A DNA stretch of 64,000 nucleotides. Origin: a virus (lineage: Duplodnaviria; Caudoviricetes). Below the pieces are notes generated by a model, which was given only the letters and a program-made list of their open reading frames with translations, did not search any database and was not told where the DNA came from. Shown here piece by piece: positions 1 to 64,000 of this stretch. The stretch lies in the IMG/VR virus record IMGVR_UViG_3300013936_000014; one strand, written 5' to 3'. Every line of letters begins with the position of its first letter. Positions within the stretch are counted from its first letter, which is position 1. The translations under genes were made by a program, and so were the position numbers.

Positions 1-191
1 ACATAGAAAAGCTTGCTGTCATCGAAATAGCATAACTTATAAGAATCGCCGCCCTCATGGTCGAGAGAAGTCAAGAACAATGGCCTCCCCTGCGAGTCCA
101 TGAAATAAGTGTCATCTTGCTGAAGAGAACAGCAAAGACGGATGATGTCGTCTTGAGTAAGCATTTCTTTTATTTTTGCCGAATCCAACAT
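1..191 (-). CDS. DNA primase, N-terminal part (runs off the window edge; not in ORF track)
   Basis: ATG at 191 after AAGGGG RBS gives MLDSAKIKEMLTQDDIIRLCC...FLTSLDHEGGDSYKLCYFDDSKLFY. This resembles the Zn-binding N-terminus of phage DnaG-type primases and lies directly downstream of the DnaB helicase. Confidence 0.6.
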   Translation of the reverse strand, partial: MLDSAKIKEMLTQDDIIRLCCSLQQDDTYFMDSQGRPLFLTSLDHEGGDSYKLCYFDDSKLFY

Positions 192-202
192 ATCCGCACC
201 CC

Positions 203-1843
203 TTAAAATTCAAAGTCTATGTTATTATAGACATCCTCAAGTTTGTCTTGGCTGGTGGCGTCCAACACGCTTTCCAGCGTGTCATCAGCCTTTTTCCTTT
301 TTATTCTGTCGCCGACTTTGACATAGGTTGGCTCAACAGGAAGCATGACCCCGTTGCTGTCGGTGACGAAGCAATCATGCATACGACACGTGCCGCGGTC
401 AAAATAAACATACACCCTGATATTCTGATAGGTGCCTCTTCTGATTTTATATACGTGCAATACGAAATTCGGCTTTATCTCGAATCCTTTTGCGCAATAA
501 GTCTCCACCACGGGATTATCCATTTCCCTAACGGGCAGAAGGATGGCTGCGCAGTCTGTCTTATCCGCTAAGGATTTGGCGCCTCTTAATGAAGTGGAGT
601 CCGCCTCTTTCACGTTTTTGTAGTCTCCGGACAACTGAGTTGCGGTCCAAATATAGATATTAAGCTGCTTGGCGCAGTCCTTCAGCGCCGTGGACATCTG
701 CAAGAGGATCTGATCGGTCCTCAATCCTTGGACCTTGGTCTTTCTTGTGCCTTCCGCCAACATTTTGATGCTTTCTGAGAGATAATCGAAGAAAACATAG
801 CCCACGTGCTTGTTCATATAATACGTTTTGATGGTATTGATGACATCATCCGAGTCAAAATTGGTGATGCTCACAAAAAAGAACCTTTCTTTCGAAGCTT
901 CGATCAAGTCAATGGCCTTATCCAACCTTTGTTCTTCTTCTCGCGAGTATTTGCCATCAAGGATCCTGCTTTCTGGTATGCCGGAGACATAGGCCATCAT
1001 CATTGTTTGGACTTCCTGCAATTCAAGTTCGGTCTCGATGATAAGAACGCTTTCTTCCAGCCCCGTATTCACCCATTGCTTTTTGTCACAGTCATAATAT
1101 TCTGGGATTGCAAGATGACAAGCTTCTCCGACCGCAATTCTCGTTTTGCCAACACCCGAAGGCGCTGATGTCATGTTCAAGCACCCATATCTCTGGCCTC
1201 TATATAGAGTGGTAAGTATCGGAGACATAAGAGGCATTCCCATGACGGGGGCCTTTTTCAATTCTTCTTTCAATTCTCTTAAAGAATCTCCCGCTCGACT
1301 CTGGATCAAATCACTGCTACTTCCATAAAGCTGTTTGGCCATGGCGATTTTGACCTCTTCAGACGTGATGATGTCATTAACACTCATCTTATCAAATCTT
1401 TCTTGCATTTTCTGCTGTTCGTCGGGATTAACGACAGAAGAATCATATAAATCACGAGTGTCAATGCCTTGGTTGTTAAGCAGGACAAGCAAACTGTATT
1501 TTTTCAAGGTGTTATAATAATAATCGAATTTCTTAGGATCGTACATCTCAAGAATCTTCTGGATGTATTCAATACCCCTGTTGTCGCAAAAAACCCTGTA
1601 TTGCGACTCATAAGGCTGAAGGAATTTATCAATGTCGATATAATCGATTTTCTCCATTCCGCTGCGGGCCAAATATTCAACGGCTCCGTAGACAATGCGG
1701 TGAAACTGTTCCTGAAAATCGTCGATATCGAAACGATATTTGTTGTTGGCAAACAAAAAAGGATCTTTAATCAAACCAGCCAACACCTGCATAACAGCAA
1801 TCTTATTGATATAAACGATTTCTTTTTGTTCGTTAGCTGACAT
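203..1843 (-). CDS. dnaB: DnaB-like replicative helicase
   Basis: Walker A APSGVGKT, ETEL, Walker B FFDYL, TQL, and SLRGAKSLADKTD motifs. Start moved to ATG 1843 (GGAGG RBS at 1856-1860). Confidence 0.9.
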   Translation of the reverse strand: MSANEQKEIVYINKIAVMQVLAGLIKDPFLFANNKYRFDIDDFQEQFHRIVYGAVEYLARSGMEKIDYIDIDKFLQPYESQYRVFCDNRGIEYIQKILEMYDPKKFDYYYNTLKKYSLLVLLNNQGIDTRDLYDSSVVNPDEQQKMQERFDKMSVNDIITSEEVKIAMAKQLYGSSSDLIQSRAGDSLRELKEELKKAPVMGMPLMSPILTTLYRGQRYGCLNMTSAPSGVGKTRIAVGEACHLAIPEYYDCDKKQWVNTGLEESVLIIETELELQEVQTMMMAYVSGIPESRILDGKYSREEEQRLDKAIDLIEASKERFFFVSITNFDSDDVINTIKTYYMNKHVGYVFFDYLSESIKMLAEGTRKTKVQGLRTDQILLQMSTALKDCAKQLNIYIWTATQLSGDYKNVKEADSTSLRGAKSLADKTDCAAILLPVREMDNPVVETYCAKGFEIKPNFVLHVYKIRRGTYQNIRVYVYFDRGTCRMHDCFVTDSNGVMLPVEPTYVKVGDRIKRKKADDTLESVLDATSQDKLEDVYNNIDFEF

Positions 1844-1847
1844 GTGA

Positions 1848-2357
1848 TTATAAATCCTCCATCTTATATTTTGGCTTATTTCGATTTTTTTGGTCATCCT
1901 TCGAGATAATGACCACTCGAGGTTCAACGTTTATGTTTGTCTTCATATTCACCTCTCGTATCTTTCGTTGCTCTATAAGATACTCTCGGGTCCTCTCATA
2001 TTGCTCTTTAAGAACTCTCGGCAACAATTCTATTACGGGAGTATTGCCCAAAACCTTATAATAATACCAAATGGTCGCTTTAAGCCCCTTTATCTGAACT
2101 TTATCGTAAGAGATTTGCCTTGTGATCGCACCGACTACTTCCGGCGGGATAATGGTAATTCCAAAAACCTCTTTGATATAATTGTACAAATCTTTTTGCG
2201 CGTTGTCAAACGCGATTTTCTCCGTTACCAATTCTTGGTAACATTTTTCACAATACTTTTTCCCGTCTATTTCTCGAAATGCGGTACCCACAAACGTGGT
2301 ACCGCATTTCGAACAGCGGAGAGGGCTGAATTTGCCACCCGTTCCTGCCATAGGCAT
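1848..2357 (-). CDS. Zn-finger protein (CSKC...CEKC), possible helicase loader/accessory
   Basis: Two CxxC pairs at the N-terminus; coupled between the Sak4-like ATPase and DnaB genes. Confidence 0.55.
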   Translation of the reverse strand: MPMAGTGGKFSPLRCSKCGTTFVGTAFREIDGKKYCEKCYQELVTEKIAFDNAQKDLYNYIKEVFGITIIPPEVVGAITRQISYDKVQIKGLKATIWYYYKVLGNTPVIELLPRVLKEQYERTREYLIEQRKIREVNMKTNINVEPRVVIISKDDQKNRNKPKYKMEDL

Positions 2358-3403
2358 TATCCCTTGATAACGTCGGAATATTCGTAACCAAGCTTGAGAA
2401 GCTCGTTATAGACCAAGTCTAAAGCCTCACGCTGGTCTTCGGTGGCTTTGTTGCACTTGAAGTCGGGGTTGCCAAGTTTATCTTTGAGAATCTTCTGGTA
2501 TTCGTCAATGGTCCCCGTCTTCTTCTTCATGCGGATTAGCATATTTCCAATGCGTTTAATTTCTTCGTCAACAGAAAGGAAAGAAGCTTCTTCGATCATT
2601 TTTTCAGAGTCGGCTTCGGCCTTTGCCTGTTCGGGGGTAATGGCTTTGCTTCCGGTCTTTTTCTCGTTTTCGTGGATGGCCGCATTCAAAGCTTCCGTCA
2701 ATTTGCTGTAATTCCAGTTTGGGATGGTGCTCGGCATGTAGTCGAAGCGGGTCTTCGCCTCGAAAGCGCTGTTCCCCCTCACATACAGGGTGGAGAGAAC
2801 GGAAGGGGTCCCATCGATCTGCTGATCGAATTGGGCAAAGCCAACGATATCGCACATATTAATGATGGGGTCTACGCTACGCTTGTCGCCGGCGGGATAG
2901 ATCTTGGTATATTTGGCGCCTGTGGGATCATAGAAATCACGGGTTCCGGAATGGTCAAGGAAAATCAAAGTGAAGCCGCTGGTATCAAGGGCATTGAGTT
3001 GTTTTTGAACTTCTTGAGCATATTCCTTCCAAAGGCCGTACCCTTCGTTGCCCTTTGCAATGCTCGTGGCTCCAAAAACGCCGCAAACATACGCTTGAGC
3101 CAACAATTCGATGCCATCGATAGAATCGATGATGATGGTTTCATACATCTCATGAATCTTATCTTCGTCTTTGGAATTGGTAAGTTGCTTTACAATGTCG
3201 CGGAAATCGCTCCATTTTTTGATTGTGAAGTGAGGTACTCCATCAATCGCGCCCAAGCCGTTTTCAAAGCAAAGGACCAAGGGTTTTGGCGCCTGAACGG
3301 CATTGCGGGTCTTCCCCGTGCCGGCCATGCCATAGATGAGAATCTTCTTTCCGACAACGCCGTCAACCACTTTAGAAATTTCAGGTTTTAACAAATCTAA
3401 CAT
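2357..3403 (-). CDS. AAA_24/Sak4-like ATPase (phage recombination protein)
   Basis: ILIYGMAGTGKT Walker A, IIIDSID Walker B, AKTR motif; adjacent to SSB as is typical of Sak4/SSB pairs. Confidence 0.8.
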   Translation of the reverse strand: MLDLLKPEISKVVDGVVGKKILIYGMAGTGKTRNAVQAPKPLVLCFENGLGAIDGVPHFTIKKWSDFRDIVKQLTNSKDEDKIHEMYETIIIDSIDGIELLAQAYVCGVFGATSIAKGNEGYGLWKEYAQEVQKQLNALDTSGFTLIFLDHSGTRDFYDPTGAKYTKIYPAGDKRSVDPIINMCDIVGFAQFDQQIDGTPSVLSTLYVRGNSAFEAKTRFDYMPSTIPNWNYSKLTEALNAAIHENEKKTGSKAITPEQAKAEADSEKMIEEASFLSVDEEIKRIGNMLIRMKKKTGTIDEYQKILKDKLGNPDFKCNKATEDQREALDLVYNELLKLGYEYSDVIKG

Positions 3404-3420
3404 CTCTCTATCCTCCTATT

Positions 3421-4458
3421 TTAGAAATTGAAATCATTGAATTCTCCGCCGAATGGGTCATCGTTTCCGATCACCGGGGCAGGAGTCGCGGCAAACCCAT
3501 TCGCGGCCATTTTCGCAGAAGCGCGGCGGTTATCTCCACTGGTGTTGCGACGAGTGGTGTTTTCCGCAATGCGTTGGTCACGGAGGACCAACCCTTGCTT
3601 GACTTCTTCTTGGGTGATGCAGCCTTCTTCTCCTTCATGGATAGGCAATTTACCGCCTTCGCGGCCAAGGATTTGACGTTCGCGGACGAAAGTGGTTTTA
3701 AACTGCGATTCACCATCGCCATTCCAAGAGAACGGATCATCATTCGACTCAGCCGAAACCTCTTTTTGTTCAAGATCAACCAATTTTCCGGTGAAATTTG
3801 CGGTGTCGTGAACTTCATAGTTGTTTTGAACGAAATCCGCAAGCTTTCCGGAAGGGACAACAAAGGAAATGCGGTTCATGGTTCCCTTATAATCTGGCAA
3901 GAGCCCCGTAACGGTAAGACGCCCAGTGGGTTCGACGTTCTCGGTTTCCTTGTCGTATTTCGTTTCTTCGCTCATAGATTCGATGTACATTTCTACGGTA
4001 AACATTGCTTCGGGCACGAAAGGACGGGCATCGGTGGCGGTTTTCAGCTTTACCCCATCGCCCCTCAAAGTAACGATGGACCTTTCTTTGTTGTCGAGTT
4101 TGGTGGCGTACTCCTCCATGTGGGCACGAACGTGAATCTTGGTCGAGCATTGGGCAGCCGTTTGGAAATTGGCTGCGGAATTGCCGCTCAAATAACTGGC
4201 GATGGACATCGTCTTGTTTGGAAGGACTTCCAACAAATCCTTATAGGTGGAATTCTCTTTGCCGCTCTTGTAGAAGTGGCTCGCGAAGAACTGCACCTTA
4301 TAAGCCTCAGACTCGTTAATAGCGACGATGAGGTTGCCGCGGATAGCGTCTTTGCCATCTTTGGTTTTGACACATTCAAGAGTGTTTTCTTTCAAATACC
4401 CCGTGATGCCAACGTAATTTTTTCTGCGAACAATAGTTTTCTTTGTTTCTTCTGCCAT
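3421..4458 (-). CDS. single-stranded DNA-binding protein (tandem OB-fold type)
   Basis: N-terminal ITGYL beta-strand pattern, acidic/aromatic C-terminal tail DDPFGGEFNDFNF, replication-module context. Confidence 0.65.
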   Translation of the reverse strand: MAEETKKTIVRRKNYVGITGYLKENTLECVKTKDGKDAIRGNLIVAINESEAYKVQFFASHFYKSGKENSTYKDLLEVLPNKTMSIASYLSGNSAANFQTAAQCSTKIHVRAHMEEYATKLDNKERSIVTLRGDGVKLKTATDARPFVPEAMFTVEMYIESMSEETKYDKETENVEPTGRLTVTGLLPDYKGTMNRISFVVPSGKLADFVQNNYEVHDTANFTGKLVDLEQKEVSAESNDDPFSWNGDGESQFKTTFVRERQILGREGGKLPIHEGEEGCITQEEVKQGLVLRDQRIAENTTRRNTSGDNRRASAKMAANGFAATPAPVIGNDDPFGGEFNDFNF

Positions 4459-4515
4459 ATTTAATGGTCCTCCATTTTCTATCTAAGACACTCAGAATCT
4501 GCCTTGGACGCCACT

Positions 4516-4545
4516 AGTATAAATGAAAACGCAACCCGAAGTCAA
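4516..4545 (-). promoter_or_regulatory. sigmaA-like promoter for replication operon
   Basis: TTGACT-N18-TATACT on the minus strand; the -35 lies in the loop of the hairpin at 4530-4555. Confidence 0.55.
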
Positions 4546-4555
4546 GGGGGTTGCG
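4526..4555 (-). terminator. intrinsic terminator after 4566-5414
   Basis: CGCAACCC/GGGTTGCG stem followed by TTTT on the minus strand. Confidence 0.55.
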
Positions 4556-4565
4556 ATTTTATTTT

Positions 4566-5414
4566 CTAATTTATTTTCTGAAGATTATACACATTGAAGA
4601 ATTTCTTGAACTTTTTGATGGATATATAATTATTATACGGAAGTTTTATATAAATTCGGCATTTCAGCCATTTCGATTTATGCTGATACGTGTTTCCGTC
4701 AAAATTAACATTCCAGCAAGGCGTTTTCTCCAGTTTCTTATCTTTCTGTATCTTCACCAGAACATCTATTTCTTTTTCGGGAATTATGCGCCCTTTTTCG
4801 CCTGGATTGCATATATCATTGCCCGAGTTTTCAAAAATATGCTTTCCCATAGCCAAAGCATTTAGTATTTCTAATTCGCCAATACCTCTGCCATCCATGA
4901 TATTTTTATAGTCGCCCGGAAGAGAAAAAGAGCAAATCGAAACGGAGCTGAGCTTCGTGACGTCCATCGCGTCAATCCCTTTGCCTATAAGATCAGAGAT
5001 CCCATTGTTATTCAGCTTGTCTAAGGTAAAAGAATATCGTGACGTCTCGATGTCAGCCCATCTTTGCTTGCGTTTATAGTCCGCTTCGATAGACGCTATC
5101 AACCCCTTAAGGCACTTTTCCGCTTTTTCTTTCGTGAGAGCATAGGCATATGCCTCTCCCCAGATCCTTGTCTTGATATTGTTTCTATTAAGATCTTTCC
5201 GAATGAGCTTTAGCCATTCCTCACAAACTTCTTTCTCGTCGACATCCCAAAGCATCATGTTGTTGTCGCTCTGGCTTTTAGGCGTTCCCAAAATAATGTA
5301 TTCCTTGATTTTCCCCACATATTCTTTAGGTGTCCCGCTAACATATTCGGCGTAGATTGAATATAATTTTTTGCCCGCCATTTCATTTATAGTTTTATCG
5401 TCTTTTAATCTCAT
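4566..5414 (-). CDS. hypothetical protein (moron-like: own promoter and terminator)
   Basis: Open frame; ATG 5414 follows GGAGG; upstream TTGCAT-N18-TATATT at 5444-5473; no recognisable motif. Confidence 0.6.
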   Translation of the reverse strand: MRLKDDKTINEMAGKKLYSIYAEYVSGTPKEYVGKIKEYIILGTPKSQSDNNMMLWDVDEKEVCEEWLKLIRKDLNRNNIKTRIWGEAYAYALTKEKAEKCLKGLIASIEADYKRKQRWADIETSRYSFTLDKLNNNGISDLIGKGIDAMDVTKLSSVSICSFSLPGDYKNIMDGRGIGELEILNALAMGKHIFENSGNDICNPGEKGRIIPEKEIDVLVKIQKDKKLEKTPCWNVNFDGNTYQHKSKWLKCRIYIKLPYNNYISIKKFKKFFNVYNLQKIN

Positions 5415-5591
5415 ATCAATCTCCTCCATTATTTTTCAAAAATAATATACCAAAATGCTTAAATAAAATGCAAGTTTTATTTTTTCACACAGCCGCGCTT
5501 TTGAATCAATTCTTTCCGAAGCCAACAAATTTAGACTTTCAGACAAAGAGCCATGGCAGGAAACGAAAAAATTCATTCAGAAATGCGATTC

Positions 5592-5624
5592 AATAATTTC
5601 ATAATAATTTCATAATAATTTCAT
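5592..5624. repeat. 3 x 11-bp tandem repeat AATAATTTCAT
   Basis: Read directly; ends about 30 bp before the outermost shufflon crossover site. Confidence 0.85.
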
Positions 5625-5655
5625 AAAACCAAACAGAATACTGCGATTCTAATGG

Positions 5656-6384
5656 TCATTTACTCCATTCCAGTGGCAGATGACCTCTATTATCCATGAA
5701 CACGAAATTTACAACAGCGACTTCCTCACGGACTTTGACTATACCTATGAAATGAACGGCGATCGCCTTTCCACAGTGAGCGGCGTCGGCATCAGCGGCG
5801 ATGGAGGCGACCCAACCTCTCCCGATTTTTATAGCTCGGGGATATGTCATTCTTTTACAGAAGATCCATATATCCTAAAGGTTATGGATGTCTCGGCTTT
5901 TCGGACAAACCCAACGAATCCTATCTCATTAATCGAATACCCCAATTCAGGACGTACTCTTGACGAGGGGATCAGTCCTTTAGGTTCTTTACAAACGTAT
6001 GACAGTTTTGATGAGTATTTTTACAAATACGACGTGCAGAGGAGCGTTCTGAGGGCGGAATTCACAGTAGTCAATTCAGCGGCGCAAGAGACCGAAGTTT
6101 ACAGTGTTTTTCTGCTGGCATTCACTTTCGGCGACATCAGGCGCACGGCAGCGGAGACGAACACCAAGGAAATTGCATATGATGGTTTGTATGCCTCAAT
6201 GATAGGCGCCATCGTCCTCCCTCACAAATTCTCGCAAAGCACCGAGACGGGGGAGAATGCTTCCGTGTTATTTGATGAGAATTCGGTGAAATTCGATGGG
6301 ACGGAGTATAAGACAGACAGCACCTCCGCAAAAAGGGTGAAATTCTACAAAGTGTTCCCATTCTATGACCAATCCCTGAAATAA
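5656..6384 (+). CDS. silent variable C-terminal cassette C of shufflon
   Basis: Frame opens immediately after ATACTGCGATTCTAATG|GT (an in-frame TAA lies just upstream of the core); no RBS; sequence unrelated to the other three cassettes. Confidence 0.7.
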   Translation, partial: SFTPFQWQMTSIIHEHEIYNSDFLTDFDYTYEMNGDRLSTVSGVGISGDGGDPTSPDFYSSGICHSFTEDPYILKVMDVSAFRTNPTNPISLIEYPNSGRTLDEGISPLGSLQTYDSFDEYFYKYDVQRSVLRAEFTVVNSAAQETEVYSVFLLAFTFGDIRRTAAETNTKEIAYDGLYASMIGAIVLPHKFSQSTETGENASVLFDENSVKFDGTEYKTDSTSAKRVKFYKVFPFYDQSLK

Positions 6385-6428
6385 TGCTAAGCGATTTCGT
6401 AGGTTTGACGGAATGCTGGGTGAAATGC

Positions 6429-6902
6429 TTAGAAAAAGAACACAAGGCTGTCTTTGTCGCACGAAACCCATGAAGTGCCGTTGAAATAATAACTGGAGGA
6501 GTATTCTTTGCTCTTGACAATCCTCGTGGTTCCATTGAAAGTGATCTGTTTTTCCACAATGTCGTAAACGGCTATCGCAGGATAATATCTGGTCCGAAGG
6601 ATCTCGCCGGTTTGTGTGGTCATTTGTTCGCTTCTGTAACCGATGACCGTGCTTCCTCCCACGCTGCTTGGTCCGTCTTTAATTGCGTACCAGCTGATCG
6701 GGTAATTTTGAAGAAGGGTGTCGACACGTCCGACTATGGGGTCATTAATATATATATGCCCTTGAGCCCCTACCTTTAGATAAATGTCGTTCCTCCCTTC
6801 ATCTTCGTCGTCAGCCAAAATGCTGATATTCACGGTACTATTGAGACGAATGCTCCCGCTCGCAACGTTCCACACCTCGTCGTTGCTGTTCAATTCAATC
6901 GA
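6429..6902 (-). CDS. silent variable C-terminal cassette A of shufflon
   Basis: Follows TTACTGCGGTTCCAACG|GT; shares the LLQNYPISWYAIKDGP motif with cassettes B and D; no RBS/ATG. Confidence 0.8.
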   Translation of the reverse strand, partial: SIELNSNDEVWNVASGSIRLNSTVNISILADDEDEGRNDIYLKVGAQGHIYINDPIVGRVDTLLQNYPISWYAIKDGPSSVGGSTVIGYRSEQMTTQTGEILRTRYYPAIAVYDIVEKQITFNGTTRIVKSKEYSSSYYFNGTSWVSCDKDSLVFFF

Positions 6903-6956
6903 CCGTTGGAACCGCAGTAAAAAAACGAGGCCCACAAGAGCCTCGTTTTTTTATCC
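6902..6956. repeat. 55-bp inverted repeat, left copy (crossover arm plus bidirectional terminator)
   Basis: 54/55 identical to the reverse complement of 7626-7680; contains A7-CGAGGC-loop-GCCTCG-T7. Confidence 0.95.
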
Positions 6957-7016
6957 CCCTTTACTTGTTTCCTTTTTTTTGATATCATGATGCTAACAAA
7001 AAGAAAGGAGCCGCAT

Positions 7017-7631
7017 ATGAACTACGGTTACATCAGGGTGAGCACAGATAAGCAGACAGTCGAGAACCAGCGCTTCGAGGTGGAAAGATTCTGCAGAGAT
7101 AAAAGCATGTCCATCGATCGGTGGATAGAAGAGACGGAATCCGGGGCTATCCCCGTCGAAAAAAGGAAGCTTGGATCCTTCATGAAGAAACTCCAAAAAG
7201 GGGACATCCTCATCTGCACGGAGCTCTCCCGGCTCGGCCGCTCTCTCTTCATGGTTATGACCCTGCTTGACGGGTGCTTGAAAAAGGGCGTCGAGGTGTG
7301 GACCACAAAAGAGGGGTATCGGCTTGGCGACAACATGAGCTCAAAAGTGATGGCATTCGCTTTCGGTCTTGCCGCCGAGATTGAGAGAAACCTGATCTCG
7401 CAACGCACGAAAGAGGCGCTGGCCGCGCGACGCGCGGCGGGGGTGCGGCTCGGGAGGCGAGAGGGCTCGAAAAACAGGGCTTACAAGCTTGACAAGCATA
7501 AAGATTACATAATGAAAAAACTATCGGAGGGCAAATCGAATTACTACATCTCAAAACATCTCCATGCGAAATACAGCACGGTCGTCGATTATGTGAAAAG
7601 ACTGAAGAAATCGTCGCAGACAAACGGATAA
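7017..7631 (+). CDS. serine recombinase / DNA invertase (Mpi-like)
   Basis: YGYIRVSTDKQ catalytic Ser motif, ELSRLGR, AEIERNLISQRTKEAL, LGR, C-terminal HTH; AAGGAG RBS before ATG 7017. Confidence 0.95.
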   Translation: MNYGYIRVSTDKQTVENQRFEVERFCRDKSMSIDRWIEETESGAIPVEKRKLGSFMKKLQKGDILICTELSRLGRSLFMVMTLLDGCLKKGVEVWTTKEGYRLGDNMSSKVMAFAFGLAAEIERNLISQRTKEALAARRAAGVRLGRREGSKNRAYKLDKHKDYIMKKLSEGKSNYYISKHLHAKYSTVVDYVKRLKKSSQTNG

Positions 7632-7680
7632 AAAAACGAGGCTCTTGCGGGCCTCGTTTTTTTACTGCGGTTCCAACGGT
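7626..7680. repeat. 55-bp inverted repeat, right copy (bidirectional terminator plus crossover arm)
   Basis: Reverse complement of 6902-6956 with one mismatch, in the hairpin loop. Confidence 0.95.
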
Positions 7681-8285
7681 TGTCTTATCCGACGGAGTGG
7701 AAAGATGTGGATGGCAGACCGTCGATAACATTATACTCTCAAAGCGGCATTATTGAACAAACCTGGAAGGTCGATACTTCATTCGATATTTCGAGTAGCG
7801 ATGAGGAGAAATCGGTTGATTGTTATGCGGATATGGACGTATCGGCCACGGATCACGGCGATGCGGGCGTTATGTTGGAATCCTATACTACGGTATCTCC
7901 CTCTTCCGGGGCTGAAACGACATATGCGGCCCGTCTTCTTCTTGATTCCGCCCTCGACGATGCGACCATCAGGGTGCAAGACAAAAACACGTCCTATAGC
8001 TTAGTCGATCTCGCCAACTATCCGATCAATTACTCGGCATTGAAAGGGGCCCCGAATCCTTCTACATATAGCCAAATCGGAATTTACACCAAAGGATATG
8101 GGAGCGGACAGAACAGAGGGAGTATTAATTCTATTGCGTTTCATTATGTAGACAAAAATACTGCATTGAACGACATAAATAATGAAAAATGGTTTTACGT
8201 CAACTCTTCAGGAACGCTGACTTCTTTCACCCCAAATTTAAACAACGAAACATTTACCCCGTTGAAAATATTGACAACGAACTGA
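7680..8285 (+). CDS. silent variable C-terminal cassette B of shufflon
   Basis: Follows TTACTGCGGTTCCAACG|GT in the same frame as A; LANYPINYSALKGAP motif; no RBS. Confidence 0.8.
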   Translation: MSYPTEWKDVDGRPSITLYSQSGIIEQTWKVDTSFDISSSDEEKSVDCYADMDVSATDHGDAGVMLESYTTVSPSSGAETTYAARLLLDSALDDATIRVQDKNTSYSLVDLANYPINYSALKGAPNPSTYSQIGIYTKGYGSGQNRGSINSIAFHYVDKNTALNDINNEKWFYVNSSGTLTSFTPNLNNETFTPLKILTTN

Positions 8286-8443
8286 ACCAATTCTGTTTTT
8301 GGCAATAAGCGTAAATTCAGAGGCACGCATCGTAAAAAAACAAAACTCGAATCAAAGAGATGAGGCAACGAACCAAGATAAACATCTGTTGCCGTTTGCG
8401 AGTTTAGCGCAACGATTCAACAACCGATGACATCTTATGAAAG

Positions 8444-9043
8444 TCAGAACCTTATCTTTTCTTTGAATGTATCCGAATCCGTGACAGCAAACTCTTCCCA
8501 AGCCCGGTCTTTGATATTATAACGAAAATAATATCTCTTAGAAGAAGAGCCTCTCAAATTATATAATGCCGAGAATCCGATAGTATAGCAGTCCGCTTGC
8601 GCGCCTGAATCATAATAATAGCATAAACCAAATTTTACAGAAGAAACACTTGAAGTCGAAGCATTCGTGGGCACCCACAAAGGAGTGCTCTCGGCGACAG
8701 CAAGAACTTTGTCTCCCGAGTCATCCGTTTTCAAATCAAGGGGTTTGCCGGCTATGGCGCTCCAGTTGATTGGATAATTTTTTAGCAATATGGAGTCGTT
8801 GCCGCCGCTATAATCATCGTGGACCCAGATGTCGTGATCATCCAACTTAATGGTTGTGTTTGGAACGTCAGAACTCCCGACAGACAAAGTTATGGTTTCT
8901 TCGGAATCTTGGTGCCACTCCCACTGAGCGTGCACGGCATGGTCGCTAACAATCGACGGTTTATTTTGTACTACGGACCAATCGGTCTCCGGATGAAGGA
9001 CATTGCCGCTGGCGTCCTTCAATCTAACTTTAATAGTTGACAT
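8444..9043 (-). CDS. expressed shufflon gene: 29-aa constant N-terminus + cassette D; probable receptor-binding/tail-fibre accessory protein
   Basis: AGGAGG RBS and ATG. MSTIKVRLKDASGNVLHPETDWSVVQNKP is a fibre-type N-terminus (LHPET, WxxVxNKP); LLKNYPINWSAIAGKP motif shared with A and B. Confidence 0.8.
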   Translation of the reverse strand: MSTIKVRLKDASGNVLHPETDWSVVQNKPSIVSDHAVHAQWEWHQDSEETITLSVGSSDVPNTTIKLDDHDIWVHDDYSGGNDSILLKNYPINWSAIAGKPLDLKTDDSGDKVLAVAESTPLWVPTNASTSSVSSVKFGLCYYYDSGAQADCYTIGFSALYNLRGSSSKRYYFRYNIKDRAWEEFAVTDSDTFKEKIRF

Positions 9044-9100
9044 ATTTTTCCTCCTTATAAGATTCCAAGGAATAAAATCCTCATTTTATTCCTCAATAAT

Positions 9101-9129
9101 AATATACAAAATCGCGATAGAAATATCAA
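9101..9129 (-). promoter_or_regulatory. sigmaA-like promoter of the shufflon expression gene
   Basis: TTGATA-N17-TATATT, followed by an 11-bp perfect 5'-UTR hairpin at 9068-9093. Confidence 0.6.
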
Positions 9130-9170
9130 TGTTTTTCTCATCGTAATTTTGTTTTTGTTTTTGTTTTTGC

Positions 9171-9365
9171 CTATTCTATTTCTTCATAGGTCAAGGTTTT
9201 ATTAGCCGCATCGATAAATTTATTCATCAAAACGGTAAACTGGCTCTTGAAATCTTCAAAATCCTTTTTCGAAGCAAATTCGCTTTCGAGAGCCCCCAAA
9301 GCGGCAATGGCCGCATCGAGTTGGTCGCCACTGTATTTGCTGACGTAGACTTTACTCTCTGCCAT
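9171..9365 (-). CDS. small tail-associated protein
   Basis: AGGAGG RBS; YVSKYSGDQLDAAI resembles the YxSKYxGxxID motif seen at phage fibre/baseplate N-termini. Confidence 0.55.
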   Translation of the reverse strand: MAESKVYVSKYSGDQLDAAIAALGALESEFASKKDFEDFKSQFTVLMNKFIDAANKTLTYEEIE

Positions 9366-9385
9366 AGATATTCCTCCTTATAAAA

Positions 9386-10645
9386 TCAACGAGTGATGAA
9401 GGGGATGTTGTCCAGACTCGTCAATGAAAGACTCATAGTCCCCGAATAATCCAGAGAACAAGAAACACTCTGAATCAGATATCGTTTCGACGTCATTCCG
9501 AAGAAGGAGTCGGTCACCGAAACCAGATTATTGACTGTCAACAACGGATTAAATGCCACATTAAAGGAAACAGAGCTTTTCATCATGAGCACTTTTCTCA
9601 GTTCATAATCGGCTCTCTCTTTCGCCAAAGAGTTGGAGGTGATGTTCGGATCGTTTATCACGGACCCCATATGATATCCTATTCTCTGATGGCATAAAGG
9701 TGATTTCGGGTCATCATTGACCGCCGTTGCCTTATATACCACAGAGGAAGAAGAATTCGAAGAGCCAGTCACGATAACCTTATTCACGATCGAAGAAAAA
9801 TCAAGATCAAAGCTCAGAGAGTCAAAATCGCCTTTTTCTGCTGTTACATAACATAATAAGGGCTTATCTCCGTCGCTTGTGGTTTCCGATGTCGGGATAA
9901 AAGTCAAGTTTCCCTGCGAATTATAAAAAACTTCCGAAGATAATTGCGTTCCCAGTTCCAAAAGAATGCTCCCGTAGGTATCACCCGAGCTTTTTGAGAT
10001 GCTTGATTGAACGGTTTTATTTTTAAATGTGGCATTATAGATAATTGGGCGAGAATCAAAAGGATATCCGTTACCTGGATCCATGACAAGAATCCCATTA
10101 ATGATATCCTCGATTTCTGACCCGGTGGATATTTCCGTTGTGTCGTCAAGGACGCCCATCTTCCCCTCGAACAATCCGAATTTATCTCCGGCGGTTATGT
10201 TTGTTATTTTATTGCCGCTATTGTCTTCCGAGCAGGTTGCTTTCGTTATAACGAATATTCCTTTTTCAACCCAAATAGTGACTCCAAAATCGTTTTGAAC
10301 GCCAAGATCGAAACGCAGTCTCGTCCCCTCCCATAGTTTATTTATCCCGACAAGATATTTTCCGTCAGAATTGACCAAGGAGAAGCTTAAGCTTCTCCTT
10401 TGCCCATCCTGATAATTCTCACTATAAGATCCGCCTGTTTGAATATCTTCATTCGGAATCTCGTAATTTATAGTCTCGTCTGGATAAAGAACATATATCC
10501 TATATCTGGGTTTGATGTTAGGTTTTTGGATATCTTCCAGTATCTGAGAGGCCGACGAGGCTGAAGACATGTTGAATTCGGTTTCCCCTTCTCTTTCAAC
10601 GGATATCACGTCTCCACTGGCGAGGTTGATCATAAGGTTATTCAT
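9386..10645 (-). CDS. baseplate hub / tail-tip protein
   Basis: RRSLSFSL, GIFVIT, FYNSQGNL, NKVIVTG, AKERADYEL, FNPLLTVNNLV pattern of siphovirus tail-tip proteins; ATG 10645 with GGAGG RBS overlaps the upstream stop. Confidence 0.65.
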   Translation of the reverse strand: MNNLMINLASGDVISVEREGETEFNMSSASSASQILEDIQKPNIKPRYRIYVLYPDETINYEIPNEDIQTGGSYSENYQDGQRRSLSFSLVNSDGKYLVGINKLWEGTRLRFDLGVQNDFGVTIWVEKGIFVITKATCSEDNSGNKITNITAGDKFGLFEGKMGVLDDTTEISTGSEIEDIINGILVMDPGNGYPFDSRPIIYNATFKNKTVQSSISKSSGDTYGSILLELGTQLSSEVFYNSQGNLTFIPTSETTSDGDKPLLCYVTAEKGDFDSLSFDLDFSSIVNKVIVTGSSNSSSSVVYKATAVNDDPKSPLCHQRIGYHMGSVINDPNITSNSLAKERADYELRKVLMMKSSVSFNVAFNPLLTVNNLVSVTDSFFGMTSKRYLIQSVSCSLDYSGTMSLSLTSLDNIPFITR

Positions 10646-13600
10646 AATCCGTATCCTCCTCCCACTCATTCGAACATTTGTCCCCAAAAGATTCGTCTTC
10701 ATTCATCGAATATATGATGGCGTCATCCGCGCTTGCTATTTGCTTCCATGAAAAACTGACAGTATCGGGGAGCGTCGCTGTGACTTCATTGGTTGTGGTG
10801 GTATTGTCCATTATCTGCACAATCCAACTTTGCCCCTTGATATCTCTCAAAAGCTTTGGCGTTCCGGTAGCAACAAATTTTCTCCATTCTCCAACCATAT
10901 AAGCTTTTTCGTTGGTGGACATAGGCGAGATTTTGGAAGAAGGGGTTCTTTCTGTATAACCGCTCCCCAACAAAGGTATTATTTCGCTGCCGATATAACA
11001 TGAAATGGATCCGCTCAGATAATTCTTCCTGCCAATCCCCACTTTGGCATATTGACCGAGGGTGCTGTATTCGTTTTTCGCCAGATTCTGGGAAAGAGAC
11101 CCGCTCTCTACCTGATATTTAAACAGCCAAATATTTTCCGGATCTGCAATATATTCGTCATAATCGGAACTCATGGAAGAGTTCTCCGAAGTCGAAATAA
11201 GATTGGTAAGGCTCCAGTATTGGAAATTGATCTTCACTGGCTTAGAGAGGTAACCATAATAATCCCTCCAATGCTTTTCCTTATCTTTTTCTATGAGTCT
11301 TGACGGTTCGTAGAATTTATCCACCTCTTCGTATTTCTCGGTATTAGCATATATGTATGGTATTTTACTCGCTTGAGCCGAATAGTTTCCTGGGAATATG
11401 ACATATTGATAAGAATGCCCATTCTTTATATTGAAATCCGATATCCTCACAATCTCATCTTTGTCTTTTACTTTTACGTTGATGATAACTGGGGACCATT
11501 TGTCTCCGATAAATGTCTTTTTTTGCTTTTTGCCCCTCTCGTCGTATCGGAAGAATCTCTTATATTCTCTTCTAAAAATGGAAAAGCTCCTCAAATAATC
11601 GTATTCAGAATCTTCCGAAGGCGCCCCGTTCTGCTTTATGAATTTAGGATATACGGTCAAATCAACCCTCTCGCCTTCGCAATTGGCTTTCGCACCAAAT
11701 CCTTCGATGCAGTATGTAAAATCCCTTGAAGGCGTCACATATTGAAGCAATTTCCTTTCTTTCACGTCTCTGCCGTTCTCATCGACGACATATAAAGTGA
11801 TAAGATATATATTCGAAGAGTAAGAAACCTCTTTTGTCCCAGGTGTTTCAGATTCTTCTCCGTCTTCTTCTGCGCTGTCTAACAAGCCATAAAACAAGAC
11901 AGACATATTCTTGTCGTATTTTATCCCCGTGTCTTTGATAACCCGAGTCTCCGCGATATGCTCAAGCGGATCGGGACTGCCCGCTTCTATAAGGCTGGAA
12001 AGCTCTTCCGCAGTGTAAAAGTCGTCGAATTTCACTTTTTCCAACACCCACCGATAAGACTCCCAAGACCCCCCGTTCCATTGCCGATAAAGACCGCTTA
12101 GCGGCAGCTTGTACCCCGAAGTGGAATCAGTCGAAAGATTTAGCACATGGTAAACCGTTTGATCTTTGGAGGCTTCGTTCGTGTATAGCTTCGCAGCTGC
12201 TTTTATGATGCATTCTGGCATCTTAAGGGTTTTTAGCCCCGTTTCGCCGTTGCCTAGGGCCATTTTTTGCGCATCGCCATATACACTCTCTATTTTTTGA
12301 ATCATTTCGGCCCCTTTCTCTGCATTTGACAACGTGCTTTTTTCGAACCCGCAGGAGAGAGTCTCGGCCCCATTGGCGGGGTCCATAGACCAAACGGGTG
12401 TCCCAGTCTTGTCCGTCTTTCTTTTTGGAAAAACAAAATCGACCGAATAATCCTTGATGAGAGTAACGCCATCTGAAAAATTTTGCTCTTCTCCGACCAG
12501 CAAGTCAACGAAGGAAAGCTTTTCAAAAGCTTCCCTCCACGTGCCGTTAAACAGATTTCCCGAATAGAATAAGCTGTATTCTGCGGCCTCTTCATCAAGC
12601 GACCCGCTGTCGTTTGTGGGGTAGGCGAACAAAGTCAAATAATCATTCTCATCCGTATATCCATCATCAAGTCTCTTGTTGATAATGAGATAAGGGTCTT
12701 CCCTGAAATAAAACGGGTTCTCGTCGCTTTTTTTGTAAAAGCTGCATATTTTATAATGATAAGGCTCTTTTGTGTTGTTGGAATAACTACGGAAAGGGGT
12801 TTTCAACTCCTCGTGATCGACTTTCCATACGACCCTGTTCACCTTATCGAATTTCAAATAATTAAAAGACTCAGAGCCCCCCTTGTATTGAACGACTTTG
12901 TCGTCGAATTTTATCGCCATCCCAAGATCAAGGCCAGAGTAAGCACCGATATAAGTGGACGTCGTTGTGTTTTTCAGCACCTCTGCTCTGCACAGGTCTT
13001 TTGAGTCTTTGATTAGATCCAAAACGGAGCCCGATTTGCCTATCCTGCAGACTCCCAAACCGTTTTTTTCCCCTTGATTGACATAATAGTAGGAATAGTC
13101 TTGCCCCGGCTCTTTCACTTTTTCCCCAGGGTCGCCCTTCGACGAATATTTGTAAACGGCGCCGTCGTTTTCGTTAATATAATAGTCGCCCAACGATAAA
13201 ATGACCCCATCAACATAATCGGCATCGTTTTTTGTCTCAAACGCGCCCAGAGCTTTTATGGAATAATCGTCGTTAAGCAGCTGCGGGAAGAGAACGACCG
13301 CCCTTTCCGGAACAAAATAAAGCGGGCTGCTTCCATCGGAGCTCGTCCCTTCTGTCGTTTGCGCGCCATATGGCTTTTTCAGCAATGTTCCTCCTGCGGT
13401 TGCAGTCGAGGAGAAATTCCTATTTCCGTTAACCTCGCCATTTTGCACAAAAATAATCTTTCCTATGTAATTAGACCATTCCGTGTAGCCACCTGCGCGC
13501 GTCCACGTCGCCATTTTCGCCGACGTGATCGGGAAATTGCCAGTTTCTGAGGCTGTTTCTTCCGATTCTTTCGTCTCCGCGTTGTAATAAGGCGGATACA

Positions 13601-15761
13601 AATCATCGTCATCGGTTATGTGATACATATCATCCCAATCCAATTTTCCAGAGCTGTCGCATTTAACCACGACGTTGTCTTTCGGATATTGGTCTTTTTC
13701 GCTTGGGGTTGCGTATTTGTATCCCACCTTGAGGTGTTCGCCTCCGCCATTGGGATAGACATAGCAGGCGTATTTCACCGATTCGTTTCCTGGATCATAG
13801 ATGTCTTTTGTCTTATCCCTTTCCCATTCCTCGCTTGTCGTCGATGAACTGAAAATCCAGCATTGATTTTCGTCGTTTGTCTTCGAGGTGTCCAGTTCCT
13901 CTTCATAGCCCATATTGACGTCCGCGAAAGCCATTTTCGGAACGAAAGACGCGCTCGTCTCTCTCCATGTGGAATATTTCGACGAGTCTGTGGTCCCCGA
14001 TTCGAGAGTTTTGTCTTGATCCTTCACGCAGTATCTTTTCTTTGTGTGCACGGTCAGCAGGAAATCCTCCCCTGCCTTCGTTTCCTCCTCCGTCATCTCA
14101 TGGGTCCATGCGAAAGACTCGGGAACCCCGTTATCGTCGTATTTGTCTCCGGAGGAATCCCTTTTGTAGATTTTTTTCTGAGTCGTCTTCGACGTTTCTC
14201 CTTTATTATTCGTTATTGTGACCGGGATCTTTACCGTGATGGTGTTGTCGGAGTCGTCAACCATTTTGTACACCCCGTTTTCGGCGGGCTTTTTCTGATA
14301 CATAAGCAATACATATTTTCCGTTTTCTCCAACAACGCCGTCTATATTCTGCAATCCGCAAAGTTCGACGTCTCCGGGCTCCCCTCCTGGGATGTATTCT
14401 TTCGTTTCGACCGAAGCCATGTCGACGATATCTGTGTCAAGGATCGATTCTGAATTATTCGAATGCTTGTAAAACTCAACCCATTTTGCCGAATCAACCG
14501 AGATAGAACCAGTATCGCTTTCTAGGGGGTAGACATGCCCCAAAGAAGAACTATACGTATTCACATAAAACCTTGCGCCAAGATCGTTTCCTTTCTCTCC
14601 TAACAACTGAGCATATGTCTGATATAATAGCACGCTGCTGCCGTCTTTGTTTTTTGGCAAAAGATATTCGGCTGTCTTGTCGTCGTATTTCGCGATCTGA
14701 ATCCTGCTGGGGCACGATCCCAATATCTGTCCGCTTTGCAACACCATATCGTACCACTCCGCAACATCCATATTGGAATAATCGATCAGACTATACTTGC
14801 TTTGAGAAGTGCCATATTGCTTCGCCTCACCGTCGCCTTGATAAAGAGTGATCTCCCATTTGTACATCTTCCCGACGGAGAATTTTATTTCTTCCCCCGC
14901 GGCATCGACCCACAAAGGCTCTTCATTCTTTCCTACCGCATACCCCTGAGACGAAGCGTTCCGCTTAATTGCATACACCTCATCATGATGGTTCCCTTTC
15001 GTGATAAGACAATAAGAAGGCTCGGACCCAAAATCCCGTTCCTTTTCTATTTTCCAGATGCCTTCTTCGTAAATCAGCACCCCCAATATTGCGACGTTTG
15101 ATGATTTGATGAAAAGGACAGTGTCGTATGCTCCAACATCCGAGTCCCCATTGAGTTTTTTTGCGAAAGTGCCCGCTTGCGAGTTTATGACACCGGCTCC
15201 CTCTTTTGCGTTGTAGCGATAACCGCCGTTTTTTTCGCTATATTCCCAGAATACCGAATTCTCCGGCGAATAATAATCCTCTTCTCCTTCTTCAATATCT
15301 TTGATAATATAATCTGCCCTATATTTTGGCTTATAATAAACCGCGTTCGCGGAAGATGTGACCCTGTCAGAAAAATTTTGGAAAAACGGGAGGCTGAGAT
15401 AAGTCCCGTTCAAACCGCTGTTTGTGAGATATTCTTGAGAAGGAAGCTCAATTTCTCCCCCGTCTTCTTTTCTGATGATCAGATTCCCCGCGGTGTTTTT
15501 TGGTAAAAAACCTTTGAACCACAATTCGCTTATCGGCGAGATATTCCAGTCTCTTTTCCTGCGGTTTTCGTCCGCTTCTTTTTCTCCCCAATTTGGAAAA
15601 ATAAGATTGTTATCTTCGTCATATATGCTTATTCTATATCCCGTGACTTTCTTGTTGGAGCTATCCACTTTGCAAGTAATCCACTGGGTCTCTCCCGGCG
15701 CGACGCGCAAATCACAGCTGCCAAGGAAAGGATAGCAATATGTAGCTTTGTATACTGCCAT
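10638..15761 (-). CDS. large tail/baseplate structural protein (1707 aa)
   Basis: Downstream of the TMP; beta-rich; contains the LxGLQxIDGV...NGVY/WTRA fibre module and C-terminal PKLLRDIKGQSWIV. Confidence 0.65.
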   Translation of the reverse strand: MAVYKATYCYPFLGSCDLRVAPGETQWITCKVDSSNKKVTGYRISIYDEDNNLIFPNWGEKEADENRRKRDWNISPISELWFKGFLPKNTAGNLIIRKEDGGEIELPSQEYLTNSGLNGTYLSLPFFQNFSDRVTSSANAVYYKPKYRADYIIKDIEEGEEDYYSPENSVFWEYSEKNGGYRYNAKEGAGVINSQAGTFAKKLNGDSDVGAYDTVLFIKSSNVAILGVLIYEEGIWKIEKERDFGSEPSYCLITKGNHHDEVYAIKRNASSQGYAVGKNEEPLWVDAAGEEIKFSVGKMYKWEITLYQGDGEAKQYGTSQSKYSLIDYSNMDVAEWYDMVLQSGQILGSCPSRIQIAKYDDKTAEYLLPKNKDGSSVLLYQTYAQLLGEKGNDLGARFYVNTYSSSLGHVYPLESDTGSISVDSAKWVEFYKHSNNSESILDTDIVDMASVETKEYIPGGEPGDVELCGLQNIDGVVGENGKYVLLMYQKKPAENGVYKMVDDSDNTITVKIPVTITNNKGETSKTTQKKIYKRDSSGDKYDDNGVPESFAWTHEMTEEETKAGEDFLLTVHTKKRYCVKDQDKTLESGTTDSSKYSTWRETSASFVPKMAFADVNMGYEEELDTSKTNDENQCWIFSSSTTSEEWERDKTKDIYDPGNESVKYACYVYPNGGGEHLKVGYKYATPSEKDQYPKDNVVVKCDSSGKLDWDDMYHITDDDDLYPPYYNAETKESEETASETGNFPITSAKMATWTRAGGYTEWSNYIGKIIFVQNGEVNGNRNFSSTATAGGTLLKKPYGAQTTEGTSSDGSSPLYFVPERAVVLFPQLLNDDYSIKALGAFETKNDADYVDGVILSLGDYYINENDGAVYKYSSKGDPGEKVKEPGQDYSYYYVNQGEKNGLGVCRIGKSGSVLDLIKDSKDLCRAEVLKNTTTSTYIGAYSGLDLGMAIKFDDKVVQYKGGSESFNYLKFDKVNRVVWKVDHEELKTPFRSYSNNTKEPYHYKICSFYKKSDENPFYFREDPYLIINKRLDDGYTDENDYLTLFAYPTNDSGSLDEEAAEYSLFYSGNLFNGTWREAFEKLSFVDLLVGEEQNFSDGVTLIKDYSVDFVFPKRKTDKTGTPVWSMDPANGAETLSCGFEKSTLSNAEKGAEMIQKIESVYGDAQKMALGNGETGLKTLKMPECIIKAAAKLYTNEASKDQTVYHVLNLSTDSTSGYKLPLSGLYRQWNGGSWESYRWVLEKVKFDDFYTAEELSSLIEAGSPDPLEHIAETRVIKDTGIKYDKNMSVLFYGLLDSAEEDGEESETPGTKEVSYSSNIYLITLYVVDENGRDVKERKLLQYVTPSRDFTYCIEGFGAKANCEGERVDLTVYPKFIKQNGAPSEDSEYDYLRSFSIFRREYKRFFRYDERGKKQKKTFIGDKWSPVIINVKVKDKDEIVRISDFNIKNGHSYQYVIFPGNYSAQASKIPYIYANTEKYEEVDKFYEPSRLIEKDKEKHWRDYYGYLSKPVKINFQYWSLTNLISTSENSSMSSDYDEYIADPENIWLFKYQVESGSLSQNLAKNEYSTLGQYAKVGIGRKNYLSGSISCYIGSEIIPLLGSGYTERTPSSKISPMSTNEKAYMVGEWRKFVATGTPKLLRDIKGQSWIVQIMDNTTTTNEVTATLPDTVSFSWKQIASADDAIIYSMNEDESFGDKCSNEWEEDTDYE

Positions 15762-15796
15762 TTTGATTCCTCCTTTAATAATCCAATAGCTCGAAC

Positions 15797-15840
15797 AAAA
15801 AAATCAGCATTCCCGGAGAGAGCTAGTTCTCCGGGAATGC
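15797..15840 (-). terminator. intrinsic terminator after degV
   Basis: 13-bp stem GCATTCCCGGAGA/TCTCCGGGAATGC with a T7 tract nearby on the minus strand. Confidence 0.75.
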
Positions 15841-15852
15841 GAATGATACGAA

Positions 15853-16761
15853 TCAAACGTCTTTCAGCGTATATCCAAGACCAACGGCTCCTGGGCCAAT
15901 GATTCCGCCATGAAGAGGGTCTATCCTTGAGATTTTGCAATCGAAAGGCCCTTTTCCCATCTTTTTCGCCATAGAGGAAAAGTATTTCGCGAATTTTTCC
16001 GCTCGTTCCTCGCTGTCTGTGTATCCCACTTCGACGATGCCATCTTCGGGATATCCTTCTTTCTCCAGCATGGACATAATCTTTTTCGATAAAGCCATAT
16101 CCCCGCCCATGAATTTCGCCGCGACGCGTATGGTTCCAGAGGTGTCGACTTTCATGATGGGCCTTATATCAAGGGTATTCCCCACAAAGGCGGAGACTCC
16201 CCCGACCTTGCCGTATTTGGCCAAATAGGTCAGATTTTTGGGAACAAAATAAACCACTCTCTTCCCAATACTTTTCGAAAGGAAATCCTCCACCTGCTTC
16301 ATGGTAGCCCCTGCGAGCCTCATGGCCGCGGCCCCAATCACCCACGGAACAGACCCCTGAGCGACAGACCTCGAATCATACGCAACGATTTTTCTTTTGG
16401 AAAATTCTCCGCGCAGCTCCTTGATCGCCATCGGAAGATCAACATCAAAAGTGTTGGTACCAAAGCGCGAAAAATGGATATAAAGCACATCTTTACCTTC
16501 TTTAAGAAAGGGGCGAAAATATTTTTTGTATCCTTCTGCCGTTATCTTCCAAGTGTATATCCGATCCGCTCTTCTAAGATTTTCGAAAAACGAGTCGAAA
16601 TCAAAAGGTTCTCCATCAGAGTAAGGAAAAAAATCTGTCTCTCCAACTCTCAAAGGCTCTGAAATGAGCTTTATGTCATACTCTTTGCTAATTTTATCGT
16701 CTATCCCGCAATTCGTGTCGCTGAATATCACGTAATCAGTATGCCCATTTGTTGTAATCAT
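15853..16761 (-). CDS. degV: DegV family fatty-acid-binding protein (FakB-like)
   Basis: IFSDTNC, DVLYIHFS..GT, YDS, LTYLAKYGK, LDIRPIM, IGPGAVGL match the DegV motif order; start ATG 16761. Confidence 0.85.
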   Translation of the reverse strand: MITTNGHTDYVIFSDTNCGIDDKISKEYDIKLISEPLRVGETDFFPYSDGEPFDFDSFFENLRRADRIYTWKITAEGYKKYFRPFLKEGKDVLYIHFSRFGTNTFDVDLPMAIKELRGEFSKRKIVAYDSRSVAQGSVPWVIGAAAMRLAGATMKQVEDFLSKSIGKRVVYFVPKNLTYLAKYGKVGGVSAFVGNTLDIRPIMKVDTSGTIRVAAKFMGGDMALSKKIMSMLEKEGYPEDGIVEVGYTDSEERAEKFAKYFSSMAKKMGKGPFDCKISRIDPLHGGIIGPGAVGLGYTLKDV

Positions 16762-17752
16762 AAAGAGCTCCTCTTTCTTCCAGTAATTGGAAGACCTCAT
16801 CCATTCCCTGTTTCGGAGTTTTCCCGGTGCTTGACCAATGGTCGGACCATCTTATCCCATATCGAAAATAATCGCGATTCGCCGGCCACACCTCGTCCTG
16901 ATGCTTTATGATCTCCTCGAATTTCCTCCAAACGAGAGGCGCGAACGCTTTCCCCGCTTTCATGATAAGCGGGGTTATTTTCACATAATCGCTTCTTTTC
17001 CTCATTAACCATATGGCCACGTATTTGAGTCCGGAGAAACACATCCCCATAATAACACCAAACTCATTAATCGTCATGGAACTCGTCCCATCGAGCTTGA
17101 TCTCGCGCCCGAGAAATTCCCTCGGCGTCATGTTGTAAGCTTGATATCTCGCTCCTTTTATCGCCCATTCGAGAAGGGTGTCATACCATATGCTCTCTTT
17201 CCCGTTTATCACATAAGAGCAGAAATAAAGCAAGGGGTGACGAGTGTCCGCTTCGCAATTCGGGAATCCAGGCGTTGTGCAGAACCGCCCCTCATATATG
17301 GAATATGAGGGGGTGGAAAGCTGCGGGCTTCTCTTCATTATGGCATAAACTTCTTCTCTGGGGAAATAAATGGTTCTTGCCACTTCTCCGTCTTTGCGGA
17401 GCCATCGAATGAAATAATCACCCTCAAAGCAATCGGTCGCAAACATATTCGTATTATGAAAATCGATATTGCTTAACCCTTCGCAATCCTTAAATGCTTT
17501 ATGCCCAATTTTCCTCATCGTTAAGGGGAAAGAAACGGACCTGAGCTCTTTGTGCCCGACGAACGCGAGTGGGGCGACTTCAGTCGCCCCTTCTCTTATC
17601 CATAAAATAGGGGGAAGTTTCACTTCTTTAAATGCTTCCGAACCGATAACGGTGGCTTCTTTGGGAAGGGTTACATTCAGGACTTCTCCCGAGACGTCCC
17701 CTTTTTCCAAATAAACCTTCACCACAATTCCTTTATCCACATCAAATTTCAT
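16736..17752 (-). CDS. protein with N-terminal BspA-type leucine-rich repeats
   Basis: LPKEATVIGSEAF, FPLTMRKIGHKAFKDCEGLSNI repeats; own promoter TTGACT-N17-TAACAT at 17785-17813. Confidence 0.7.
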   Translation of the reverse strand: MKFDVDKGIVVKVYLEKGDVSGEVLNVTLPKEATVIGSEAFKEVKLPPILWIREGATEVAPLAFVGHKELRSVSFPLTMRKIGHKAFKDCEGLSNIDFHNTNMFATDCFEGDYFIRWLRKDGEVARTIYFPREEVYAIMKRSPQLSTPSYSIYEGRFCTTPGFPNCEADTRHPLLYFCSYVINGKESIWYDTLLEWAIKGARYQAYNMTPREFLGREIKLDGTSSMTINEFGVIMGMCFSGLKYVAIWLMRKRSDYVKITPLIMKAGKAFAPLVWRKFEEIIKHQDEVWPANRDYFRYGIRWSDHWSSTGKTPKQGMDEVFQLLEERGALYDYNKWAY

Positions 17753-17818
17753 GATTTCCCTCCTTCTGTATTTTTGTCTTCTACATGTTAATGCTTATTG
17801 AGTATTAAGTCAAGATTA

Positions 17819-20800
17819 TTAGTGCTTATTGTTTCTGGTCAAGGCGGCGACTTGTCTCAATTGTTGCACAAATGAGTCGACGTTAAAGCTTCCATCCGCA
17901 TCTACGGTCATTTGAACCGTATTGATATTGACGGAATTGTCTGCAGAGCCGTCCGCGGCCGTCCCTGAAACGCTCATCCCGAGCAAAGCCTGCCTCTGCA
18001 AGGCGCTAAGCAGGTCTGGGGCATAATTTCCGAGGTTCCACAGATTCGATGTAATATCCGCCGGCACGATTCCGGAGTGCGAAGGCAAAGCCGTTATCGT
18101 CCCGCTTGGCGTGACGATGGCCTCAGATCCTTCTTCGTTCATGAGCAATGGGATTTTATTGCCCTTCGAAATATCGGTAGAACCTTTTTTGAAGCTTCCT
18201 CCTTTTTCTATGACGTCTTTCGGAACGTCGTTCTCAGAAACCCGCTTCGGCGCATCAAGCTTATAGGCAAGACCACCAATAAATCGAGTCCACTGCCCGC
18301 TCTTCCCAATACGGACCAAAGTCGGTCCATATAAATTGCCCTCCAACCATGAGGCAAAACCAGTAGAAGTGGTGTTCTCCTTGGCCGCATCATAGATGCT
18401 GACCGCTGTAATGTCATCTGAGTCTTTATTGACATAAAGCTTATGATTGCTGCCGCTCTCTCCAAGTGTGGCATTATAAAAATCAGCGCCCGTTTCGCCG
18501 TCTTTATCATAGAACTTGTTCCAATCAGAAGAAGACAAAACATCTGTTTTGCCAGGATTATACACGAACTTGTTCCAGTTGCCGCTGTCGTCCTTCTGAT
18601 AAAGGAACTGGTCTGGCTGCGCCTGTTTGTACCCAGCGCCGCCGGCGCCCGCGACCGTTGCGTCGTTTTTGCCGCCGAACATGTCATACATGTCGCCGCC
18701 TTCCGCGAAATCAGACGCTTTCCAATAGCCTTTCGACAAGCCGTCGTTGTAGGTGGATTGGTAGTTGCTCAAAGCGGTGTTGTACGCTTCTTGGGCTCTT
18801 GCCCTATCCTCATCGGAAAGATTGGGGTTGTTCATGGCTTCCTTTGCTTTCTGCAAGGCGTCGTATTGCTCCTTCAGCGTGGACTTTGAACTGTCCTCTT
18901 TCTTCTTATATTCCTTCATCCACTCATCCCATTTCTCGTTGGCTTGTTCAGAGTTTCCTTTTAATGTGTCTTCAAGAGAGGACCCGAGGCTGGAGATATT
19001 ATCGCTCGTCACCCCATTTGCATCGGAATAGGCCTGCAAGAAAGCCCTCTGAGTCGCTTCTTCCTGGTCGGACAGAATTGAGCTGAGGTAATCTTTGTCG
19101 GCGTTAAGCTGGTCTATCTGTTTGGTAACAGCGGAGACGCTCTTTTCATTCGTTATGGAATCCATGTTGTCTTTCGCTTCGGAAATGGCGGCTTGATCTT
19201 CCTCGTACACCCATCCGACGCCTTCGCGCCAGACCCTCTTCTTTTCTTTTGTCGCGTTTTCGAGCCTTATTTTTGCTTCAATCAGCTTATTCTCGTATTC
19301 TCTCTGAGAATTGATGTTTTGCATCGCCTCTTTCTGAGAAGTGAGATTGTTGATTTCCTTGTCTATCTGCGCGTTCTTGATGGAGACGACTTTCTCAAGG
19401 ACCTGCCTTTCTTCGTTGGACATCAATTTGATGTTCTTCAGCTCGGCTTGGGCCGCCTCGTTCAGTTTCTCCGAGAAACTGGTATCGTTATTGGCGACAT
19501 ATTGCTGCAAATCGTTGAAACTGTTGATCTGAGCCTGTGTGAACTGATCCCACTCGTCTCCCGAGAGGGACTCTTTCAGCTTATCGGAGAACGTATCGAA
19601 ATACGTCTCATTTGCCATGATGTCAGACATCTGGGCATCCGTCTGAAGCTTCTTATAGTCGCTCATTTTCTGGAACATCGCCAATGATAAGGTGTATTCG
19701 TCAGACGCGTACCCCAGAAGCTCTGGGTAAGTCTTCGCAACGCTTTGGAGAGTCGTTGCCCATGACTGCGAGCCGGACGCGATGTTCGTGATCGCCGTTT
19801 GCATGTCAGAGAATTTGCTCGACAAATCTTCTGCGCTAGCCGTCAGGTCGCCAAGGGTGAAGTTGCCGAATGCCGTTCCCAGCCCCTGCAGCTCATCGAC
19901 GCTCACGTGAAGGGCGTTGGCAAAATTATTGAGCATCTCCGTCTTCGTCTGCCCGTCTTTCATTCCAAGGATATCCGACAAACGGTAATTTTGTCCACTG
20001 ACTGCGCCATAAATATCCTCATTGGATTTCAACCCTTTGAGAATAGATTTCCTCGCGGCCGCCGTGACTTGCTTGTTGCCGTTCTCGTCTGTATAGAAAT
20101 AAGACGAGCCGTCGGCCATGCCCCCATACTTGTCTTGGAGGTAGGTTGCCATTTTTTCGATAATTGTATCGGTCCCCATGTCTTTAAGGGCATTTTGGCT
20201 AAGGTCAAGCAATGTTTTGTCCGTCCCATCGGCGTTTTTGCCGACAGACATCTCGAGAATCCCTTCTTCGACCCTTTGCTGGTCCATCTTGTCGCGGATT
20301 TTCTTTATGGTGTCGTTGATATTCTGCAATTTCGAGATCATGGCGCTCAGCTTGGCGGAATCCCCCTTGCCCTGAGCCTTCATCTCTTCCAGAGCGGCAA
20401 TCTGCTCATCCCTGGATTGGCTGTTCCAGGCCTCCAAGGTTTCTTCTCTGTCGACTTCGTTGGCCTTTTTTGCCGAGGCATAACCAGCCATTCCGCCAAT
20501 GGCAGCGCCGAACAGCGCCCCCGCCCAGGAAAACGCGCCTCCGCCTGCGAGGCCGCCAATGGCAACGCCCGCCGCGGCACCACTCGCGGTCAGCGCCGCT
20601 GTCCTCTTCTTAGCCCTGTCATTATATCCGCTGACGTCTAAATAATCGCTTTCAATGTCGGTGTTGAGGCTGTCGAGCTCTTTTTCGTACTCCGCATTTT
20701 CTGCGAGGTTTTCCTGCTTCGTCTGCGCCACCTTCAATGCGTATGCGGTCTTCTTTCTTTGAGCATCCGTCATATCGGCGAGGTTCGTCAACTCATCGAA

Positions 20801-23800
20801 AGATTTGGCCGCATACTCGTTTCCTTCGCTTTGGCCAGCGAGGAATTTGTTGGCATAAGCGACGAACTCGTCCTTGATCCCGGCGTTTTCAGACTTCGTC
20901 ATGAAATCCTTCAATTCATCCTGAGCTTTCACAAGGCTGCTATAATCATCGGCTGTCAAGGTCTCTTTGCTCGCCAAGTCAACGACATTCGTTATGGATG
21001 ATTTCGCCTCCTCCACCTGCTGTTTCTTTTTGTCGGCTTGTCCAAATCTGTCGTTTTTGAGGTTTTCGTCTCGCACAGCGGGAATAAGCTGCCCAATTAC
21101 GTAATTGTTTACAAAATCAGCGGCCGCCCCCGCTATCGCCCCGCCGGCCTCGCCTCCGAAGTAAGTGCCTATGGCGGTCGCGATTCCGGTGTTCGCCTGC
21201 ATGATGCCTTTGGCGTTTTCGTTGGTCGTCTCATTGGTCTCCCATTCTCCCGTGAATTGGTTTTTATGCTTGTTCCGGGTATCCGCGGACATGAATCCGG
21301 AAATTCCTGCGACAGCCGCGGCAACCGCTTTTGTGTTCTTTTCCTGCTTTTTCTTTTCGTCGAACTCTTTTCCGACCTCTACTTTGCTTGCCTCTCGCTG
21401 TTGCTTCAGCTCTTCGTATTTCTCTTTCGAAACGAAACCCAAGTGCCCTTTGGCCGAGTAAGTTCCGTTTTTATTCTGTTTAAGGGCGGAGAATTTGGTT
21501 CCGTCTTCGAGTTCTGGATCAATGGCGTGGGCCGCGATGTAATTGTCTCTTTCGAAGCCGGAAGAAAACATGTTGTATTCGTTTTTATTTCCTTTTAATT
21601 CATCGTTTTTGTTTATCAGCCTTTCTCTTTGCTTTCTGGCCTCTTTAAGCTCCGCGGCTTTTTTCCCGCCATCGTCTACTTCAAGAAGCCTATCGCTTTT
21701 GATCCCCGATTTCAGAGAGGCTTCTTTCTGTTTTAACCTCTTTATCTCTTTTTCGTTGTCTAATATATTTTTATCGAATTTTATCGCACTGATGGCTTTT
21801 TTCTTCTGTTTATCGGTAAGGCTGGTATCTGCAAACACTTCTTCTTCGGTGAGCCCGGAATATCTGTCCACATATAATTTTTTCCTGGTCTTGCCGTTTT
21901 TAAAATCGTCAAATGCCTTTTTGGCAAAACCTTTATCCCAAGCCAATTTTTGGCTGGCCAAGCTTTTTCGGTCTTCTTTGTATTTTGCCTTTTTTCTCTT
22001 TAGCTGATACTTTGATTCTTCTGTTGCATTCTTCCCTTCCGCGACATCTTTTTTATCATTTTCGATTTCTTCGAGGTCACGCTCTAATTCTTTTTCTTTG
22101 TCTCCGAACTCTAATTTCCTTAAAGCTTTTCTCTTGGCAAAAAGACTTAGTGTCGGATCCGAGAGGATTTTTTGCTTCTCGGCATCGACGTCTTGCCCTG
22201 CGCCTCGAGAATTTGCGACATATCGAGGATTTGCGACATAAGACTTGCCCTTCAAGCCTGGAACGGCTTTAGGAGCCGAAGATTTCCCCATATATCTGGT
22301 AATCTTTTTGACCTCATTTAAAATAGGGCTTGTGCCCTTCCTGATCTGGGAATCGATGAGTCCGCTTCTTCCGGTCTTCCCGCCGAACAGACCATAGGTT
22401 GGATCGAAAGAAGATTTTAATGTCGTTTTGAGCCCCTTCATGCTAAACCCGGCAAAGCTGCCCGATCTTTGCAGAATATTCAAAGCGTTCGCGGCGGCTT
22501 TTCCGGAGAACATTCTGATGAATGTTTTTGCGATAAACGGCAAATGCTCGACCAGCTTCGTCATTATGTTGTTGACCTGTTTGAAGAAATCGACGACTTC
22601 CGTCTTACTCGCCAATTCTTCCCACGCCGCGGCCAGCTTCTTCTGCGATGCCTCCAACGAATCTTCGTAGGCTTCGTATTTTTCCGCGGCAGTCCCCTCG
22701 GCATCCGCGGCCTCCTCTATGAAATCCTTGTATTTATCATAGTTTTCCATCAAAACAAGGAAGCTTTCCCTTTGTCTTGTGCCCGCCATTGCCGTAGCTA
22801 TGGCGTTTTTGCTGACGCTGTCGAGGGTCTCCCATTTGGCGGCGATATCATCAAGGACGTCATCGAAATCCCTGAATTCGAGATTGGATGTGCGCAAAGA
22901 GATGCCAAGCTTCTTCAAAACCTTGTCAATATCATTCAAAGATTCCGTGGTCTCGTTCTGGTCTCCAGTGATATTCATGCCAGAATAAGTCCCAGCCTTT
23001 ACATTTCCATATCTGGAAAGCATGGTCTTGATGGCGTTGCCCGTCGAAGACGCGTCTTTCTGAGAGACGTCCATGATCGTGGTTGCCATGGCGATAGATT
23101 CGTCAAGGTCAACCCCGGATAATTGAGCCGTCGTCGCGAACTGCCTTAAAGCTTCCGCGATGTCTCCGGCGCTGGTGGCGGCGGTCATGTCAACCTTCGT
23201 AAGCTTATCCACGACTTCCGTGGCGTCGCTGGCCTCGAGCTTGAACCCCTTCAACATAGAGGTTAAATAAGACGTGGCTTTCCCCGAATCGATCATACCG
23301 AGCTTGCTTAGCTGCAAAGAGGCGGTAATCAGGTCTATGGATTCCGAAACGGAATATCCTTGTCTAAGCCAATCATTCGCCGCAGACGCGACTTCGGATG
23401 TCGTCGAAGACATTTGCTGCGCGAGCGACGCGTATGTGGTGATGAGCTGCTTAGTGCTTTCTCTGCTATCTCCTGTGACAATCTGCAGGTTCACAAGGAC
23501 GGAATCAAGTTTTTCCGCGCTTTGGATGACGGTTGTTATGGCTTTTTGCACCTGCCCCAGTACCTTCCAGACGAGTTGGCCACGAATCATTTGATTAAAC
23601 CAGCCTTTGACACTCGTCGTTAATTGGGCCCAGATGGAAGGGTTGAGGTCCGACTGTAACGCTGCTATCTGCTGATCAGCAACGCCAGCTTCTTTGCTCG
23701 CCTTTTCCAGAATCTCCGCAAGCTGGTCAGCTCCGCCCACCGATTTTTCCCAATTGACTCCGCTGAGCGATTTGGCAAGAGCATCAAGCTCTCCCTGGTC

Positions 23801-26800
23801 TTTTTCGTTCGCCATATCATAGGCGAGTTTCTGTTGATTGGATATGCCACGGAGCCCCACCGCTCCAGACCGAGTTTCTCTTTCGTTGATCCTGCCTTGG
23901 ATCCTGATCATCTGGGAAAGGGTGCTTTGCAACCTTGTCTTGGCTTTGTTTTGCTCTTCTCCTATTTCGGTTCGACGAATCGCCTTCTGCTGTCGTCTGT
24001 CGGCTTTTATTTCTTTGTCGACGTCAATTTCCTCGCCGCTCTCCGTATTGTATTTCGAAAGATCGGCTTTTGTCTTTTTCGCTATTTCAATATTTTTGTC
24101 TATCTCTTTCAGCTTTTTCTCAAGCTCGTCCGCCTCTTTGCGAAGCTCGGCGACCTTGGCTTCCGTCTTTTCGTTCGAGGTATCCTTGAGAAGATAATCA
24201 ACCGTCTTTTTGCGTTCGAGATTCGCATTCTTCTCCTTCATGAGCCTCATGTAATCCGCGGCGACCTGCTCTTGCGTAGAATTGGCATATTTTAGATTCG
24301 GATCTGATACCCCTTCGACGTTGTATCCAGCATCTGCCATCTGCGTGACGATAGACTGCAGAAGTTTCATAGCCTCTTCTTTGGGAAGCTGGCCATTTGC
24401 GTATTTCTCGACCTGGGCCATTATCTCTTTGTGGCCAAGCGATTCAAAGGCTCGGTCCAATGAAACCAGTTCGGTCTTATGGGTTTTTGGATTTGTTTTT
24501 AAGATTCTGGAGACAGCGGTGTCTGCATGGATAAGCTGCTTATAATATTCTTCCCAGTTGACGTTCTTTTGGCCGTCGCTCTCCATCCTTTCCTGCAGGG
24601 CCTTAAAGACGGGCGAGTTCTTCCAGGCTTCAAAGCCTCCTCCGCCTTCTTTCTCGAACTCTTTCGCATAGGCGATATCTTGCCTTGCGGCAAACGAGTT
24701 CATGATCCCCTGGAGGATATCCCCCGCAGAGAGCTGTTGTCCCATCTTCGTTTTTAAGTCAACAAGGTCAAGGACATTGATGGTCTTGTTTTCGCCGTTT
24801 GGCATCGCATACGTCTCTTTTCTAAGCGAAGCCAAATCCGTGCGCCCGACATAAGACGTTTTGCCGCTTTTGCCTGTGACGCCAATGAATCCAGCCTCTG
24901 GCAATATAGCAGCTTTCCTCCCATCTATTTCCGCTCTGTTTTCGGGAGAATAGAAAGCATCCGTTGCCTGCATTTGGCTTTCCCACGCAGCAAGCAAATC
25001 GTCATAATCCTCGGCGCCATGCTTCGCGAGGAAGAATTTTTCGTCGTTATAGCCGTTTTCCCCGTGCACGGCCTTGAGAAAATCAAAATATTTGTTCTTG
25101 TTTTTTATGTAGTCTTCTCTTGCCGCCACCAGAGCTTTAACCTCGGGATGAGAATCCTTCTGAAGGGAATCTTTGTTGGCGTCATAGAGCTTTTCTAAGT
25201 CTTCGTTGCTGCTCCATGTCCAATTTTTCAATGAAGCGATGTCTTTTAGTTTTGAGAAATATTCGGTCTTTGCTCCGTATAAGCTACCCTTGAGCGCTGT
25301 TGCCTTATCTTCTCCGTCGCCGACAAACTGCCTCATTTGTTCCTTGGAACTATATCCGAAATACTTTTTGTCTTTGTTTGCCAGGATCTTGTCGACCAGG
25401 CCAGGATCGGCGCTTACCCCTGTATAAGGAGCAAACCCTTTTGTTATCGATGTGGTTGAAACAGGGGCGAGAAATTTCTTTTCTTTGAGGATCTTCGCCC
25501 CCTCGGCAGCGCTCATCAATCCATCGTTTTCCGCCACATTTGTGATTTTGTCAGAGAACCCGGTAATGGCTTCGAGGAAAATTGATAGAGCCTTGCCTAC
25601 TTCTCCACCAGATTTGCCCAATTCGGCTATTGCTTTGGATATTCTGTCGTTGGCGTTTTCGATGCCTTTCGCCCCGCCGTCTATCTCCGCTATCTGCTCT
25701 TGGGTCAGATGGCCGAAATAATAGGGATTCGACTCATAGTCCCTCTTCTCTGGAGTGTGCGTCTTGTTGATGGCGGACCTTACGAGCGTGTCTGTTGTGC
25801 CGTCCTGACCCGGCTCGCCTTTTCTCTGGGCGTATTTGGCGAAACGGTCGAACGACTTTGTGTACATATCGCCCGTGACGGTCCCGTAGTCTTCCACCCC
25901 AACCTTGCCGCTGAGCAGCATGTCGAAGAGATCTTTTTTGTCGTAATCCACTTTGGCGCGATCCAGTTTCCCATAAAGGGCCTTGGCCTCCGAGGTCTTG
26001 TCCCATTCCTCGAATCCGCCCTTGTTCTCGAAGAGCTTCGCGAATTCAACGTCTCTCTTGGTGGCTTTCCCATACATCGCGTACTCCCTGTATTTTCCTC
26101 CCGAGAGCTCTTTCAGCATCTTCTTCCCGCCCGCGATTCCGCTCTCTATCGCGAGAAGCCCGGCTTGGGTGGTGCGATTGAGGAGTTCGCCTTCGCCGCC
26201 CAGGAGGCCCATTTCGATCAGCTTCTCGTTCAACTCTTTGAATGTGATTTTCCTTTCGCGGAATTTTTTCTGGAGTTCTGAGACTTCTTCGAGGATTTGC
26301 TTCTGTTTGCTTAGAATCTCCTCTTGAGAGAGTTTCTTCGTCGCCTCCTCGACCGACATGTTCTTTTCTTTGGCCAATCTGTTTATGACTTTCTTCGCCG
26401 AGATGAGGTCTTGCTCCAGCGCCTCGAAGAAGGTTCTGATGATGATGGAGGATGCCGCGTTCTCATTCTCTTCTTTGAGTCCGTGGATCATCCCCGTCTC
26501 ATCGAATCCGAGGTCTCTCATCATGTTCCTCATTTGAGAGGCATAATTCGAGAAGACGCCGACCGCCCCTTTATTCTCTCTGCTCGCTATCTCGGCTGAT
26601 TGCGCGATCATGGCATCGGAGACGCCTTTGCCGAAATTGTCGCTGAGCACCCTGGAAGAGGCGTCTTTCTTCTCGTACTCCGCTTTCGCAATCCATGCGA
26701 GCTTTCTCATCACGTCTTGCTTGATATCTGCTGATTTGTCGAAGAGGACCCTTTCCGCGGGGGAAAGCTTGAGCAGCTTCAGGGCTTCGTGGTCACCGTC

Positions 26801-29800
26801 GAAGTCGGCGTTCTGCTTCTTCGCCAGACCGACCCCCAATTTTATGCCTTTCCCTTTCAGGTCTTTGTTGATGAAGATCTTATTGATAGTGTCGAGGTCC
26901 AACCCATTCATGAACGGGAAACGCCCCGCCATGCCGATGAGCCCGTGTGTCAGATTTCCGGACTGATAGGCTTTTTTCCAATCGTCGGAATCGACGGTGA
27001 GGACATCCAAGAGATGGTTTATCACCTCTTTTCTTGACATTTTGTCAATTGCTTGTGACTCGCCTTTTTTGTTCGTGTACGAAAGGCCGAATCCTTTGAG
27101 CATTTCCTTCAGCTCTTTGTTCGAGAAGAGATTTTTCTTGCTTCCGCCCGCTTTCTTCCCTCCCAGGAAGCCTTCCGCGGCGTCTCTCGAAATCTCCATG
27201 CCGAAAGAGGCAATATCAGATTTGAGGAGCCTGAGGTTGTCTCTCTGGGATTTGTCTTTCGCGATCTCGGATTCGTATTCCTCTTGGGACATTATCTCGG
27301 CGGTGTTGAACCCGATCGAGCTTCCGTTCATGGAATGCGACATCTTGCCCTTCATGAGATCCTTGAATTCCCCGCCTTCTTTGAATTTGACGCTGTTCGC
27401 CATGAGTTGGACGGTTTTGTTGGCGGCTTTTATTATTTTGCGGGGATCCCCCTCCTGCAGCGCGTACACAAGCTGACCATTCAGCTCATCTTTGTATCCG
27501 CTGCCGCCATAGCCCCTCCCGCCGGCCGAGGCTTTCTTGTTGAGATATATGGCTTTGCCTCCGAAGCCGTAATAATTCTTCCCGTCATAGGTGATTTTGT
27601 CGCCGAAGGTGTTGCCTTGGGTGTCGATGACCACCTGGAAGTCATCCTCCCTCGCCTGCGCTTTCTTCAGCTCGTCTATCTGCCGCTCCCTTTTTTCGAT
27701 CTCTTTCTCGTCGCCTTTGTTCCTCAGGTCTGCCAATTCCTTCTCCAAAGCCGATATCTTCTCGATTCTTTCGTTGTTGGCTTTATCCGCGAGAATTTTC
27801 CTTTGTTGGTCAATCGCATACACGAGGGTCTTCTCTTCGTTGAGGATATCGCCGCCGCCGCCTGGGATATAAGAAGGGGCCTCGATCTGATCGATGTCGA
27901 TCGTGTACCCTTTCCCTTTCCCGACGGTTATGTATTTGCTTTGGTCGAGCCCTTTGACGTCAACCCCCTCCGTGAGGGTTTTCTTCATCATGGCTACGGC
28001 TTCCTCATTGGAGCTCTTCAGCTTTTCCAGCCTTGCTTTGTTTTTTTCGTAGGCGTTGAATTGGGAGGCTATGTCATCGGCGACGTCATAGGCGTTTTTA
28101 TTGTTCCCCGCCGCCATTTTTTCCTTTTCTTCTTCAGTCAGGGAGGCTGCCGCCATGGTCAGCCCCCTCACTGCGGAATCGTAGCCAGTTACGAAATCAA
28201 CCGCCCCTTCGTCGGAGTAATAGCCATAAGACGGGTTGACATCCCCTCCGATGTTGACCCACTCGGTTTTCGTGTTGCCGGTGCGAACGAGGTTGCCGTT
28301 TTTGTCAAGGTCGTACGCCTTGCCGAAGCCTCTGTTGCCACCGAAATAGTCTCTGAGGGTGTCGATGTAATTGAGATAATATGACAATTGTTTCTCATCC
28401 GTCCCGCTTATGTATTTGTCAACCTTCTCTTTGTCATCCGTTATATAGACTTTGTCCCCATTCTCCACAGGTTCTAGGATGCTGCGGAGGAATTCCGCGG
28501 ATTTCCTCTGCATTTCGTCGTCGCTTTTGCTGTCTTTCTCCAACCTGTTGAAAAAATCCATGATCTTGCCGTTTTCGCGGAGGTCCGTCAAAGTGCTGAT
28601 GATATCCCCTTTGAGCAAAGCTCCATAGCTTCTGGCGTCTTTTTCGTCTCTTCCGTAGATGACCTGTATGTTGCTGTCTTCCAGATTTCCCGCCTCTTTT
28701 CCGTTGGAATAGGCTTTGATTTTGCCGAATTCGCCATGATGCGCCATTGTCATGGAAGTGCGCAGCTGGCCATTGGAGCTCACGCCTTTTCTGCCATCTT
28801 CCATAGGGACTCTGCCTTCGCCGGAGACGGTGACTCTTCCATCGCCTTCTCTGAATATGCCGACGTTGGCTCTGTCAGGAGTGCCGCTGTCTGCCTTGAA
28901 AAGGGTCATATGCTTTTTTCGGAGATAATTCACGAACATATCCGTGTAAAGCAGGTCCTCGTCCTTCACTGTTCCGTCATCGTTGAGAATTTCCTGTAGA
29001 TAGGCCAATCTTTTCGCTTTTTTCTTACTGAGATTCTTCTTTTTGCTGCCTTCTTTGATTTTCTTGTATTCCTCGTTTAGGGCTTCTGTCGCATCTTCCA
29101 CGTCTTTTTGCACGAAAGTCTCGTTCACGGTGTGGTGGGATGTGTCCATCACTTCCGCCAGATCTTTCGAAATGACGGTCTGCCCTTCTTTGACTGAGAG
29201 GTTGGAGAATCCCTGTTTGGCCAACTCGGCATCCGTCATTTCGACGGCCAGTACCGCAGCGTCGTACGCGACGCGGTTGTCGGGGCCGTTTATGACATTC
29301 GCCGCATACTTGATTTGCTTGGCCTCCCCCGTTTTCGAGGCTAATATGCCCCTGGCGTACATTTTGGAGAGCCTTTGCACCTTTTTCTCATCTCCAAGGA
29401 TATTGTGGGCATTGGTCCTCCCTTGCTCCCTTTTGACCGGCGACAGAAGGATGTCACCAGGCACGTCGTTTCTGTGCATCGTCGACGCTTTATCATTGTT
29501 GAAGGCCTCTTCCGAATTGTTGGCGGCGTCGTATACGAGGCCTTTCTCTCTCATGCTGTGCAGCACCTTTTTGAAATTGTCGTATCCATCTTTTCTGGCG
29601 AATGCCTTCTTAAGGCCGTCCTCTCTCAACTCAAGTATCTTGAGAGCCTCTCCCTCGTCTTTCGCTTGGGTGTACAGAGCCACGACCTCCAATATCTTGT
29701 TTTTGTACGCGGAATCCATTCTATAAGACTCCTCCATGCCTTCCAGCAATGGGGCGACATTGATCCTCTCGGATAAACCGGCGTCTATTTCGTGCGAACC

Positions 29801-30454
29801 AGTGGCATAGCTGTTCGTGTCTTTGTCCTGCAGGTCCGTGCCTGTTTTCAATGAAAGGCTTTTGATCGTCTTGGAAGCTTTGGAAAAGGCGTATTTGGCA
29901 CTTTCCAATTTGTCGGCGCCGCTGTCTTTCTTCATGAATTTCCTGATTTCCCTCAGCTTGTCGTTCACGATCAGCATTTCGCCTTCATTCGCCTTGACTC
30001 TTAGGGCGCTGGCTTTTTCGGGTTCCAGTTTGTCTATGTAGTCATTGACATAGGAATGCCCGTATTTAACCGTATCGTCGAACGCGACATTGAATCTCTG
30101 CGTGAATGAATGGGCGGCGGTCTTATCGATATTCTCCCCTTTCCCATTGAGCACTTTGTCTTTGTATAAAGGGTCGTATACCAGCACGTCGTATCCCGTC
30201 AGCGTCCCTGACTCGCTTTTTCTCGGACGCACCTGAGCCGCAAGCCCCATGGAGTTGAGCTGCTGGCTGAAATCCACCAGCTGTTTAGTCAGATTGTTGT
30301 CTTTTATGTCTTTCGCGATGTGGGCGTTCTGCTTCCTTATGGAAGGATCGCTTTTTTCGAGCACTTCCTCGTAATATTCCCCTGTGAAGACTTTGTTGTC
30401 TTTATTCTGCCTGATGAACTCGTTTAAGTCCATCGGTTCGCCGTATTCTATCAT
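17819..30454 (-). CDS. tape measure protein fused to an N-terminal single-chain two-barrel RNA polymerase and a PD-(D/E)xK-like domain (4211 aa)
   Basis: TP901-type TMP core at about aa 2315-2600 (WLRQGYS, VVDKLTKVD, GNAIKTMLSR); C-terminal NEEGSEAIV; RxP...NADFDGD at aa 1178-1221; GRTD...DLKT at aa 1870-1902. Confidence 0.9.
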   Translation of the reverse strand: MIEYGEPMDLNEFIRQNKDNKVFTGEYYEEVLEKSDPSIRKQNAHIAKDIKDNNLTKQLVDFSQQLNSMGLAAQVRPRKSESGTLTGYDVLVYDPLYKDKVLNGKGENIDKTAAHSFTQRFNVAFDDTVKYGHSYVNDYIDKLEPEKASALRVKANEGEMLIVNDKLREIRKFMKKDSGADKLESAKYAFSKASKTIKSLSLKTGTDLQDKDTNSYATGSHEIDAGLSERINVAPLLEGMEESYRMDSAYKNKILEVVALYTQAKDEGEALKILELREDGLKKAFARKDGYDNFKKVLHSMREKGLVYDAANNSEEAFNNDKASTMHRNDVPGDILLSPVKREQGRTNAHNILGDEKKVQRLSKMYARGILASKTGEAKQIKYAANVINGPDNRVAYDAAVLAVEMTDAELAKQGFSNLSVKEGQTVISKDLAEVMDTSHHTVNETFVQKDVEDATEALNEEYKKIKEGSKKKNLSKKKAKRLAYLQEILNDDGTVKDEDLLYTDMFVNYLRKKHMTLFKADSGTPDRANVGIFREGDGRVTVSGEGRVPMEDGRKGVSSNGQLRTSMTMAHHGEFGKIKAYSNGKEAGNLEDSNIQVIYGRDEKDARSYGALLKGDIISTLTDLRENGKIMDFFNRLEKDSKSDDEMQRKSAEFLRSILEPVENGDKVYITDDKEKVDKYISGTDEKQLSYYLNYIDTLRDYFGGNRGFGKAYDLDKNGNLVRTGNTKTEWVNIGGDVNPSYGYYSDEGAVDFVTGYDSAVRGLTMAAASLTEEEKEKMAAGNNKNAYDVADDIASQFNAYEKNKARLEKLKSSNEEAVAMMKKTLTEGVDVKGLDQSKYITVGKGKGYTIDIDQIEAPSYIPGGGGDILNEEKTLVYAIDQQRKILADKANNERIEKISALEKELADLRNKGDEKEIEKRERQIDELKKAQAREDDFQVVIDTQGNTFGDKITYDGKNYYGFGGKAIYLNKKASAGGRGYGGSGYKDELNGQLVYALQEGDPRKIIKAANKTVQLMANSVKFKEGGEFKDLMKGKMSHSMNGSSIGFNTAEIMSQEEYESEIAKDKSQRDNLRLLKSDIASFGMEISRDAAEGFLGGKKAGGSKKNLFSNKELKEMLKGFGLSYTNKKGESQAIDKMSRKEVINHLLDVLTVDSDDWKKAYQSGNLTHGLIGMAGRFPFMNGLDLDTINKIFINKDLKGKGIKLGVGLAKKQNADFDGDHEALKLLKLSPAERVLFDKSADIKQDVMRKLAWIAKAEYEKKDASSRVLSDNFGKGVSDAMIAQSAEIASRENKGAVGVFSNYASQMRNMMRDLGFDETGMIHGLKEENENAASSIIIRTFFEALEQDLISAKKVINRLAKEKNMSVEEATKKLSQEEILSKQKQILEEVSELQKKFRERKITFKELNEKLIEMGLLGGEGELLNRTTQAGLLAIESGIAGGKKMLKELSGGKYREYAMYGKATKRDVEFAKLFENKGGFEEWDKTSEAKALYGKLDRAKVDYDKKDLFDMLLSGKVGVEDYGTVTGDMYTKSFDRFAKYAQRKGEPGQDGTTDTLVRSAINKTHTPEKRDYESNPYYFGHLTQEQIAEIDGGAKGIENANDRISKAIAELGKSGGEVGKALSIFLEAITGFSDKITNVAENDGLMSAAEGAKILKEKKFLAPVSTTSITKGFAPYTGVSADPGLVDKILANKDKKYFGYSSKEQMRQFVGDGEDKATALKGSLYGAKTEYFSKLKDIASLKNWTWSSNEDLEKLYDANKDSLQKDSHPEVKALVAAREDYIKNKNKYFDFLKAVHGENGYNDEKFFLAKHGAEDYDDLLAAWESQMQATDAFYSPENRAEIDGRKAAILPEAGFIGVTGKSGKTSYVGRTDLASLRKETYAMPNGENKTINVLDLVDLKTKMGQQLSAGDILQGIMNSFAARQDIAYAKEFEKEGGGGFEAWKNSPVFKALQERMESDGQKNVNWEEYYKQLIHADTAVSRILKTNPKTHKTELVSLDRAFESLGHKEIMAQVEKYANGQLPKEEAMKLLQSIVTQMADAGYNVEGVSDPNLKYANSTQEQVAADYMRLMKEKNANLERKKTVDYLLKDTSNEKTEAKVAELRKEADELEKKLKEIDKNIEIAKKTKADLSKYNTESGEEIDVDKEIKADRRQQKAIRRTEIGEEQNKAKTRLQSTLSQMIRIQGRINERETRSGAVGLRGISNQQKLAYDMANEKDQGELDALAKSLSGVNWEKSVGGADQLAEILEKASKEAGVADQQIAALQSDLNPSIWAQLTTSVKGWFNQMIRGQLVWKVLGQVQKAITTVIQSAEKLDSVLVNLQIVTGDSRESTKQLITTYASLAQQMSSTTSEVASAANDWLRQGYSVSESIDLITASLQLSKLGMIDSGKATSYLTSMLKGFKLEASDATEVVDKLTKVDMTAATSAGDIAEALRQFATTAQLSGVDLDESIAMATTIMDVSQKDASSTGNAIKTMLSRYGNVKAGTYSGMNITGDQNETTESLNDIDKVLKKLGISLRTSNLEFRDFDDVLDDIAAKWETLDSVSKNAIATAMAGTRQRESFLVLMENYDKYKDFIEEAADAEGTAAEKYEAYEDSLEASQKKLAAAWEELASKTEVVDFFKQVNNIMTKLVEHLPFIAKTFIRMFSGKAAANALNILQRSGSFAGFSMKGLKTTLKSSFDPTYGLFGGKTGRSGLIDSQIRKGTSPILNEVKKITRYMGKSSAPKAVPGLKGKSYVANPRYVANSRGAGQDVDAEKQKILSDPTLSLFAKRKALRKLEFGDKEKELERDLEEIENDKKDVAEGKNATEESKYQLKRKKAKYKEDRKSLASQKLAWDKGFAKKAFDDFKNGKTRKKLYVDRYSGLTEEEVFADTSLTDKQKKKAISAIKFDKNILDNEKEIKRLKQKEASLKSGIKSDRLLEVDDGGKKAAELKEARKQRERLINKNDELKGNKNEYNMFSSGFERDNYIAAHAIDPELEDGTKFSALKQNKNGTYSAKGHLGFVSKEKYEELKQQREASKVEVGKEFDEKKKQEKNTKAVAAAVAGISGFMSADTRNKHKNQFTGEWETNETTNENAKGIMQANTGIATAIGTYFGGEAGGAIAGAAADFVNNYVIGQLIPAVRDENLKNDRFGQADKKKQQVEEAKSSITNVVDLASKETLTADDYSSLVKAQDELKDFMTKSENAGIKDEFVAYANKFLAGQSEGNEYAAKSFDELTNLADMTDAQRKKTAYALKVAQTKQENLAENAEYEKELDSLNTDIESDYLDVSGYNDRAKKRTAALTASGAAAGVAIGGLAGGGAFSWAGALFGAAIGGMAGYASAKKANEVDREETLEAWNSQSRDEQIAALEEMKAQGKGDSAKLSAMISKLQNINDTIKKIRDKMDQQRVEEGILEMSVGKNADGTDKTLLDLSQNALKDMGTDTIIEKMATYLQDKYGGMADGSSYFYTDENGNKQVTAAARKSILKGLKSNEDIYGAVSGQNYRLSDILGMKDGQTKTEMLNNFANALHVSVDELQGLGTAFGNFTLGDLTASAEDLSSKFSDMQTAITNIASGSQSWATTLQSVAKTYPELLGYASDEYTLSLAMFQKMSDYKKLQTDAQMSDIMANETYFDTFSDKLKESLSGDEWDQFTQAQINSFNDLQQYVANNDTSFSEKLNEAAQAELKNIKLMSNEERQVLEKVVSIKNAQIDKEINNLTSQKEAMQNINSQREYENKLIEAKIRLENATKEKKRVWREGVGWVYEEDQAAISEAKDNMDSITNEKSVSAVTKQIDQLNADKDYLSSILSDQEEATQRAFLQAYSDANGVTSDNISSLGSSLEDTLKGNSEQANEKWDEWMKEYKKKEDSSKSTLKEQYDALQKAKEAMNNPNLSDEDRARAQEAYNTALSNYQSTYNDGLSKGYWKASDFAEGGDMYDMFGGKNDATVAGAGGAGYKQAQPDQFLYQKDDSGNWNKFVYNPGKTDVLSSSDWNKFYDKDGETGADFYNATLGESGSNHKLYVNKDSDDITAVSIYDAAKENTTSTGFASWLEGNLYGPTLVRIGKSGQWTRFIGGLAYKLDAPKRVSENDVPKDVIEKGGSFKKGSTDISKGNKIPLLMNEEGSEAIVTPSGTITALPSHSGIVPADITSNLWNLGNYAPDLLSALQRQALLGMSVSGTAADGSADNSVNINTVQMTVDADGSFNVDSFVQQLRQVAALTRNNKH

Positions 30455-30457
30455 AGA

Positions 30458-30796
30458 TTATTCCCCCCTTGCGTTTTCCTTGCGTAATTTGCTGATTAGC
30501 GACGCGACTGCCGGAACAATCCAGCGGAACACGAACAGCACACCCGAGACCCCCGCGCACAAGCACCATCCCACCAACCTAAAGATAAGAGTGGAAACAA
30601 AATTATCTCTGCAATTGGAATAGACATATGCTGCCTCCACCCCCAGCATCCTGTAAATGGTGAATTCATTCCAGAACGACTGGTTTGCCAAGACGACCGA
30701 ATAAGAAACGCATTTAAGGCAAGAAATAAGAAAAAATGCCCCAAGAATGGTTCCCGTAATCAATACGAGATTTTTGTACTCCGTATTTTTTTTCAT
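30458..30796 (-). CDS. small membrane protein (about 2 TM segments)
   Basis: AGGAGG RBS; two hydrophobic stretches; directly upstream of the TMP gene. Confidence 0.6.
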   Translation of the reverse strand: MKKNTEYKNLVLITGTILGAFFLISCLKCVSYSVVLANQSFWNEFTIYRMLGVEAAYVYSNCRDNFVSTLIFRLVGWCLCAGVSGVLFVFRWIVPAVASLISKLRKENARGE

Positions 30797-30855
30797 AAAT
30801 ACCTCCTTTCAGGCTTTCTGCCTTAAATAAAAACACCCTTTTATTCGAGCATAGT

Positions 30856-30886
30856 AAAAAAGAGGATTGCGCATAATGCAATCCTC
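30856..30886 (-). terminator. intrinsic terminator
   Basis: GAGGATTGC/GCAATCCTC stem plus T6. Confidence 0.7.
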
Positions 30887-30941
30887 GCAGAAGAAAATCT
30901 CTTCTTCAATGGCCAGTATCCTGGCTCTGATATAAATGATC

Positions 30942-31006
30942 GGTCAAAAACAAGGGAATCGAACCCATGACCTTCTGAGGCCAGCTCGCCTTTCGAGCTG
31001 TTTTTG
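30942..31006 (-). ncRNA. tRNA-like element lacking a normal anticodon arm
   Basis: Acceptor stem CAAAAAC/GTTTTTG-A-CC, D-arm GCTC-GAAAGGC-GAGC, variable AGGTC, T-arm ATGGG-TTCGATT-CCCTT; only 9 nt where the 17-nt anticodon arm should be. Confidence 0.6.
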
Positions 31007-31008
31007 AT

Positions 31009-31052
31009 AAAAAAAGACGAGTCATTCGATTCCCACATACCGAATGACTCGT
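31009..31052 (-). terminator. intrinsic terminator of the ACAGCA-hairpin transcript
   Basis: 12-bp stem ACGAGTCATTCG/CGAATGACTCGT plus T7. Confidence 0.8.
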
Positions 31053-31057
31053 TTAAC

Positions 31058-31206
31058 TAGACGCTACTTTTGAAAGATTTTAATCTCGTGTTTATTGATT
31101 GCTGTGCGCGTCTATGTTCTAGGCTCATCATATTCCTTATCAAAAAGATCAATATTGCTGTTAGAGCCTAAACACGAAGAAGAGAACGAATGCTGTTTTC
31201 CTCTTC
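31058..31206 (-). ncRNA. array of three stem-loops each carrying ACAGCA at the 5' side of the loop
   Basis: Stems GAAGAGG/TCTCTTC (31179-31206), TAGGCTC/GAGCCTA (31120-31170) and TAGACGC/GCGTCTA (31058-31114). Stem sequences differ but pair; ACAGCA is invariant. Confidence 0.7.
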
Positions 31207-31214
31207 ATGTATAT

Positions 31215-31242
31215 ATTATACAATTGATTTGACTTGTGTCAA
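31215..31242 (-). promoter_or_regulatory. consensus sigmaA promoter driving the ncRNA locus
   Basis: TTGACA-N16-TATAAT, with no ORF before the next terminator. Confidence 0.8.
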
Positions 31243-32808
31243 TTACTTCTTCGCTTCTTCGAAGGCGATCTTCTCGATCTTCGAATAACGTTCCCCATTC
31301 AGAGTTTTTTCGAGCATAGCCTTGGAGTCGCATTCCCCCAAAGCCACCCTTTCATATAAATTCGGGGTAAACCCGGAGATCAGCGTAACACCAAGATCAT
31401 TCTGCAGGATAGGCACCGTGTCTGAACGGCTTCCGACATTCCAGAATACCAATTTAGGAAGCTTGTACCCATGTCTTTCGAATCTCTCGCCAGCTATTTC
31501 GATTGGGTTGTTGAAACGGCCGATGGAATCATTGTCCGCATCCACAACGCATTCATCGAATTCCATGTCGCTGATGATGAGGATGGTTCTGGGGAGATCT
31601 TCCTGACGCAGATTCTTCGAGACGGCCACTCCGAGGATCAGGTCAAACACGGCCTCTATGTTGGTGTTGGCAACCTCGCCGTTTTCCTCGAGATATTCCA
31701 AGATGTCTTTCAGACTTCTCTTTTGGGAAATATCAAGGAAACGGGGAGTCCTGCTGAAAGTGATCATCTTGCCATTATATTCGCCTTTCAGATGTTGGGC
31801 CCCGTAGATGGCTATGGAGTATGCGACATCCTGAGCCGTGACGCGGCTCTTCAAGGAGACGTAAGAGTACATCGACCCGCTTCCATCCGCGACAACCAGA
31901 CAGCTGTCAAGCCCTGAGGCGTCTTTCAGATTCTTCCATGCCAACTCCAAAGTCGCGTCTTCTTCCCCTGTTTTCTCCTCAAATCCAAGTTTGCTCATGT
32001 ATTTATGAACGATGTCGTAAGGGAAAACGGCAGAGGAATTCATCTTCAAGCCTTTTTTCCCTTTCTCGAGATCAGAGAGATATTGAGAGCGTCTTGGTCC
32101 ATCGTGTCTCATGAAAGCCTCTTTGTAAGCCAGATTGGCGCATGAGGGGACCGCGTTATAATCTACTTTATCCCAGTCATTCGCGCTCATATTCCGCTCG
32201 ACGATGTTTAATTTGCTTCGCATTGCACGCAAGGCCTTCCTATATACCTTCGGCGCAAGGGAAAGTCTCTTTCTTATTTTTGCGGCAAGTCGCCTGGTGA
32301 CCTTGCTGCTGGCATTCTCCGAAGGCAGCCACTTCGCAAGAAGAGTTACATTCTCTCCTTTAGAGAAGGCGATCATATCACGCATGAAGGTTCTTTCGAT
32401 GAAATCATATGCGATATCTTGCACTGAAGCATCGACATCGTCATCCAGTAGGCAGAAAATGTCATCAGCTCTGCCATATTCCATAATATAGTCGCAAACA
32501 TGGGCAATTATTTTTTCCTTTTCTTGAAATTCGCTTGCCGCAAACCTTTTAAGGCAGATTCTGAAAGTCCTTCTTTCGCCCAAACCGTTTTTGATATCGC
32601 GGATATAAAACAGAAAACGAAGAACGTTCTCGTTTTTGGAATCCAATACCTTCTCAAAATCTTCCTCGATATCTTTGGACTCTTTGCGGCGATAAGAAGC
32701 CAGCCTAAAGCTAAAATCAACCATTGGATCAAAGGTCGATTTGTATCCTTGCGCCCCTTTTTCGGTCACGGAGATGTTGTCGACTGCCTTCAAAAAAATG
32801 TCTTCCAT
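31243..32808 (-). CDS. DUF2828 / TROVE(Ro60)-like protein with C-terminal vWA domain
   Basis: TEKGA, FYIRDIKNGLGERRTF, EYGRADD, LAKWLPSE, vWA MIDAS VADGSGSM, TNIEAVF, ISDMEFD, VFWNV. Confidence 0.85.
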   Translation of the reverse strand: MEDIFLKAVDNISVTEKGAQGYKSTFDPMVDFSFRLASYRRKESKDIEEDFEKVLDSKNENVLRFLFYIRDIKNGLGERRTFRICLKRFAASEFQEKEKIIAHVCDYIMEYGRADDIFCLLDDDVDASVQDIAYDFIERTFMRDMIAFSKGENVTLLAKWLPSENASSKVTRRLAAKIRKRLSLAPKVYRKALRAMRSKLNIVERNMSANDWDKVDYNAVPSCANLAYKEAFMRHDGPRRSQYLSDLEKGKKGLKMNSSAVFPYDIVHKYMSKLGFEEKTGEEDATLELAWKNLKDASGLDSCLVVADGSGSMYSYVSLKSRVTAQDVAYSIAIYGAQHLKGEYNGKMITFSRTPRFLDISQKRSLKDILEYLEENGEVANTNIEAVFDLILGVAVSKNLRQEDLPRTILIISDMEFDECVVDADNDSIGRFNNPIEIAGERFERHGYKLPKLVFWNVGSRSDTVPILQNDLGVTLISGFTPNLYERVALGECDSKAMLEKTLNGERYSKIEKIAFEEAKK

Positions 32809-32834
32809 GTTGTGCTCCTTTTTATTACTTAACC

Positions 32835-32863
32835 ATTATATCGTCCAATATAATTCAAGTCAA
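32835..32863 (-). promoter_or_regulatory. sigmaA promoter of the TROVE-like gene
   Basis: TTGACT-N17-TATAAT. Confidence 0.75.
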
Positions 32864-32877
32864 CCCTTTTTCGAAAA

Positions 32878-33543
32878 TCAGCCGAGCTCTTCCAATATGT
32901 TGTCGAGCTCCGCGCACCATCTTGACCTCATGCTTTTCACCAGTTCCACATGAGCCACCCATGGGGTTTGAACGTCTTTGAATTTATCTATTACTCTCTG
33001 AAAATCACATTTGCCTTTTTTTCTTTGTTCTATATCATCTATCTGATTCATGCTGCCCAACAATATAACTTTACAATAATCACTCATTCTAGTAAGAACC
33101 GTTTTAATGGAGGCAAGGTTGAGATTCTGACATTCGTCAACAATGAGAATTGTTCCAGGAGCAAAATTTCTCCCTCGAAGAAATCCAAGTGGTTCGACAT
33201 CAACTTTCGCTTGCAACTCTCTTGGGTGCATTTTATTCGTACTATTCCTGCAAAGACTCTCAAAAGTATCATATAAAGGACTCATATAAGGCTCAAATTT
33301 ATCTTCCAAACTTCCTTTAAGGAAACCCAAAGATTTTCCAACCTCAACAGGATTTCTGGTATAAATAATCTTTCGATATTTTTTCTGATCCAAAAGTTCT
33401 AAAGCCGTCGCCATCGTGACAAAATCCTTCCCAGTACCGGCGGCACCAGTAACGATAATCACGGGGATGTCGTTCGTCATTATCAAGCGAGACGCTTCCT
33501 GTTGTTCTTCATTGCCCTTAAGGCTGATTCCTAAAACTGACAA
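32878..33543 (-). CDS. phoH: PhoH family ATPase
   Basis: GAAGTGKD, LGFLKGSLEDK, FLRGRNF, DECQNL, LTR, QID; TTG start after AAGGAGG. Confidence 0.92.
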   Translation of the reverse strand: MSVLGISLKGNEEQQEASRLIMTNDIPVIIVTGAAGTGKDFVTMATALELLDQKKYRKIIYTRNPVEVGKSLGFLKGSLEDKFEPYMSPLYDTFESLCRNSTNKMHPRELQAKVDVEPLGFLRGRNFAPGTILIVDECQNLNLASIKTVLTRMSDYCKVILLGSMNQIDDIEQRKKGKCDFQRVIDKFKDVQTPWVAHVELVKSMRSRWCAELDNILEELG

Positions 33544-33720
33544 ATGAGATTCCTCCTTATTTGTTTTATAACCCAAATTCTAAGAAGAAAGGGCTATTCG
33601 GCCATTCGCCGATAAAGCAAATGCGGCCAAGCCGCCTGCCCTACCGTTACCGCGCACGCCACGTGGAGGCTGGCCCAAGTACGCTTAAAGCCCGAATAAT
33701 CGGGCTGCTCAATCACGACT

Positions 33721-33894
33721 TCAGCTGATGATGTCGTAATAAATCGGAGAGGATGTCTCTTCGATAAGATAAATAGCGTTGGCGTCATAAGTATAGCTTA
33801 CCCCCCCAACCGTCAAAGTCCCGCCACTCACCAATGTGCTCCATTGGGCCGCAGTAACTTTGTATATTTTTGTTAAATTAACACTGGATGCCAT
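33721..33894 (-). CDS. 57-aa fibre-related protein (below ORF-track cutoff)
   Basis: AAGGAGG RBS; MASSVNLTKIYKVTAAQWSTLVSGGTLTVGGVSYTYDANAIYLIEETSSPIYYDIIS resembles the N-terminal domain of the collagen-like genes. Confidence 0.7.
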   Translation of the reverse strand: MASSVNLTKIYKVTAAQWSTLVSGGTLTVGGVSYTYDANAIYLIEETSSPIYYDIIS

Positions 33895-33912
33895 GAAGCC
33901 CCTCCTTAATAA

Positions 33913-34713
33913 TTAGTCATCATAATTACTGATGATTTCATTATATAATTTCTCTACTTGATTTGCAATGCCATTCGGAAAATTTGAAGCAAAATAATTG
34001 CAGCATTCCTTGATTTTGTTTATCACGGACTCTTCTTCTTTTTCAGAAAAACCCTCTTCCCCGTCTTTGTATTTCATGTCTTTAAGTCGTTTTGCCAGGC
34101 CCTTATCGTAATTCGAAGAAAACAACAAGGCGTGCCCCAAATAAGCCGTGTACCAAAATTTTTCGCAGATCGAATAAGCCGAAGAAAATTTTTTATCTTC
34201 GAACGAATTGCTCAGCCCCCCATTTTTTTTATCAAACTTGGGCATTAAAAAAGAAAAGAAAGCAAATGTTGATATTTCCCTCAAATGGTCTTTGATTTTC
34301 TTCAAAACAACGCCGTGATTCCGATCTTTGCTCTTATCTAAAAAAATAAAATTCGCCCCCTTAAGGCCGAATTTTACCAAAGACGCAAGCAAAGAAAAAT
34401 CTTTGTCGTCGTCGATTCTCATTATTTCATCTTTGATGTCTCCCAAAGAAAAACCAGCCCACTGCACAAAGTTATCCGCCAATTTGATAAATTTGACGCA
34501 ATGGCGATACTCTTTATCATAACTAGATATATTATCAAAAGTGCCGTTTAAATACAAAAACAAGATGTCGTAGTCGGATTTCTCTGTGGTGAGCCCGACG
34601 ATATCACTCCCTATAACCACCTCGGCAAGAAACCCTTCGGTTTTCAAGGAATCGAGGACACTGAGAGAAGACAATTGTTCAAAAACGGCTTTTCTGTCAT
34701 TTTTGAGAGCCAT
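33913..34713 (-). CDS. Pol-beta superfamily nucleotidyltransferase 3
   Basis: IGSDIVGLTTEKSDYD (GS...DxD); ATG 34713 after GAGGAG. Confidence 0.75.
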   Translation of the reverse strand: MALKNDRKAVFEQLSSLSVLDSLKTEGFLAEVVIGSDIVGLTTEKSDYDILFLYLNGTFDNISSYDKEYRHCVKFIKLADNFVQWAGFSLGDIKDEIMRIDDDKDFSLLASLVKFGLKGANFIFLDKSKDRNHGVVLKKIKDHLREISTFAFFSFLMPKFDKKNGGLSNSFEDKKFSSAYSICEKFWYTAYLGHALLFSSNYDKGLAKRLKDMKYKDGEEGFSEKEEESVINKIKECCNYFASNFPNGIANQVEKLYNEIISNYDD

Positions 34714-35419
34714 AATAGACGCTCCTCGTCTGCATCCAAGTCCCGACCGAGTCCACATCATCGAAAATCTCCCCACTCGGAACAACAAATTTTTCCATCT
34801 CGCCATAGTGGGGACAGAACATTTTTTTTGAAAGGTATAATCTGCCATCACATTTTTCATTGGTCCCCAAAACATATTCAATAAGATGTGTGTAATTAGC
34901 CAAACATCTTAAAGATGACATAAGATTGGAATATTTGTCTCTTATCTCTTTTTCTCCCTTTCTTATGCCAATATTCAATGAGAATTCAAGATAAGGAGAA
35001 CGATATTCGTTGATAAAAGACGCAAGATTGTCTTCTGAGAAGAACTGGCCATTAACCGCCAAAAGCCAATAATTCACCGAAAAACGCACTTTGATTTTTT
35101 TTCCGCATTTCATCGCAAGGCATCTTAAAAATGAAACTTCGCGATCAAAACCGACTCCGTTTGTTATCAATTCGACATCAGAAATTCTCTTGTCTTCCAG
35201 CAGCGCTCCCATAATGCCTTCGAATTGAGGATGCTCCAAAGGCTCTCCCCCAATAACCCTCACGGTATTAGGTAAATTTTTTGACAATGTTTCATTTAAA
35301 ACCCTTCCTAGGGTCTTCATATCAATGAAGTCATCGTTCTGAGACCTGCAGGCCAAACCGCAGAAAGGGCATTGCGCGGAACATCTGTCCGTTATATAAA
35401 GATGAATGATATTCTTCAT
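34697..35419 (-). CDS. radical SAM protein (short, no SPASM domain)
   Basis: CSAQCPFC, GGEP, ITNG. Confidence 0.9.
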   Translation of the reverse strand: MKNIIHLYITDRCSAQCPFCGLACRSQNDDFIDMKTLGRVLNETLSKNLPNTVRVIGGEPLEHPQFEGIMGALLEDKRISDVELITNGVGFDREVSFLRCLAMKCGKKIKVRFSVNYWLLAVNGQFFSEDNLASFINEYRSPYLEFSLNIGIRKGEKEIRDKYSNLMSSLRCLANYTHLIEYVLGTNEKCDGRLYLSKKMFCPHYGEMEKFVVPSGEIFDDVDSVGTWMQTRSVYYGSQK

Positions 35420-36009
35420 ATTTTTTTCTCCTTCCTCTTCTCTTCCAGTTTTTTGACAAACAACCCATAGTCGCCGTTTTTCGCACGTTTTATCTCTTCC
35501 AAAGAGAAGGTGCCTTCGAACAGCAAATTGAAAGCGTTCCCAAGATGATACAATTCTTTGGAAGGCATATAAGGCCCCTTCACTCTTTTGAAAAGCTCGG
35601 CCGCCGCCATCTCGCCTTTTCTTTTCGCCTCTGAAAGAACAAGGGAGAAATCAACATTATTATCCAACACACAGACATCTCCGGCTTTCACAAAGGCGAA
35701 ATTCAAATAGCCATATAAACGAGAGATGGAACAATTTGGCAAAATTGCGCACGGAAGATATTCGTCCAAGGAATTGAAAAAAAGACTGCATTTTGCGCCG
35801 CGCACCTCCCCCATCCAAACGTCAGAAGGAGCCGAATCCGCCACAATCACAACATCTATATCGCTTTTTCCATCTTCATACGTGCCATTGGCCAATGACC
35901 CCCCATAATACGCCAACAAAGGTTTCACCCCTAATGAGCGAAATTTGGGGAGAAAAACGCCAATCAATTCTTTCACATCAAGCATTTTTCTTTTATTGTT
36001 CTCTCCCAA
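35416..36009 (-). CDS. Pol-beta superfamily nucleotidyltransferase 2
   Basis: YGGSLANGTYEDGKSDID; alternative start at 35985. Confidence 0.8.
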   Translation of the reverse strand: MGENNKRKMLDVKELIGVFLPKFRSLGVKPLLAYYGGSLANGTYEDGKSDIDVVIVADSAPSDVWMGEVRGAKCSLFFNSLDEYLPCAILPNCSISRLYGYLNFAFVKAGDVCVLDNNVDFSLVLSEAKRKGEMAAAELFKRVKGPYMPSKELYHLGNAFNLLFEGTFSLEEIKRAKNGDYGLFVKKLEEKRKEKKI

Positions 36010-36662
36010 AAACCGTTCATATTTTTAAATGGAAAATCGTATTCATCGACATAATGCTTCAGTTTGCTCAGAAGATCCACGAGCACTACGCGATTTTCGT
36101 TTATATACGGGCCAAAATCCGTTTTGCATTTGAGGATATCGTCATCCGAGAAATCCGATAAGCCGAAATGATTTCCTAATTTCATTAAGCCGTAAATCCC
36201 CTTTTTAAGTTTGACGAATACCGCATCGGGATCGTCATTACAGCAAGAAAAAACATTTTTAAGAGACAAAATACTTATCGCTTCCTGATTTTCCCTTAAA
36301 AAAGCAATATATCTTTCCCCTTTTTCCGTAATCGCATAAAAAGAAGTCTCTTCCATAAGAGGAAGTTTCGCCCAAAATGCAGAACACCAGGGGATGCCTT
36401 TATTAGGGCCCCCGTCAAAAGAATTAAGAGAATGGAGATACCAGTGGACTTTCTCACCATTTACAAAAAGGAAACCATCTTTCGTTAAACGCCGCTCAGC
36501 GATATGATCAAGATTGCCGAAAAAAACATTAAAGTCCCAGTCTGATTGGAAGGTTCCCAAGCCAATTCCTCGACTCCCGCCAAGAGCAATCGCTATGGGT
36601 TCGCCGTTTAGGCTCTTCTTACCGAATTTTCTCCAAAACAAATAAAAATCCGAAAATGTCAT
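35973..36662 (-). CDS. Pol-beta superfamily nucleotidyltransferase 1
   Basis: LGGSRGIGLGTFQSDWD. Confidence 0.8.
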   Translation of the reverse strand: MTFSDFYLFWRKFGKKSLNGEPIAIALGGSRGIGLGTFQSDWDFNVFFGNLDHIAERRLTKDGFLFVNGEKVHWYLHSLNSFDGGPNKGIPWCSAFWAKLPLMEETSFYAITEKGERYIAFLRENQEAISILSLKNVFSCCNDDPDAVFVKLKKGIYGLMKLGNHFGLSDFSDDDILKCKTDFGPYINENRVVLVDLLSKLKHYVDEYDFPFKNMNGFWERTIKEKCLM

Positions 36663-36985
36663 TTTTCTTCTTTTTTCTCTGGGTCATTCGTCGAAGAAGA
36701 ATCGAAAATTTCATGAAAGTATGATACAACCGATTTTTTCCCCTCACCCTCGATGAGAAAATAATCATCGTTATCCCCTGTTAGGGGATTTTCCAAGCGA
36801 TCCCCTTTTTCATCAACGATCTGTTCATATAAAGATAATTGGGAAAAAACCTCCCCTGTCTTTATATTATATGCGACGGGAGCCCCTGAAACGGAATCGA
36901 TTTTACCCAGACAATGGTTTTTTATATAAAGAAAATTCTCTCCCGAATCATCTATCGGAATCTTCGTATATTTTTCGATATGCAT
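36659..36985 (-). CDS. hypothetical protein
   Basis: GAGGGG RBS; coupled (ATGA) to the first nucleotidyltransferase gene. Confidence 0.55.
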   Translation of the reverse strand: MHIEKYTKIPIDDSGENFLYIKNHCLGKIDSVSGAPVAYNIKTGEVFSQLSLYEQIVDEKGDRLENPLTGDNDDYFLIEGEGKKSVVSYFHEIFDSSSTNDPEKKEEK

Positions 36986-36996
36986 ACAACCCCCCC

Positions 36997-38472
36997 TCAT
37001 GTCTCTGCTTCAACCGTAAAAGTATAGGTGATGACCCCAGATACGGCGGTGCCGTGATAACCAGACCCCGTAGGCGAAAAATATGCCTTCAGAGTATAGG
37101 TGCTGCCAGTGCTGACCGACCAAGTATTCGGGCAAGTGGCAGAAGACATCGCGGGAACCTCCACTTTCCAGTAATCAACGCGAGTTCCGCTAGTCCCTGT
37201 GCCAGAATATAAATCAAGGCTGGCGCATAGCTGAACGGCATTGTTGTTAGCAATGTCAAAAGTCACTTTCGTGGGGGCAGAATCGTCGTCATAAGACGTC
37301 GAGACGACGATAGGATTGACATAGAGGTATCCGGAATCAGGAGCCTGAAACGGATAATAGACAGATTCTGATATCTGTTTCCCACTATAGCTTCGAGAGT
37401 CGACGAAATAAAGCATAATAACATATTTTGAGCCTCTTGCCATGGTAAAAGTCGTCCCGGACCCACTGGAAGTGATCAACGTGCCCGTTCCATTGGCCGG
37501 GCAATTCGCGAGCCAATAATCGGTCCCAGAGCCTGTGGTATTGAAATATTTGACATAGCAATATTTTTGGCTGCTGTTATTATTCTTGACCGTAACCTGA
37601 AAAGAAGTTGAGGTTGCTGAAGACGGCAAGCAGCTCACGAGTTGAGGAGGGTATATCGTTGTGGTAGAAGCCTTCACAGAGGGTGACCGAGTATTGGCAT
37701 CATCGGCAGAAAGCGCAGAATTCAAATAATAATAATGCCCCCCTAGGGTGGTGGTTGAGGCAATGGCGCCGAAGTCTCCCGCCGCGCCGCTGCTTGTAGC
37801 ACCCGACCCAACTTGCGCCGAAGTGCCGGCGGCTATTGTTGTTTTGCTTCCCGTGTATTGATCATAGCAACAAGCATCAACAGAGTTGGGATTCCTCATC
37901 TTCAAAACATAATTAATTTTGCCCACGGCAAACCTATATTGGGCATAAGGCCAAGGGTTTGAAGAATCATAGCTGTTGTTTGTATAAGTAATGTCGAACG
38001 ATATTGCCGTCGGAGACGAAAATTTTTTATACACGACCAATTCGCCCAATGTCGAAGCGACGCTTTGCTCCTGATACGGGAATAAGGGATCGATGCGGGT
38101 GGCGACCGAGACGGTATTTGCCCCGGGCTTCAGTGCGCTCGATGCATCCCAGGTGTAAGACCACGAGGTGTTCGGCCCCAAGACCATGAAAGTGCCGTTG
38201 GGGAAATTCGTTTCCGCCGCCGTGCTTGAGACATTCGGATTCATACAGGACCAACTGAGCAGAACCTCCTTCACGCTATCTTTGTTGTTGACATTGGCTA
38301 TCGTGACCGTGACTTTCGTGCCATCCACCGTCATGGACGAGATAGGGTTCGGCAAAAGGCTCTCTTTGCCAGTCGTTTGGGATAATGCGAAATACTTTCC
38401 GCCGCTGTAAACCGCCATACTTTTGACATCCGAAGTCGGCTTAGTCCCGGAGTATGCTTTGTATTTTCTCAT
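36997..38472 (-). CDS. Ser/Thr-rich beta-sandwich protein, probable fibre tip/adhesin
   Basis: Repeated Ig-like strands with NxN(S/A) turns; last gene of the fibre chain; ATG 38472. Confidence 0.55.
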   Translation of the reverse strand: MRKYKAYSGTKPTSDVKSMAVYSGGKYFALSQTTGKESLLPNPISSMTVDGTKVTVTIANVNNKDSVKEVLLSWSCMNPNVSSTAAETNFPNGTFMVLGPNTSWSYTWDASSALKPGANTVSVATRIDPLFPYQEQSVASTLGELVVYKKFSSPTAISFDITYTNNSYDSSNPWPYAQYRFAVGKINYVLKMRNPNSVDACCYDQYTGSKTTIAAGTSAQVGSGATSSGAAGDFGAIASTTTLGGHYYYLNSALSADDANTRSPSVKASTTTIYPPQLVSCLPSSATSTSFQVTVKNNNSSQKYCYVKYFNTTGSGTDYWLANCPANGTGTLITSSGSGTTFTMARGSKYVIMLYFVDSRSYSGKQISESVYYPFQAPDSGYLYVNPIVVSTSYDDDSAPTKVTFDIANNNAVQLCASLDLYSGTGTSGTRVDYWKVEVPAMSSATCPNTWSVSTGSTYTLKAYFSPTGSGYHGTAVSGVITYTFTVEAET

Positions 38473-38509
38473 AAGGCCCCTCCTTTTCCGTAACACTGTA
38501 GCATAAAAG

Positions 38510-39742
38510 TCACCTCAAGTCAACCATCGTCACCGTGGGCTCGGCTGGAAGAGTGGCCGTAATGTTCGTCGACCCCACGGTCGCAAGGGTGACCGCCGAG
38601 CCCCACGCAAGGGTGGCATTCTTATTCGTCGTCGCCGGAGAGCTGATGACAATACCCCCGTTAGAATCGGTCGCGACTACCGTTCCGCCGGAGCCCTTGA
38701 TATTGAACTGCGATCTCAGCGCCCCATTCTCATAGAGTTTCAAATAAGCCTCTCCATTGTTGGTGGCCTTATTGGCTGCCGTGTCTTTTGCGCCGACATA
38801 AAGATAAGAACTCCAATGGGTATCTGTATTCGTATCCGTCCAGGGGACGCTCACCGTCATGGAGCCATCACTCGCGACGCTGACTCCATATGTCTTACCA
38901 TTTGTCGTGCCGCCTTTCACAAGTCCTTTTGCGGAATTGGTCGCCGTTCCCGGCAATTGATTGGTCGTCGCCACCGCTTGCCCATTCTTCAATACGGTGC
39001 CGTCATCCTTCACCCGTAGAAAATTCGATGCGTTGGCGGAAAGGGACCACTGCAAAGTGCCGGCCGGCGTTGTGGTCGACCCCACCCCATCATAGGCGTC
39101 CGTAACGCCGTTCATCGCCCCCAGGGTGAAGTCGAAGGCGAAATACGAATACGTCTTTATGTACAGAGTGGCGGTGCTGTTGGAGCTTGCGGAGCCAGAA
39201 GTGTACACGACAAGGTCGCACAGGCTCAATGACGCATTCCCGAGAATGGTGCCGGTGGCGGCAACGCCATCTCTGTTCGATATCATCATCGAAAGATACC
39301 CTTTGTTGCCGTTGTTCCATCCTCCTATTCTTCCATCCACGGTCAAAGAGCAGGAATTGCCGGCATTGTCTATCGGAAAGGAAGCCAGCTTGTAATAAGT
39401 GTAGGTGCCCGCGGTATTTCCGCTGTTCCCGCTCTTGTAATGCCTGCTGTTGTTCGCTTTTTTATTTAAAGCCGCTTGGGTGGCATTCGATATCGGCTTA
39501 TTCAAGTCGCTCGTGTTATCCACGTTGCCCAAGCCGACGTCGTTCTTCGTGTAAGAGAATTTATCCACCGTAAGAAACGGCAGATTCCCGACCGTCGTGG
39601 TCCCGTCGCCGACCTTCGCTTTATGAAGATCGCTGTAGTAAATGTATTCGCCTTTCAGCGGGACGAAAGCGGTCGCTTTGCCCCAATTGGCGCTTGTGTC
39701 GGCCTTTTGCTGAATGCGCGTTTTCAATTTCTTTTCTGCCAT
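38510..39742 (-). CDS. tail fibre protein with Mtd/hyaluronidase-type N-terminal domain
   Basis: RIQQKADTSANW...PLKGE...KVGDG...LPF; DVGLGNVDNTSDLNKPIS repeat. Confidence 0.8.
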   Translation of the reverse strand: MAEKKLKTRIQQKADTSANWGKATAFVPLKGEYIYYSDLHKAKVGDGTTTVGNLPFLTVDKFSYTKNDVGLGNVDNTSDLNKPISNATQAALNKKANNSRHYKSGNSGNTAGTYTYYKLASFPIDNAGNSCSLTVDGRIGGWNNGNKGYLSMMISNRDGVAATGTILGNASLSLCDLVVYTSGSASSNSTATLYIKTYSYFAFDFTLGAMNGVTDAYDGVGSTTTPAGTLQWSLSANASNFLRVKDDGTVLKNGQAVATTNQLPGTATNSAKGLVKGGTTNGKTYGVSVASDGSMTVSVPWTDTNTDTHWSSYLYVGAKDTAANKATNNGEAYLKLYENGALRSQFNIKGSGGTVVATDSNGGIVISSPATTNKNATLAWGSAVTLATVGSTNITATLPAEPTVTMVDLR

Positions 39743-39949
39743 GATTGTCTCCTCCATTTATCGTTTCCAAAACTTGCAGAGATTGCCCTTCCCCATCATT
39801 CCAGAGGAAGGAGATATTCGCAATCCATCGTATTCTTGAATATGAACGACCCAAAAAGACATTGGATCGCAAATATCGCGGAACGGCCCGAAGGCGCGGG
39901 GTCTCCGCGCCTTGCGTTCCTTTTCATCCGCCCGAATAAAATCGGGCTT

Positions 39950-41701
39950 TTATTGACTTACCTTCGGCGCTCCACCGCATTCGAAGACGAACGTGACGGC
40001 GTCGTCGATTGCGATTTTCGGGGTTGCCGCATCTCCGGTGACCTTCAGACCGGTGTCTGCGGTCACGGCCGTGACCGTGCCCACTTTGTCGACGCCCGAG
40101 TGCGTCTTGATCTGAGCCTCGGCAAGCGCCTTGATGTCAGCGTCGGATTTGCCAGCGATGGTGACGGTGTTGGCCGTGGCATCCGCGGTCACGGAGACAT
40201 TGGTCCCCGCGACGATGCCGATTTCGGCATTGGCCCCGAACATGGTTTTCCCAACCTTGATCTTCTGGTTGGTGTCCTCGGCGATGGCAGGCTTGTCTTT
40301 CAGATCGTTGTAGCTGCCGGAAGTGGCGACTCCCGCCAATCCGCTGATAAGCTCGGCGCCAAGCTTGTTTTCCGCGGTGATGGCGTCTTGCTTGGCGTTC
40401 CATGTGGCGGCGCTGGCGATTCTCGCGTCGGCGAATGTGCCAGAAGCGATCTTCGCGGCATCCAATGACGGGATGTCAGAAGCGGCAAGGCTTTCGCCTT
40501 TGGTGACCAAACCTTTGGAGTCATAGGTCACTTTCGTCGCCGTCCCGGCGGTGATGCCGGCGTTTTTGGCGACATAATATCCGTCAGCCGTGGCTTTCGT
40601 CAAATGGGTTCCCTCATCGCCCAATTCGACCCAGCTCTTCGTTGTCCCGTCGTCTGTCTTCGTTTCCAAAAGGATGTATTCCTTCGTTCCGGTGACGATG
40701 AGATCGCCGTTGCTGTAATCGTCGGTGGCCGGGAGTTTGTCGACCTTGCCTTTGAAGGTCACCCCTGCTTTGATGCTGGATTGCAGATTCGCGATGGCCG
40801 TCTCATTGGCGGTGACCTTCGCGTCGTTCTCGGTCTTGTAGGAATTCAGCGCAGAAGCCGCGTCTGTGCCGGCTTTCTTCGCGTCGGCGATAGCCGCCGT
40901 GTTGGATTCCTCGAAAGTGTTGAAATCGGCCTTTGGCAAGGCGGCGTCGGCTTTCGTGCCCTGGGCCGCCGTGGCATAGGCGCCGGCATCCGTATAAGCG
41001 GCGCTGCCGAGCCCGGTCACCGCGACGTTGTCGGTGGCTTTCCCGCCGACAGTGATCTTCAGAGTGCCGTTGTCGGTTCCGGATTCCAATACGACTTCCT
41101 GATGGGACTGCAAAGCGGAATCGGCTTTGCCCAAAGATGCCTGGACATCGCTGGAGAGATCGCTCTCGGGGATGCCTCCCTCAGGCTTGGAGTATTTCGC
41201 GGCGACGGACGCGGCGAGCTCTTTCAAAGCACCGTTGACGTCTTTTGCCGTGATGCCTTCGATCTCAATGGCTTTGTCTTGCTTTCCGTCTAAAGCCGTG
41301 GACGTGAGGATGTCGCCAAGATCGACGACTCCGTTGGTCGGGCTCTTCGTCTCCCCGTTCACGGTGATGCCGGTGACGGTGCCGGTCTTCTTCAGGCCTG
41401 GGAAAGCGGATTCGGTGACGCCGACCTCAGAAGCCGTGTAAGAAGGCTTTGAGGAGGCTTTCGCCCATGCGTAGACATCCGCGGCAAGCGCGGATCCCCA
41501 CTTCAGCGCCCCCCATGCGGCTACGCCGTCCCCGACTTTGAACAAGACGGTTGGGGCAGTGGTCGCGGTAGGGTCTTTCTCAGGTATCTCAACAAAGCAT
41601 ATCTCACCTTTCTTCGGAATGAAGGTGTCGGCCACAGAATTCCAGTTTTCCAAGGTGTCATACTTGAGTTGTATCCTGGTTTTTAAAACTTTTTCTGCCA
41701 T
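39950..41701 (-). CDS. tail fibre protein with Mtd-type N-terminal domain
   Basis: RIQLKYDTLENW...PKKGE...KVGDG; ATAAQGTKAD, KVTYDSKGLVTKG and ATSGSYNDLKDKP fibre repeats. Confidence 0.8.
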   Translation of the reverse strand: MAEKVLKTRIQLKYDTLENWNSVADTFIPKKGEICFVEIPEKDPTATTAPTVLFKVGDGVAAWGALKWGSALAADVYAWAKASSKPSYTASEVGVTESAFPGLKKTGTVTGITVNGETKSPTNGVVDLGDILTSTALDGKQDKAIEIEGITAKDVNGALKELAASVAAKYSKPEGGIPESDLSSDVQASLGKADSALQSHQEVVLESGTDNGTLKITVGGKATDNVAVTGLGSAAYTDAGAYATAAQGTKADAALPKADFNTFEESNTAAIADAKKAGTDAASALNSYKTENDAKVTANETAIANLQSSIKAGVTFKGKVDKLPATDDYSNGDLIVTGTKEYILLETKTDDGTTKSWVELGDEGTHLTKATADGYYVAKNAGITAGTATKVTYDSKGLVTKGESLAASDIPSLDAAKIASGTFADARIASAATWNAKQDAITAENKLGAELISGLAGVATSGSYNDLKDKPAIAEDTNQKIKVGKTMFGANAEIGIVAGTNVSVTADATANTVTIAGKSDADIKALAEAQIKTHSGVDKVGTVTAVTADTGLKVTGDAATPKIAIDDAVTFVFECGGAPKVSQ

Positions 41702-41725
41702 GTATTAAATCTCCTTATGAAAATT

Positions 41726-41755
41726 GCAAAAAAGGGGAGATTTCCCCTTTTTTGC
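41726..41755. terminator. bidirectional terminator-like hairpin
   Basis: GCAAAAAAGGGGA/TCCCCTTTTTTGC. Confidence 0.55.
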
Positions 41756-41763
41756 CAGTGATT

Positions 41764-43059
41764 TTATTCGTTTGCGCCCCCGCCGTCTATCGTCAAGGTC
41801 TTCGTGCCTTGCTTCAGAAGATCGGTAGAGACTTCTTTGATGCTGAACGCGTGGTTCTCGTCCAATTCCAAACCGCCGTTCTCTTTCGCGGTGTAGGCGA
41901 CAGCGGCAGGAACCTCGACATAGGCTTTCCCTTCTTCGTCGAGTTTCAGAGAAGCTTCGCCGGCAGCGGCTTCGTGTCCGATCTTGATCGCGCCCAAAGC
42001 GTCTGCGGTGGCTTGCGGAAGAGCCTCGACTCCCCATTTGCCGCCTCTGTAAGAGACAAGGCCGTCGCCCGTCAGGGTGATCTTGTCTTGCTTGTTTTCC
42101 CATCCTTTGATGGCGATAGGGGTTCCTTCTTCCTCTCCTTTCTTCAAGGTGAGTTTGCCGTCTTCCGGGCTCTCCAGGACATAAGCCGGGATCGCCGCGA
42201 CTTTCGTGTCGACCAATGCGTTGACGCTGTCATCGAAATCGGTGATGTCTGCGTGCGTGTGCGTGTGGTCGGCGGCGGCTGCGCCGATATCAGCGACGGC
42301 CAAGGTGATGTTCTCACTCAGGGCTTTGCCGTTGATCGTTCTGGTGAGCGGGACGTAAGTGGAGGCGGCCTCGGTCTTCGTGAGGTGAGAGCCTTCGTCG
42401 CCAAGCTCTATCCATTTCGTTCCATTGTAGACGAACTCTTTTTTGCCAAAGAGGCAGACATCGCCGGACTCGAATGATTCGACCCCTTCCACGGTGGCTC
42501 CGCCTTCAGAGGACGGATCGGTGGTGGAGGTGCCGACGAAATGCATCGCTCCGGTTATTCCGGCAAGCTTGCCTTCGGCCGCGGTGACCCTTGTGTCTAA
42601 GCCAGTTATGGCATCGGCATTCGTTTTTTCGGCGGCTTTTGCCCTATCAGCCTCGGCGGTGATCTTCGCTTCCACCCCGTCAAGCTTCGCTTTGTCTTCT
42701 TTTGACATCAAGCCGTCTTTTTCGGTCGTTGCGAGGATCAGCTTGCCCTCAATGGTCGTGCAGCGAGTCTCGAGAGCGCTCACTTTGCTTGCCAATTCGT
42801 CCGCGCTGGACGCTTGACCGAATTTCGTCAAGGTCTTGCCGGCATTGATTTGATACAAGCCAACCCCGGCTTCGCTATCCTTGACGATCAAGAGCTGACC
42901 GATGTAATAAGCGCTGTCCGAACTGCCTACTTCGGCAGCTCCGGACGCGGCTTGGACCGCATCGTCGTAACTTTCGAAATAACTATTGGCGTCTAACGGG
43001 AACGCGGAGGTTCTGTTGAAACCAACAGCGAAATTCAATTTACCAAATTCCATTGACAT
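41764..43059 (-). CDS. tail fibre protein
   Basis: AFPLDANSYF N-terminus, DGLMSKEDKAKLDG, RTINGKALSENITL, ATADALGAIKIG. Confidence 0.75.
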   Translation of the reverse strand: MSMEFGKLNFAVGFNRTSAFPLDANSYFESYDDAVQAASGAAEVGSSDSAYYIGQLLIVKDSEAGVGLYQINAGKTLTKFGQASSADELASKVSALETRCTTIEGKLILATTEKDGLMSKEDKAKLDGVEAKITAEADRAKAAEKTNADAITGLDTRVTAAEGKLAGITGAMHFVGTSTTDPSSEGGATVEGVESFESGDVCLFGKKEFVYNGTKWIELGDEGSHLTKTEAASTYVPLTRTINGKALSENITLAVADIGAAAADHTHTHADITDFDDSVNALVDTKVAAIPAYVLESPEDGKLTLKKGEEEGTPIAIKGWENKQDKITLTGDGLVSYRGGKWGVEALPQATADALGAIKIGHEAAAGEASLKLDEEGKAYVEVPAAVAYTAKENGGLELDENHAFSIKEVSTDLLKQGTKTLTIDGGGANE

Positions 43060-43076
43060 ATTTCCTTACCCCCTCA

Positions 43077-44144
43077 TCAAGCAACCGTGAAATGCCATTT
43101 GTTGGCTTTGTCGCAGGCTGCTGCATTGTCCTTATAATAGACATTATAGGATTTGGCCGTATAGCCGTTGGCGCCTTCAACATCCACAGTGATGTGCTTG
43201 AATGCGCTGAAAGCTTCGGCATTCAAACCGTTCACGTCTTTGATCGACGTGATCGTCCTTGGCGCCGGAACGGCGATGATGACTCTCATATCGCCGACGG
43301 ATTCAGCCGCATCTCCGGTATTGCCGGCGGAAATCGATCCGCCTTTTTTGCCGGACAATCCGCGAATGACGGCGCTCGTTGGGGTGCCTTCCTTCGATTT
43401 GACACCGCCCCAGAAGCTGTTCCGGTAACCAGTGATGGCAGATGAGGTGGAGCTCTTCGTGCCCGCTTTGATTGCCAGATCAGGCTTCTCAGTGCCTAAA
43501 TTGTTCTTAGGGCTTACGCCTGCGGTGTGGGTTGCCACAACGCTCACTTTATAATTGGTGTCATCAGCGACGGTGAATTGATAATTGCCGTCTTCCACGG
43601 CGAAATTGCCGCTGTCGGCGGTAGCGGTGTGCTTATCGGTGTCAGAAACCGCAAAAGTGGCGGTAACCCCCGTAGCAGGGCCATATTGATAACTGCCGCT
43701 GCCAAAACCGACCTGATAGCTGGGGGTGATGACCGTGCCGACCTCTTTTGCCCCAGCCTCATTCAATCTGATACTGACCCAAGGTTGGTCGACTTTAGGA
43801 TCTTTCGCCGAAGCGAACAGCCCGGATAAGAATTCCTTCAATGTCTTGTCTTTGGCGGCTATCGTTCCGCTTCCGGAAGCCGGCACGGTGAAAGTGCCAA
43901 TATTGACGGTCGCGGTGAAATCGCTTGTCATTTTGACGTTTTCGTCGGTGAGCTCTATCTCGTCTTTGACCGCGTAAGGAAGCTCTTCCCAAGTCTTAAC
44001 GCCATCACCGATCTTGAATTTGTTCGTATCGGTCTCAACGCCAATCTCACCCGCCAAGAGAATGACGCTCTTATTGGCCAGCCAGTTGGCCGCGGTGTCA
44101 TGACGAAGCTGAATTTTCATTTTCAAAATACTGTTTTCAGCCAT
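43077..44144 (-). CDS. tail fibre protein with Mtd-type N-terminal domain
   Basis: IQLRHDTAANW...LLAGEIGVETDTNKFKIGDGVKTWEELPY. Confidence 0.8.
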   Translation of the reverse strand: MAENSILKMKIQLRHDTAANWLANKSVILLAGEIGVETDTNKFKIGDGVKTWEELPYAVKDEIELTDENVKMTSDFTATVNIGTFTVPASGSGTIAAKDKTLKEFLSGLFASAKDPKVDQPWVSIRLNEAGAKEVGTVITPSYQVGFGSGSYQYGPATGVTATFAVSDTDKHTATADSGNFAVEDGNYQFTVADDTNYKVSVVATHTAGVSPKNNLGTEKPDLAIKAGTKSSTSSAITGYRNSFWGGVKSKEGTPTSAVIRGLSGKKGGSISAGNTGDAAESVGDMRVIIAVPAPRTITSIKDVNGLNAEAFSAFKHITVDVEGANGYTAKSYNVYYKDNAAACDKANKWHFTVA

Positions 44145-44191
44145 AACTTCTAATTTCCTCCTCCTGAAAATGTGCCTTTTGGACAACACGG

Positions 44192-44797
44192 TCACAAACC
44201 GTTGCTGTCTCCCCCGAAAAGAATTACGGAACTCTCGTCGGATTCCCCGTTGAGAACATTCACTATGTCTTGCTTCGCGGTGGGCGAATCGGTGAGCTTC
44301 GCCGCTTTGACATATGCCAGCCCGTTTTCTTCGACCTTGACATAATTCCTTTCACCGTCTTCGGAGGTCTCGACCTTTGAGGATCTTATGCCTCCTATTG
44401 CATCTTCCGTGGCGATTTTCGCATCGAGGCTGGTGGCCCCAGCGGCATGCCATTCATTCTCGCTCCAGAAGTATAGCAAATAATTTTTCCCGTCTTCCGA
44501 AAGCACCGCATAAAGGGCGTTTTCGCTCGCCTCGTCTTCTTTTGGCAAAGAGCTCACGACCTCAAGCCTGAGGGACGGGATGTCCCCGGCGCCGAATATC
44601 GATTGCCCGCCTATCGTCTTGACGTCCAACGGCGTCTGTCCTTCCAACGGCTCTCCTTTCCGATAAAGATAAAGCTTTCCGTCTACGGCGACGATGTCCG
44701 TGGGGGCCTGCTCCGTGGCGATTATGCCTGCGCTCGAAAGCCTGATTCTCTTTTTTATTACCAAATTGATTTCCGAGTTTTCCTTGTCTAATGACAT
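44192..44797 (-). CDS. tail fibre-related protein
   Basis: VKTIGGQSIFGAGDI, VVSSLP...ALY, ATEDAIGGIR fibre motifs. Confidence 0.65.
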   Translation of the reverse strand: MSLDKENSEINLVIKKRIRLSSAGIIATEQAPTDIVAVDGKLYLYRKGEPLEGQTPLDVKTIGGQSIFGAGDIPSLRLEVVSSLPKEDEASENALYAVLSEDGKNYLLYFWSENEWHAAGATSLDAKIATEDAIGGIRSSKVETSEDGERNYVKVEENGLAYVKAAKLTDSPTAKQDIVNVLNGESDESSVILFGGDSNGL

Positions 44798-45222
44798 ATT
44801 TCTACCTCCGCTTTGTTGTTGACGCAAATCGTGGTAATATCCGTCGACACGGAACCATTCTCATCTTTGCGCACGTATCTCACGCAATAAGTGTATTTCC
44901 CGCGATGAAATTTATGGGAAATATCCTTGGTGAACTCCAAAGAAGCCACGTGGTAGTTCTCCGACCCATTGTCATTGCTTATGTTTTTGCAGATGAAAGA
45001 GTGGATCACCTCTTTCCTTCCGTTGTAGAAAGTCACAACTACCTGGTCATTTGGTCCGAAATCGATCAATTTGTTGACCTGGTTGCCTTTCTCATCGGTC
45101 TCCTGCTCTACGAGGTTGATTTCCATGTCGACAGCGAAAGTGTCCCCATAGAACCACTTCAGCACGCCCTTGTCCATGCGAGGACTCTGGGGCGCAGGAA
45201 CCATAATATTCTCATCTTCCAT
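44788..45222 (-). CDS. small beta-rich structural protein (possible fibre anchor, BppU-like)
   Basis: YGDTF...GKYTYCVRY pattern; first gene of the fibre chain; GGAGG RBS. Confidence 0.45.
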   Translation of the reverse strand: MEDENIMVPAPQSPRMDKGVLKWFYGDTFAVDMEINLVEQETDEKGNQVNKLIDFGPNDQVVVTFYNGRKEVIHSFICKNISNDNGSENYHVASLEFTKDISHKFHRGKYTYCVRYVRKDENGSVSTDITTICVNNKAEVEICH

Positions 45223-45331
45223 AATTAAGCCCTCCGCGTTGAGATTCCTTTTTCGCAAGAAACCTTTGTTGAGGGAGCTTGAAATCCGAACCCCCTCTGA
45301 AAGATCCCTTGCAGACCTCTTTAAAACCATG

Positions 45332-45823
45332 TCATCCATGGTTCTTCGTATCGCTTTCCCTCATCTTTTTCAGATTCAGTATTCTTTGGTTGGAACTGCC
45401 TCTCCAAAGAAGTTTGCCTCTGCCCGGATTCAGGGCATCCACATAAGGACCGTCGATGAGCACGTCTATATATCTCATCATTTCAAGATCCTTGATGTCC
45501 TCATAGAGGAATCCCGTATAAACCCATATGGTCTTGTCGGGATAGCGTTCTTTTATCCATTTCATGATTTCGGCGCCTTCCTCTCTGTTTGACGGGAAAG
45601 TGACCTCCCCTCCAGAAAAAGTGACGCCCGAGATCTCTTCTCTTCTCAATTGCTCATCAAGAGCGTCGTACAGCCATTCCCCGACAGGGGTGCCGACATT
45701 GGGGTCCCATGTCTCCGGATTATGGCAATGCGGGCATCGATGGCTGCAGCCAGCGCACCATATCACGCATCTGAGCCCATCCCCATTGACCTGATTGTTC
45801 CTCTCAAATCTGATGATGTTCAT
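45332..45823 (-). CDS. nrdG: anaerobic ribonucleotide reductase activase
   Basis: NGDGLRCVIWCAGCSHRCPHCHNPETWD, SGGE, WRGSSNQR. Confidence 0.95.
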   Translation of the reverse strand: MNIIRFERNNQVNGDGLRCVIWCAGCSHRCPHCHNPETWDPNVGTPVGEWLYDALDEQLRREEISGVTFSGGEVTFPSNREEGAEIMKWIKERYPDKTIWVYTGFLYEDIKDLEMMRYIDVLIDGPYVDALNPGRGKLLWRGSSNQRILNLKKMRESDTKNHG

Positions 45824-48355
45824 CACATGGACCTTCTGTCTTTCACTTCCGCCATTTTGGCGTCGTTCATTTTCGTGGTGCCCTCCACTTTGGAATAGCC
45901 GAGGTATCCGCACACCCTGTTTATGGTGGTGAGGTTATGGGACCCGCAGAAACCGCAGACCTCGTCGGCATCGTCGGTCTCGTTCCCACAGTCCTCACAA
46001 TAGGATTTCTCTATGTTCACACCGAAATAATATCCCAATTTCATCGCGCGCCTTATGCATTGTTTGATATATGCCTCATTCATCCCAGAGACGAAACGGC
46101 AATATTGGATGTGCCCGCCGCTCGCGATATGGAAATATCGGAATTCCGCGTCCTGCTTCTCATAAGGCGTAATATCCTCGGTCACATGCATATGAAAGGA
46201 ATTCGTGAAATACGCCCTATCAGACACTTTGTGGATCACGCCATATTTCTTCACGAATTGCTCTCGCTGAGTCCCACAAAGAGACTCTGCCGGAGTCCCA
46301 TAAAGGGCCGCTATATAACACAGTTTTCCTTCTTGATATTCTATTTTTTTCTCATCGACATAGTTGCTTATGTATTTAAGGACTTTGTAAGCAAAAGCAT
46401 CTTCGTCGTTTCTCACGTCATACAAAGATTTCCCGTTATAAAGTTCTTGCAGCTCGTTCAAAGCGGTGAATCCATAAGAGAAGGTTATCCTCTTGACAAG
46501 AGGAGCGATGTCGTCTGTCGGCTTGAGGCGTCCAAAACCGCCTTCGCAATATCCGACCGGATTGCAGCTCGCTTTCAGTTTGCATAAGAAATCGAACGTT
46601 TTTATATGGAGATGGTTGATCATATCAAGATAATAATCAAGCACTTCATAAAATCCTTTTTTCTCTTTCAATGATTTCTCATAAATCATCGGAAGATTCA
46701 AAGAAATTGCGCCGCCGTTAAAACGCCCGGTAAATATCGGCCTGTCTTCATCGCTGGCCGGCTTCAATCCGCCCTTCTCATAATAGGCGGACAAGTAGGC
46801 TCTACACGTTTTATCGAATGTCACCATTCGCACTGACTATATTATCAGCTTTCGCTGTTTCCTATTTGGACTCGGTGCTTATCTCCGAGTCTACTCCGTT
46901 ACATTCATCGCGGATAGTCGATACAGGTTCCTAATCTTTTTATAACCAATAAGATTAAGCTTCTCACGGTCTCATCTTATTTCTAAGACCTAACCGTTAG
47001 CAGCGACTAGTGTCGCCACACCCCCGAGCGGGGTTAAGGAAATTTAAGATGGGCTGTAGTTTGCGCTTACCCATCGGGCTGATAATCGAATCAACCCATT
47101 CAGGATTCTCCTGAACATTCTCGTTCTTATCCAAATACCATCTGGACACTCCGAATTTATGATATTTCTTGAATATGTTTGCAATCTGCGGGTCGTAATG
47201 AGGAGCGTGGGCGCCTTTGATCAAAGTCTCGTCCGGCTCATCGAGCGACAGCCAGTCCGGATACATTGCCACACAGGAAGTCTTCACGCCTTCGTTGAAC
47301 AACCATTCTAATGGCTTGCCTTCCCCATGGAGTTCTTTCGTATAAAGGAACACCATCTTCGGGAAGATCGCCGGACGTTTGTGGCCAGGATGTCCTTGTC
47401 CTTCGCGTCTGACTTTCAGTGCCGTGGACCAAACCAGAGCGCCGAATCTCGTTTCGTCACATCCGCCGGTGACGGTGATGAACGGGTAATCGCCGCGGCT
47501 TGAAGCCACAGTGTTGAACGTATGCTCGAATCCCTGGAATACCTGCTCGATATCCCTTTCGACTTTCTTGATCGCGTACTGATCCGCCGCATGCTCATCG
47601 TAATTGCCGTTCGTCAAAGCGCAGAGCGTTTTGTACTCGAGCATGTATTTGTCATAGGTTTTTTCGGCATAGGGGGCCAAGATCGAATCTATCTCCGGCA
47701 ATGTGAACCCCCCGTATTGCTGAGCCGCGCAATTCAGCGTGATGTCGCTGATCAGATTGCCTGCGGTTCGCACATCTTTAGGCTCATTGTAACCTATATG
47801 CTCCCACTCAAATCCGCCTTGCAATACTTTACCCATATCGAATAAACAGCAGTTTCCTGTGTCCAGCCTAGCGGACAGATCATGTATATAAATATACCCG
47901 TCGCTCATGGCGGACAATTCCTCTTTGCTGAGAAAATTCTTTTTGTAGATCTCTTTATTCAACGCGGAATACACCATGCTTCTCTTCGTGGAGACGAGAG
48001 CCGCCGATGTGTTCGCGTTGCTGCGATCTATCTTGTAATTCATTTCATCCGCCGTTTTGAGGACGTTATCCATCATTTTGATGAAATCTTCCTTGTAGTT
48101 GCGGTAATCCCTATATGCCTTCGCGACATCTTTATTCACTTTATCCAAAGCGCACTCCACGAAATTGTGCATCTTGGCCACAGGGATATTATCTTGTCCG
48201 TCTTTCTCGATTTCTTCTCCGATGAACCTCTTTATGTCTTCGAGGTCTTTGCCAGACAAAGAGATATTCACCCTATCCGCCGACTTACTCACCGCGGATC
48301 TGATTTTCTCGAAATCGAAAGGGACACAATGATTGTCTTTTTTAATAACATTCAT
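45823..48355 (-). CDS. nrdD: class III anaerobic ribonucleotide reductase (exons 48355-47069 and 46806-45823; 756 aa spliced)
   Basis: ATP cone, YIHDL, NCCL, rejoined SPMGCRAYL, TPAESLC, YFTNSFH, Zn CxxC pairs, glycyl-radical motif RVCGYLG. Confidence 0.95.
46807..47068 (-). ncRNA. group I intron (262 nt, no ORF) in nrdD
   Basis: 5' exon ends in U and the intron ends in G; P1 GATGGGT/GCCCATC with U-G pair; P10 CTACA/TGTAG; P7 GACTAT/ATAGTC; removal restores PMG|CRAYL in frame. Confidence 0.92.
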
Positions 48356-48381
48356 AAGATGATGTCTCCTTTTCAGAAAAG

Positions 48382-48410
48382 ATTATACGATAAAAAACTT
48401 GCGGAATCAA
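48382..48410 (-). promoter_or_regulatory. sigmaA promoter of nrdDG
   Basis: TTGATT-N17-TATAAT. Confidence 0.7.
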
Positions 48411-49135
48411 GCTTTTTGCTTTCCTTCCTGTTTCTCTTCGTTGTCTTTTTCCGTTTTCCCATCGGCTCCGCCGGCTTTGTTCTTCGTGTTAATTGGGGCA
48501 GAGATGCCAAGAGTGGAATATATCTCTTTGTCAAGGGCATTACCAAGAGCCTCGTCTCCCACGGCCTGCTTCAAAGCCTGCCAATGAGGATCTTCCCCAT
48601 TGAGGATGCTCTTCATGTCAGACAGCATCTCGGGGGTGAGGGTCTTCGTCGCCTTGTCCATTTGCTTGACCAACTCGTCTATTTTCTCGCTGGAGAAATT
48701 ATCCGCCGCTTCCGTGATTTTGTAGATGTTCCCGAAATTCACCATTTTGTCGATCAGATCACACAGACGGGCGAAATCGGCACCGCAGAATTTCATGATA
48801 TAGTCGATGAAGCCGAATTCGCACAGGGCGTCATAAATCGTCTCATCCGCGACGAAACTGCCCAAATCATTCTCCAGATTGATGCAATATTCCAAGATTC
48901 CGTACATCGTTTCCGCCACCATAAGATGGACGGCGGATTTCACCATATCCCTCTCAACATTGAAGATGTTGGCGGATATGATGGACGCGCAGATCGCCTT
49001 CCTGTCTATGCTGAGATAGGGGATCACCTGCAGTTTCTGCATGTATTCGTGGACTTTCTTGTCGTTTTCTTCCGTTGGGTTCTTCTGGAACTCAAGGACA
49101 GAAGTCAGAATGTCAGTAAGTTTTATTTTATCCAT
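48407..49135 (-). CDS. hypothetical helical protein (possible tail assembly chaperone)
   Basis: AAGGAG RBS, acidic helical sequence, follows the tyrosine recombinase in the structural region. Confidence 0.5.
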   Translation of the reverse strand: MDKIKLTDILTSVLEFQKNPTEENDKKVHEYMQKLQVIPYLSIDRKAICASIISANIFNVERDMVKSAVHLMVAETMYGILEYCINLENDLGSFVADETIYDALCEFGFIDYIMKFCGADFARLCDLIDKMVNFGNIYKITEAADNFSSEKIDELVKQMDKATKTLTPEMLSDMKSILNGEDPHWQALKQAVGDEALGNALDKEIYSTLGISAPINTKNKAGGADGKTEKDNEEKQEGKQKA

Positions 49136-49155
49136 ATTGTTTTTCTCCTTTTGCC

Positions 49156-50154
49156 TCATTCCTGCTGAACAGGCTTTTTTGAGAAGAAATCGCTCAGGAT
49201 CTCCTCATCGCTCACATCATTGTATATCTTTATCATATCGGGGCTGGACCAAGAGAATATAAGGGTCACGACCGAATCCGGGAGGTGCATGCTCTTCAGC
49301 AAAGTGCAGAAATAATGCCTGCCGGAATGGCTGTAGAAATCTATCCCGAATTTTTTCGAGATCCTTCTGGCGAACATATTCGCGGTGGAGACATTGGCGG
49401 GCACCCATTTGCCGTCTTTTTCGGTGACGAACAGATAGTCGTTTTCTATGCCCAGGTTATTCCTTTCCTCCATCCAGTTCCTCAAATAAGGGTCGAAACT
49501 GTCTTTTATGACGTATTTTTTGATCAATTTTCCGATTTTGCCTCTGCCTTTCGATCTGATTTGGGGGGTGCAGTACATATATCCGTCGAAAACCTCGTTC
49601 TCTTTCGTGAAAAAAGAGGCCTTCATCTGAAGCATCTCCGATTTCCTCGCACCGCAGGAGCATACCAAAGCCACATAACAGGCCAATTGGTATTCCTTTT
49701 CGGCCGTAAGCGTGTCCAGCATGCTCTTGACCTCTTCGTTGGAAAGAACCGTTTTTTCCCTCACCGTCGTGATATGCACGGGCTCAAGCCCTCTGAGCTG
49801 ATTATGAAAATTCGGATATTCGTCCTCGTAAAGAAGCTCAATCTCGGTGGAAAGACTGCTGAGGCATGATTTCAAGGAGGCAATTCTGTTGGGGCTCATC
49901 CCCAACTCTCTCAAATACCCGAAATAGAATACAAAATCCCTCTTTTTCAGGTCGACGAAAAACTTATCGCCGTTCTCCCTATAATTCCAGCAGAAGAAGA
50001 CCTTGAGCCACGCCTCGTATTGCTGCTGCGTTTTCGGGGATTTGTCGTTGCTTTTGCAATATTGCAGATATTCCTTCACCAGCCGTCTGTTCTGAGGCGA
50101 GACCTTTTCGTAATCGCTGGTGAGGTTGTCGTTGTATACCGTTGATCTTGCCAT
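49156..50154 (-). CDS. tyrosine recombinase (XerC/D-like)
   Basis: Catalytic set R (GARKSE), K (SKG), HxxR (HSGRH), W (FSWSS), Y (IKIY). Confidence 0.9.
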   Translation of the reverse strand: MARSTVYNDNLTSDYEKVSPQNRRLVKEYLQYCKSNDKSPKTQQQYEAWLKVFFCWNYRENGDKFFVDLKKRDFVFYFGYLRELGMSPNRIASLKSCLSSLSTEIELLYEDEYPNFHNQLRGLEPVHITTVREKTVLSNEEVKSMLDTLTAEKEYQLACYVALVCSCGARKSEMLQMKASFFTKENEVFDGYMYCTPQIRSKGRGKIGKLIKKYVIKDSFDPYLRNWMEERNNLGIENDYLFVTEKDGKWVPANVSTANMFARRISKKFGIDFYSHSGRHYFCTLLKSMHLPDSVVTLIFSWSSPDMIKIYNDVSDEEILSDFFSKKPVQQE

Positions 50155-50168
50155 GGTAGATTTCACCC

Positions 50169-51020
50169 CTATAACTCAGTCACGACATCAGACACCGTTA
50201 AACCTGTAAAGGCAGAAGTGGCATTAACGGTATTAAACAAAACCCCCATATCTTCACTAGTGTCGGGATAATATAAAATGGTGTTCTTAGAATTATCATA
50301 TTGTATTTTTTCTATGATTGTTTTTATTTTAGCTGTCGTATCTACATAAACGCCTGTAACATAAACAACCCCATTATTGCCGAAAACTTCAGGAAATTGA
50401 CTTGGATTTTTAACTGCAGTTTTATCACTAGAATAAACTATGGCGTTTATAGAAGCGGACTTAGTCTGATCCTCGCTAGTCCAATACATGCTCAAGCTAT
50501 GGCTATAATATTCCTTTTGAGCGGCGCTGATGGTGCTGTCGCTTGAAATGGTGATGTTGCTTCCCGCCTTCAATTTGTTTTGTTTACCATTCAGGTCATT
50601 AGCGGTGGCCAATCTGACCCAATCGGCCCACGACGTCCCGTTGTATGTTCTTTCGTAGATTGAGCCGGTGTTCTGATTGCTGCTCACCAAAAACTGGGTG
50701 TACCAGCCTATGGCCGTTCTCACCACGGTCAGCCCGAAAGCCGCCACTCCCGAAGGTTTATTGGGGCTCTTATTGCCGCCATCGGCATAATATTTCCCTT
50801 CCCCAACCAAAGTATTCAAATCAATCCCTGCATCAAGAGCGCTTGCTGTAGCAGAGGCGGATCCTGCCGACCCACCAGATTCTCCGCCAGCGATATTGCC
50901 GACGAACATGGATTTCGTGATGGCTTTGATCTCTCCCGCTTTCAAATCACCGTAATCAGAGCTGCCAGCATCCGCGGCGGCCAGAAACGTTTTCGTTTTT
51001 TTATTGATTTTCTTTGCCAT
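50169..51020 (-). CDS. tail fibre-like protein with pyocin-knob-type domain
   Basis: DLNTLVGEGKYY...NKPSG...IYERTYNGTSWADW; KQNKLKAGSNITIS repeat. Confidence 0.7.
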   Translation of the reverse strand: MAKKINKKTKTFLAAADAGSSDYGDLKAGEIKAITKSMFVGNIAGGESGGSAGSASATASALDAGIDLNTLVGEGKYYADGGNKSPNKPSGVAAFGLTVVRTAIGWYTQFLVSSNQNTGSIYERTYNGTSWADWVRLATANDLNGKQNKLKAGSNITISSDSTISAAQKEYYSHSLSMYWTSEDQTKSASINAIVYSSDKTAVKNPSQFPEVFGNNGVVYVTGVYVDTTAKIKTIIEKIQYDNSKNTILYYPDTSEDMGVLFNTVNATSAFTGLTVSDVVTEL

Positions 51021-51714
51021 ATTCTTCCTCCTTTAATCTTGGCGCCACTTTCATTCTCTCCAGCCTCTCGATCTCTTGGTCTAAGGCCGAGATGGCATGC
51101 GCGGCTTTCAATTCCTTTTTGTGACGTTTGACTTCTCGCATTCTTTCAGCGATGTCTTTGTCCCATTTGAATTCGCAGAGCGTTTTTGCCAAAAAGACGG
51201 CGTCTGTCTCATCCAAAGTCGTTGTTTTCAATTCGGCGGGGAATATGCCATACAGGTAATCCCTCACCATTTCTTTCGTTACTTTATCCCCGGCACCCAG
51301 ACCGTTGATATGCCTGAAATAAGCATGGGTGGTCGCCGGAGCCACCCCTTTGTAATCATAACAGGGTATCCCCCTTTCGTAACAGCAGACATCCAGAATT
51401 GCATGGCTTTTCGCCAAGGCGACGAAGGTCTGCACAGTTGACGACCCTCCATGAATCTGGGTTGGCATCATTTCCTTCGAGACGAAGTAATTTTCGCGTC
51501 CTATCTCCTTATCCAATTCATCAAAGAGCGCGTTTATCCTTGTTTTGAGCTCCGCGGCAGGAAGCTCTGTTCCGTCCTTTACCCTTATCACCGCGGTGCA
51601 CAGAGGCTCTTTTTTCGCGATGTTCCAGACGCATACTCCCGTGACCTTGCTGGCCAAATCGAACATGACAAGATATTTATAGGAATCCATTTTGTCTTTA
51701 AATTTAATCTCCAT
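51001..51714 (-). CDS. RuvC-like Holliday junction resolvase
   Basis: FDLASKVTGVCVW, VSKE, K(E)MV, DETDA catalytic pattern. Confidence 0.75.
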   Translation of the reverse strand: MEIKFKDKMDSYKYLVMFDLASKVTGVCVWNIAKKEPLCTAVIRVKDGTELPAAELKTRINALFDELDKEIGRENYFVSKEMMPTQIHGGSSTVQTFVALAKSHAILDVCCYERGIPCYDYKGVAPATTHAYFRHINGLGAGDKVTKEMVRDYLYGIFPAELKTTTLDETDAVFLAKTLCEFKWDKDIAERMREVKRHKKELKAAHAISALDQEIERLERMKVAPRLKEEEYGKENQ

Positions 51715-51772
51715 AAAAATCCCCTTTTCAAAAAATACTATTGCCAATAATATGCTCTGAAAAGAGCATTTG

Positions 51773-51799
51773 AAAAAAGCGGACTTCATGTCCGCTTTT
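51773..51799. terminator. terminator after the glycosyltransferase gene
   Basis: AAAAGCGGAC/GTCCGCTTTT with A/T tracts on both sides. Confidence 0.7.
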
Positions 51800-51812
51800 C
51801 TATTACTTCCTT

Positions 51813-52955
51813 TTATCTCTTGCTCGGCTCATTGAGCTCTTTCTCCAACCTTTCCAAATTGTCCTTCAGCCTCAAATCGCCTTTGTCTTCCTCGTGCGCA
51901 AGCCTGGCGTACATCAGAGCCGTGTGTTTCGCACCCGCGTAATAATAGGCTATGCACAGCAGATCGGCGGGCTCGCTCGTCCAGCATCTGTCCCATTCGA
52001 GCCACGAATAGAGCCTTCTTGACTTCAGCAACGCCTCATTGATGATGTTAATCGCCTCTTCGTATCTTTTCTGGGAGATGTACACTTTCGCCAACTCAAG
52101 GTAATTGTCCCTGAATTCCGGGCTTTGCGCGATTCCTTGCTTGAAATCGACGATGGCTTTCTCTGGCATCCCCAAATCGACATGGCACTTGCCTTTGAAC
52201 ATGAACAAATCCGTTTTGCATGAATACAGATCATTCGCGCCGATATTCGGCATCACCGTCTTGTCTATGAATTCCAGGCACTTCTCTTTGTTTCCCGAAT
52301 AATAATACTCATGTGCGAGGTAAACCAGCCCATAGTAATCATCCGGGTTCTCCTTGGCTCTCAATTCCAGCAACGGAAGATAAGACGACCTTCCTTCTTT
52401 ATGCAAAGGATAATGATGCAGCCATATGTCATCGCTCACGGCGGTTCCGGATTCCCCATCATAAGAGGAATCCCCTCCCCAAGTCAGGGTTTCGTGCACC
52501 GGGTATCTCCAGAACCAGTTCCCGGAATTGTCATGGCATTTGTCATACCAGAAAACCCTAGCCGGACTCCCGTCCTGATTGTGGGACCATGCGTATTTGT
52601 ACCACATGCGATGCTTGTTCCCTTTGCCCCACGCCTCCCTGAATCTGTCGCCCCATCCGGGCTCCAAAACCTCATCAAGATCCGTGGAGATGCAGAAATC
52701 CGCGTCTTTGGGAATCATCCTCATGTTCGCGTTTCGGGCGACATCAAACCTCCAAGGCCTAACTTCCGCCTGAGACAGGATAATTTTCCGAGGGTATTTC
52801 GCCTGCCATTCCTTCAGCCGTTCCCAAGTACCATCGGAGCTGCCCGTATCGAGAATGCACAGGTAGTCCGCCTCCAGCATGGAATTCATCCATCTGTCGA
52901 CGTTCTGCAGCTCGTCCTTGCAGATTGTGTAGACCGCGACCTTGTATTGACCCAT
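51813..52955 (-). CDS. GT2 glycosyltransferase with C-terminal TPRs
   Basis: ICKDE, LDTGSSDGT, FDVARN, DLDE, PVHE, followed by TPR-like helices. Confidence 0.9.
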   Translation of the reverse strand: MGQYKVAVYTICKDELQNVDRWMNSMLEADYLCILDTGSSDGTWERLKEWQAKYPRKIILSQAEVRPWRFDVARNANMRMIPKDADFCISTDLDEVLEPGWGDRFREAWGKGNKHRMWYKYAWSHNQDGSPARVFWYDKCHDNSGNWFWRYPVHETLTWGGDSSYDGESGTAVSDDIWLHHYPLHKEGRSSYLPLLELRAKENPDDYYGLVYLAHEYYYSGNKEKCLEFIDKTVMPNIGANDLYSCKTDLFMFKGKCHVDLGMPEKAIVDFKQGIAQSPEFRDNYLELAKVYISQKRYEEAINIINEALLKSRRLYSWLEWDRCWTSEPADLLCIAYYYAGAKHTALMYARLAHEEDKGDLRLKDNLERLEKELNEPSKR

Positions 52956-53043
52956 AAGATTCTCCTCTTCCTTTCGATAGATGGCTTTGAAGGGGGTTCT
53001 AAATCTATTGACCGACCCCCATCAAAGCCATCTATATGTGCTG

Positions 53044-53072
53044 ATAATAAGCCGAAAAACACGAAAAGTCAA
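53044..53072 (-). promoter_or_regulatory. sigmaA-like promoter of the glycosyltransferase gene
   Basis: TTGACT-N17-TATTAT; long 5'-UTR hairpin at 52977-53034. Confidence 0.6.
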
Positions 53073-53077
53073 TCGGC

Positions 53078-53740
53078 TCAGAAAAAATCTTTCGAGACGT
53101 ATCGCCGAGGAACGCCCCAAGATCTCGCGATCAGACGGCTTTCTTTCCCCTCTTGGAAAATCCAGGTTATCTTCACGGAAAAATAAAGATCGAGATTGCG
53201 CACTATGATCTCCCCTCTGGGAGTCAGTCGCTCATCATCTTTGTCCGAATCATAAACAGCCCCGCGCTCTAAAGAATTATACCCGGCGAAAACAGAATAA
53301 CAAATATCATTAGCGCAGCCTCTCATCCATTCAAAAAAGGAATTGTCCCCAAACGGCTTCCAAAATAGGTTATCGGCCGTTACCGGCAATGCGAAATCGA
53401 GTGTAACCACACGTCCGGAACCGTTCTGAGAATAGTTCTTTGGTTCATACCATCCGCTTTCCGGGACCGGGTACCATTTTGGCGTTATCTGAGACACTAT
53501 GCCGCTTCCTGTTTTCCCGTCTTTCGCCCTCAAATATTCGAACCCCCTATCAAACCATCCTTGGCGATGAGTTGGCGCGATGAGAGTAGCCCTTCCCACG
53601 CATCCGAAAGACAAATCGGAAGGAAGATTGTCAAAATGCAGGTTTACCGTCAGAACCTTGTTGCCGTCAACAATCGGCTCATATCGCCATTTTAGGTCTT
53701 TGTCGAGGAAATCCTTGAATTCATCCAAACTTAGCCCCAT
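53078..53740 (-). CDS. hypothetical protein, possible tip of the collagen fibre
   Basis: GGAGG RBS; aromatic/beta-rich; follows the last collagen gene. Confidence 0.5.
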   Translation of the reverse strand: MGLSLDEFKDFLDKDLKWRYEPIVDGNKVLTVNLHFDNLPSDLSFGCVGRATLIAPTHRQGWFDRGFEYLRAKDGKTGSGIVSQITPKWYPVPESGWYEPKNYSQNGSGRVVTLDFALPVTADNLFWKPFGDNSFFEWMRGCANDICYSVFAGYNSLERGAVYDSDKDDERLTPRGEIIVRNLDLYFSVKITWIFQEGKESRLIARSWGVPRRYVSKDFF

Positions 53741-53750
53741 AATCCCCTCC

Positions 53751-54407
53751 TTATCTGAGATCGATGATGTCTATCGTGCCTTTCGGTCCCTGGACGCCTG
53801 TCGGCCCAGCGGCCCCGGTAGGCCCGATGCCCCCCATCGGCCCAGTAGGCCCGACCGGTCCTATCAATCCTTGGAATCCAGTGGGGCCCATCGGGCCAGT
53901 AGGCCCGACGATTCCCGTGGGGCCGACAGGGCCAGTGGCCCCTGTTGGGCCGACAGGTCCCACCCCGCCGGCTGATCCCGTAGGACCCAAAGGTCCTTGA
54001 GGCCCCGTCGGGCCAACGATGCTGCTTCCCTGTGGTCCGGTTGGACCCATATCGCCCTTCTCGCCTTTCACGCTATCGGTGTAAAGATGGGTGCCGTCTG
54101 TCATGGTGAAATCGAGACCGTTGTTCGAGCCCATCGCGACGCCTTTGATGCCATTCCCGGTCTCTCCGGTGGCTCCTTTCTCCCCGATCGCCCCTCGAGG
54201 GCCGGTCGCCCCAGTGGGGCCTTTTATGTCGTCTCTCCAGCACACATAAAAGAGATTGTAGTTTTTGAGATTGTTCAAACCCGGTCCAAGGGTGATCTTG
54301 TTTCCGTTAAGATCCGTGACCGAGATGGTGTCTTTCCCGTTAACCAAGGTCTCATATTGAGATTGCGTCAGGAAAACAGTGGGTATATTTTCAAATGGAT
54401 TCGCCAT
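53751..54407 (-). CDS. collagen-like fibre protein 4
   Basis: Gly-X-Y (GPT-rich) repeats; N-terminal FLTQSQY domain. Confidence 0.85.
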   Translation of the reverse strand: MANPFENIPTVFLTQSQYETLVNGKDTISVTDLNGNKITLGPGLNNLKNYNLFYVCWRDDIKGPTGATGPRGAIGEKGATGETGNGIKGVAMGSNNGLDFTMTDGTHLYTDSVKGEKGDMGPTGPQGSSIVGPTGPQGPLGPTGSAGGVGPVGPTGATGPVGPTGIVGPTGPMGPTGFQGLIGPVGPTGPMGGIGPTGAAGPTGVQGPKGTIDIIDLR

Positions 54408-54423
54408 ATGAGACCTCCTTTCA

Positions 54424-55329
54424 TCATTCTATTGAGTCGTAGAACACCACAGACCCTGGTTGGACATTGTATATTATCTTTTTCGTGCCGGAATCGTAAG
54501 ACATTCCTGTGACGACCCCCTCTGCGGAGGAATTCCCGATGACGCCGGCGACATTAGCCGTGACACCATCCGTTCCGTCTCTTCCGGCAGCCCCTTTGAA
54601 ATTCGCCACCTTCGTCCAAAGATCGGATTCGTTGTATCTGAATACATCGTTTGAAGATAGATTAAGATAATAATCCCCAGTTTTCGGAGATACGGGAGGA
54701 ATCTGCCCCGTGACGGATTGGATCACGTTTCCGGCATTATCCGTTGCCACGGACTCTCCCGAGAACCATGTGCTGCCCGTAGGACCCAGAGCACCCGTGG
54801 GACCGGTGGGACCAATAGGGCCGGTTGGACCGATTTTCCCTTCGGGTCCGGTAGGGCCTATTAGGCCAGTGGGACCAAGGTTGCCTTGCGGCCCAGTTGG
54901 GCCGACTGGACCTGTGGGGCCAATTTTTCCTTCGGGACCGGTAGGACCGACGGAGCCCGTCGGCCCAATTTTCCCCTCAGGGCCAGTTGGGCCGACAGAG
55001 CCCGTTGGGCCGACATCTCCTTGCGGACCAGTAGGACCCATTGCCCCAGTTGGGCCAATTTTCCCTTCGGGGCCAGTAGGACCGACGGAGCCCGTTGGGC
55101 CCGCGTCTCCCTTGGCTCCCGTCGGCCCAATGGCCCCTGTAAAACCTCTGGGGCCCGTTGGACCGATTATATCCTGATAATAGCAAACGAAATATCCGTC
55201 GCTGGGAAGGCCGGTCAAGGTTTTTTTGTTGCCGTTGTAGTCGGTGACTTCCGTGGATCCTCCGGTTCTCAGCATCTCATATTGAGCCTGAGTGAGAAAA
55301 TAGGTTTTTGTATTGGTAATATCTGCCAT
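54424..55329 (-). CDS. collagen-like fibre protein 3
   Basis: About 45 Gly-X-Y triplets; GSTWFSG...GDYYLN knob; N-terminus nearly identical to that of 55344-56243. Confidence 0.9.
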
Positions 55330-55343
55330 TCTCTTTTTCCTCC

Positions 55344-56243
55344 TTACCAGGCCACTTCCGTGTTTCCGTCATCGGAGAGCTTCACATAGAAAACGCCATG
55401 CACGGCATCGATCATCTCAGCGGCCGGAACATTCGTGTAGACTATCTTTTTTGAAGAATCGTCATATTCCATTGCGACCGTCACGCCCGTGCTAGCTTCA
55501 TAAGAGCCACTGGATGAAGAGACCCCCGACACGTTTCCCGTCTCCCCTTTCGGCCCCTGCGGGCCTTTAACCTGAGCGATTTTCGTCCATTGTTTCTGCT
55601 CATTGTACCTGAATATCTCCGCCGTCGAGTTGTTGAAATAGAAATCCCCGACGACTGCGCCGACCGGGTCTGGATCGACGACGACGTTTCCCTGTTGGGT
55701 GGAAACCGCCGTGCCCGAATACCAGGTGCTTCCCGTTGGGCCGATCGCCCCAGTGAGCCCCGTGGGCCCGATGGGTCCGGTGTCGCCTTTGTCTCCCTTG
55801 GCGTGTACCTCCGTGTCGACTCCGCCAATGAGCCAATTCCCCGATGTGGGATCTATTGTCGGGGAGTAGCCGTTTTTAACGACGATGTTCCCCGCTTCAA
55901 GCGTCTCATCTTCGGTATTGGTATATTTCAGGCCGTAAGTGGATTCGGCTCCTGAGCCTTGCTGCAAAGAGCCCGTCACCTCTATGCTTTTGAGTCCGAC
56001 GCCGGTATTTCCCGTAGGCCCGGTTGGGCCGATTTCGCCCTTATCGCCCTGGACACCCCTCGGTCCGGTTGGACCGATTATGTCCTGATAATAGCAAACG
56101 AAATACCCGTCGCTCGGAAGGCCGGTCAAAGTGGCCACATTGCCATTGTAGTCCGTGACGGTCGTGGTTCCGCCCGTTCTCAGCGTCTCATACTGCCTCT
56201 GAGTGAGGAAGTAAGTTTTTTTCTGCGTTATTATATCTGCCAT
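55344..56243 (-). CDS. collagen-like fibre protein 2
   Basis: Interrupted Gly-X-Y repeats; [11 protein letters not shown] and GSTWYSG...GDFYFN modules. Confidence 0.85.
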
Positions 56244-56256
56244 GTTCTTCCTCCTC

Positions 56257-57405
56257 TCAATCCGCGACATCGTTGCCCGCGTCGTCTATCTTCGTGTAGA
56301 ATACGCCATTCACGGATTCGAACATTGTTTTTATCGGCACGTTCGTATAAAGAATCTTCTTCGTCTCCTTGTCATACTCGACCTTTGTGGTGAGGCCGTT
56401 TTTCTGATCATAGCTCCCTTCGGCAAGAGCGGCCCCCTCCACGTTGCCGATATCACCTTTGGGGCCTTGAGGCCCTTTAAGGCTGGCGATTTTCGTCCAT
56501 TCTTTCGACTCGTTGTATCTATATACCTCGCCTTTTTCCTCATTGAGGTAAAAATCCCCTATTTTGACCCCTTCGGGAGACGGATCGACGGAGACTTGCC
56601 CTTGGTCGGTTCCCACGTCGTTGCCGGAGAACCATGTGCTGCCCGTTGGGCCTATTGGCCCCGTTGGGCCGACCACGCCTGTTGGCCCTAAAGCCCCTGT
56701 GGGGCCGGTGGGACCCGTAAGACCGATTGGGCCCGTAGGCCCTACTGGGCCTATCAGCCCTTGGACCCCCGTGGGACCCATTGGGCCGGTGGGACCTGTA
56801 AGGCCGATTGGACCGGTAGGGCCGATAAGCCCAGTGGGACCCAAAGCCCCTGTGGGGCCGGTGGGACCCGTGAGGCCTATAGGCCCCGTTGGTCCCATCA
56901 CCCCTGTGGGGCCTATTTGGCCAGTTGGGCCGATTGGGCCCGTGGCTCCGGTGGGGCCGATGTCCCCCTGCGGGCCGGTGGGGCCGATGTCCCCTTGATC
57001 GCCCTTCGCCCCAGTTTCGCCTTGGGGTCCCTGAGAGCCCCTCTCCCCTTTTGAGGAAGATCCAGAGCCCCCCGTTTCCCCCATTTCCGTCTCCAGTTGC
57101 TCCAACTGCTCCCTCAGATCAAGGTTGCTTCCGATTTTGGCGAAAATGAACGACTGCGCGAATTGGTTTCCCACTTTGTAGACATAGACGTAATCCCCAG
57201 TCTCCAGGTCGAATCCGAACTTGTTCGGAATGCCATGGATGACATTGGCATCGTCGGGCACCACGTAAATGTTGTAATTGCCGTCGCTTCCGGGGGATGC
57301 GATCTGGCATAGCGCTACTTGATCCTTTGAATCGAGTTGCTGTTTTATCAACTCTTTTATGAGATCAAGCATCGATTTGGCTGACTTTTCATTGTTGTTG
57401 CTCAT
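56257..57405 (-). CDS. collagen-like fibre/spike protein 1 with N-terminal OB-fold-like domain
   Basis: [11 protein letters not shown] spike-like N-terminus; long GPTG repeat; GSTWFSG...GDFYLN. Confidence 0.85.
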
Positions 57406-57533
57406 GATGCTCCCTCCGTCGGTTGTGTTGACCGTCGAAATCACGACGGAAAAAAAGGAAAGGGTATCACCCTTTCCCAGAATCGACAGTCTCCTGTCTC
57501 AGCGGCGCTTGAATAAAAGCGCGTTTTTATTCA

Positions 57534-57989
57534 TTACTTGCTTTCGTTGATTTTCTTCTCTTCTTCAGAAGTGACCATGAATTTGCGCGTGGTTTTCGCG
57601 CTTTTTTTTGCTTCTTTTGAAGAATCGATCATATTGTTGAACCATCCGATGGTCTCATTGATGTAATCGGCCAATTTCTTGAGGTCGTCTTCGCTGACTT
57701 CAATTCCAGCTTCTTTGCATCCCGCCACGACCGCGTCGATGACCATCTGTTGCTTCTCAGAGCCTTTCTTTCCGCTTGCTTCGGCTTCTTTCATGGCCGC
57801 CATGGCGATATCTTTGATTTTCGACCAATTTTTGTTTTTCATCAGTTCCGCTCCTTTTTTGACCAAACTCACCGCGGTCGGCACCAGGGCCGCGACAGCG
57901 ATGACAAAACCAGCTATGAAAGTGATGAGATTCGCCCATCCTTCGACTGTGGTGGGCCAGATGGAATTTAAGATGATGATAGAGTTCAT
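57534..57989 (-). CDS. holin (LL-H family-like)
   Basis: Single N-terminal TM segment, AMKEAE...GSEKQQMV...INETIGWFN pattern. Confidence 0.75.
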   Translation of the reverse strand: MNSIIILNSIWPTTVEGWANLITFIAGFVIAVAALVPTAVSLVKKGAELMKNKNWSKIKDIAMAAMKEAEASGKKGSEKQQMVIDAVVAGCKEAGIEVSEDDLKKLADYINETIGWFNNMIDSSKEAKKSAKTTRKFMVTSEEEKKINESK

Positions 57990-59809
57990 AATGTTTCCTC
58001 CTTTTTCCAAAGATATTTTTTAGAGCCAGAGCCCCATATGACGGCTTCTGCTTTCTCTTTGTACTCTTTGTATTTTGACGGATTGCGCTTATAGGCAACC
58101 CCATCGATCAGATAGGTCTTGTCAGGACCGGTGTATCCGACGAACTTCATCCCAATGGCTTCATAGGATCTGCCGTCGAATTTGTTGAAATCGCAATAGC
58201 TGAAAACCTCATCAGGATTGTAATCTTCGACGAACCTGGAAAACAGTTTGCCCACGCCGCCGATCACCACATTATTGGAGCCCGGGCAGCCGCGGATGAT
58301 CTCCCAGGAATTGCTTCCCTTCAGATTGCGATTATAGCGGGTTTTGCTGAAGCTCATCAATTGCACCAATTCCCCCTCATGGAAAAGACCATAGGTGACT
58401 TGGGCATTGCGATGCCCCTGCAAATGCACTTTGTCATTAAGAGGCTTGGCCTCTTGATTAGTGATTTGCCTGATTTCGCATTTGCGAGCATAGATTTTTC
58501 TATCCACGATGCCAAGGGCTATCTTCAGCAATTGGATGATCTTGTCTTTCATGGCGTTCCACTCATATTCGTAGATGTGAATAAGACGGATGCCTTTCGA
58601 TTCAGCCAGTTTTGATTTGTCAAAATGGTAATTCCTTTCTTTGACGGCATTCGAATGCCAATAATCGCCATTGAATTCGATACCCATCTTCTTAGAAGGA
58701 ACGTAAATATCAATTTCCATTCCCCCCAAAACCTTTCGGTCATGGGAGACGAAGTCGATTTTCGATTGCTTCAGGAAAGACTGCAGCTCCAATTCGGGAG
58801 ATGAAGTGTAAACAGAGAAATAATTTTCCCAATGATTCTTCTTTGCGGCGGTCCTCACTTTGTTATCCGAGCACCCCAATGCTTGAGCCGCCGCGGTATA
58901 ATTTGGTTTGTCGCTGAAACTATCCGTCAGGAATTCTGCGAGCCTCTCTTCGGAAGCGAGAATTCTTGCAGATTTCTCAGATCCTTTGCCGACGGGATGA
59001 TCAACGCCATATTTTTTGATGCAGTTTTCCCTGTAATGCGCTCTGACCGTCGATGAGGAAAAAGAGTTTTCCACTCCGAAACGCTCTTGGTTTGTTTTCC
59101 TTTTCGTAGCTTCTATGCAGGCTTGCGATTTGCGAATGTCGTTTTCGGCAAGCCATTTCAGCAATGTCCTCACGCTCACTTTGAATCGAGCGGCGGTCTC
59201 CAATATCGAATGGGAATTTGCAACATAATAATCATACAATTCTTCCCTAGAAGGAAGTTTTTTGGTTTTCTTTTCGCTTAACGCCTTTTTCGCCAATTTG
59301 GTTTTCGAATAGCACTCGACGCCATATTTTTCCAAACAGGTTTTTCTGCTTTTTTCGCGCACCTCTTCCGACTGCATGGCGTAATCGCAGCCCAAACGAT
59401 CTCTCATGGAGTTCTTTCGGGTCTCTTCAACCCCTTCCTTGTCTTTTTTGATCTCGTATCGGGACAGCCAGTTTCTCACAGTATCCAGAGACACCCCATA
59501 GAAAGAGGCCAGCTGCTTTTGCGTTTTTCCTCCCAAATATTCTTTTTCTAATGCCTCTTTGGCGGGCATTTTCCAGTCAAGTTTATTCACGGGGGGTTTT
59601 TTCTCGGAGACGGCAAAGTTCCTGCATATCGTCTCCCTCCTTGTCTGAGCCACTTCCTCAGATGGTTTCTTGATATCATTCCTATGCAAAAATTTCTCCA
59701 TGCCGCTGACGGATCTGTTAAAATGACCGGCAGTTTCCACAAGAGAACGGTGCTCGTTGACGTAATATTCCCTAACTTCTTCGGGATTTAATTTTGTCAT
59801 TTTGCCCAT
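57986..59809 (-). CDS. free-standing Hef-like homing endonuclease (HTH repeats, PD-(D/E)xK domain)
   Basis: Repeated HTH units, KTCLEKYGV-type repeats, EIDIYVPSKKMGIEFNGDYWHS, RLIHIYEYEW, KIYARKC C-terminal domain. Confidence 0.8.
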   Translation of the reverse strand: MGKMTKLNPEEVREYYVNEHRSLVETAGHFNRSVSGMEKFLHRNDIKKPSEEVAQTRRETICRNFAVSEKKPPVNKLDWKMPAKEALEKEYLGGKTQKQLASFYGVSLDTVRNWLSRYEIKKDKEGVEETRKNSMRDRLGCDYAMQSEEVREKSRKTCLEKYGVECYSKTKLAKKALSEKKTKKLPSREELYDYYVANSHSILETAARFKVSVRTLLKWLAENDIRKSQACIEATKRKTNQERFGVENSFSSSTVRAHYRENCIKKYGVDHPVGKGSEKSARILASEERLAEFLTDSFSDKPNYTAAAQALGCSDNKVRTAAKKNHWENYFSVYTSSPELELQSFLKQSKIDFVSHDRKVLGGMEIDIYVPSKKMGIEFNGDYWHSNAVKERNYHFDKSKLAESKGIRLIHIYEYEWNAMKDKIIQLLKIALGIVDRKIYARKCEIRQITNQEAKPLNDKVHLQGHRNAQVTYGLFHEGELVQLMSFSKTRYNRNLKGSNSWEIIRGCPGSNNVVIGGVGKLFSRFVEDYNPDEVFSYCDFNKFDGRSYEAIGMKFVGYTGPDKTYLIDGVAYKRNPSKYKEYKEKAEAVIWGSGSKKYLWKKEETL

Positions 59810-59860
59810 CTGTTGTTTCCTCCGACCAATTCAAAAATAACATAAAGCGCGCCAAAGGTC

Positions 59861-59917
59861 AACAAGGCTTTTGGCCAAACGTTATCTTTTTGATAACGCC
59901 CAACCAAAAGCCTTGTT
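59861..59917. repeat. long imperfect inverted repeat between major tail gene and endonuclease
   Basis: AACAAGGCTTTTGG...CGTTATC/GATAACG...CCAAAAGCCTTGTT. Confidence 0.7.
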
Positions 59918-60127
59918 GAAGGCAGTTTCCCGCCTTGCAACAAGGCTTGTTTCATTCTTCTTCCTTTTTCTGAAATTGAGAACAAGTTTCCATATCCGTT
60001 ATTTCAAAATGCTTTTTGACTGTGCACCATCTCTGAAACGGGCACACTTCCATACGCAACTTGCAAATATAACGATAGATGTCGCCTTTCCCTATCAGAA
60101 ATCGACATCTCTCAGGCATGAAATGCT

Positions 60128-61138
60128 TTATTCTCCGACAGTGACGTCATCGCTGACAGTGGTGCCAGTGATGGTGATTTTGCTAGCGCCAGCAGCAAAT
60201 TTGCCATCGGTCAAAGCAGGTTCAAAGGTCAAATTCTTATTATCCATCTTCATGACCTTGCCTTCTTTGGTAAGAACGTAGACAACGGGAATAAGACCCG
60301 CTTTCAAGCTGTCTTCATCAACAATCAACTCGCTGTAATTGTCCGAGGCATAATCGTTGAGAGAGAGAACGATGTTATAAAGATTCTGTTCGCCCATCTC
60401 GCAGGTGCTGTCGGAAGCAAGAGCAGAACCGGCCAAGCTGATGGTTTGGTTCTGAGACATGTTGAACGCCATTTCGGATCCGCCGTTCAAACGGAAACGA
60501 GGAATTTCGTAGGTGATGGTTCCGGCTTTCCTGCCATTGGAGGCAGAGCAGGCGTCTCCTGCGAAGACCGGGGCGGTAATGAGCAGCATATATTCGGCAG
60601 GAATGATATTCGACGTGACGTGGGCGATAATGGCATTTGGATCCTGCTTGCAATAGCGGACGCAGTAGGACTTGCCGGCCTTGAAATCGGCGCTGGTGAT
60701 TTCTTTGCCATCGGTGAATTCATAGGTATTCCATTTTTCTTTGCCGGCTTCGAGGACCCAAACGTATTTGAGCTCGCCGCCGCAAGCGCCGAAATTGAGG
60801 GCGAGAGGCTGATCCGTAAGAGTTATTTTTCCCTCTTCGGCGACGACCGTTTCGGTGGCATAGCCATGGGAGCCTTCGTTTTTGAATTCGGTGCCAAGCT
60901 GTGCTTCAAGATATTCTTTCTTGAAAACGACATCCGTGAGGGTGATTTCGACGGCAGGATCGTGATAGAAGCTGAATTGAATAGGTGCGCCAGTTCCGCC
61001 ACGAACGTCGTCTTTAGTAATGGTGGTATTGATACCAGAATCGGTTAAAGTTTTGGAAACGAAAGCCAATTCATAGCTTCCGTCTTCTTTTTTCTTAAAA
61101 GCTTCGACCGAACCAACTGATCCGAGAAAATACTTCAT
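60128..61138 (-). CDS. major tail (tube) protein
   Basis: SKTLTDSGI...DVRGG...FYHDPAVEITLTD and YEIPRFRLNG patterns; follows neck genes. Confidence 0.7.
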   Translation of the reverse strand: MKYFLGSVGSVEAFKKKEDGSYELAFVSKTLTDSGINTTITKDDVRGGTGAPIQFSFYHDPAVEITLTDVVFKKEYLEAQLGTEFKNEGSHGYATETVVAEEGKITLTDQPLALNFGACGGELKYVWVLEAGKEKWNTYEFTDGKEITSADFKAGKSYCVRYCKQDPNAIIAHVTSNIIPAEYMLLITAPVFAGDACSASNGRKAGTITYEIPRFRLNGGSEMAFNMSQNQTISLAGSALASDSTCEMGEQNLYNIVLSLNDYASDNYSELIVDEDSLKAGLIPVVYVLTKEGKVMKMDNKNLTFEPALTDGKFAAGASKITITGTTVSDDVTVGE

Positions 61139-61174
61139 GTTTTTATTCTCCTTTAAAATTTTATTTTATAAAAA

Positions 61175-62230
61175 TCACCTTTCGGTATACTGCTGAGCTT
61201 GATCGGTCGTCTTATACCCGTCTCCATACATATCCTTTTCGGTTTTGTACAGCCAATGCTCCAATTTGAAGCCTTTCGGGAAAGACACCATCCCGCTCAT
61301 CATCGCCGACCTGGTGATCTTATAATTGATTAAATCGTCCACCAGACTGAGAGCCATGGCGAACTTTCGAATTGTCATGTCGTAAATGTCGGATAGCTTA
61401 TAATTACTGGCTATCGACAAACCGACAATCTTTCGCTCCAGCGAAGCTGTAGCGCCGGCATTTGCTTTCTGCTCAAGAGCCAATCGCTCCTCGTAGTCAG
61501 CCTTCACATCAGGATCAACCCAAGAATCATTTTGATAATCAGAAAAATTCTGATACATAATGATTTCTCTCAAATCATTGAACATCTGCGATGTGACCGT
61601 TTTCCCATCAATCAAAAATGAGTAATGTTTCCCTTTTTCGTCCTTAACTATTTTTATCATCTCCAAATACTGAGATTGGTCTTCGTTGCCGCACTTATCG
61701 CAGATAAGCTTGGGCTCCTCAAACTTTTCTCCCTGTTTTGGAGGATTGGCCAAAAGGTTTTGGACTTCATTCAGGAATTTCACAAAAATATCACTGTGAT
61801 ATTCAATGATGTTTCCACATTTCTTGCATTTTAGACCATTCTTGAGATGAAAGACCACCTCAATCAATGAATTGAATCTGAAAGACCACGCCGGGCCTTC
61901 TTTCTTATCGTTCATTTTAGACACCAGAAAGTCAAGATTCGTCATCCGGATGCCTTCTGGCGTTTTGTTTTTGTCTAAGCTGAGACACGTGGATGCGGAA
62001 GCAAACTTCTCATAATCCCGAACGGTCGCCGGATATAATAGAAAACCATGAAAAGGGACCGGAAGGTCCAGTTTGAAATATTCTATCTCATCTTTGCGCA
62101 ACTCGTCCGCGAGGGACTCGCTCAGGCCTTTATAACGGTCGGGCTTCGCCGCTATGGCCCCTGATTCTTCATTCGATGTCTGTGACGTCTCCTGATTGCT
62201 CGTCTCTCTGATTTCCTTATCTTCCGCCAT
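61175..62230 (-). CDS. tail-associated protein with inserted Zn ribbon (possible chaperone)
   Basis: FNDLREIIMYQN, IYDMTIRKF and HWL motifs; two CxxC pairs; neck/tail context. Confidence 0.5.
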   Translation of the reverse strand: MAEDKEIRETSNQETSQTSNEESGAIAAKPDRYKGLSESLADELRKDEIEYFKLDLPVPFHGFLLYPATVRDYEKFASASTCLSLDKNKTPEGIRMTNLDFLVSKMNDKKEGPAWSFRFNSLIEVVFHLKNGLKCKKCGNIIEYHSDIFVKFLNEVQNLLANPPKQGEKFEEPKLICDKCGNEDQSQYLEMIKIVKDEKGKHYSFLIDGKTVTSQMFNDLREIIMYQNFSDYQNDSWVDPDVKADYEERLALEQKANAGATASLERKIVGLSIASNYKLSDIYDMTIRKFAMALSLVDDLINYKITRSAMMSGMVSFPKGFKLEHWLYKTEKDMYGDGYKTTDQAQQYTER

Positions 62231-62233
62231 ATG

Positions 62234-62923
62234 TCACAATTGCTCCCCAGGAACTCCCATTGCCTCTCCGCTTGAATCGTTGTTCATGTTGCAAGCGAAG
62301 ATTATCGAGTGCCCATAATAAGAGCGCCTGTTGTACAACGGCATGGTCGCCTTGCATTTGATCGGCATCCTCATGTTGAACTGAAGATACCCGGCGCCAT
62401 CCAAATACAGGCCGTTGAACTCGGCCAGTATGCACTTCAGCAAAACCGTCGCGCGATTCTTGAAGGCAACAACAACATTGTCTTTCCCATCCGAATCGTT
62501 TGGATTCGCCAACGGATACAGGAACTCATCCCCGTCGCCGTTTATGGCGCTGATTTTGCTATGCGTCACAGTCTCGATCGTGACCCCCACCGTCGATCTC
62601 AGATGATCGACAGGAAGGACGTCTTCGACGTAAATGTACAAAGAACTGCATTGTTCTTGCCACGCATCATCAACAAAAGGCGAGAAGAAGACCCTCTTCG
62701 ACGTCGGATTTCCGTTGTCGTAGCACACGAGCCCCCATCTATCGGCCTCGCTGACAGTTGGCTTGCTTAACGCGTCTAAGCTGTTGTACTTCAGCAATTT
62801 CCAGATTATGTCCGCGAATTTGGTCTGTGACTTGACCAAATGCGACACCATTTTGGCTTCTATGCCATCCAGATTCTGGTATCTGTTGAACTCATTGAAA
62901 TCGCTGCGTTCCAAATAATCCAT
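62234..62923 (-). CDS. putative tail terminator / neck protein
   Basis: KLLKYNSLDAL, PFVDD pattern; positioned between head-closure and tail genes. Confidence 0.5.
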   Translation of the reverse strand: MDYLERSDFNEFNRYQNLDGIEAKMVSHLVKSQTKFADIIWKLLKYNSLDALSKPTVSEADRWGLVCYDNGNPTSKRVFFSPFVDDAWQEQCSSLYIYVEDVLPVDHLRSTVGVTIETVTHSKISAINGDGDEFLYPLANPNDSDGKDNVVVAFKNRATVLLKCILAEFNGLYLDGAGYLQFNMRMPIKCKATMPLYNRRSYYGHSIIFACNMNNDSSGEAMGVPGEQL

Positions 62924-62942
62924 TCCTTTTACCTCCGAATCA

Positions 62943-64000
62943 TCACTCCAGCCCTCTCATCGTCATCTTGAAAGACGAGGAGATTTCCGCGCCGGTTGGC
63001 GATTCGTCGGCTGGCACGAAGCATCTCACGGTTATGTCGCCGTTAGGATACAGTTTCTTTCTTCTCAAAGAGAAGCCCACACTGTCCTTCTTGAGCTCGA
63101 AATACGGGTTGTTGTATTGGTCGAATTCTCTCGACTCTGGCCAATTCTCAAGGGCGCACTCGACTTTGAATGCCGAATTCTCCCATTCGCCGTCGTAGGA
63201 ATCCTTCAACACCGGAACGAATTCGACCGTCTCCGATCCAAGGTTCGCCGGTATGTAACCAGGCTCTTTGTATTCGATCCTGAATTCCCTGTCATGCGCG
63301 TCGTCGACGTCGATCTTCACTTTCGGCTCTTCCTCATACGCGATGCGGTTGACGAAGTCGTCGTAATGCGATTTCTCCGTGATCTCCATGTATATCCTCA
63401 TCAGCCCCACATCCATCGGATTGTTGGTGCTGTTCGAATAGAATTTGTTTATGGCTTTCACCCTATACACCTCATCGTATCCGACGATGAAGCGCTGATT
63501 GAGCTTATACGCCATGGTGTATCTGTTGTGTTGGCAGATGACGGTCAGCCCCGATTGGGGCGATATCGCCACCTCGTTGTACGAAAGGTTGGTCGAGGAA
63601 AGGTCTTTTCCAAGTATGGCGGGCTCATAATGGTAATGGGAAACCCCCTGCGCGTCCTCATAGACGCTGCCCAAGGTGCCATTGCATCTCTGCGCCACCA
63701 CGCTTGACGTCACTTTGACGTCATCCCTGTTCGTCACCAGCCAAACGTTCTTCGATGTTTGTTCCGCGAAAAGGTCGTAATTGGGGGCGAATCTGAATTT
63801 GCCTCCTATCCTGAACCTGTCCTCACGGATGTTTTTGAATACGAATCTTCTGCAGTCCTCTGAGATATCGGACCCTTTGTCGGTCTTCACCTGCTGGACC
63901 ACGACCTCTATCGGCTTCCATTCCAGATCGGGATAGCCTTCGGTTTTCCAGTAATCGCCGGAATTCCATCCATCCTCATATTCGATGGTGACCGCGTTGG
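62943..64000 (-). CDS. putative head-closure/neck protein (5' end beyond window)
   Basis: Frame open to the window edge; WLVTN...QRCNGTL...EP...KLNQRF pattern of large-siphovirus neck proteins. Confidence 0.5.
   Translation of the reverse strand, partial: NAVTIEYEDGWNSGDYWKTEGYPDLEWKPIEVVVQQVKTDKGSDISEDCRRFVFKNIREDRFRIGGKFRFAPNYDLFAEQTSKNVWLVTNRDDVKVTSSVVAQRCNGTLGSVYEDAQGVSHYHYEPAILGKDLSSTNLSYNEVAISPQSGLTVICQHNRYTMAYKLNQRFIVGYDEVYRVKAINKFYSNSTNNPMDVGLMRIYMEITEKSHYDDFVNRIAYEEEPKVKIDVDDAHDREFRIEYKEPGYIPANLGSETVEFVPVLKDSYDGEWENSAFKVECALENWPESREFDQYNNPYFELKKDSVGFSLRRKKLYPNGDITVRCFVPADESPTGAEISSSFKMTMRGLE

Follow-up and report, generated by a model that had tools for sequence, protein, structure and literature searches.

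Fibre switching by DNA inversion is an established mechanism, familiar from phages Mu and P1 and from plasmid p15B, and in Salmonella the gene of the serine invertase Hin lies inside the segment that it inverts. The inversion systems of Mu, P1 and p15B, which share the layout described below, act on receptor-binding fibre tips. Such tips are also the targets of the other characterised inversion systems of this layout (PMC6109161). The targets of the invertase Mpi are promoter segments scattered over a bacterial chromosome, which it inverts in trans (PMC4747536). In this report, we describe a locus of a large uncultured phage (genome ~140 kb) that is very probably an active multiple-inversion switch, or shufflon, acting on a small tail-fibre gene. 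We regard the switch as real because the alternative forms that were predicted occur in further public assemblies of this phage.

Within the window (the whole stretch of DNA analysed, 64 kb in length), positions 5638-9043 comprise a single small fibre gene in expressed form, together with three cassettes that lack a start and the gene of a serine invertase (Table 1). All of the features named in the original prediction were found at its coordinates, to the base. The fibre gene (8444-9043, minus strand) is, as had been proposed, the only ORF of the region with start signals (promoter-like site, RBS and ATG), and no Shine-Dalgarno sequence was found 5' of in-frame starts in cassettes A, B and C. 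In all four cassettes the G/T junction falls on the identical codon boundary and the frame is open from there to the cassette stop, in line with the proposal that the start-less ORFs begin at such sites; a TAA at 5650-5652 shuts the reading frame immediately 5' of cassette C. The motif NYPI(S/N)(W/Y)xA(I/L)xxxP recurs in cassettes A, B and D, again as predicted. The two arms of the 55-nt inverted repeat are 98% complementary, have the A and B crossover sites at their ends, and each carry a terminator hairpin, one per side of the invertase gene.

Gene callers do place ORFs from internal ATG or TTG codons in the silent cassettes (e.g. 234 aa in C and 148-186 aa in A), as expected if A, B and C were ordinary genes with their own internal starts and the shared boundary were a conserved gene start. 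We consider this extremely improbable, however, as those internal starts are not preceded by an RBS, terminators lie directly upstream of A and B, and other assemblies show these cassettes joined in frame to the constant codons.

Table 1 Features of the invertible region, in window coordinates
Feature	Position	Strand	Remarks
Crossover site const/D, AATAAACC-GT-CGATTGTT	8948..8965	-	junction 8957/8956; left half encodes QNKP
Crossover site invL/A, TTCCAACG-GT-CGATTGAA	6894..6911	-	junction 6903/6902; best dyad in window
Crossover site invR/B, TTCCAACG-GT-TGTCTTAT	7671..7688	+	junction 7679/7680
Crossover site outer/C, TTCTAATG-GT-CATTTACT	5647..5664	+	junction 5655/5656; left boundary of invertible region
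Promoter-like site, expression locus	9101..9129	-	TTGATA-17-TATATT; 10/12 matches
RBS AAGGAGG, fibre gene	5' of ATG at 9043	-	
Constant part, 29 codons (MSTIKVRLKDASGNVLHPETDWSVVQNKP)	8957..9043	-	sole start-bearing segment
Cassette D, 170 codons + stop	8444..8956	-	currently expressed in window
Cassette B, 201 codons	7680..8285	+	silent in window
Cassette A, 157 codons	6429..6902	-	silent in window
Cassette C, 242 codons	5656..6384	+	silent in window
Serine invertase, 204 aa, Mpi family	7017..7631	+	own promoter-like site at 6960-6988
55-nt inverted repeat, right arm	7626..7680	.	includes hairpin terminator 7629-7664
55-nt inverted repeat, left arm	6902..6956	.	includes hairpin terminator 6918-6953

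A GT core is common to all four crossover sites, two of which lie in plus and two in minus orientation, and the best copies are 8-2-8 dyads, TTCCAACG-GT-CGATTGAA. The site at cassette A is the sole 16/16 match in the 64-kb window. Left halves of the silent sites are conserved as TTCYAAYG, and the pattern TGCGRTTCYAAYGGT, allowing at most 2 mismatches, matches only at these three silent sites in the 64-kb window; shuffled controls gave a mean of 0.83 matches, and 5 of 100 shuffles reached 3. Weak halves are confined to the coding left half at the expression site (AATAAACC), a poor half-site at 5/8, and to the right halves at cassettes B and C. The description of the sites as very degenerate was thus not borne out, given the shared TTCYAAYG and the near-perfect dyads around GT in the best copies. 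Besides the four local slots, no good sites were found elsewhere in the 64-kb window of the ~140-kb genome. A site-like palindrome is present ~100 nt into the invertase gene (7109-7126). The second conserved motif (YPINWSA) was also considered as a programmed crossover site and rejected, its DNA being only ~19/24 identical between cassettes and without a GT-centred dyad.

The invertase gene product is intact and can be assigned to the Mpi family, as its labelling as Mpi-like had anticipated: it scores 282.6 bits against the NCBIfam model NF009949 (Mpi; equivalog cut-off 272), with residues 1-200 aligning to model positions 1-200 of 203. It also matches the resolvase-type catalytic domain (PF00239, 3.5e-34) and phrog_125 (DNA invertase, 1.7e-42), and its catalytic Ser9, in YIRVSTDKQ, aligns with the active-site serine of Gin. 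Gin is the best PDB match, but at only E = 9e-12 over the catalytic domain, such that the Mpi model fits far better and the enzyme is not closely related to the Gin/Cin/Pin/Min/Hin clade. Nor are its sites of the 26-bp gix/hix type (..AAACC-NN-GGTTT..), being instead TTCYAAYG-GT-CGATTGAA, and with good sites only at the four local slots of the 64-kb window, a 'master' role in trans on dispersed invertible promoters is not apparent. The gene was correctly placed inside the invertible DNA, between the cassette pairs; this position is not the oddity it had been taken for, since Hin provides a precedent. Relatives 53-64% identical are encoded by 284 IMG/VR contigs, several with whole-gene cassette arrays. 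Bacterial relatives are all 54-61% identical and spread across many phyla, and therefore give no clue to the host.

We compared the window with assemblies of the same phage that come independently from ENA and Logan and are 97-99% identical to it. All alternative assemblies break at the const/D site (8948-8965), and every predicted junction is present in natural populations. At the exact G/T, the constant part is joined to cassette C in six contigs (L083, L084, L086, L087, L088 and L090; const+C, 271 aa), to A in L089 (const+A, 186 aa, 93% identical), to B in L092, L094 and L095, to B' in L093 and to E in L091. It is 28-29/29 identical before cassettes C, A, E and an unrelated cassette (L083, L086-L091, L096). 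The foreseen fusions of the 29-aa peptide to A, B, C and D are all represented in independent assemblies at the predicted base, and alternative junctions in related genomes, on which the original prediction had staked itself, were found in assemblies this similar.

The other slots vary accordingly. Cassette D is silent and adjoins the invertase in L085, L086 and L087, whilst C adjoins it in L089; the outer slot is occupied by B or B' in L084, L086 and L087, and by B, B' or C across assemblies. The B/D segment is flipped in other assemblies, and L088 differs from L083 by a flip of the invertase module alone (an A-B inversion). There are at least seven slot arrangements among genomes 97-99% identical, and one or two inversions between sites of opposite orientation suffice to derive each of them from the window; the anticipated inversions D-B, D-C and C-A account for the arrangements seen, with A-B added as a fourth. 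Across strains, the cassette pool exceeds four (B', E and others). The locus therefore has what defines a shufflon: at least three sites in both orientations (four in the window, five in L096), one expression site, promoter-less cassettes, and natural alternative arrangements with breakpoints at the sites.

SPAdes contigs L092-L094 end exactly 54 nt beyond the junction, and Logan contig L095 ends 29 nt beyond it, as expected of a de Bruijn graph if a cassette has several left neighbours in one sample. Contig end-points at k-1 past the junction (k = 55) suggest that one sample may hold several forms. L086 and L087 (70-76 kb) each contain the entire region on a single contig, and a sample can therefore be dominated by one arrangement. 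This would also fit arrangements that are fixed strain differences left by rare past recombination, with no biologically useful switching rate now. Such an origin appears very unlikely in view of the at least seven arrangements among nearly identical genomes, the intact invertase with an identical sequence in four contigs, the 98% identity of the 55-nt repeats, and the several assemblies that end exactly k-1 bases past a junction.

We thus favour ongoing inversion. In the mechanism that we propose, the Mpi-family invertase, encoded between two tail-to-tail cassette pairs, would recombine facing 18-bp sites (TTCYAAYG-GT-CGATTGAA) at four slots. These are an expression slot with promoter, RBS and the 29 constant codons, one slot on either side of the invertase module, and a non-coding slot at the outer end. 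Inversion between any two oppositely oriented slots would bring another promoter-less cassette behind the constant codons, producing a fibre with a fixed 29-residue N-terminus and one of at least four C-terminal bodies, which are unrelated to each other and 157-242 residues long. The 55-nt repeats, each combining a crossover site with a terminator hairpin, would keep neighbouring cassettes silent and would allow the invertase module itself to flip. The invertase of the locus is the presumed catalyst of these inversions.

Related phages carry comparable loci. In L003, a perfect inverted repeat of 18 nt lies at the same QNKPS codons and encloses the invertase and two cassettes (a two-site version), and L096 has five sites and five cassettes, again with the invertase inside. 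The expressed fibre protein is matched by at least 154 proteins from metagenomes, and nearly all of those examined display a near-invariant constant N-terminus on very different bodies. Across 80 IMG/VR invertase loci, the WSxIxNKP part of the constant motif was found as the N-terminus of a fibre gene in L003 only, the one other match, in L038, being an internal fibre motif. Megablast of positions 5000-10700 against cultured phages gave no match, and neither the constant junction nor the invertase flank was found when IMG/VR was scanned for exact patterns; exact look-up of the 287-aa neighbour protein (4569-5429) returned no record, and a scan of 185,579 species genomes revealed no prophage copy of the fibre family. 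A crAss-like affiliation was rejected: among cultured phages, those of Thomasclavelia come closest in the 438-aa tail protein (25% identity), and RBSs are strong (AGGAGG).

The fibre gene is the last in the tail module, after genes for a 1707-aa tail protein and the 438-aa tail protein, which matches phrog_1887. The fibre protein itself matched no family in Pfam, PHROG or NCBIfam, and Foldseek of a monomer model (pLDDT 70.9) found no PDB match at E <= 0.001; the top match, T4 gp34 (E = 0.12), is not evidence. A homotrimer model scored 0.71, whereas the best of 3 controls reached 0.00; the mark for this score is reached by 20 of 30 proteins solved as one-chain pairs and 1 of 23 solved as single chains, and our model, unlike this calibration, used a custom alignment and three copies. 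At least 79% of contacts are shared between runs, with partner pLDDT of at least 74; the contacts cluster around the two conserved motifs, at residues 1-29 and 86-104. From gene position, the trimer model and analogy, we infer a receptor-binding fibre that forms trimers and is anchored through the constant N-terminus, and whose switching would alter which hosts or host surface variants the phage adsorbs to.

Alternatively, the protein could be an accessory surface fibre or decoration, for example in mucus or particle adhesion, that does not determine host range and whose switching serves another purpose. Its small size, an anchor of only 29 residues, the lack of a fold match to a known receptor-binding head, and other fibre-like genes in the window, such as 56257-57444, would suit this role; the latter gene matches several tail-fibre PHROGs. 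We nevertheless judge it unlikely, given the terminal position of the gene in the tail module, the action of all characterised inversion systems of this layout on receptor-binding tips, and a very high diversity of bodies that fits an arms race.

If its product is a receptor-binding fibre, this locus is a clear case, validated in nature, of a phage host-recognition switch that would be driven by an invertase of the Mpi family, a family otherwise known for flipping bacterial surface promoters. It also defines the crossover site of an Mpi-family enzyme at base resolution, and the model suggests that a modular trimeric fibre can make do with a constant part of 29 residues, which presumably docks to the baseplate. 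For metagenomics, the locus accounts for the breakage of such phage contigs there, and for phage engineering, a short anchor with swappable bodies could be a compact scaffold. More speculatively, and less likely than not, phage switches driven by Mpi-family invertases may form a large undescribed class in animal-gut viromes, with this locus as one member; the fibre may allow two-tier exchange, by inversion at QNKP/S and by module swapping at the second conserved trimer node, YPINWSA; and the self-flipping, terminator-bounded invertase module may regulate the switching rate.

Among known systems, Min of p15B, along with the simpler Gin of Mu, Cin of P1 and Pin of e14, resembles the locus in its phage-encoded small serine invertase, its several sites in both orientations with one constant 5' part, and its alternative 3' fibre cassettes, which lack promoters and lie tail to tail (PMC6109161). 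In contrast to these systems, the enzyme here is of the Mpi family and not the Gin/Min clade; the sites are CG-GT-CG dyads and not AAACC-NN-GGTTT, with a resemblance to AAACC in the coding left half alone; the invertase gene, placed between two cassette pairs, is part of the invertible DNA and is itself flipped; the constant part amounts to just 29 codons; and a co-inverted fibre-assembly gene is absent.

The 'master' DNA invertase Mpi of Bacteroides fragilis is of the same NCBIfam equivalog family, with a full-length match. Its repeat consensus is reportedly ARACGTWCGT (Coyne and colleagues, 2003), which presumably shares a ..AACG-NN-CG.. core with the sites here. Unlike Mpi, the present enzyme is phage-encoded, has adjacent sites and swaps coding cassettes. 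Hin and its H segment likewise have the invertase gene within the inverted segment; there, a promoter is flipped between two sites, without coding cassettes, by a Gin-type enzyme that requires Fis and an enhancer.

Rin of Bifidobacterium prophages (PMC6109161), R64 PilV and the fibre shufflon of BV01-like phages (PMC13596623) also use several cassettes to exchange the C-terminus of a receptor-binding protein while one constant part is retained, and variants are seen between genomes and within viromes. Unlike the present locus, Rin and R64 use tyrosine recombinases and short asymmetric sites, with the recombinase gene outside the cassettes, and in the BV01-like system the recombinase flanks a 1.7-kb cassette window (PMC13596623). 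The locus is a Min-like shufflon presumably driven by an Mpi-family enzyme: its basic mechanism is already known, and the version run by an Mpi-family enzyme is a new variant.

Exact-protein look-ups with the invertase and its 64-aa neighbour retrieved 13 contigs (ENA ERZ268581xx-ERZ268591xx; Logan SRR298344xx) that are 97-99% identical to the window, and the alternative junctions of the original prediction were found in these independent assemblies, all at ..AAACCG|TC... Read in tail-forward orientation, the 29-codon constant part of the fibre gene (const, joined to cassette D in the window) is followed by cassette C in L083, L084, L086, L087, L088 and L090 (271-aa product, 94-95% identical to C), by A in L089 (186 aa, 93% identical), by B in L092, L094 and L095, by a B-like variant in L093 and by a new cassette, E, in L091. 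The displaced cassettes were also located: an invertase flank is occupied by D in L085, L086 and L087 and by C in L089, and B or its variant B' fills the outer slot of L084, L086 and L087. L088 differs from L083 by inversion of the invertase module and nothing else. One or at most two inversions, each between sites of opposite orientation, lead from the window to every arrangement; the sites are those of the expression slot (const), the invertase flanks (invL, invR) and the outer slot. A const x outer exchange, flipping the whole region, yields the L083 type; followed by one second exchange, it yields the L086 type (invR x outer), L089 (const x invL) or L088 (invL x invR). A const x invR exchange in the window gives const|B.

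The SPAdes contigs L092-L094 stop exactly 54 nt beyond the junction, and 29 nt is the corresponding length for the Logan contig L095. With k=55 (or k=31), a de Bruijn graph has to break at these points when several left neighbours of a cassette coexist in the sample. These end-points are indirect evidence that arrangements may be mixed within one sample. Separately, L091 (5260-6359) carries two tandem expression loci in one strain, const|E at 5323-5814 and const|B-like from 5890, each with its own promoter-like region, ribosome-binding site and 29-codon constant part, indicating that the expression site itself was duplicated.

The 199-aa gene starts at an ATG, ahead of which lie an AAGGAGG ribosome-binding site and a promoter-like site. 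Cassettes A, B and C lack a ribosome-binding site and are open in frame from the base following the common G|T, with a TAA directly ahead of C shutting the frame. The four cassette proteins share 16-24% pairwise identity, and the motif NYPI(S/N)(W/Y)xA(I/L)xxxP is present in A, B and D, as originally noted.

Layout of the invertible region and the adjoining tail module
Feature	Coordinates	Strand	Position or annotation
Cassette C	5656-6384	+	left of cassette A
Cassette A	6902 down to 6429	-	left of recombinase gene
Serine recombinase gene, 204 aa	7017-7631	+	left of cassette B
Cassette B	7680-8285	+	left of 199-aa gene
199-aa gene (const + D)	8444-9043	-	tail module
64-aa gene	9171-9365	-	tail module
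438-aa tail protein	9386-10702	-	tail module; DUF5048 + phrog_1887
1707-aa protein	10638-15761	-	tail module
Giant protein, 4211 aa	17819-30454	-	tail module

The four crossover sites as originally described are exact. TGCGRTTCYAAYGGT matches the three silent left halves and nothing else within the 64 kb window. When 8-2-8 dyads were scored on both arms against TTC(A/C/T)A(A/T)CG, the sole 16/16 dyad in the window was invL|A, TTCCAACG-GT-CGATTGAA; identical copies are present in L086 and, at two places, in the related phage L096. GT is therefore the centre of dyad symmetry. GT is also the only dinucleotide common to the window's four sites at the exchange point, and junctions of the other assemblies place exchange within the three bases G-T-C, TC being a possible alternative. 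The weakest half-site (5/8) is the expression-site left half AATAAACC, encoding QNKP, and the right halves, CGATTGAA or CGATTGTT, supply the opening codons of the cassettes (S-I-E or S-I-V). A 55-nt inverted repeat with 98% complementarity has the A and B sites at its inner ends, and each of its arms holds a hairpin with a 14-bp stem and A and T runs on either side. The invertase gene, which has a promoter-like site of its own (6960-6988), thus forms a module bounded by terminators and set between two crossover sites.

Several further features were observed around these sites. B-type cassettes open with a 14-residue unit, (L/S)SYPT(E/T)W..V.GRP, that echoes the constant motif (window 7680-7727; L091:5977-6060) and has another site-like sequence, CAGACCG|TCG, at its end. 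Its copy number, one or two, varies by strain (proteins P0041, P0046 and P0049 versus P0027 and P0037), pointing to exchange at the internal site. In the 834-nt contig L085, the invertase-flank left half is TGCGATTCTAATGG, as in the window's outer slot, rather than TGCGGTTCCAACGG, and sequence left of the core is therefore also exchangeable or convertible between slots. Three tandem 11-nt repeats, AATAATTTCAT, lie at the non-coding boundary (5592-5626), ~20 nt left of the outer crossover site.

The invertase matches Pfam Resolvase (3.5e-34), phrog_125 'DNA invertase' (1.7e-42) and, over its full length, NCBIfam NF009949 'master DNA invertase Mpi family' (282.6 bits, cut-off 272), which bears out its description as Mpi-like. 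Its closest solved relative is Gin, at E = 9e-12 only, with the active-site serine aligned to Ser9; given this and the Mpi score, membership of the Gin/Min clade was ruled out. Both Mpi-family recombinases, beside programmed-inversion targets, and phage tail fibre genes, as targets, are among the most enriched annotations (Milman et al., PMC9881135). A site-like palindrome, GTCCATCG-AT-CGGTGGAT, lies ~100 nt into the invertase gene (7109-7126), with a comparable dyad at the same relative position in L096 (~8690-8707), and may serve as a binding site with an accessory or autoregulatory role.

The expressed fibre protein had no family match in Pfam, PHROG or NCBIfam, and its monomer model, all-beta with pLDDT 70.9, had no significant PDB match. 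The three-copy model scored 0.71 versus 0.00 for the best of 3 controls, a mark reached by 20/30 proteins solved as one-chain pairs and 1/23 solved as single chains, this calibration being only approximate as the model used a custom alignment and three copies. Runs have at least 79% of contacts in common, with partner pLDDT of at least 74, and confident contacts fall in residues 1-29 (the constant part) and 86-104 (the second conserved motif). This modelling supports trimerisation and fits a trimeric fibre whose variable domains would be held by conserved nodes.

The same design recurs in related phages. The 107-kb IMG/VR contig L003 has syntenic tail genes, an invertase 64% identical and a perfect 18-nt inverted repeat, ATACAAAACAAACCATCG, one arm of which falls within a 120-aa fibre gene, at the same ..IQNKPS codons, and the other 1.5 kb off ahead of a silent cassette, with the invertase gene between them. 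L096 (140 kb) carries five sites and as many cassettes, and its invertase module is likewise flanked by terminators. Protein searches returned 154 metagenomic homologues of the fibre protein, none with a name or Pfam domain; nearly all those retrieved or aligned share a near-invariant N-terminus, M..(I/V)KVRLKD..GNVLHPETDWSVVQNKPS, ahead of otherwise unrelated bodies of 137-271 aa. A scan of 185,579 species genomes turned up no copy of the family, so the phage is not commonly found as a prophage. The window belongs to a large phage, whose close relatives are represented by contigs of up to 137-140 kb, and its left part holds the replication genes DnaB, Sak4 and a YorF-like gene; a proposed TROVE/Ro60-like gene matches phrog_850 'RNA-binding protein'.

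Proteins P0027, P0037, P0044 and P0054 form a clean 2x2 mosaic (proximal domains 95-98% or 24-26% identical, distal 96-97% or 17-19%) whose exchange point coincides exactly with the second conserved motif, YPINWSA, where a stand-alone distal half-cassette of L096 (7234-7539, +) also begins. As DNA identity across this motif is only ~19/24, the mosaic probably reflects module swapping during evolution and not a programmed event. Nine other IMG/VR loci (L032, L043, L050, L054, L055, L069, L070, L074, L081) encode Mpi-family invertases 53-57% identical to the window's, with many inverted TGCCCCTTAAATGT(A/G) copies downstream (~7000-9800), each followed by a start codon (ATGGCAGAGAAGCA..); these arrays look like whole-gene cassette shufflons.

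Alongside the observed sites, enzyme family, exact natural recombinant junctions and conserved design, we infer that the window's own invertase is the catalyst, as it is adjacent and intact and its sites presumably resemble the Mpi repeat core. Terminators in the repeats would keep silent cassettes untranscribed, and the 29 constant residues may dock the fibre to the tail. On the analogy of Mu, P1, p15B, Rin and BV01-like phages (PMC6109161, PMC13596623), cassette switching would alter host recognition. Phage fibre shufflons with serine (Min) or tyrosine (Rin) invertases are already established; in contrast to these, the present system pairs an Mpi-family enzyme with CG-GT-CG sites, embeds between two cassette pairs an invertase module that can flip itself, and has a very short constant part and a large, unnamed fibre family.

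Follow-up and report, generated by a model that had tools for sequence, protein, structure and literature searches.

Results

Organisation of the fusion gene and its neighbourhood

The window analysed here, a stretch of 64,000 nucleotides of viral DNA, carries on its minus strand a gene (P0001) that a sequence-only reading had assigned to a tape measure protein (TMP) with a single-chain two-barrel RNA polymerase (RNAP) at its N-terminus. The 4211-aa open reading frame that was claimed is indeed present without interruption, and its features are listed in Table 1. The RNAP region (aa 351-1425) and the TMP core (aa 2072-3481) lie in one polypeptide, with the RNAP N-terminal. The whole of this protein is devoid of cysteine, against 1.24% Cys in the other ORFs of the window, and the median cysteine count across 47 relatives is likewise 0.

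Table 1. Features of the RNAP-tape measure fusion gene; counts refer to the 54-member family alignment.
Feature	Position	Strand	Basis or conservation
RNAP-tape measure fusion gene (P0001)	17819..30454	-	single uninterrupted ORF, 4211 aa
Shine-Dalgarno AAGGGGGGA	30462..30470	-	read from sequence; 8 nt ahead of ATG at 30454
N-terminal region, aa 1-350	29405..30454	-	conserved among close relatives; no family match
Beta (Rpb2)-like module, aa 351-820	27995..29404	-	AF2 model and fold matches
Double-psi beta-barrel B with insertions, aa 398-739	28238..29263	-	
E423, candidate counterpart of beta E813/D814	29186..29188	-	acidic 51/54, then G424 51/54; putative equivalence
K556...R565, candidate counterparts of beta K1065/K1073	28760..28789	-	basic 53/54 and 54/54; putative equivalence
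R608, near-invariant, candidate counterpart of beta R1106	28631..28633	-	53/54; putative equivalence
Beta' (Rpb1)-like module, aa 821-1425	26180..27994	-	fold matches and family-profile matches
Long helical hairpin in inter-barrel connector, aa 877-939	27638..27826	-	model 1 helices H527-563, H566-581; pLDDT 83-95
K1025-x-G1027-x-x-[FY]...K1037 motif	27344..27382	-	K1025 53/54, G1027 53/54, aromatic 1030 54/54
Barrel A core R1178-F-P1180...N-A-D1217-F-D1219-G-D1221, predicted catalytic Mg-binding aspartates	26792..26923	-	54/54
N-K1295-G-x-x-G1299-x-F-S1302-N1303, candidate bridge-helix start	26546..26575	-	K 53/54; G, S, N 54/54; low-confidence helical stretch of model 1
E1347-Q-D-x-I-S-x-K-K1355, candidate trigger-loop/helix element	26390..26416	-	E, Q, D, S, K, K 54/54; ~130 aa past DFDGD
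Linker between RNAP and TMP core, aa 1426-2071	24242..26179	-	no family match
Tape measure core, aa 2072-3481	20012..24241	-	PHROG phrog_4211 (E 4.9e-49), phrog_991, phrog_1533, phrog_28
TP901-family core domain, aa 2305-2617	22604..23542	-	TIGR01760 E 7.9e-33; PF10145 E 2e-29
Gly/Ala-rich hydrophobic segment, aa 3285-3320	20495..20602	-	sole stretch with Kyte-Doolittle 19-residue mean >=1.2
TMP C-terminal part, aa 3482-4211 + stop	17819..20011	-	no recognised domain

Upstream of the fusion gene lie a 112-aa ORF of no known family, a Ro60-like gene and PhoH, and downstream a tail protein (phrog_1887) and a 1707-aa protein. Several tail-fibre genes are found within the window; next to the fusion gene itself, none could be recognised as coding for a tail tube, chaperone or sheath protein, and neither Rfam nor a tRNA scan found anything in the window. 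A Bacillota host is hinted at by the strong Shine-Dalgarno sequence, by the neighbouring DegV and BspA-LRR genes, and by the location of distant relatives on metagenome-assembled genome (MAG) contigs, most of which come from that phylum.

The TP901-type TMP core that had been proposed is borne out by TIGR01760 (113.9 bits against a cut-off of 28.8) and PF10145 (103.3 bits against 33.2), both above their curated thresholds. Within the TMP core, the Gly/Ala-rich segment is a candidate for membrane insertion. When aa 1-350 and aa 1451-2070 were looked up in the ESM Atlas, the scores were <0.9 and uninformative; in some relatives the region equivalent to the linker contains a PD-(D/E)XK nuclease.

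The beta-like module

An AF2 model of aa 351-820, built without templates, was confident (pLDDT 84), and its best 50 PDB matches were all RNAP beta/Rpb2 subunits; generic double-psi beta-barrels likewise match it. This second barrel (B), which is beta/Rpb2-like and carries the conserved basic residues, precedes barrel A, as in single-chain two-barrel RNAPs. K556 and R565 lie on adjacent strands of model 2 (E205-209 and E214-220), and position 565 is R or K in all 54 homologues. The beta-like strings quoted in the sequence-only reading, KEGQTVISK (E423), RVPMEDGRKGVSSNGQLRT (K556/R565) and NIQVIYGRDEKDARSYG (R608), all occur at the residues given for them.

No sequence similarity between the beta-like part and RpoB was detectable when the family profile was aligned with hhalign. 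The one match returned, 21 residues at RpoB 131-151, was non-significant and was rejected because the fold searches match this region to beta's C-terminal barrel. In the fusion protein we could identify no counterpart of lobe or protrusion, the N-terminal half of beta.

The beta'-like module and its predicted active-site motifs

The template-free AF2 model 1 retrieves RNAP beta' from the PDB, so that the proposed order, a beta-like barrel and then a beta'-like barrel with NADFDGD, is recovered by models that find RNAP beta and beta' respectively. The overall pLDDT of model 1 is only 69, and it is poor across aa 1263-1302, the stretch containing the proposed bridge helix; its VIA alignment to Rpb1-type chains extends to aa 1425.

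The beta'/Rpb1 identity is also seen at the level of sequence, in matches to active-site regions. The barrel A core was aligned to beta' 421-472 (hhalign E 5e-4) and, using the family profile, to vaccinia rpo147 378-428 (E 6.6e-5) and phiKZ gp55 (E 1.5e-4), and three relatives match Pfam PF00623 (RNA_pol_Rpb1_2). The fusion protein itself matched no RNAP model in Pfam at E<=1, PF10145 being its only hit, and phmmer of aa 1-1550 against PDB sequences gave no match. It also has no Zn-binding cysteines. We conclude that the fusion protein resembles the beta' core and is not a beta' orthologue, as it is without a Pfam Rpb1 match or Zn cysteines.

NADFDGD was found at aa 1215-1221 (nt 26792-26812), as claimed, and the other beta'-like strings, KEGGEFKDLMKGKMSHS (1025), GRFP (R1178), NKGAVGVFSN (K1295) and EALEQDLISAKK (Q1348), are likewise correctly placed. 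A published filter for two-barrel RNAPs, [RK]xPx{20,100}DxDxD (PMC10770324, Suppl. Data 4), applied with a DxDGD-type ending, gives a single match in the six-frame translation of the window, and this falls in the fusion ORF; no second [RK]xP...DxDGD gene was found in the window or in loci L002, L005-L008. The K1025 motif resembles beta' KQGRFRQNLLGK when judged by eye. Further downstream, NKG..SN and EQD..KK are conserved motifs where the bridge helix and trigger loop would be expected, and we regard them as candidates for these elements, model 1 being of moderate quality and poor at aa 1263-1302.

Conservation of the motifs and of the fusion

An alignment of 54 homologues (25-61% identity) shows that RxP...D[FY]DGD is invariant. 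The residues present in 54/54 sequences are R1178, P1180, D1217, D1219, D1221, G1299, S1302 and N1303, together with E1347, Q1348, D1349, S1352, K1354 and K1355. The residues singled out beforehand are therefore the conserved ones, including the three aspartates of NADFDGD. Because the motifs are conserved across the family alignment, we conclude that these sequence matches exceed chance.

All homologues are giant proteins from metagenomes, and the same architecture is seen on >50 independent contigs from differing sources. PF10145 is present in 42/42 full-length relatives of 3900-4600 aa, and a relative contig of 169,879 bp has an identical gene neighbourhood. The RNAP-TMP fusion is retained down to 25-29% identity; two distant relatives have the RNAP and PF10145 parts as distinct ORFs with nothing but a group I intron between them. 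A tblastn search of INPHARED phages with aa 1-1550 gave no match, and no relative was found when IMG/VR was scanned with the fusion protein and the family alignment. Taken together, the structural models and the profile and motif matches support the reading of the N-terminal part of this giant TMP as a single-chain RNAP core, apparently complete and of cellular type.

Comparison with known RNA polymerases

The precedent that had been cited for a tail-tape-fused virion RNAP, P23-45 gp96, is real (also P74-26, G20c and TSP4; Chaban et al. 2024, PMC10770324; PDB 8H2M, 8H2N). In both cases a giant TMP (gp96 5002 aa, 4211 here) bears its single-chain two-barrel RNAP N-terminally, a DFDGD metal site follows [RK]xP, and the TMP part contains hydrophobic segments. 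Both proteins also lack cysteine altogether (0 in the 5002 aa of gp96), in contrast to RpoB, RpoC and YonO with 7, 15 and 14 cysteines. No specific kinship of the family to P23-45 gp96 or YonO was seen, the scores being nearer to multisubunit RNAPs. The connector between the barrels is ~350 aa here and contains a confident helical hairpin, and model 1 (moderate, pLDDT 69) aligns to beta' from residue ~11-21. This modelling suggests that the connector may carry clamp-like elements; the gp96-type architecture is flat and clamp-less. The hairpin, which is long only in the closest relatives and gapped in distant ones, is possibly a clamp-helix-like element.

The best fold matches of both modules are multisubunit RNAPs (beta/beta', Rpb2/Rpb1, poxvirus rpo132/rpo147 and the split subunits of phiKZ/AR9), with which the fusion protein shares the full NADFDGD context and RxP. 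It differs from them in that both modules form one chain fused to a virion protein (the virion status of the RNAP part being predicted), and in that the core is ~1100 aa rather than ~2700, with no Zn cysteines and no recognised N-terminal beta lobes. SPbeta YonO is also a single-chain two-barrel RNAP, and its phage infects Bacillota (a Bacillus prophage); however, YonO is a stand-alone, cysteine-containing protein of 839 aa with DNDGD, and hhalign of the family profile against it, a single-sequence template of limited sensitivity, gave no alignment at the active site. The crAss-like phi14:2 gp66 (PDB 6VR4) is likewise a virion-delivered single-chain two-barrel RNAP inside a giant multidomain protein. 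The virion RNAP of N4 is giant, virion-packaged and injected for early transcription; it differs in having a T7-like right-hand fold and in being packaged in the capsid and not fused to a TMP.

Discussion

We propose, with a probability of roughly 0.72, that the first ~1430 residues of this TP901-type TMP are a single-chain two-barrel RNAP that is delivered by the tail for early transcription. The beta-like module (aa ~351-820) would be followed by the ~350-aa connector and the beta'-like module (aa ~821-1425), and the catalytic Mg2+ would be bound, as it is throughout the two-barrel RNAPs, by the three invariant aspartates. If P23-45 gp96 is a guide, the fusion protein would be packed in an extended form within the tail tube during assembly and would leave it before the DNA does. 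The lumen of the tail tube would be too narrow for a polymerase folded around a clamp-like connector, and unfolded transit is therefore assumed; the polymerase part would then fold at or inside the cytoplasmic membrane, where the first-entering phage genes could be transcribed without host RNAP. We infer catalytic activity, presence in the virion, refolding and an early-transcription role; for the last three the grounds are the gp96 analogy and, indirectly, the absence of cysteine that the two proteins share. On this analysis the phage probably delivers a transcription enzyme of its own into the host.

A different use of an active, tail-delivered polymerase would be as a motor whose main job is to draw in the ~150-kb genome by transcribing it, or as a primer synthase for replication. 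Transcription-driven genome entry is established for T7, and a module with conserved catalytic motifs tethered to a channel-forming TMP would suit such a role. However, internalisation and early expression can coexist, and the P23-45 enzyme does make pre-early mRNAs (PMC10770324). The window also encodes a DnaB-like helicase/primase-helicase homologue, so that a separate priming system is likely. We therefore consider internalisation or priming as the main function unlikely.

Somewhat less probable again is that the RNAP module is cut off a TMP precursor or is active only in the infected cell, as a non-virion polymerase or an assembly-time domain. Many TMPs are processed by proteolysis, and the gene stands apart from recognisable tail tube and chaperone genes, both of which would fit. 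Against this, the fusion has been kept in the most divergent relatives, including those whose gene is interrupted by a group I intron, and the RNAP part is free of cysteine like the TMP part and gp96, unlike the cytoplasmic RpoB, RpoC and YonO.

It is very unlikely, in our view, that the fold derives from an RNAP and no longer polymerises, serving for example as a DNA-binding or structural plug domain. Such a loss of function would account for the missing sequence-level match to RpoB and N-terminal beta domains, and for a bridge helix and trigger loop that are only candidates. Against it stands the strict or almost strict conservation, across 54 homologues with 25-61% overall identity, of the three aspartates, of RxP, of three basic positions in barrel B and of both downstream motifs, as expected of a working active site. 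Chance motif resemblance or an assembly chimera might have been suspected from how weak the direct similarity is (E 0.045 when the window was searched with RpoC by tblastn). Both are refuted by the independent fold searches, the profile searches and the recurrence of the architecture on so many contigs.

A virion RNAP joined to the tail ruler was first found in 2024, in one thermophilic (Thermus) phage lineage (PMC10770324). In a literature search on RUMTOR_01356/CAC1139/CPE1103 and on further RNAPs fused to a TMP, the P23-45 paper alone came up. We suggest tentatively, and at slightly less than even odds, that the present family represents a second, independent origin of a tape-fused virion RNAP. 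It would derive from cellular/multisubunit beta-beta' rather than from the gp96/YonO/crAss-type single-subunit lineage, would have kept a clamp-like connector, would be widespread among uncultured phages of ~140-170 kb from anaerobic communities rich in Bacillota, and would open a cascade of two polymerases.

The family comprises >50 distinct metagenomic members that show no specific sequence kinship to gp96 and have a gp96-like layout; in public databases they are annotated as nothing more than tail proteins. On this reading, phages would have arrived repeatedly at a tape-borne polymerase as a route to host-independent early transcription, which would make it more than a curiosity. As a compact (~1100 aa), Cys-free, single-chain version of the cellular-type beta/beta' core, the family would be attractive for work on a minimal two-barrel enzyme and on the unfolded transit of a large polymerase through the tail tube and its refolding, and very long TMPs merit screening for enzymatic cargo.

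Domain content of the RNAP-TMP protein

The RNA polymerase-tape measure (RNAP-TMP) protein is encoded by a single uninterrupted ORF of 4211 codons, whose ATG start lies 8 nt 3' of a strong Shine-Dalgarno sequence, AAGGGGGGA. Each of the motif strings quoted in an earlier, sequence-only reading was found at its assigned residue in this product. That reading had also described a TP901-type TMP core; the NCBIfam model TIGR01760 (tape_meas_TP901) scored 113.9 bits (cut-off 28.8), and the description is therefore correct. PF10145 and four PHROG tape-measure families were matched in the same part of the protein, and one Gly/Ala-rich hydrophobic stretch was present.

Features of the window and of related contigs (L numbers denote contigs other than the window)
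Feature	Location	Remarks
RNAP-TMP gene	17819-30454 (-)	
NADFDGD motif	26792-26812	aa 1215-1221
PHROG tape-measure families	aa 2072-3481	best E 4.9e-49
TIGR01760	aa 2305-2617	
PF10145	aa 2344-2558	Pfam, E 2e-29
Gly/Ala-rich hydrophobic stretch	aa 3285-3320	
DegV-family protein	15853-16800 (-)	PF02645, E 5e-39
BspA-type leucine-rich-repeat (LRR) protein	16736-17752 (-)	PF13306
Interval without long ORF	30797-31242	~450 nt
Ro60/TROVE-like RNA-binding protein	31243-32808 (-)	phrog_850, E 8e-109
PhoH	32878-33576 (-)	
Further fibre-like genes	38510-44195	
NrdD, two ORFs	45823-46833 (-), 46997-48355 (-)	~160 nt apart
Tyrosine integrase	49156-50166 (-)	phrog_1, E 7e-33
Four collagen-like tail-fibre genes	53751-57444 (-)	218, 301, 308, 395 aa
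Homing/HNH endonuclease	57986-59809 (-)	607 aa; phrog_3339, E 3e-92
P23-45 gp96 gene	L001:13288-28296	
Ro60-like and PhoH genes, 169,879-bp contig	L002:6352-8981	Ro60-like counterpart is DUF2828
IS605 OrfB/TnpB (Cas12f-like) gene	L002:23426-24529	
Group I intron, Bacteroidaceae-labelled MAG contig	L006:7704-8014	RF00028, 42.8 bits, E 2e-9
Group I intron, Lachnospiraceae MAG contig	L008:13312-13604	RF00028, 83.6 bits
ORF with PD-(D/E)XK nuclease domain	L008:6473-13351	domain at aa 1736-1874 of ORF

When a profile of 17 family members was compared with all PDB sequences, the best matches were vaccinia rpo147 (E 6.6e-5) and phiKZ gp55 (E 1.5e-4), with dozens of bacterial beta' chains ranked after them, and every match paired the family's GRxPF...NAD[FY]DGD with the segment RAPTLH...NADFDGD. 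PF00623 (RNA_pol_Rpb1_2) was matched by three family members (best E 1.4e-7), and when a 54-member profile was compared by hhalign with the single sequence of E. coli RpoC, residues 421-472 aligned at E 5e-4.

The beta-like module had no recognisable similarity to RNAP beta by sequence alone. A model of aa 351-830, built from a 38-sequence alignment, was confident (pLDDT 84.3, pTM 0.71), and in a Foldseek search of the PDB the top 50 matches were without exception RNAP beta chains (E from 5.7e-5; 22 at E<=1e-3). The predicted fold thus bears out the beta-like barrel proposed upstream of the beta'-like one, and we assign aa ~351-820 as a probable RNAP beta-like module on the basis of this model. 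In a viral structure library, RNAP second subunits from giant viruses and phiKZ-like phages predominated among the matches. The best match (E 6.9e-8) is annotated as a 'Minor tail protein' and comes from an uncultured Siphoviridae; its simplest reading is a further putative tape-measure-fused polymerase that has escaped recognition.

Conservation of the active-site signature and of the fusion

In an alignment of 54 family members, R1178, P1180, D1217, D1219, D1221, G1299, S1302, N1303, E1347, Q1348, D1349, S1352, K1354 and K1355 were invariant, and position 565 was R or K throughout. N1215, K1025, G1027, K1295, R608 and a basic residue at 556 were each kept in 53 of the 54, D398 in 52, and an acidic residue at 423 in 51. 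The residues picked out in the earlier reading are thus conserved across the family, and all members satisfy the published two-barrel RNAP filter, [RK]xPx{20,100}DxDxD. This pattern indicates strong purifying selection on the active-site signature.

An exhaustive HMMER search of 1.8 billion cluster representatives with aa 351-1450 yielded no more than 20 proteins, of which 12 had lengths of 1700-4300 aa, and no family member was found in INPHARED or IMG/VR. A word-indexed search recovered 42 full-length relatives (3900-4600 aa), all from ENA or Logan metagenome assemblies, on contigs of up to 170 kb; all 42 had PF10145 and a layout identical to that of the RNAP-TMP protein. Four distant relatives (25-29% identity) lay on MAG contigs labelled Christensenellaceae, Bacteroidaceae, Bacilli and Lachnospiraceae. 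In two of these, an RNAP-bearing ORF (2292 or 2128 aa) was followed by a gap of ~330-380 nt and an ORF starting midway through the PF10145 profile. The gap contained a group I intron, which interrupts the TMP core at an equivalent position in both (the weaker match, below gathering threshold, came from a local search), and the two are therefore intron-interrupted forms of the same fusion gene.

Some relatives, namely the Lachnospiraceae-labelled ORF and two members of a family alignment, carried a PD-(D/E)XK nuclease domain (PF12705, E 6e-5 to 3e-10) between polymerase and TMP core, at a site corresponding to a 640-aa linker in the RNAP-TMP protein.

The RNAP-TMP protein lacked cysteine altogether, as did 46 of the 47 relatives longer than 3000 aa (median 0). 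Other window ORFs contained 1.24% Cys, a content that would give the polymerase part by itself ~18. P23-45 gp96, a tail-borne RNAP proven by experiment, likewise had none in 5002 residues; cytoplasmic RpoB, RpoC and YonO had 7, 15 and 14. This provides indirect support for the polymerase part sharing the fate of the TMP, which would be extended storage and ejection.

Genomic neighbourhood

The window is clearly phage DNA, with genes for tail fibres, a tail protein, holin, integrase, NrdD, PhoH, a DnaB-like helicase and a homing endonuclease. Adjoining the RNAP-TMP gene, no gene for a tail tube protein or chaperone was recognised. The DegV and BspA-LRR genes lay directly downstream, a position at which one would expect a distal tail protein; these genes, the strong Shine-Dalgarno sequence and the MAG labels of relatives hint at a host in Bacillota. 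An LRR gene also lay downstream of the TMP gene on the 169,879-bp contig, where an IS605 gene absent from the corresponding place in the window was inserted immediately behind the TMP gene. In the window, a 112-aa ORF abutted the RNAP-TMP start and was separated by the interval without a long ORF from the Ro60-like and PhoH genes. The latter two genes also lay upstream of the RNAP-TMP gene on the 169,879-bp contig, the product of which is 47% identical to the present protein.

The two NrdD (anaerobic ribonucleotide reductase) ORFs matched the N- and C-terminal halves of that family, and no Rfam intron was found between them at gathering threshold. The four consecutive fibre genes fell in the same PHROG fibre families. 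The integrase and homing/HNH endonuclease were present although the phage otherwise looks large and lytic-like.

Relation to known polymerases and proposed mode of action

In P23-45, the N-terminal part of gp96 acts as a virion RNAP on pre-early genes, one of which encodes a second, non-virion RNAP (PMC10770324); the concept of a TMP-fused virion RNAP is already known. Multisubunit RNAPs scored best in every comparison run with the present family. In the RNAP-TMP protein the connector between the barrels spans ~350 aa, including a confidently predicted helical hairpin that may be clamp-like, and alignment of the model to beta' begins at the N-terminal end of the model, whereas gp96 is clamp-less with a disordered connector of ~66 aa (PMC10770324). 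We therefore class the protein as a probable two-barrel RNAP joined to a TP901-type TMP that would work in a gp96-like way, but do not assign it to the gp96 family.

By this analogy, and from general TMP biology, the protein would be stretched out along the tail tube, with its polymerase end nearer the head and its C-terminus at the tip. Ejection of the protein would precede that of the DNA, the Gly-rich hydrophobic segment may assist membrane-channel formation, and the polymerase end would fold at the cytoplasmic face. P23-45 has 5002 aa for a tail of ~800 nm, a ratio at which 4211 aa would predict ~650 nm.

The domain order, predicted folds, active-site signature and conserved fusion were all established here. 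We conclude that the fusion is real and that the earlier reading of it, as a probable virion polymerase, is supported. It represents a new and apparently independent form of virion RNAP fused to a tail tape, with a core resembling cellular beta/beta', whose polymerase part would transcribe the first-entering genes without need of host RNAP.

Follow-up and report, generated by a model that had tools for sequence, protein, structure and literature searches.

Accessory operons of phages have repeatedly yielded new nucleotide chemistry, counter-defence functions and RNA-repair enzymes. Among the nucleotidyltransferases (NTases), the MntA antitoxin modifies HEPN RNase toxins. RlaP adds one to two NMP to damaged RNA 3' ends, and PfRlaP is composed of an N-terminal NTase domain and a C-terminal helical domain (PMC12776372). 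An RNA-directed role of phage RlaP, TROVE and PhoH in large phages has been discussed (PMC7824862). The window analysed here, a stretch of 64,000 nt, originates from an uncultured phage of ~135 kb (record IMGVR_UViG_3300013936_000014). ORF analysis of the window placed five overlapping, AT-rich genes on the minus strand at 33913-36985, coding for a small acidic protein, three NTases (NTase-A, -B and -C) and a radical SAM enzyme (rSAM). A minimal radical SAM enzyme combined with three NTase families that are near-orphans was not found in the literature and family libraries searched.

All features of the region are encoded on the minus strand. The operon starts with the gene of the small acidic protein (36659..36985, 108 aa, pI 4.6), which has a ribosome binding site, GAGGGGGG, before the ATG at 36985. 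NTase-A (35973..36662, 229 aa), NTase-B (35416..35985, 189 aa counted from M9), rSAM (34697..35419, 240 aa) and NTase-C (33913..34713, 266 aa) follow, with successive overlaps of 4, 13, 4 and 17 nt. The NTase-B frame opens at a TTG (36009), its orthologues begin at M9 (35985). NTase-C starts at 34713 and not at 34881, in agreement with database proteins of 266 aa. A GC content of 0.38-0.44 was observed in the cassette versus 0.47-0.61 in the upstream fibre genes. Coordinates and GC values confirmed the arrangement first described, five overlapping AT-rich genes behind a fibre-tip gene with phoH and TROVE downstream.

The fibre-tip-like gene (36997..38496, 499 aa, with internal beta-rich repeats) lies outside the core of the cassette and comes after Mtd_N-type fibre genes. 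Its stop is located 12 nt ahead of the start of the small gene, and no terminator was found between the two. Fibre-tip gene and cassette probably share one transcription unit, and joint late transcription is most likely. The unit is probably closed by a gene for 57 aa (33721..33894) with a strong ribosome binding site, AAGGAGG, before the ATG. Its product is 93 % identical in the related lineage L004 (pN 0.06, pS 0.61) and had no family match in Pfam or PHROG. It had been labelled a mini fibre-domain; family and in-window searches gave this label no support, and the assignment was dropped for want of any similarity within the window. The intergenic stretch 33577..33720 (fold z-score -0.9) contains a hairpin after the 57-aa stop, which pairs in both phages compared despite sequence change, then a GC-rich block of ~85 nt upstream of phoH that is well conserved between the phages, and a weak terminator-like site (33635-33623). 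Downstream are phoH (32878..33576; PF02562, E 2e-44), whose product is 94 % identical in L004 though synonymous sites are saturated, and the DUF2828/TROVE-vWA gene (31243..32808; PF25043 and PF11443), for which a separate promoter-like site was located at 32863-32835 (11 of 12 positions matching). Both genes lie directly downstream of the cassette region in the window phage and in L004. A tRNA scan and an Rfam scan of the window gave no matches.

The same five genes occur in the same order behind a homologous fibre-tip gene in two further metagenomic lineages, with protein identities of 38-65 %. Cassette-bearing lineages are the window phage together with L003 as the first, L004 as the second and L005 as the third, and the gene-neighbourhood check that had been proposed revealed co-occurrence of all five genes in three independent lineages. 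In L005 (65 % identity) and L004 (58.5 %), the cassette comes after a gene whose C-terminus is homologous to that of the fibre tip. The catalytic aspartates and the rSAM cysteines are invariant and pN is 0.23-0.33 versus saturated pS, hence the genes are not decaying. The cassette is a genuine, translationally coupled operon under selection, and because it is kept under selection it encodes a function. Co-occurrence and invariant motifs support a functional unit and make the earlier term 'uncharacterised pathway' a fair description. So far, the cassette is confined to one small clade of uncultured ~135-kb phages. GenBank phages presented neither close nor distant DNA relatives; cassette proteins were lacking in IMG/VR, GTDB genomes and GenBank phages, where only generic rSAM or NTase matches without the cassette were obtained. 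All five genes were missing at the TROVE loci of 12 other IMG/VR phages, of which the closest, L017, had uninformative neighbours. PADLOC defence models matched the cassette at the motif level only.

The small acidic protein is the best conserved cassette member. Its orthologues, 58-65 % identical, begin with MHI(D/E)KYTK, and an ATGA overlap couples its gene to that of NTase-A. Pfam, NCBIfam and PADLOC yielded no match. An assignment to phrog_22385 was rejected as the match is absent in the orthologues; a U-box-like nature is a weak lead at best, the Atlas score of 0.86 being under a level reached by one third of shuffled sequences.

In the six-frame translation of the window (58,774 residues), the pattern GS-x(8-12)-SDxD matched at exactly three sites, each of them in the cassette. 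The three GS...SDxD proteins of the initial annotation were thus borne out, with a spacing of x9-10 and a motif unique to this block within the window. The residues of the C-terminal helix motif described as common to them coincide with invariant columns in the orthologue alignment of each NTase. The Pol-beta superfamily signature hG[GS]-x9-13-Dh[DE]h with both metal-binding carboxylates is invariant in the orthologues of all three: G29 S30 ... S40 D41 W D43 in NTase-A, G37 S38 ... S49 D50 I D52 together with E83 in NTase-B, and G35 S36 D37 ... S46 D47 Y D49, D66 and KFWYTA185-190 in NTase-C, the latter in seven homologues down to 39 % identity. For the third catalytic carboxylate, expected on a following strand, the invariant candidates were E70 in NTase-A, E83 in NTase-B and D66 in NTase-C; with a pLDDT below 50-60 in this region, the models of A and C are too uncertain for a placement at the active site. 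These alignments and the predicted structures show three active-looking putative members of the Pol-beta superfamily, with an NTase domain and a helical domain in the architecture of RlaP and KNTases. Calling them paralogous was an overstatement: pairwise BLASTP gave non-significant E-values of 0.03-1.9, so that paralogy is weakly supported. In hhalign, NTase-A and NTase-B aligned over 142 columns (E 0.021), while little aligned between NTase-C and either of them. The NTase families are near-orphans. Inspection of the sequences by eye revealed no signal peptides or membrane segments in the five cassette proteins. Neither net charge nor pI was discriminating; those of T4 RlaP are similar.

The most canonical of the three is NTase-B, which passed PF01909 with 24.6 bits (cut-off 21); NTase-A stayed below with 13 bits and NTase-C had no match to this or any other Pfam family. 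The best PDB sequence match of NTase-B was AF0614 (E 0.004), with CdnD at E 0.026, and it is related to an NTase of the IMG/VR phage L037 (L037:7896-8594; hhalign probability 95.5, E 1.6e-8). An identity as CD-NTase/CBASS cyclase was rejected, the best PADLOC match (E 1.2e-3, 16 bits) being restricted to residues 5-57. For NTase-A, the MNT antitoxin 7ae2 was the best PDB sequence match (E 0.019). Its AF2 model (pLDDT 63) has a predicted Pol-beta NTase domain and a C-terminal helical domain, and its best PDB matches included many NTase-fold chains, MNT being one of them (Z 4.1-5.5), led in the N-domain by ANT(4') and HalB (both 5.5), the CCA-adding enzyme and Tam41 (both 5.0); all these Z-scores are below the safe level of the tool. 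In a Foldseek search of BFVD, phage 'nucleotidyltransferase' proteins of 230-290 aa matched the model over its full length (best E 4.9e-6), eight NTase matches having an E-value of 1e-3 or less.

NTase-C is the most divergent of the three and has the longest helical domain. An exhaustive HMMER search found its family in 5 clusters (50 % identity) among 1.84 billion. In two orthologues the best PHROG matches were phrog_388 and phrog_14344, which are also the families matched by T4 NrdC.11 (Pfam RlaP). The AF2 model (pLDDT 64) had weak fold matches (3c18, E 0.09; AAD(9), Z 3.5) and weakly recovered the same top BFVD proteins as the NTase-A model. In the models of both A and C, beta-strands are predicted within the ~110-125 N-terminal residues and only helices thereafter, which is consistent with the RlaP arrangement of an NTase and a C-terminal helical domain. 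Membership in the Pfam family RlaP did not hold: none of the three NTases matched PF10127 at E<=1, whereas the control T4 NrdC.11 scored 46.6 bits. Against an alignment of five RlaP sequences, hhalign aligned only the motif (E 0.005-0.08), for NTase-C with E 0.005 over 22 columns and for NTase-A with 0.025 over 34; NTase-B was not significant. A sequence search for RlaP structures in the PDB found no match.

The CxxxCxxC protein, proposed earlier to be a radical SAM enzyme, proved to be one: it contains C13xxxC17xxC20 and GGEP57-60 and just passes PF04055 (29.7 bits, cut-off 29.5). These residues together with TNG86-88, C190 and C202-P-H204 are invariant in seven homologues, and the family is known from seven clusters only. 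The nearest Atlas clusters are all radical SAM, with a phage rSAM cluster at the top (score 0.98). The best NCBIfam matches were MoaA (7e-11), HxsC (1e-8) and viperin (2e-4), all limited to residues 7-110; PADLOC matched pVip (4e-6), and the core also matched the peptide maturases HxsC, ScmF, PqqE and YydG. By its sequence, the protein is a putative minimal enzyme with a MoaA/viperin/SPASM-like core. Several full-family identities were rejected. A MoaA of full length is contradicted by a score of 41.6 bits (cut-off 284), the match stopping at about residue 100-110, a viperin of full length by 20.5 bits against 180 with the C-terminal part unmatched, and an NrdG activase by 12.4 bits (NrdG2) against 131; QueE matched weakly (E 0.007-0.08 only). 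A genuine NrdG is encoded elsewhere in the window, at 45332-45913 beside nrdD (155 bits, cut-off 126). An rSAM of Dulem virus 40 shares 27 % identity and stands in a different gene context.

We tentatively explain the cassette by a tailoring or modification of RNA 3' ends linked to the neighbouring PhoH-TROVE-ncRNA genes, which we regard as possible rather than probable. In the manner of RlaP, each NTase would extend RNA 3' ends by one or a few nucleotides, perhaps with a specificity of its own for nucleotide or substrate. The rSAM would chemically alter either this RNA or the nucleotide to be added, and the small acidic protein could be a specificity factor, a scaffold or a substrate. Targets might be small RNAs or tRNAs of phage or host that are damaged or trimmed during infection; such targets would tie the cassette to the downstream PhoH, TROVE/Y-RNA-like and tRNA-like genes. 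In favour we counted the conserved gene order, invariant motifs, purifying selection, gene overlaps and the uniqueness of the motif in the window, furthermore the fold matches of NTase-A, the PHROG matches of NTase-C, the RlaP build and the position of phoH and TROVE. Against it count the missing PF10127 match, the restriction of the RlaP profile alignment to the motif, the middling models (pLDDT 63-64) with their low PDB Z-scores and the absence of the cassette at 12 TROVE loci. Genes for an RNA ligase, kinase or phosphatase were seen neither beside the cassette nor among 24 further window ORFs scanned, and a known RNA-repair system pairing NTases with radical SAM was not found in the literature or family libraries. 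The operon is moreover joined to the fibre-tip gene and not to phoH and TROVE, which have their own start regions and an evolutionary rate very different from that of the operon. That rate (pN about 0.3) equals the one of the fibre tip and is often seen in arms-race genes, as would suit a modified nucleotide or oligonucleotide: the rSAM would alter an NTP that the NTases polymerise, cap or attach, for host takeover or for counter-defence, in which the product would terminate chains, imitate immune signals or serve as a decoy for them. The best matches of the rSAM core to the NTP-using MoaA and to pVip/viperin, the faint CD-NTase/cyclase matches of NTase-B (PADLOC, CdnD) and the alignment of the NTase-A model with the signal-making HalB point in this direction. 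We nevertheless consider such a pathway doubtful, since the matches cover generic core motifs far under the family cut-offs, an effector, sensor or nucleotide-kinase partner is lacking, late expression together with the fibre genes would be unusual for a counter-defence function, and three separate NTases are left unexplained.

Proteins may be the substrates instead. MNT/KNTase-like AMPylases would then act on host toxins (e.g., HEPN RNases), on the small acidic protein or on the 57-aa product, with the rSAM as a peptide or protein maturase. Consistent with this are the PF01909 match of NTase-B, the PDB matches 7ae2 (A) and AF0614 (B), the similarity of the rSAM core to peptide maturases, and an operon headed by a highly conserved small protein with ATGA overlap and ended by the 57-aa product. 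Such nucleotidylylation is nonetheless rather unlikely in our estimate: a HEPN partner is missing, the small protein has neither an Rx4-6H motif nor a precursor-like leader/core pattern, and the rSAM lacks the full SPASM/twitch cysteine set, with only C190 and C202 conserved. The position of the cassette directly behind a homologous fibre-tip gene in all three lineages would suit a functional tie to the receptor-binding fibre tip, with a chemistry of the fibre, its chaperoning, a host surface polymer or a small molecule by KNTase/Lnu/Tam41-like enzymes. Divergence of the cassette keeps pace with that of the distal fibre genes, with flanking genes still at 93-95 % identity, the NTase-B relative in the unrelated phage L037 is also encoded right behind tail-fibre-like genes, and an alignment over 150 residues relates the NTase-A model to Tam41 and ANT enzymes. 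However, the slot behind tail fibres commonly holds accessory cargo, so that the linkage may reflect descent alone; the cassette has the same divergence that the two phages show elsewhere as a baseline (65 % for TROVE, about 66-70 % nt for the tape measure), and the operon contains no glycan, lipid or export gene, nor did reading of its proteins indicate signal peptides or membrane segments. We regard this role as distinctly improbable. There is also a rather small chance of a new phage pathway in which rSAM and the three NTases act together to make or transfer an unusual group derived from nucleotides, for counter-defence or for altering the fibre or host interface, with the small acidic protein as carrier or specificity subunit. 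Candidate products are a modified nucleotide or oligonucleotide and, alternatively, a protein or an RNA that has been nucleotidylated.

RNA devices are unusually numerous in this phage and comprise TROVE with its dedicated ncRNA, a virion RNA polymerase, ribozymes and a tRNA-like element. If RNA ends are the targets, RlaP-type repair would be extended to a multi-enzyme, radical-SAM-assisted system; a small molecule or protein adduct as product would represent a new phage pathway. The narrow distribution limits the present impact of the cassette.

In comparison with other loci, the NTase of L037 (IMGVR_UViG_3300043822_000061) is homologous to the N-terminal half of NTase-B and likewise encoded right behind distal tail-fibre-like genes. 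In contrast to the cassette, L037 has one NTase and no radical SAM enzyme; its small neighbour gene belongs to phrog_5084 and has no similarity to the small acidic protein, and holins follow instead of phoH and TROVE. With MoaA, viperin and SPASM/twitch enzymes, the rSAM shares CxxxCxxC at the extreme N-terminus, GGEP and TNG, and its best HMMs are MoaA, HxsC, TrsS and viperin; it differs by a length of only 240 aa and a family-specific C-terminal half (C190, CPH202-204) with an incomplete auxiliary-cluster motif. The MNT/KNTase group (PF01909; MntA, ANT(4'), Lnu) resembles the cassette NTases in GS...DxD, in the PF01909 match of NTase-B and in the two-domain KNTase build, and the NTase-A model aligned with ANT(4') over 101 residues (Z 5.5) and with MNT (Z 4.5). 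The cassette differs from this group by the lack of a HEPN partner and of an antibiotic-resistance context, by its place in a phage late operon and by identities of 12-17 %. Compared to RlaP, the cassette NTases are shorter (189-266 aa versus about 250-350 aa) and occur in three divergent copies together with a radical SAM enzyme, a pairing not described for RlaP. Like RlaP they are phage-encoded, with GS-x-x-hG-x-x-T-x-x-SDxD in the N-domain and a predicted helical C-domain. The T4-like RlaP motif FGSHLYGTxTPESDxD has its counterpart in IGSDIVGLTTEKSDYD of NTase-C, whose best PHROGs are those of RlaP, and both are encoded in an RNA-related neighbourhood.

The cassette at 33913-36985 consists of five minus-strand genes, which encode a 108-aa acidic protein (36659-36985), the putative Pol-beta-type nucleotidyltransferases NTase-A (229 aa, 35973-36662) and NTase-B (189 aa counted from the methionine used by the orthologues, 35416-35985), a radical SAM enzyme (rSAM, 240 aa, 34697-35419) and NTase-C (266 aa, 33913-34713). 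A long ORF would start NTase-C at 34881, but orthologues and database proteins begin at M57, equivalent to 34713, which rules out the upstream start. Consecutive genes overlap by 4, 13, 4 and 17 nt, and the GC content of the block is 0.38-0.44 versus 0.47-0.61 in the upstream fibre genes. A strict GS-x(8-12)-SDxD motif was present three times in a six-frame translation of the 64-kb window (58,774 residues), all inside one 2.1-kb part of the cassette, and rSAM contains C13xxxC17xxC20 followed by GGEP and TNG motifs. The AT-rich block of five overlapping genes proposed in the initial annotation is real and not an artefact. The AT-rich island includes, besides the cassette, phoH (32878-33576, minus strand) and part of the DUF2828/TROVE-vWA gene located downstream of phoH (31243-32808, minus strand); it is flanked by fibre genes and a tape-measure/RNA-polymerase gene. 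The small gene has its ribosome-binding site, GAGGGGGG, 12 nt past the stop of the fibre-tip-like gene (36997-38496, minus strand). No terminator was detected between these two genes in the scan, and the sole promoter-like site positioned to drive the unit in a consensus scan (38523-38495) immediately precedes the fibre-tip gene, so the consensus scans suggest that the cassette is probably co-transcribed with this late gene.

Three loci with the cassette were recovered in a metagenome scan: a 134.8-kb contig of the same phage with about 95% nucleotide identity (L003), a 136-kb contig (L004) and a 3.6-kb contig (L005). In L004 and L005 the order small protein, NTase-A, NTase-B, rSAM, NTase-C is kept with overlaps of the same kind, and in both a homologue of the fibre-tip gene precedes the cassette; the objection that these genes might never co-occur elsewhere is thereby removed. 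In the comparison with L005, self-similar BLAST segments revealed that the fibre-tip-like protein contains a beta-rich module of ~90 residues in three or more copies. Between the window and the orthologues in other cassette loci, protein identities were 58-65% for the small protein, the best conserved member, 38-48% for NTase-A, 50-54% for NTase-B, 43-47% for rSAM and 47-50% for NTase-C. Invariant in the orthologues were the GS...DxD residues of the NTases, the three cluster cysteines of rSAM and the C-terminal helix motifs, together with one extra acidic residue per NTase (E70 in A, E83 in B, D66 in C). The cassette genes are under purifying selection, with pN values of 0.23-0.33 against pS values of 0.75-0.84 at saturated synonymous sites in the comparison with L004. 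Invariant catalytic residues and these substitution rates speak against decaying genes with unconserved aspartates, the other reservation of the initial annotation. The fibre tip evolved at the same pace (pN 0.30). Nucleotide identity to L004 was 96% from 45653 to 39575 and then dropped to ~58-66% across the cassette and the distal fibre genes that precede it. The TROVE gene (65%) and the tape measure gene (about 66-70% nt) are as diverged as the cassette, thus its divergence represents the baseline of the two phages and not hypervariability. The abrupt break in identity at ~39575, past which about 60% remains, is located inside the second fibre gene (38510-39757) and looks like a recombination joint that swapped the distal fibre module.

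Downstream of the cassette, the 57-aa gene (33721-33894, minus strand) and the phoH gene that follows it evolve far more slowly than the cassette, with pN values of 0.04-0.06 at similar pS (0.61-0.74, near saturation) and 93-94% protein identity between the window and L004. The constraint on these two genes is much stronger than on any neighbour gene. In the gap between them (33577-33720, minus strand; L004 11685-11812) a hairpin pairs in both phages despite differing sequence, and the GC-rich block of ~85 nt after it shows far higher conservation than the neighbouring DNA of the cassette. A terminator followed by a leader element of phoH is a possible reading of hairpin and block; the fold z-score is only -0.9.

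The cassette proteins were not found in IMG/VR, GenBank phages and one genome per GTDB species; the cassette is so far known from a single small clade of large phages that have not been cultured. When every fetched locus was searched with profiles, the NTases and the small protein turned up in the three metagenomic loci only. An exhaustive HMMER profile search of 1.84 billion cluster representatives gave five members of the NTase-C family and no other credible match, a word-indexed search two clusters for NTase-A, and a collection of 5.8 billion proteins seven homologous clusters for rSAM (39-99% identity). TROVE genes of 12 other phages had no cassette in their vicinity, and the literature searched held no description of an operon of NTases and a radical SAM enzyme of this kind.

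The NTases had initially been described as paralogous. They share the superfamily signature, a two-domain build and the grammar of the C-terminal motif, but pairwise BLASTP gave no significant match. Profile-profile comparison aligned NTase-A with NTase-B over 142 columns (E 0.021), spanning the motif near the N-terminus as well as the 'LGN-F-L...FS...K' helix at the C-terminus, and with NTase-C over 115 columns (E 0.042); NTase-B and NTase-C gave essentially no alignment. The three may plausibly share an ancestor within the cassette. Pfam PF01909 was passed by NTase-B only (24.6 vs 21 bits), NTase-A reached 13 bits and NTase-C nothing; sequence searches of the PDB returned weak MNT-type matches alone. 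AF2 models of NTase-A and NTase-C (pLDDT 63-64, pTM 0.69) have their strands within the first ~110-125 residues, the rest being helical. Many NTase-fold chains were among the best structural matches of the NTase-A model to PDB representatives: ANT(4') and Hailong HalB (both Z 5.5), ANT(4')-IIb (Z 5.3), a CCA-adding enzyme (Z 5.0), Tam41 (Z 5.0 over 153 residues), 3c18 (Z 4.8) and MNT (Z 4.5). Foldseek against viral models gave eight full-length matches for NTase-A (E<=1e-3), all to phage proteins with a nucleotidyltransferase annotation and a length of 230-290 aa; among their sources are Enterococcus Sw5, Bacillus Mater and BCD7 and Klebsiella Eowyn. NTase-C matched the same proteins weakly, with Sw5 at the top and CBB, Mater and BCD7 further down; 3c18 ranked first among PDB entries, again as a weak match.

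For rSAM, HMM matches were obtained to MoaA (7e-11), HxsC (1e-8), TrsS, a tungsten-cofactor maturase and viperin (2e-4), every one ending near residue 100-110 and far under the family cut-offs. C190 and C202-P-H204 are conserved in the C-terminal half, which is particular to this family; the nearest language-model clusters consist of small radical SAM proteins from phages. A role as activase of the anaerobic ribonucleotide reductase was rejected because a genuine NrdG is encoded elsewhere in the window (45332-45913; TIGR02491, 155 bits vs 126), adjoining a split nrdD (45823-46833 and 46997-48355). This NrdG gene immediately precedes the chain of fibre genes. Further genes in the window encode a DegV-family protein (15853-16800) and a BspA-type LRR protein (16736-17752), both downstream of the giant tape-measure gene, and a tyrosine-integrase-like protein (49156-50166) amid structural and metabolic genes. 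The small acidic protein (pI 4.6) gave no reproducible family match; a U-box-like Atlas match scored 0.86, within the range of shuffled sequences. It may be a subunit or substrate of the cassette, or, since its gene sits right after the fibre tip, could be a fibre-associated factor.

What was observed is an operon that is conserved, coupled and under selection and encodes three NTases that look catalytically intact, rSAM and a small protein; the earlier designation as an uncharacterised pathway describes it fairly. We tentatively favour, at odds clearly below even, that the NTases add nucleotides to RNA 3' ends or modify them in an RlaP-like manner. RlaP adds NMP to RNA 3' ends (PMC12776372), and RlaP, TROVE and PhoH have been described as RNA-directed functions in large phages (PMC7824862). 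An RNA-tailoring activity of the cassette would serve the adjoining RNA-centred genes. A modified nucleotide or oligonucleotide as product appears rather unlikely, and the same doubt applies to AMPylation or maturation of a protein. Chemistry linked to the fibre or surface is improbable, and the remaining share falls to some other function.

None of the three NTases matched RlaP (PF10127), and hhalign against a five-member RlaP alignment covered the motif only, so they cannot be assigned to this family. T4 NrdC.11, a PF10127 protein, belongs to phrog_388 with phrog_14344 as second match; the same two PHROGs were the best matches of NTase-C (E 0.012 and 0.016), and phrog_14344 was the best match of its L004 orthologue (E 0.0026). 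NTase-B is homologous to a 232-aa NTase of an unrelated phage (IMGVR_UViG_3300043822_000061; hhalign probability 95.5, E 1.6e-8). In that phage the gene immediately follows tail-fibre-like genes and is followed by holins, within the stretch 5792-9268 of the locus. The C-terminal 'KRFYHIIRIRGQLEDYKKTGKF' of this NTase resembles the RlaP helix 'WKALSHAxRxGLQLxEIYxTG' in an alignment that is not significant; unlike the cassette, it is without a radical SAM partner and has a small neighbour of another family. The parts of the cassette belong to known superfamilies, while the families themselves are near-orphans; among known systems, the NTases are predicted from sequence and models to resemble two-domain NTases of the RlaP/KNTase type.
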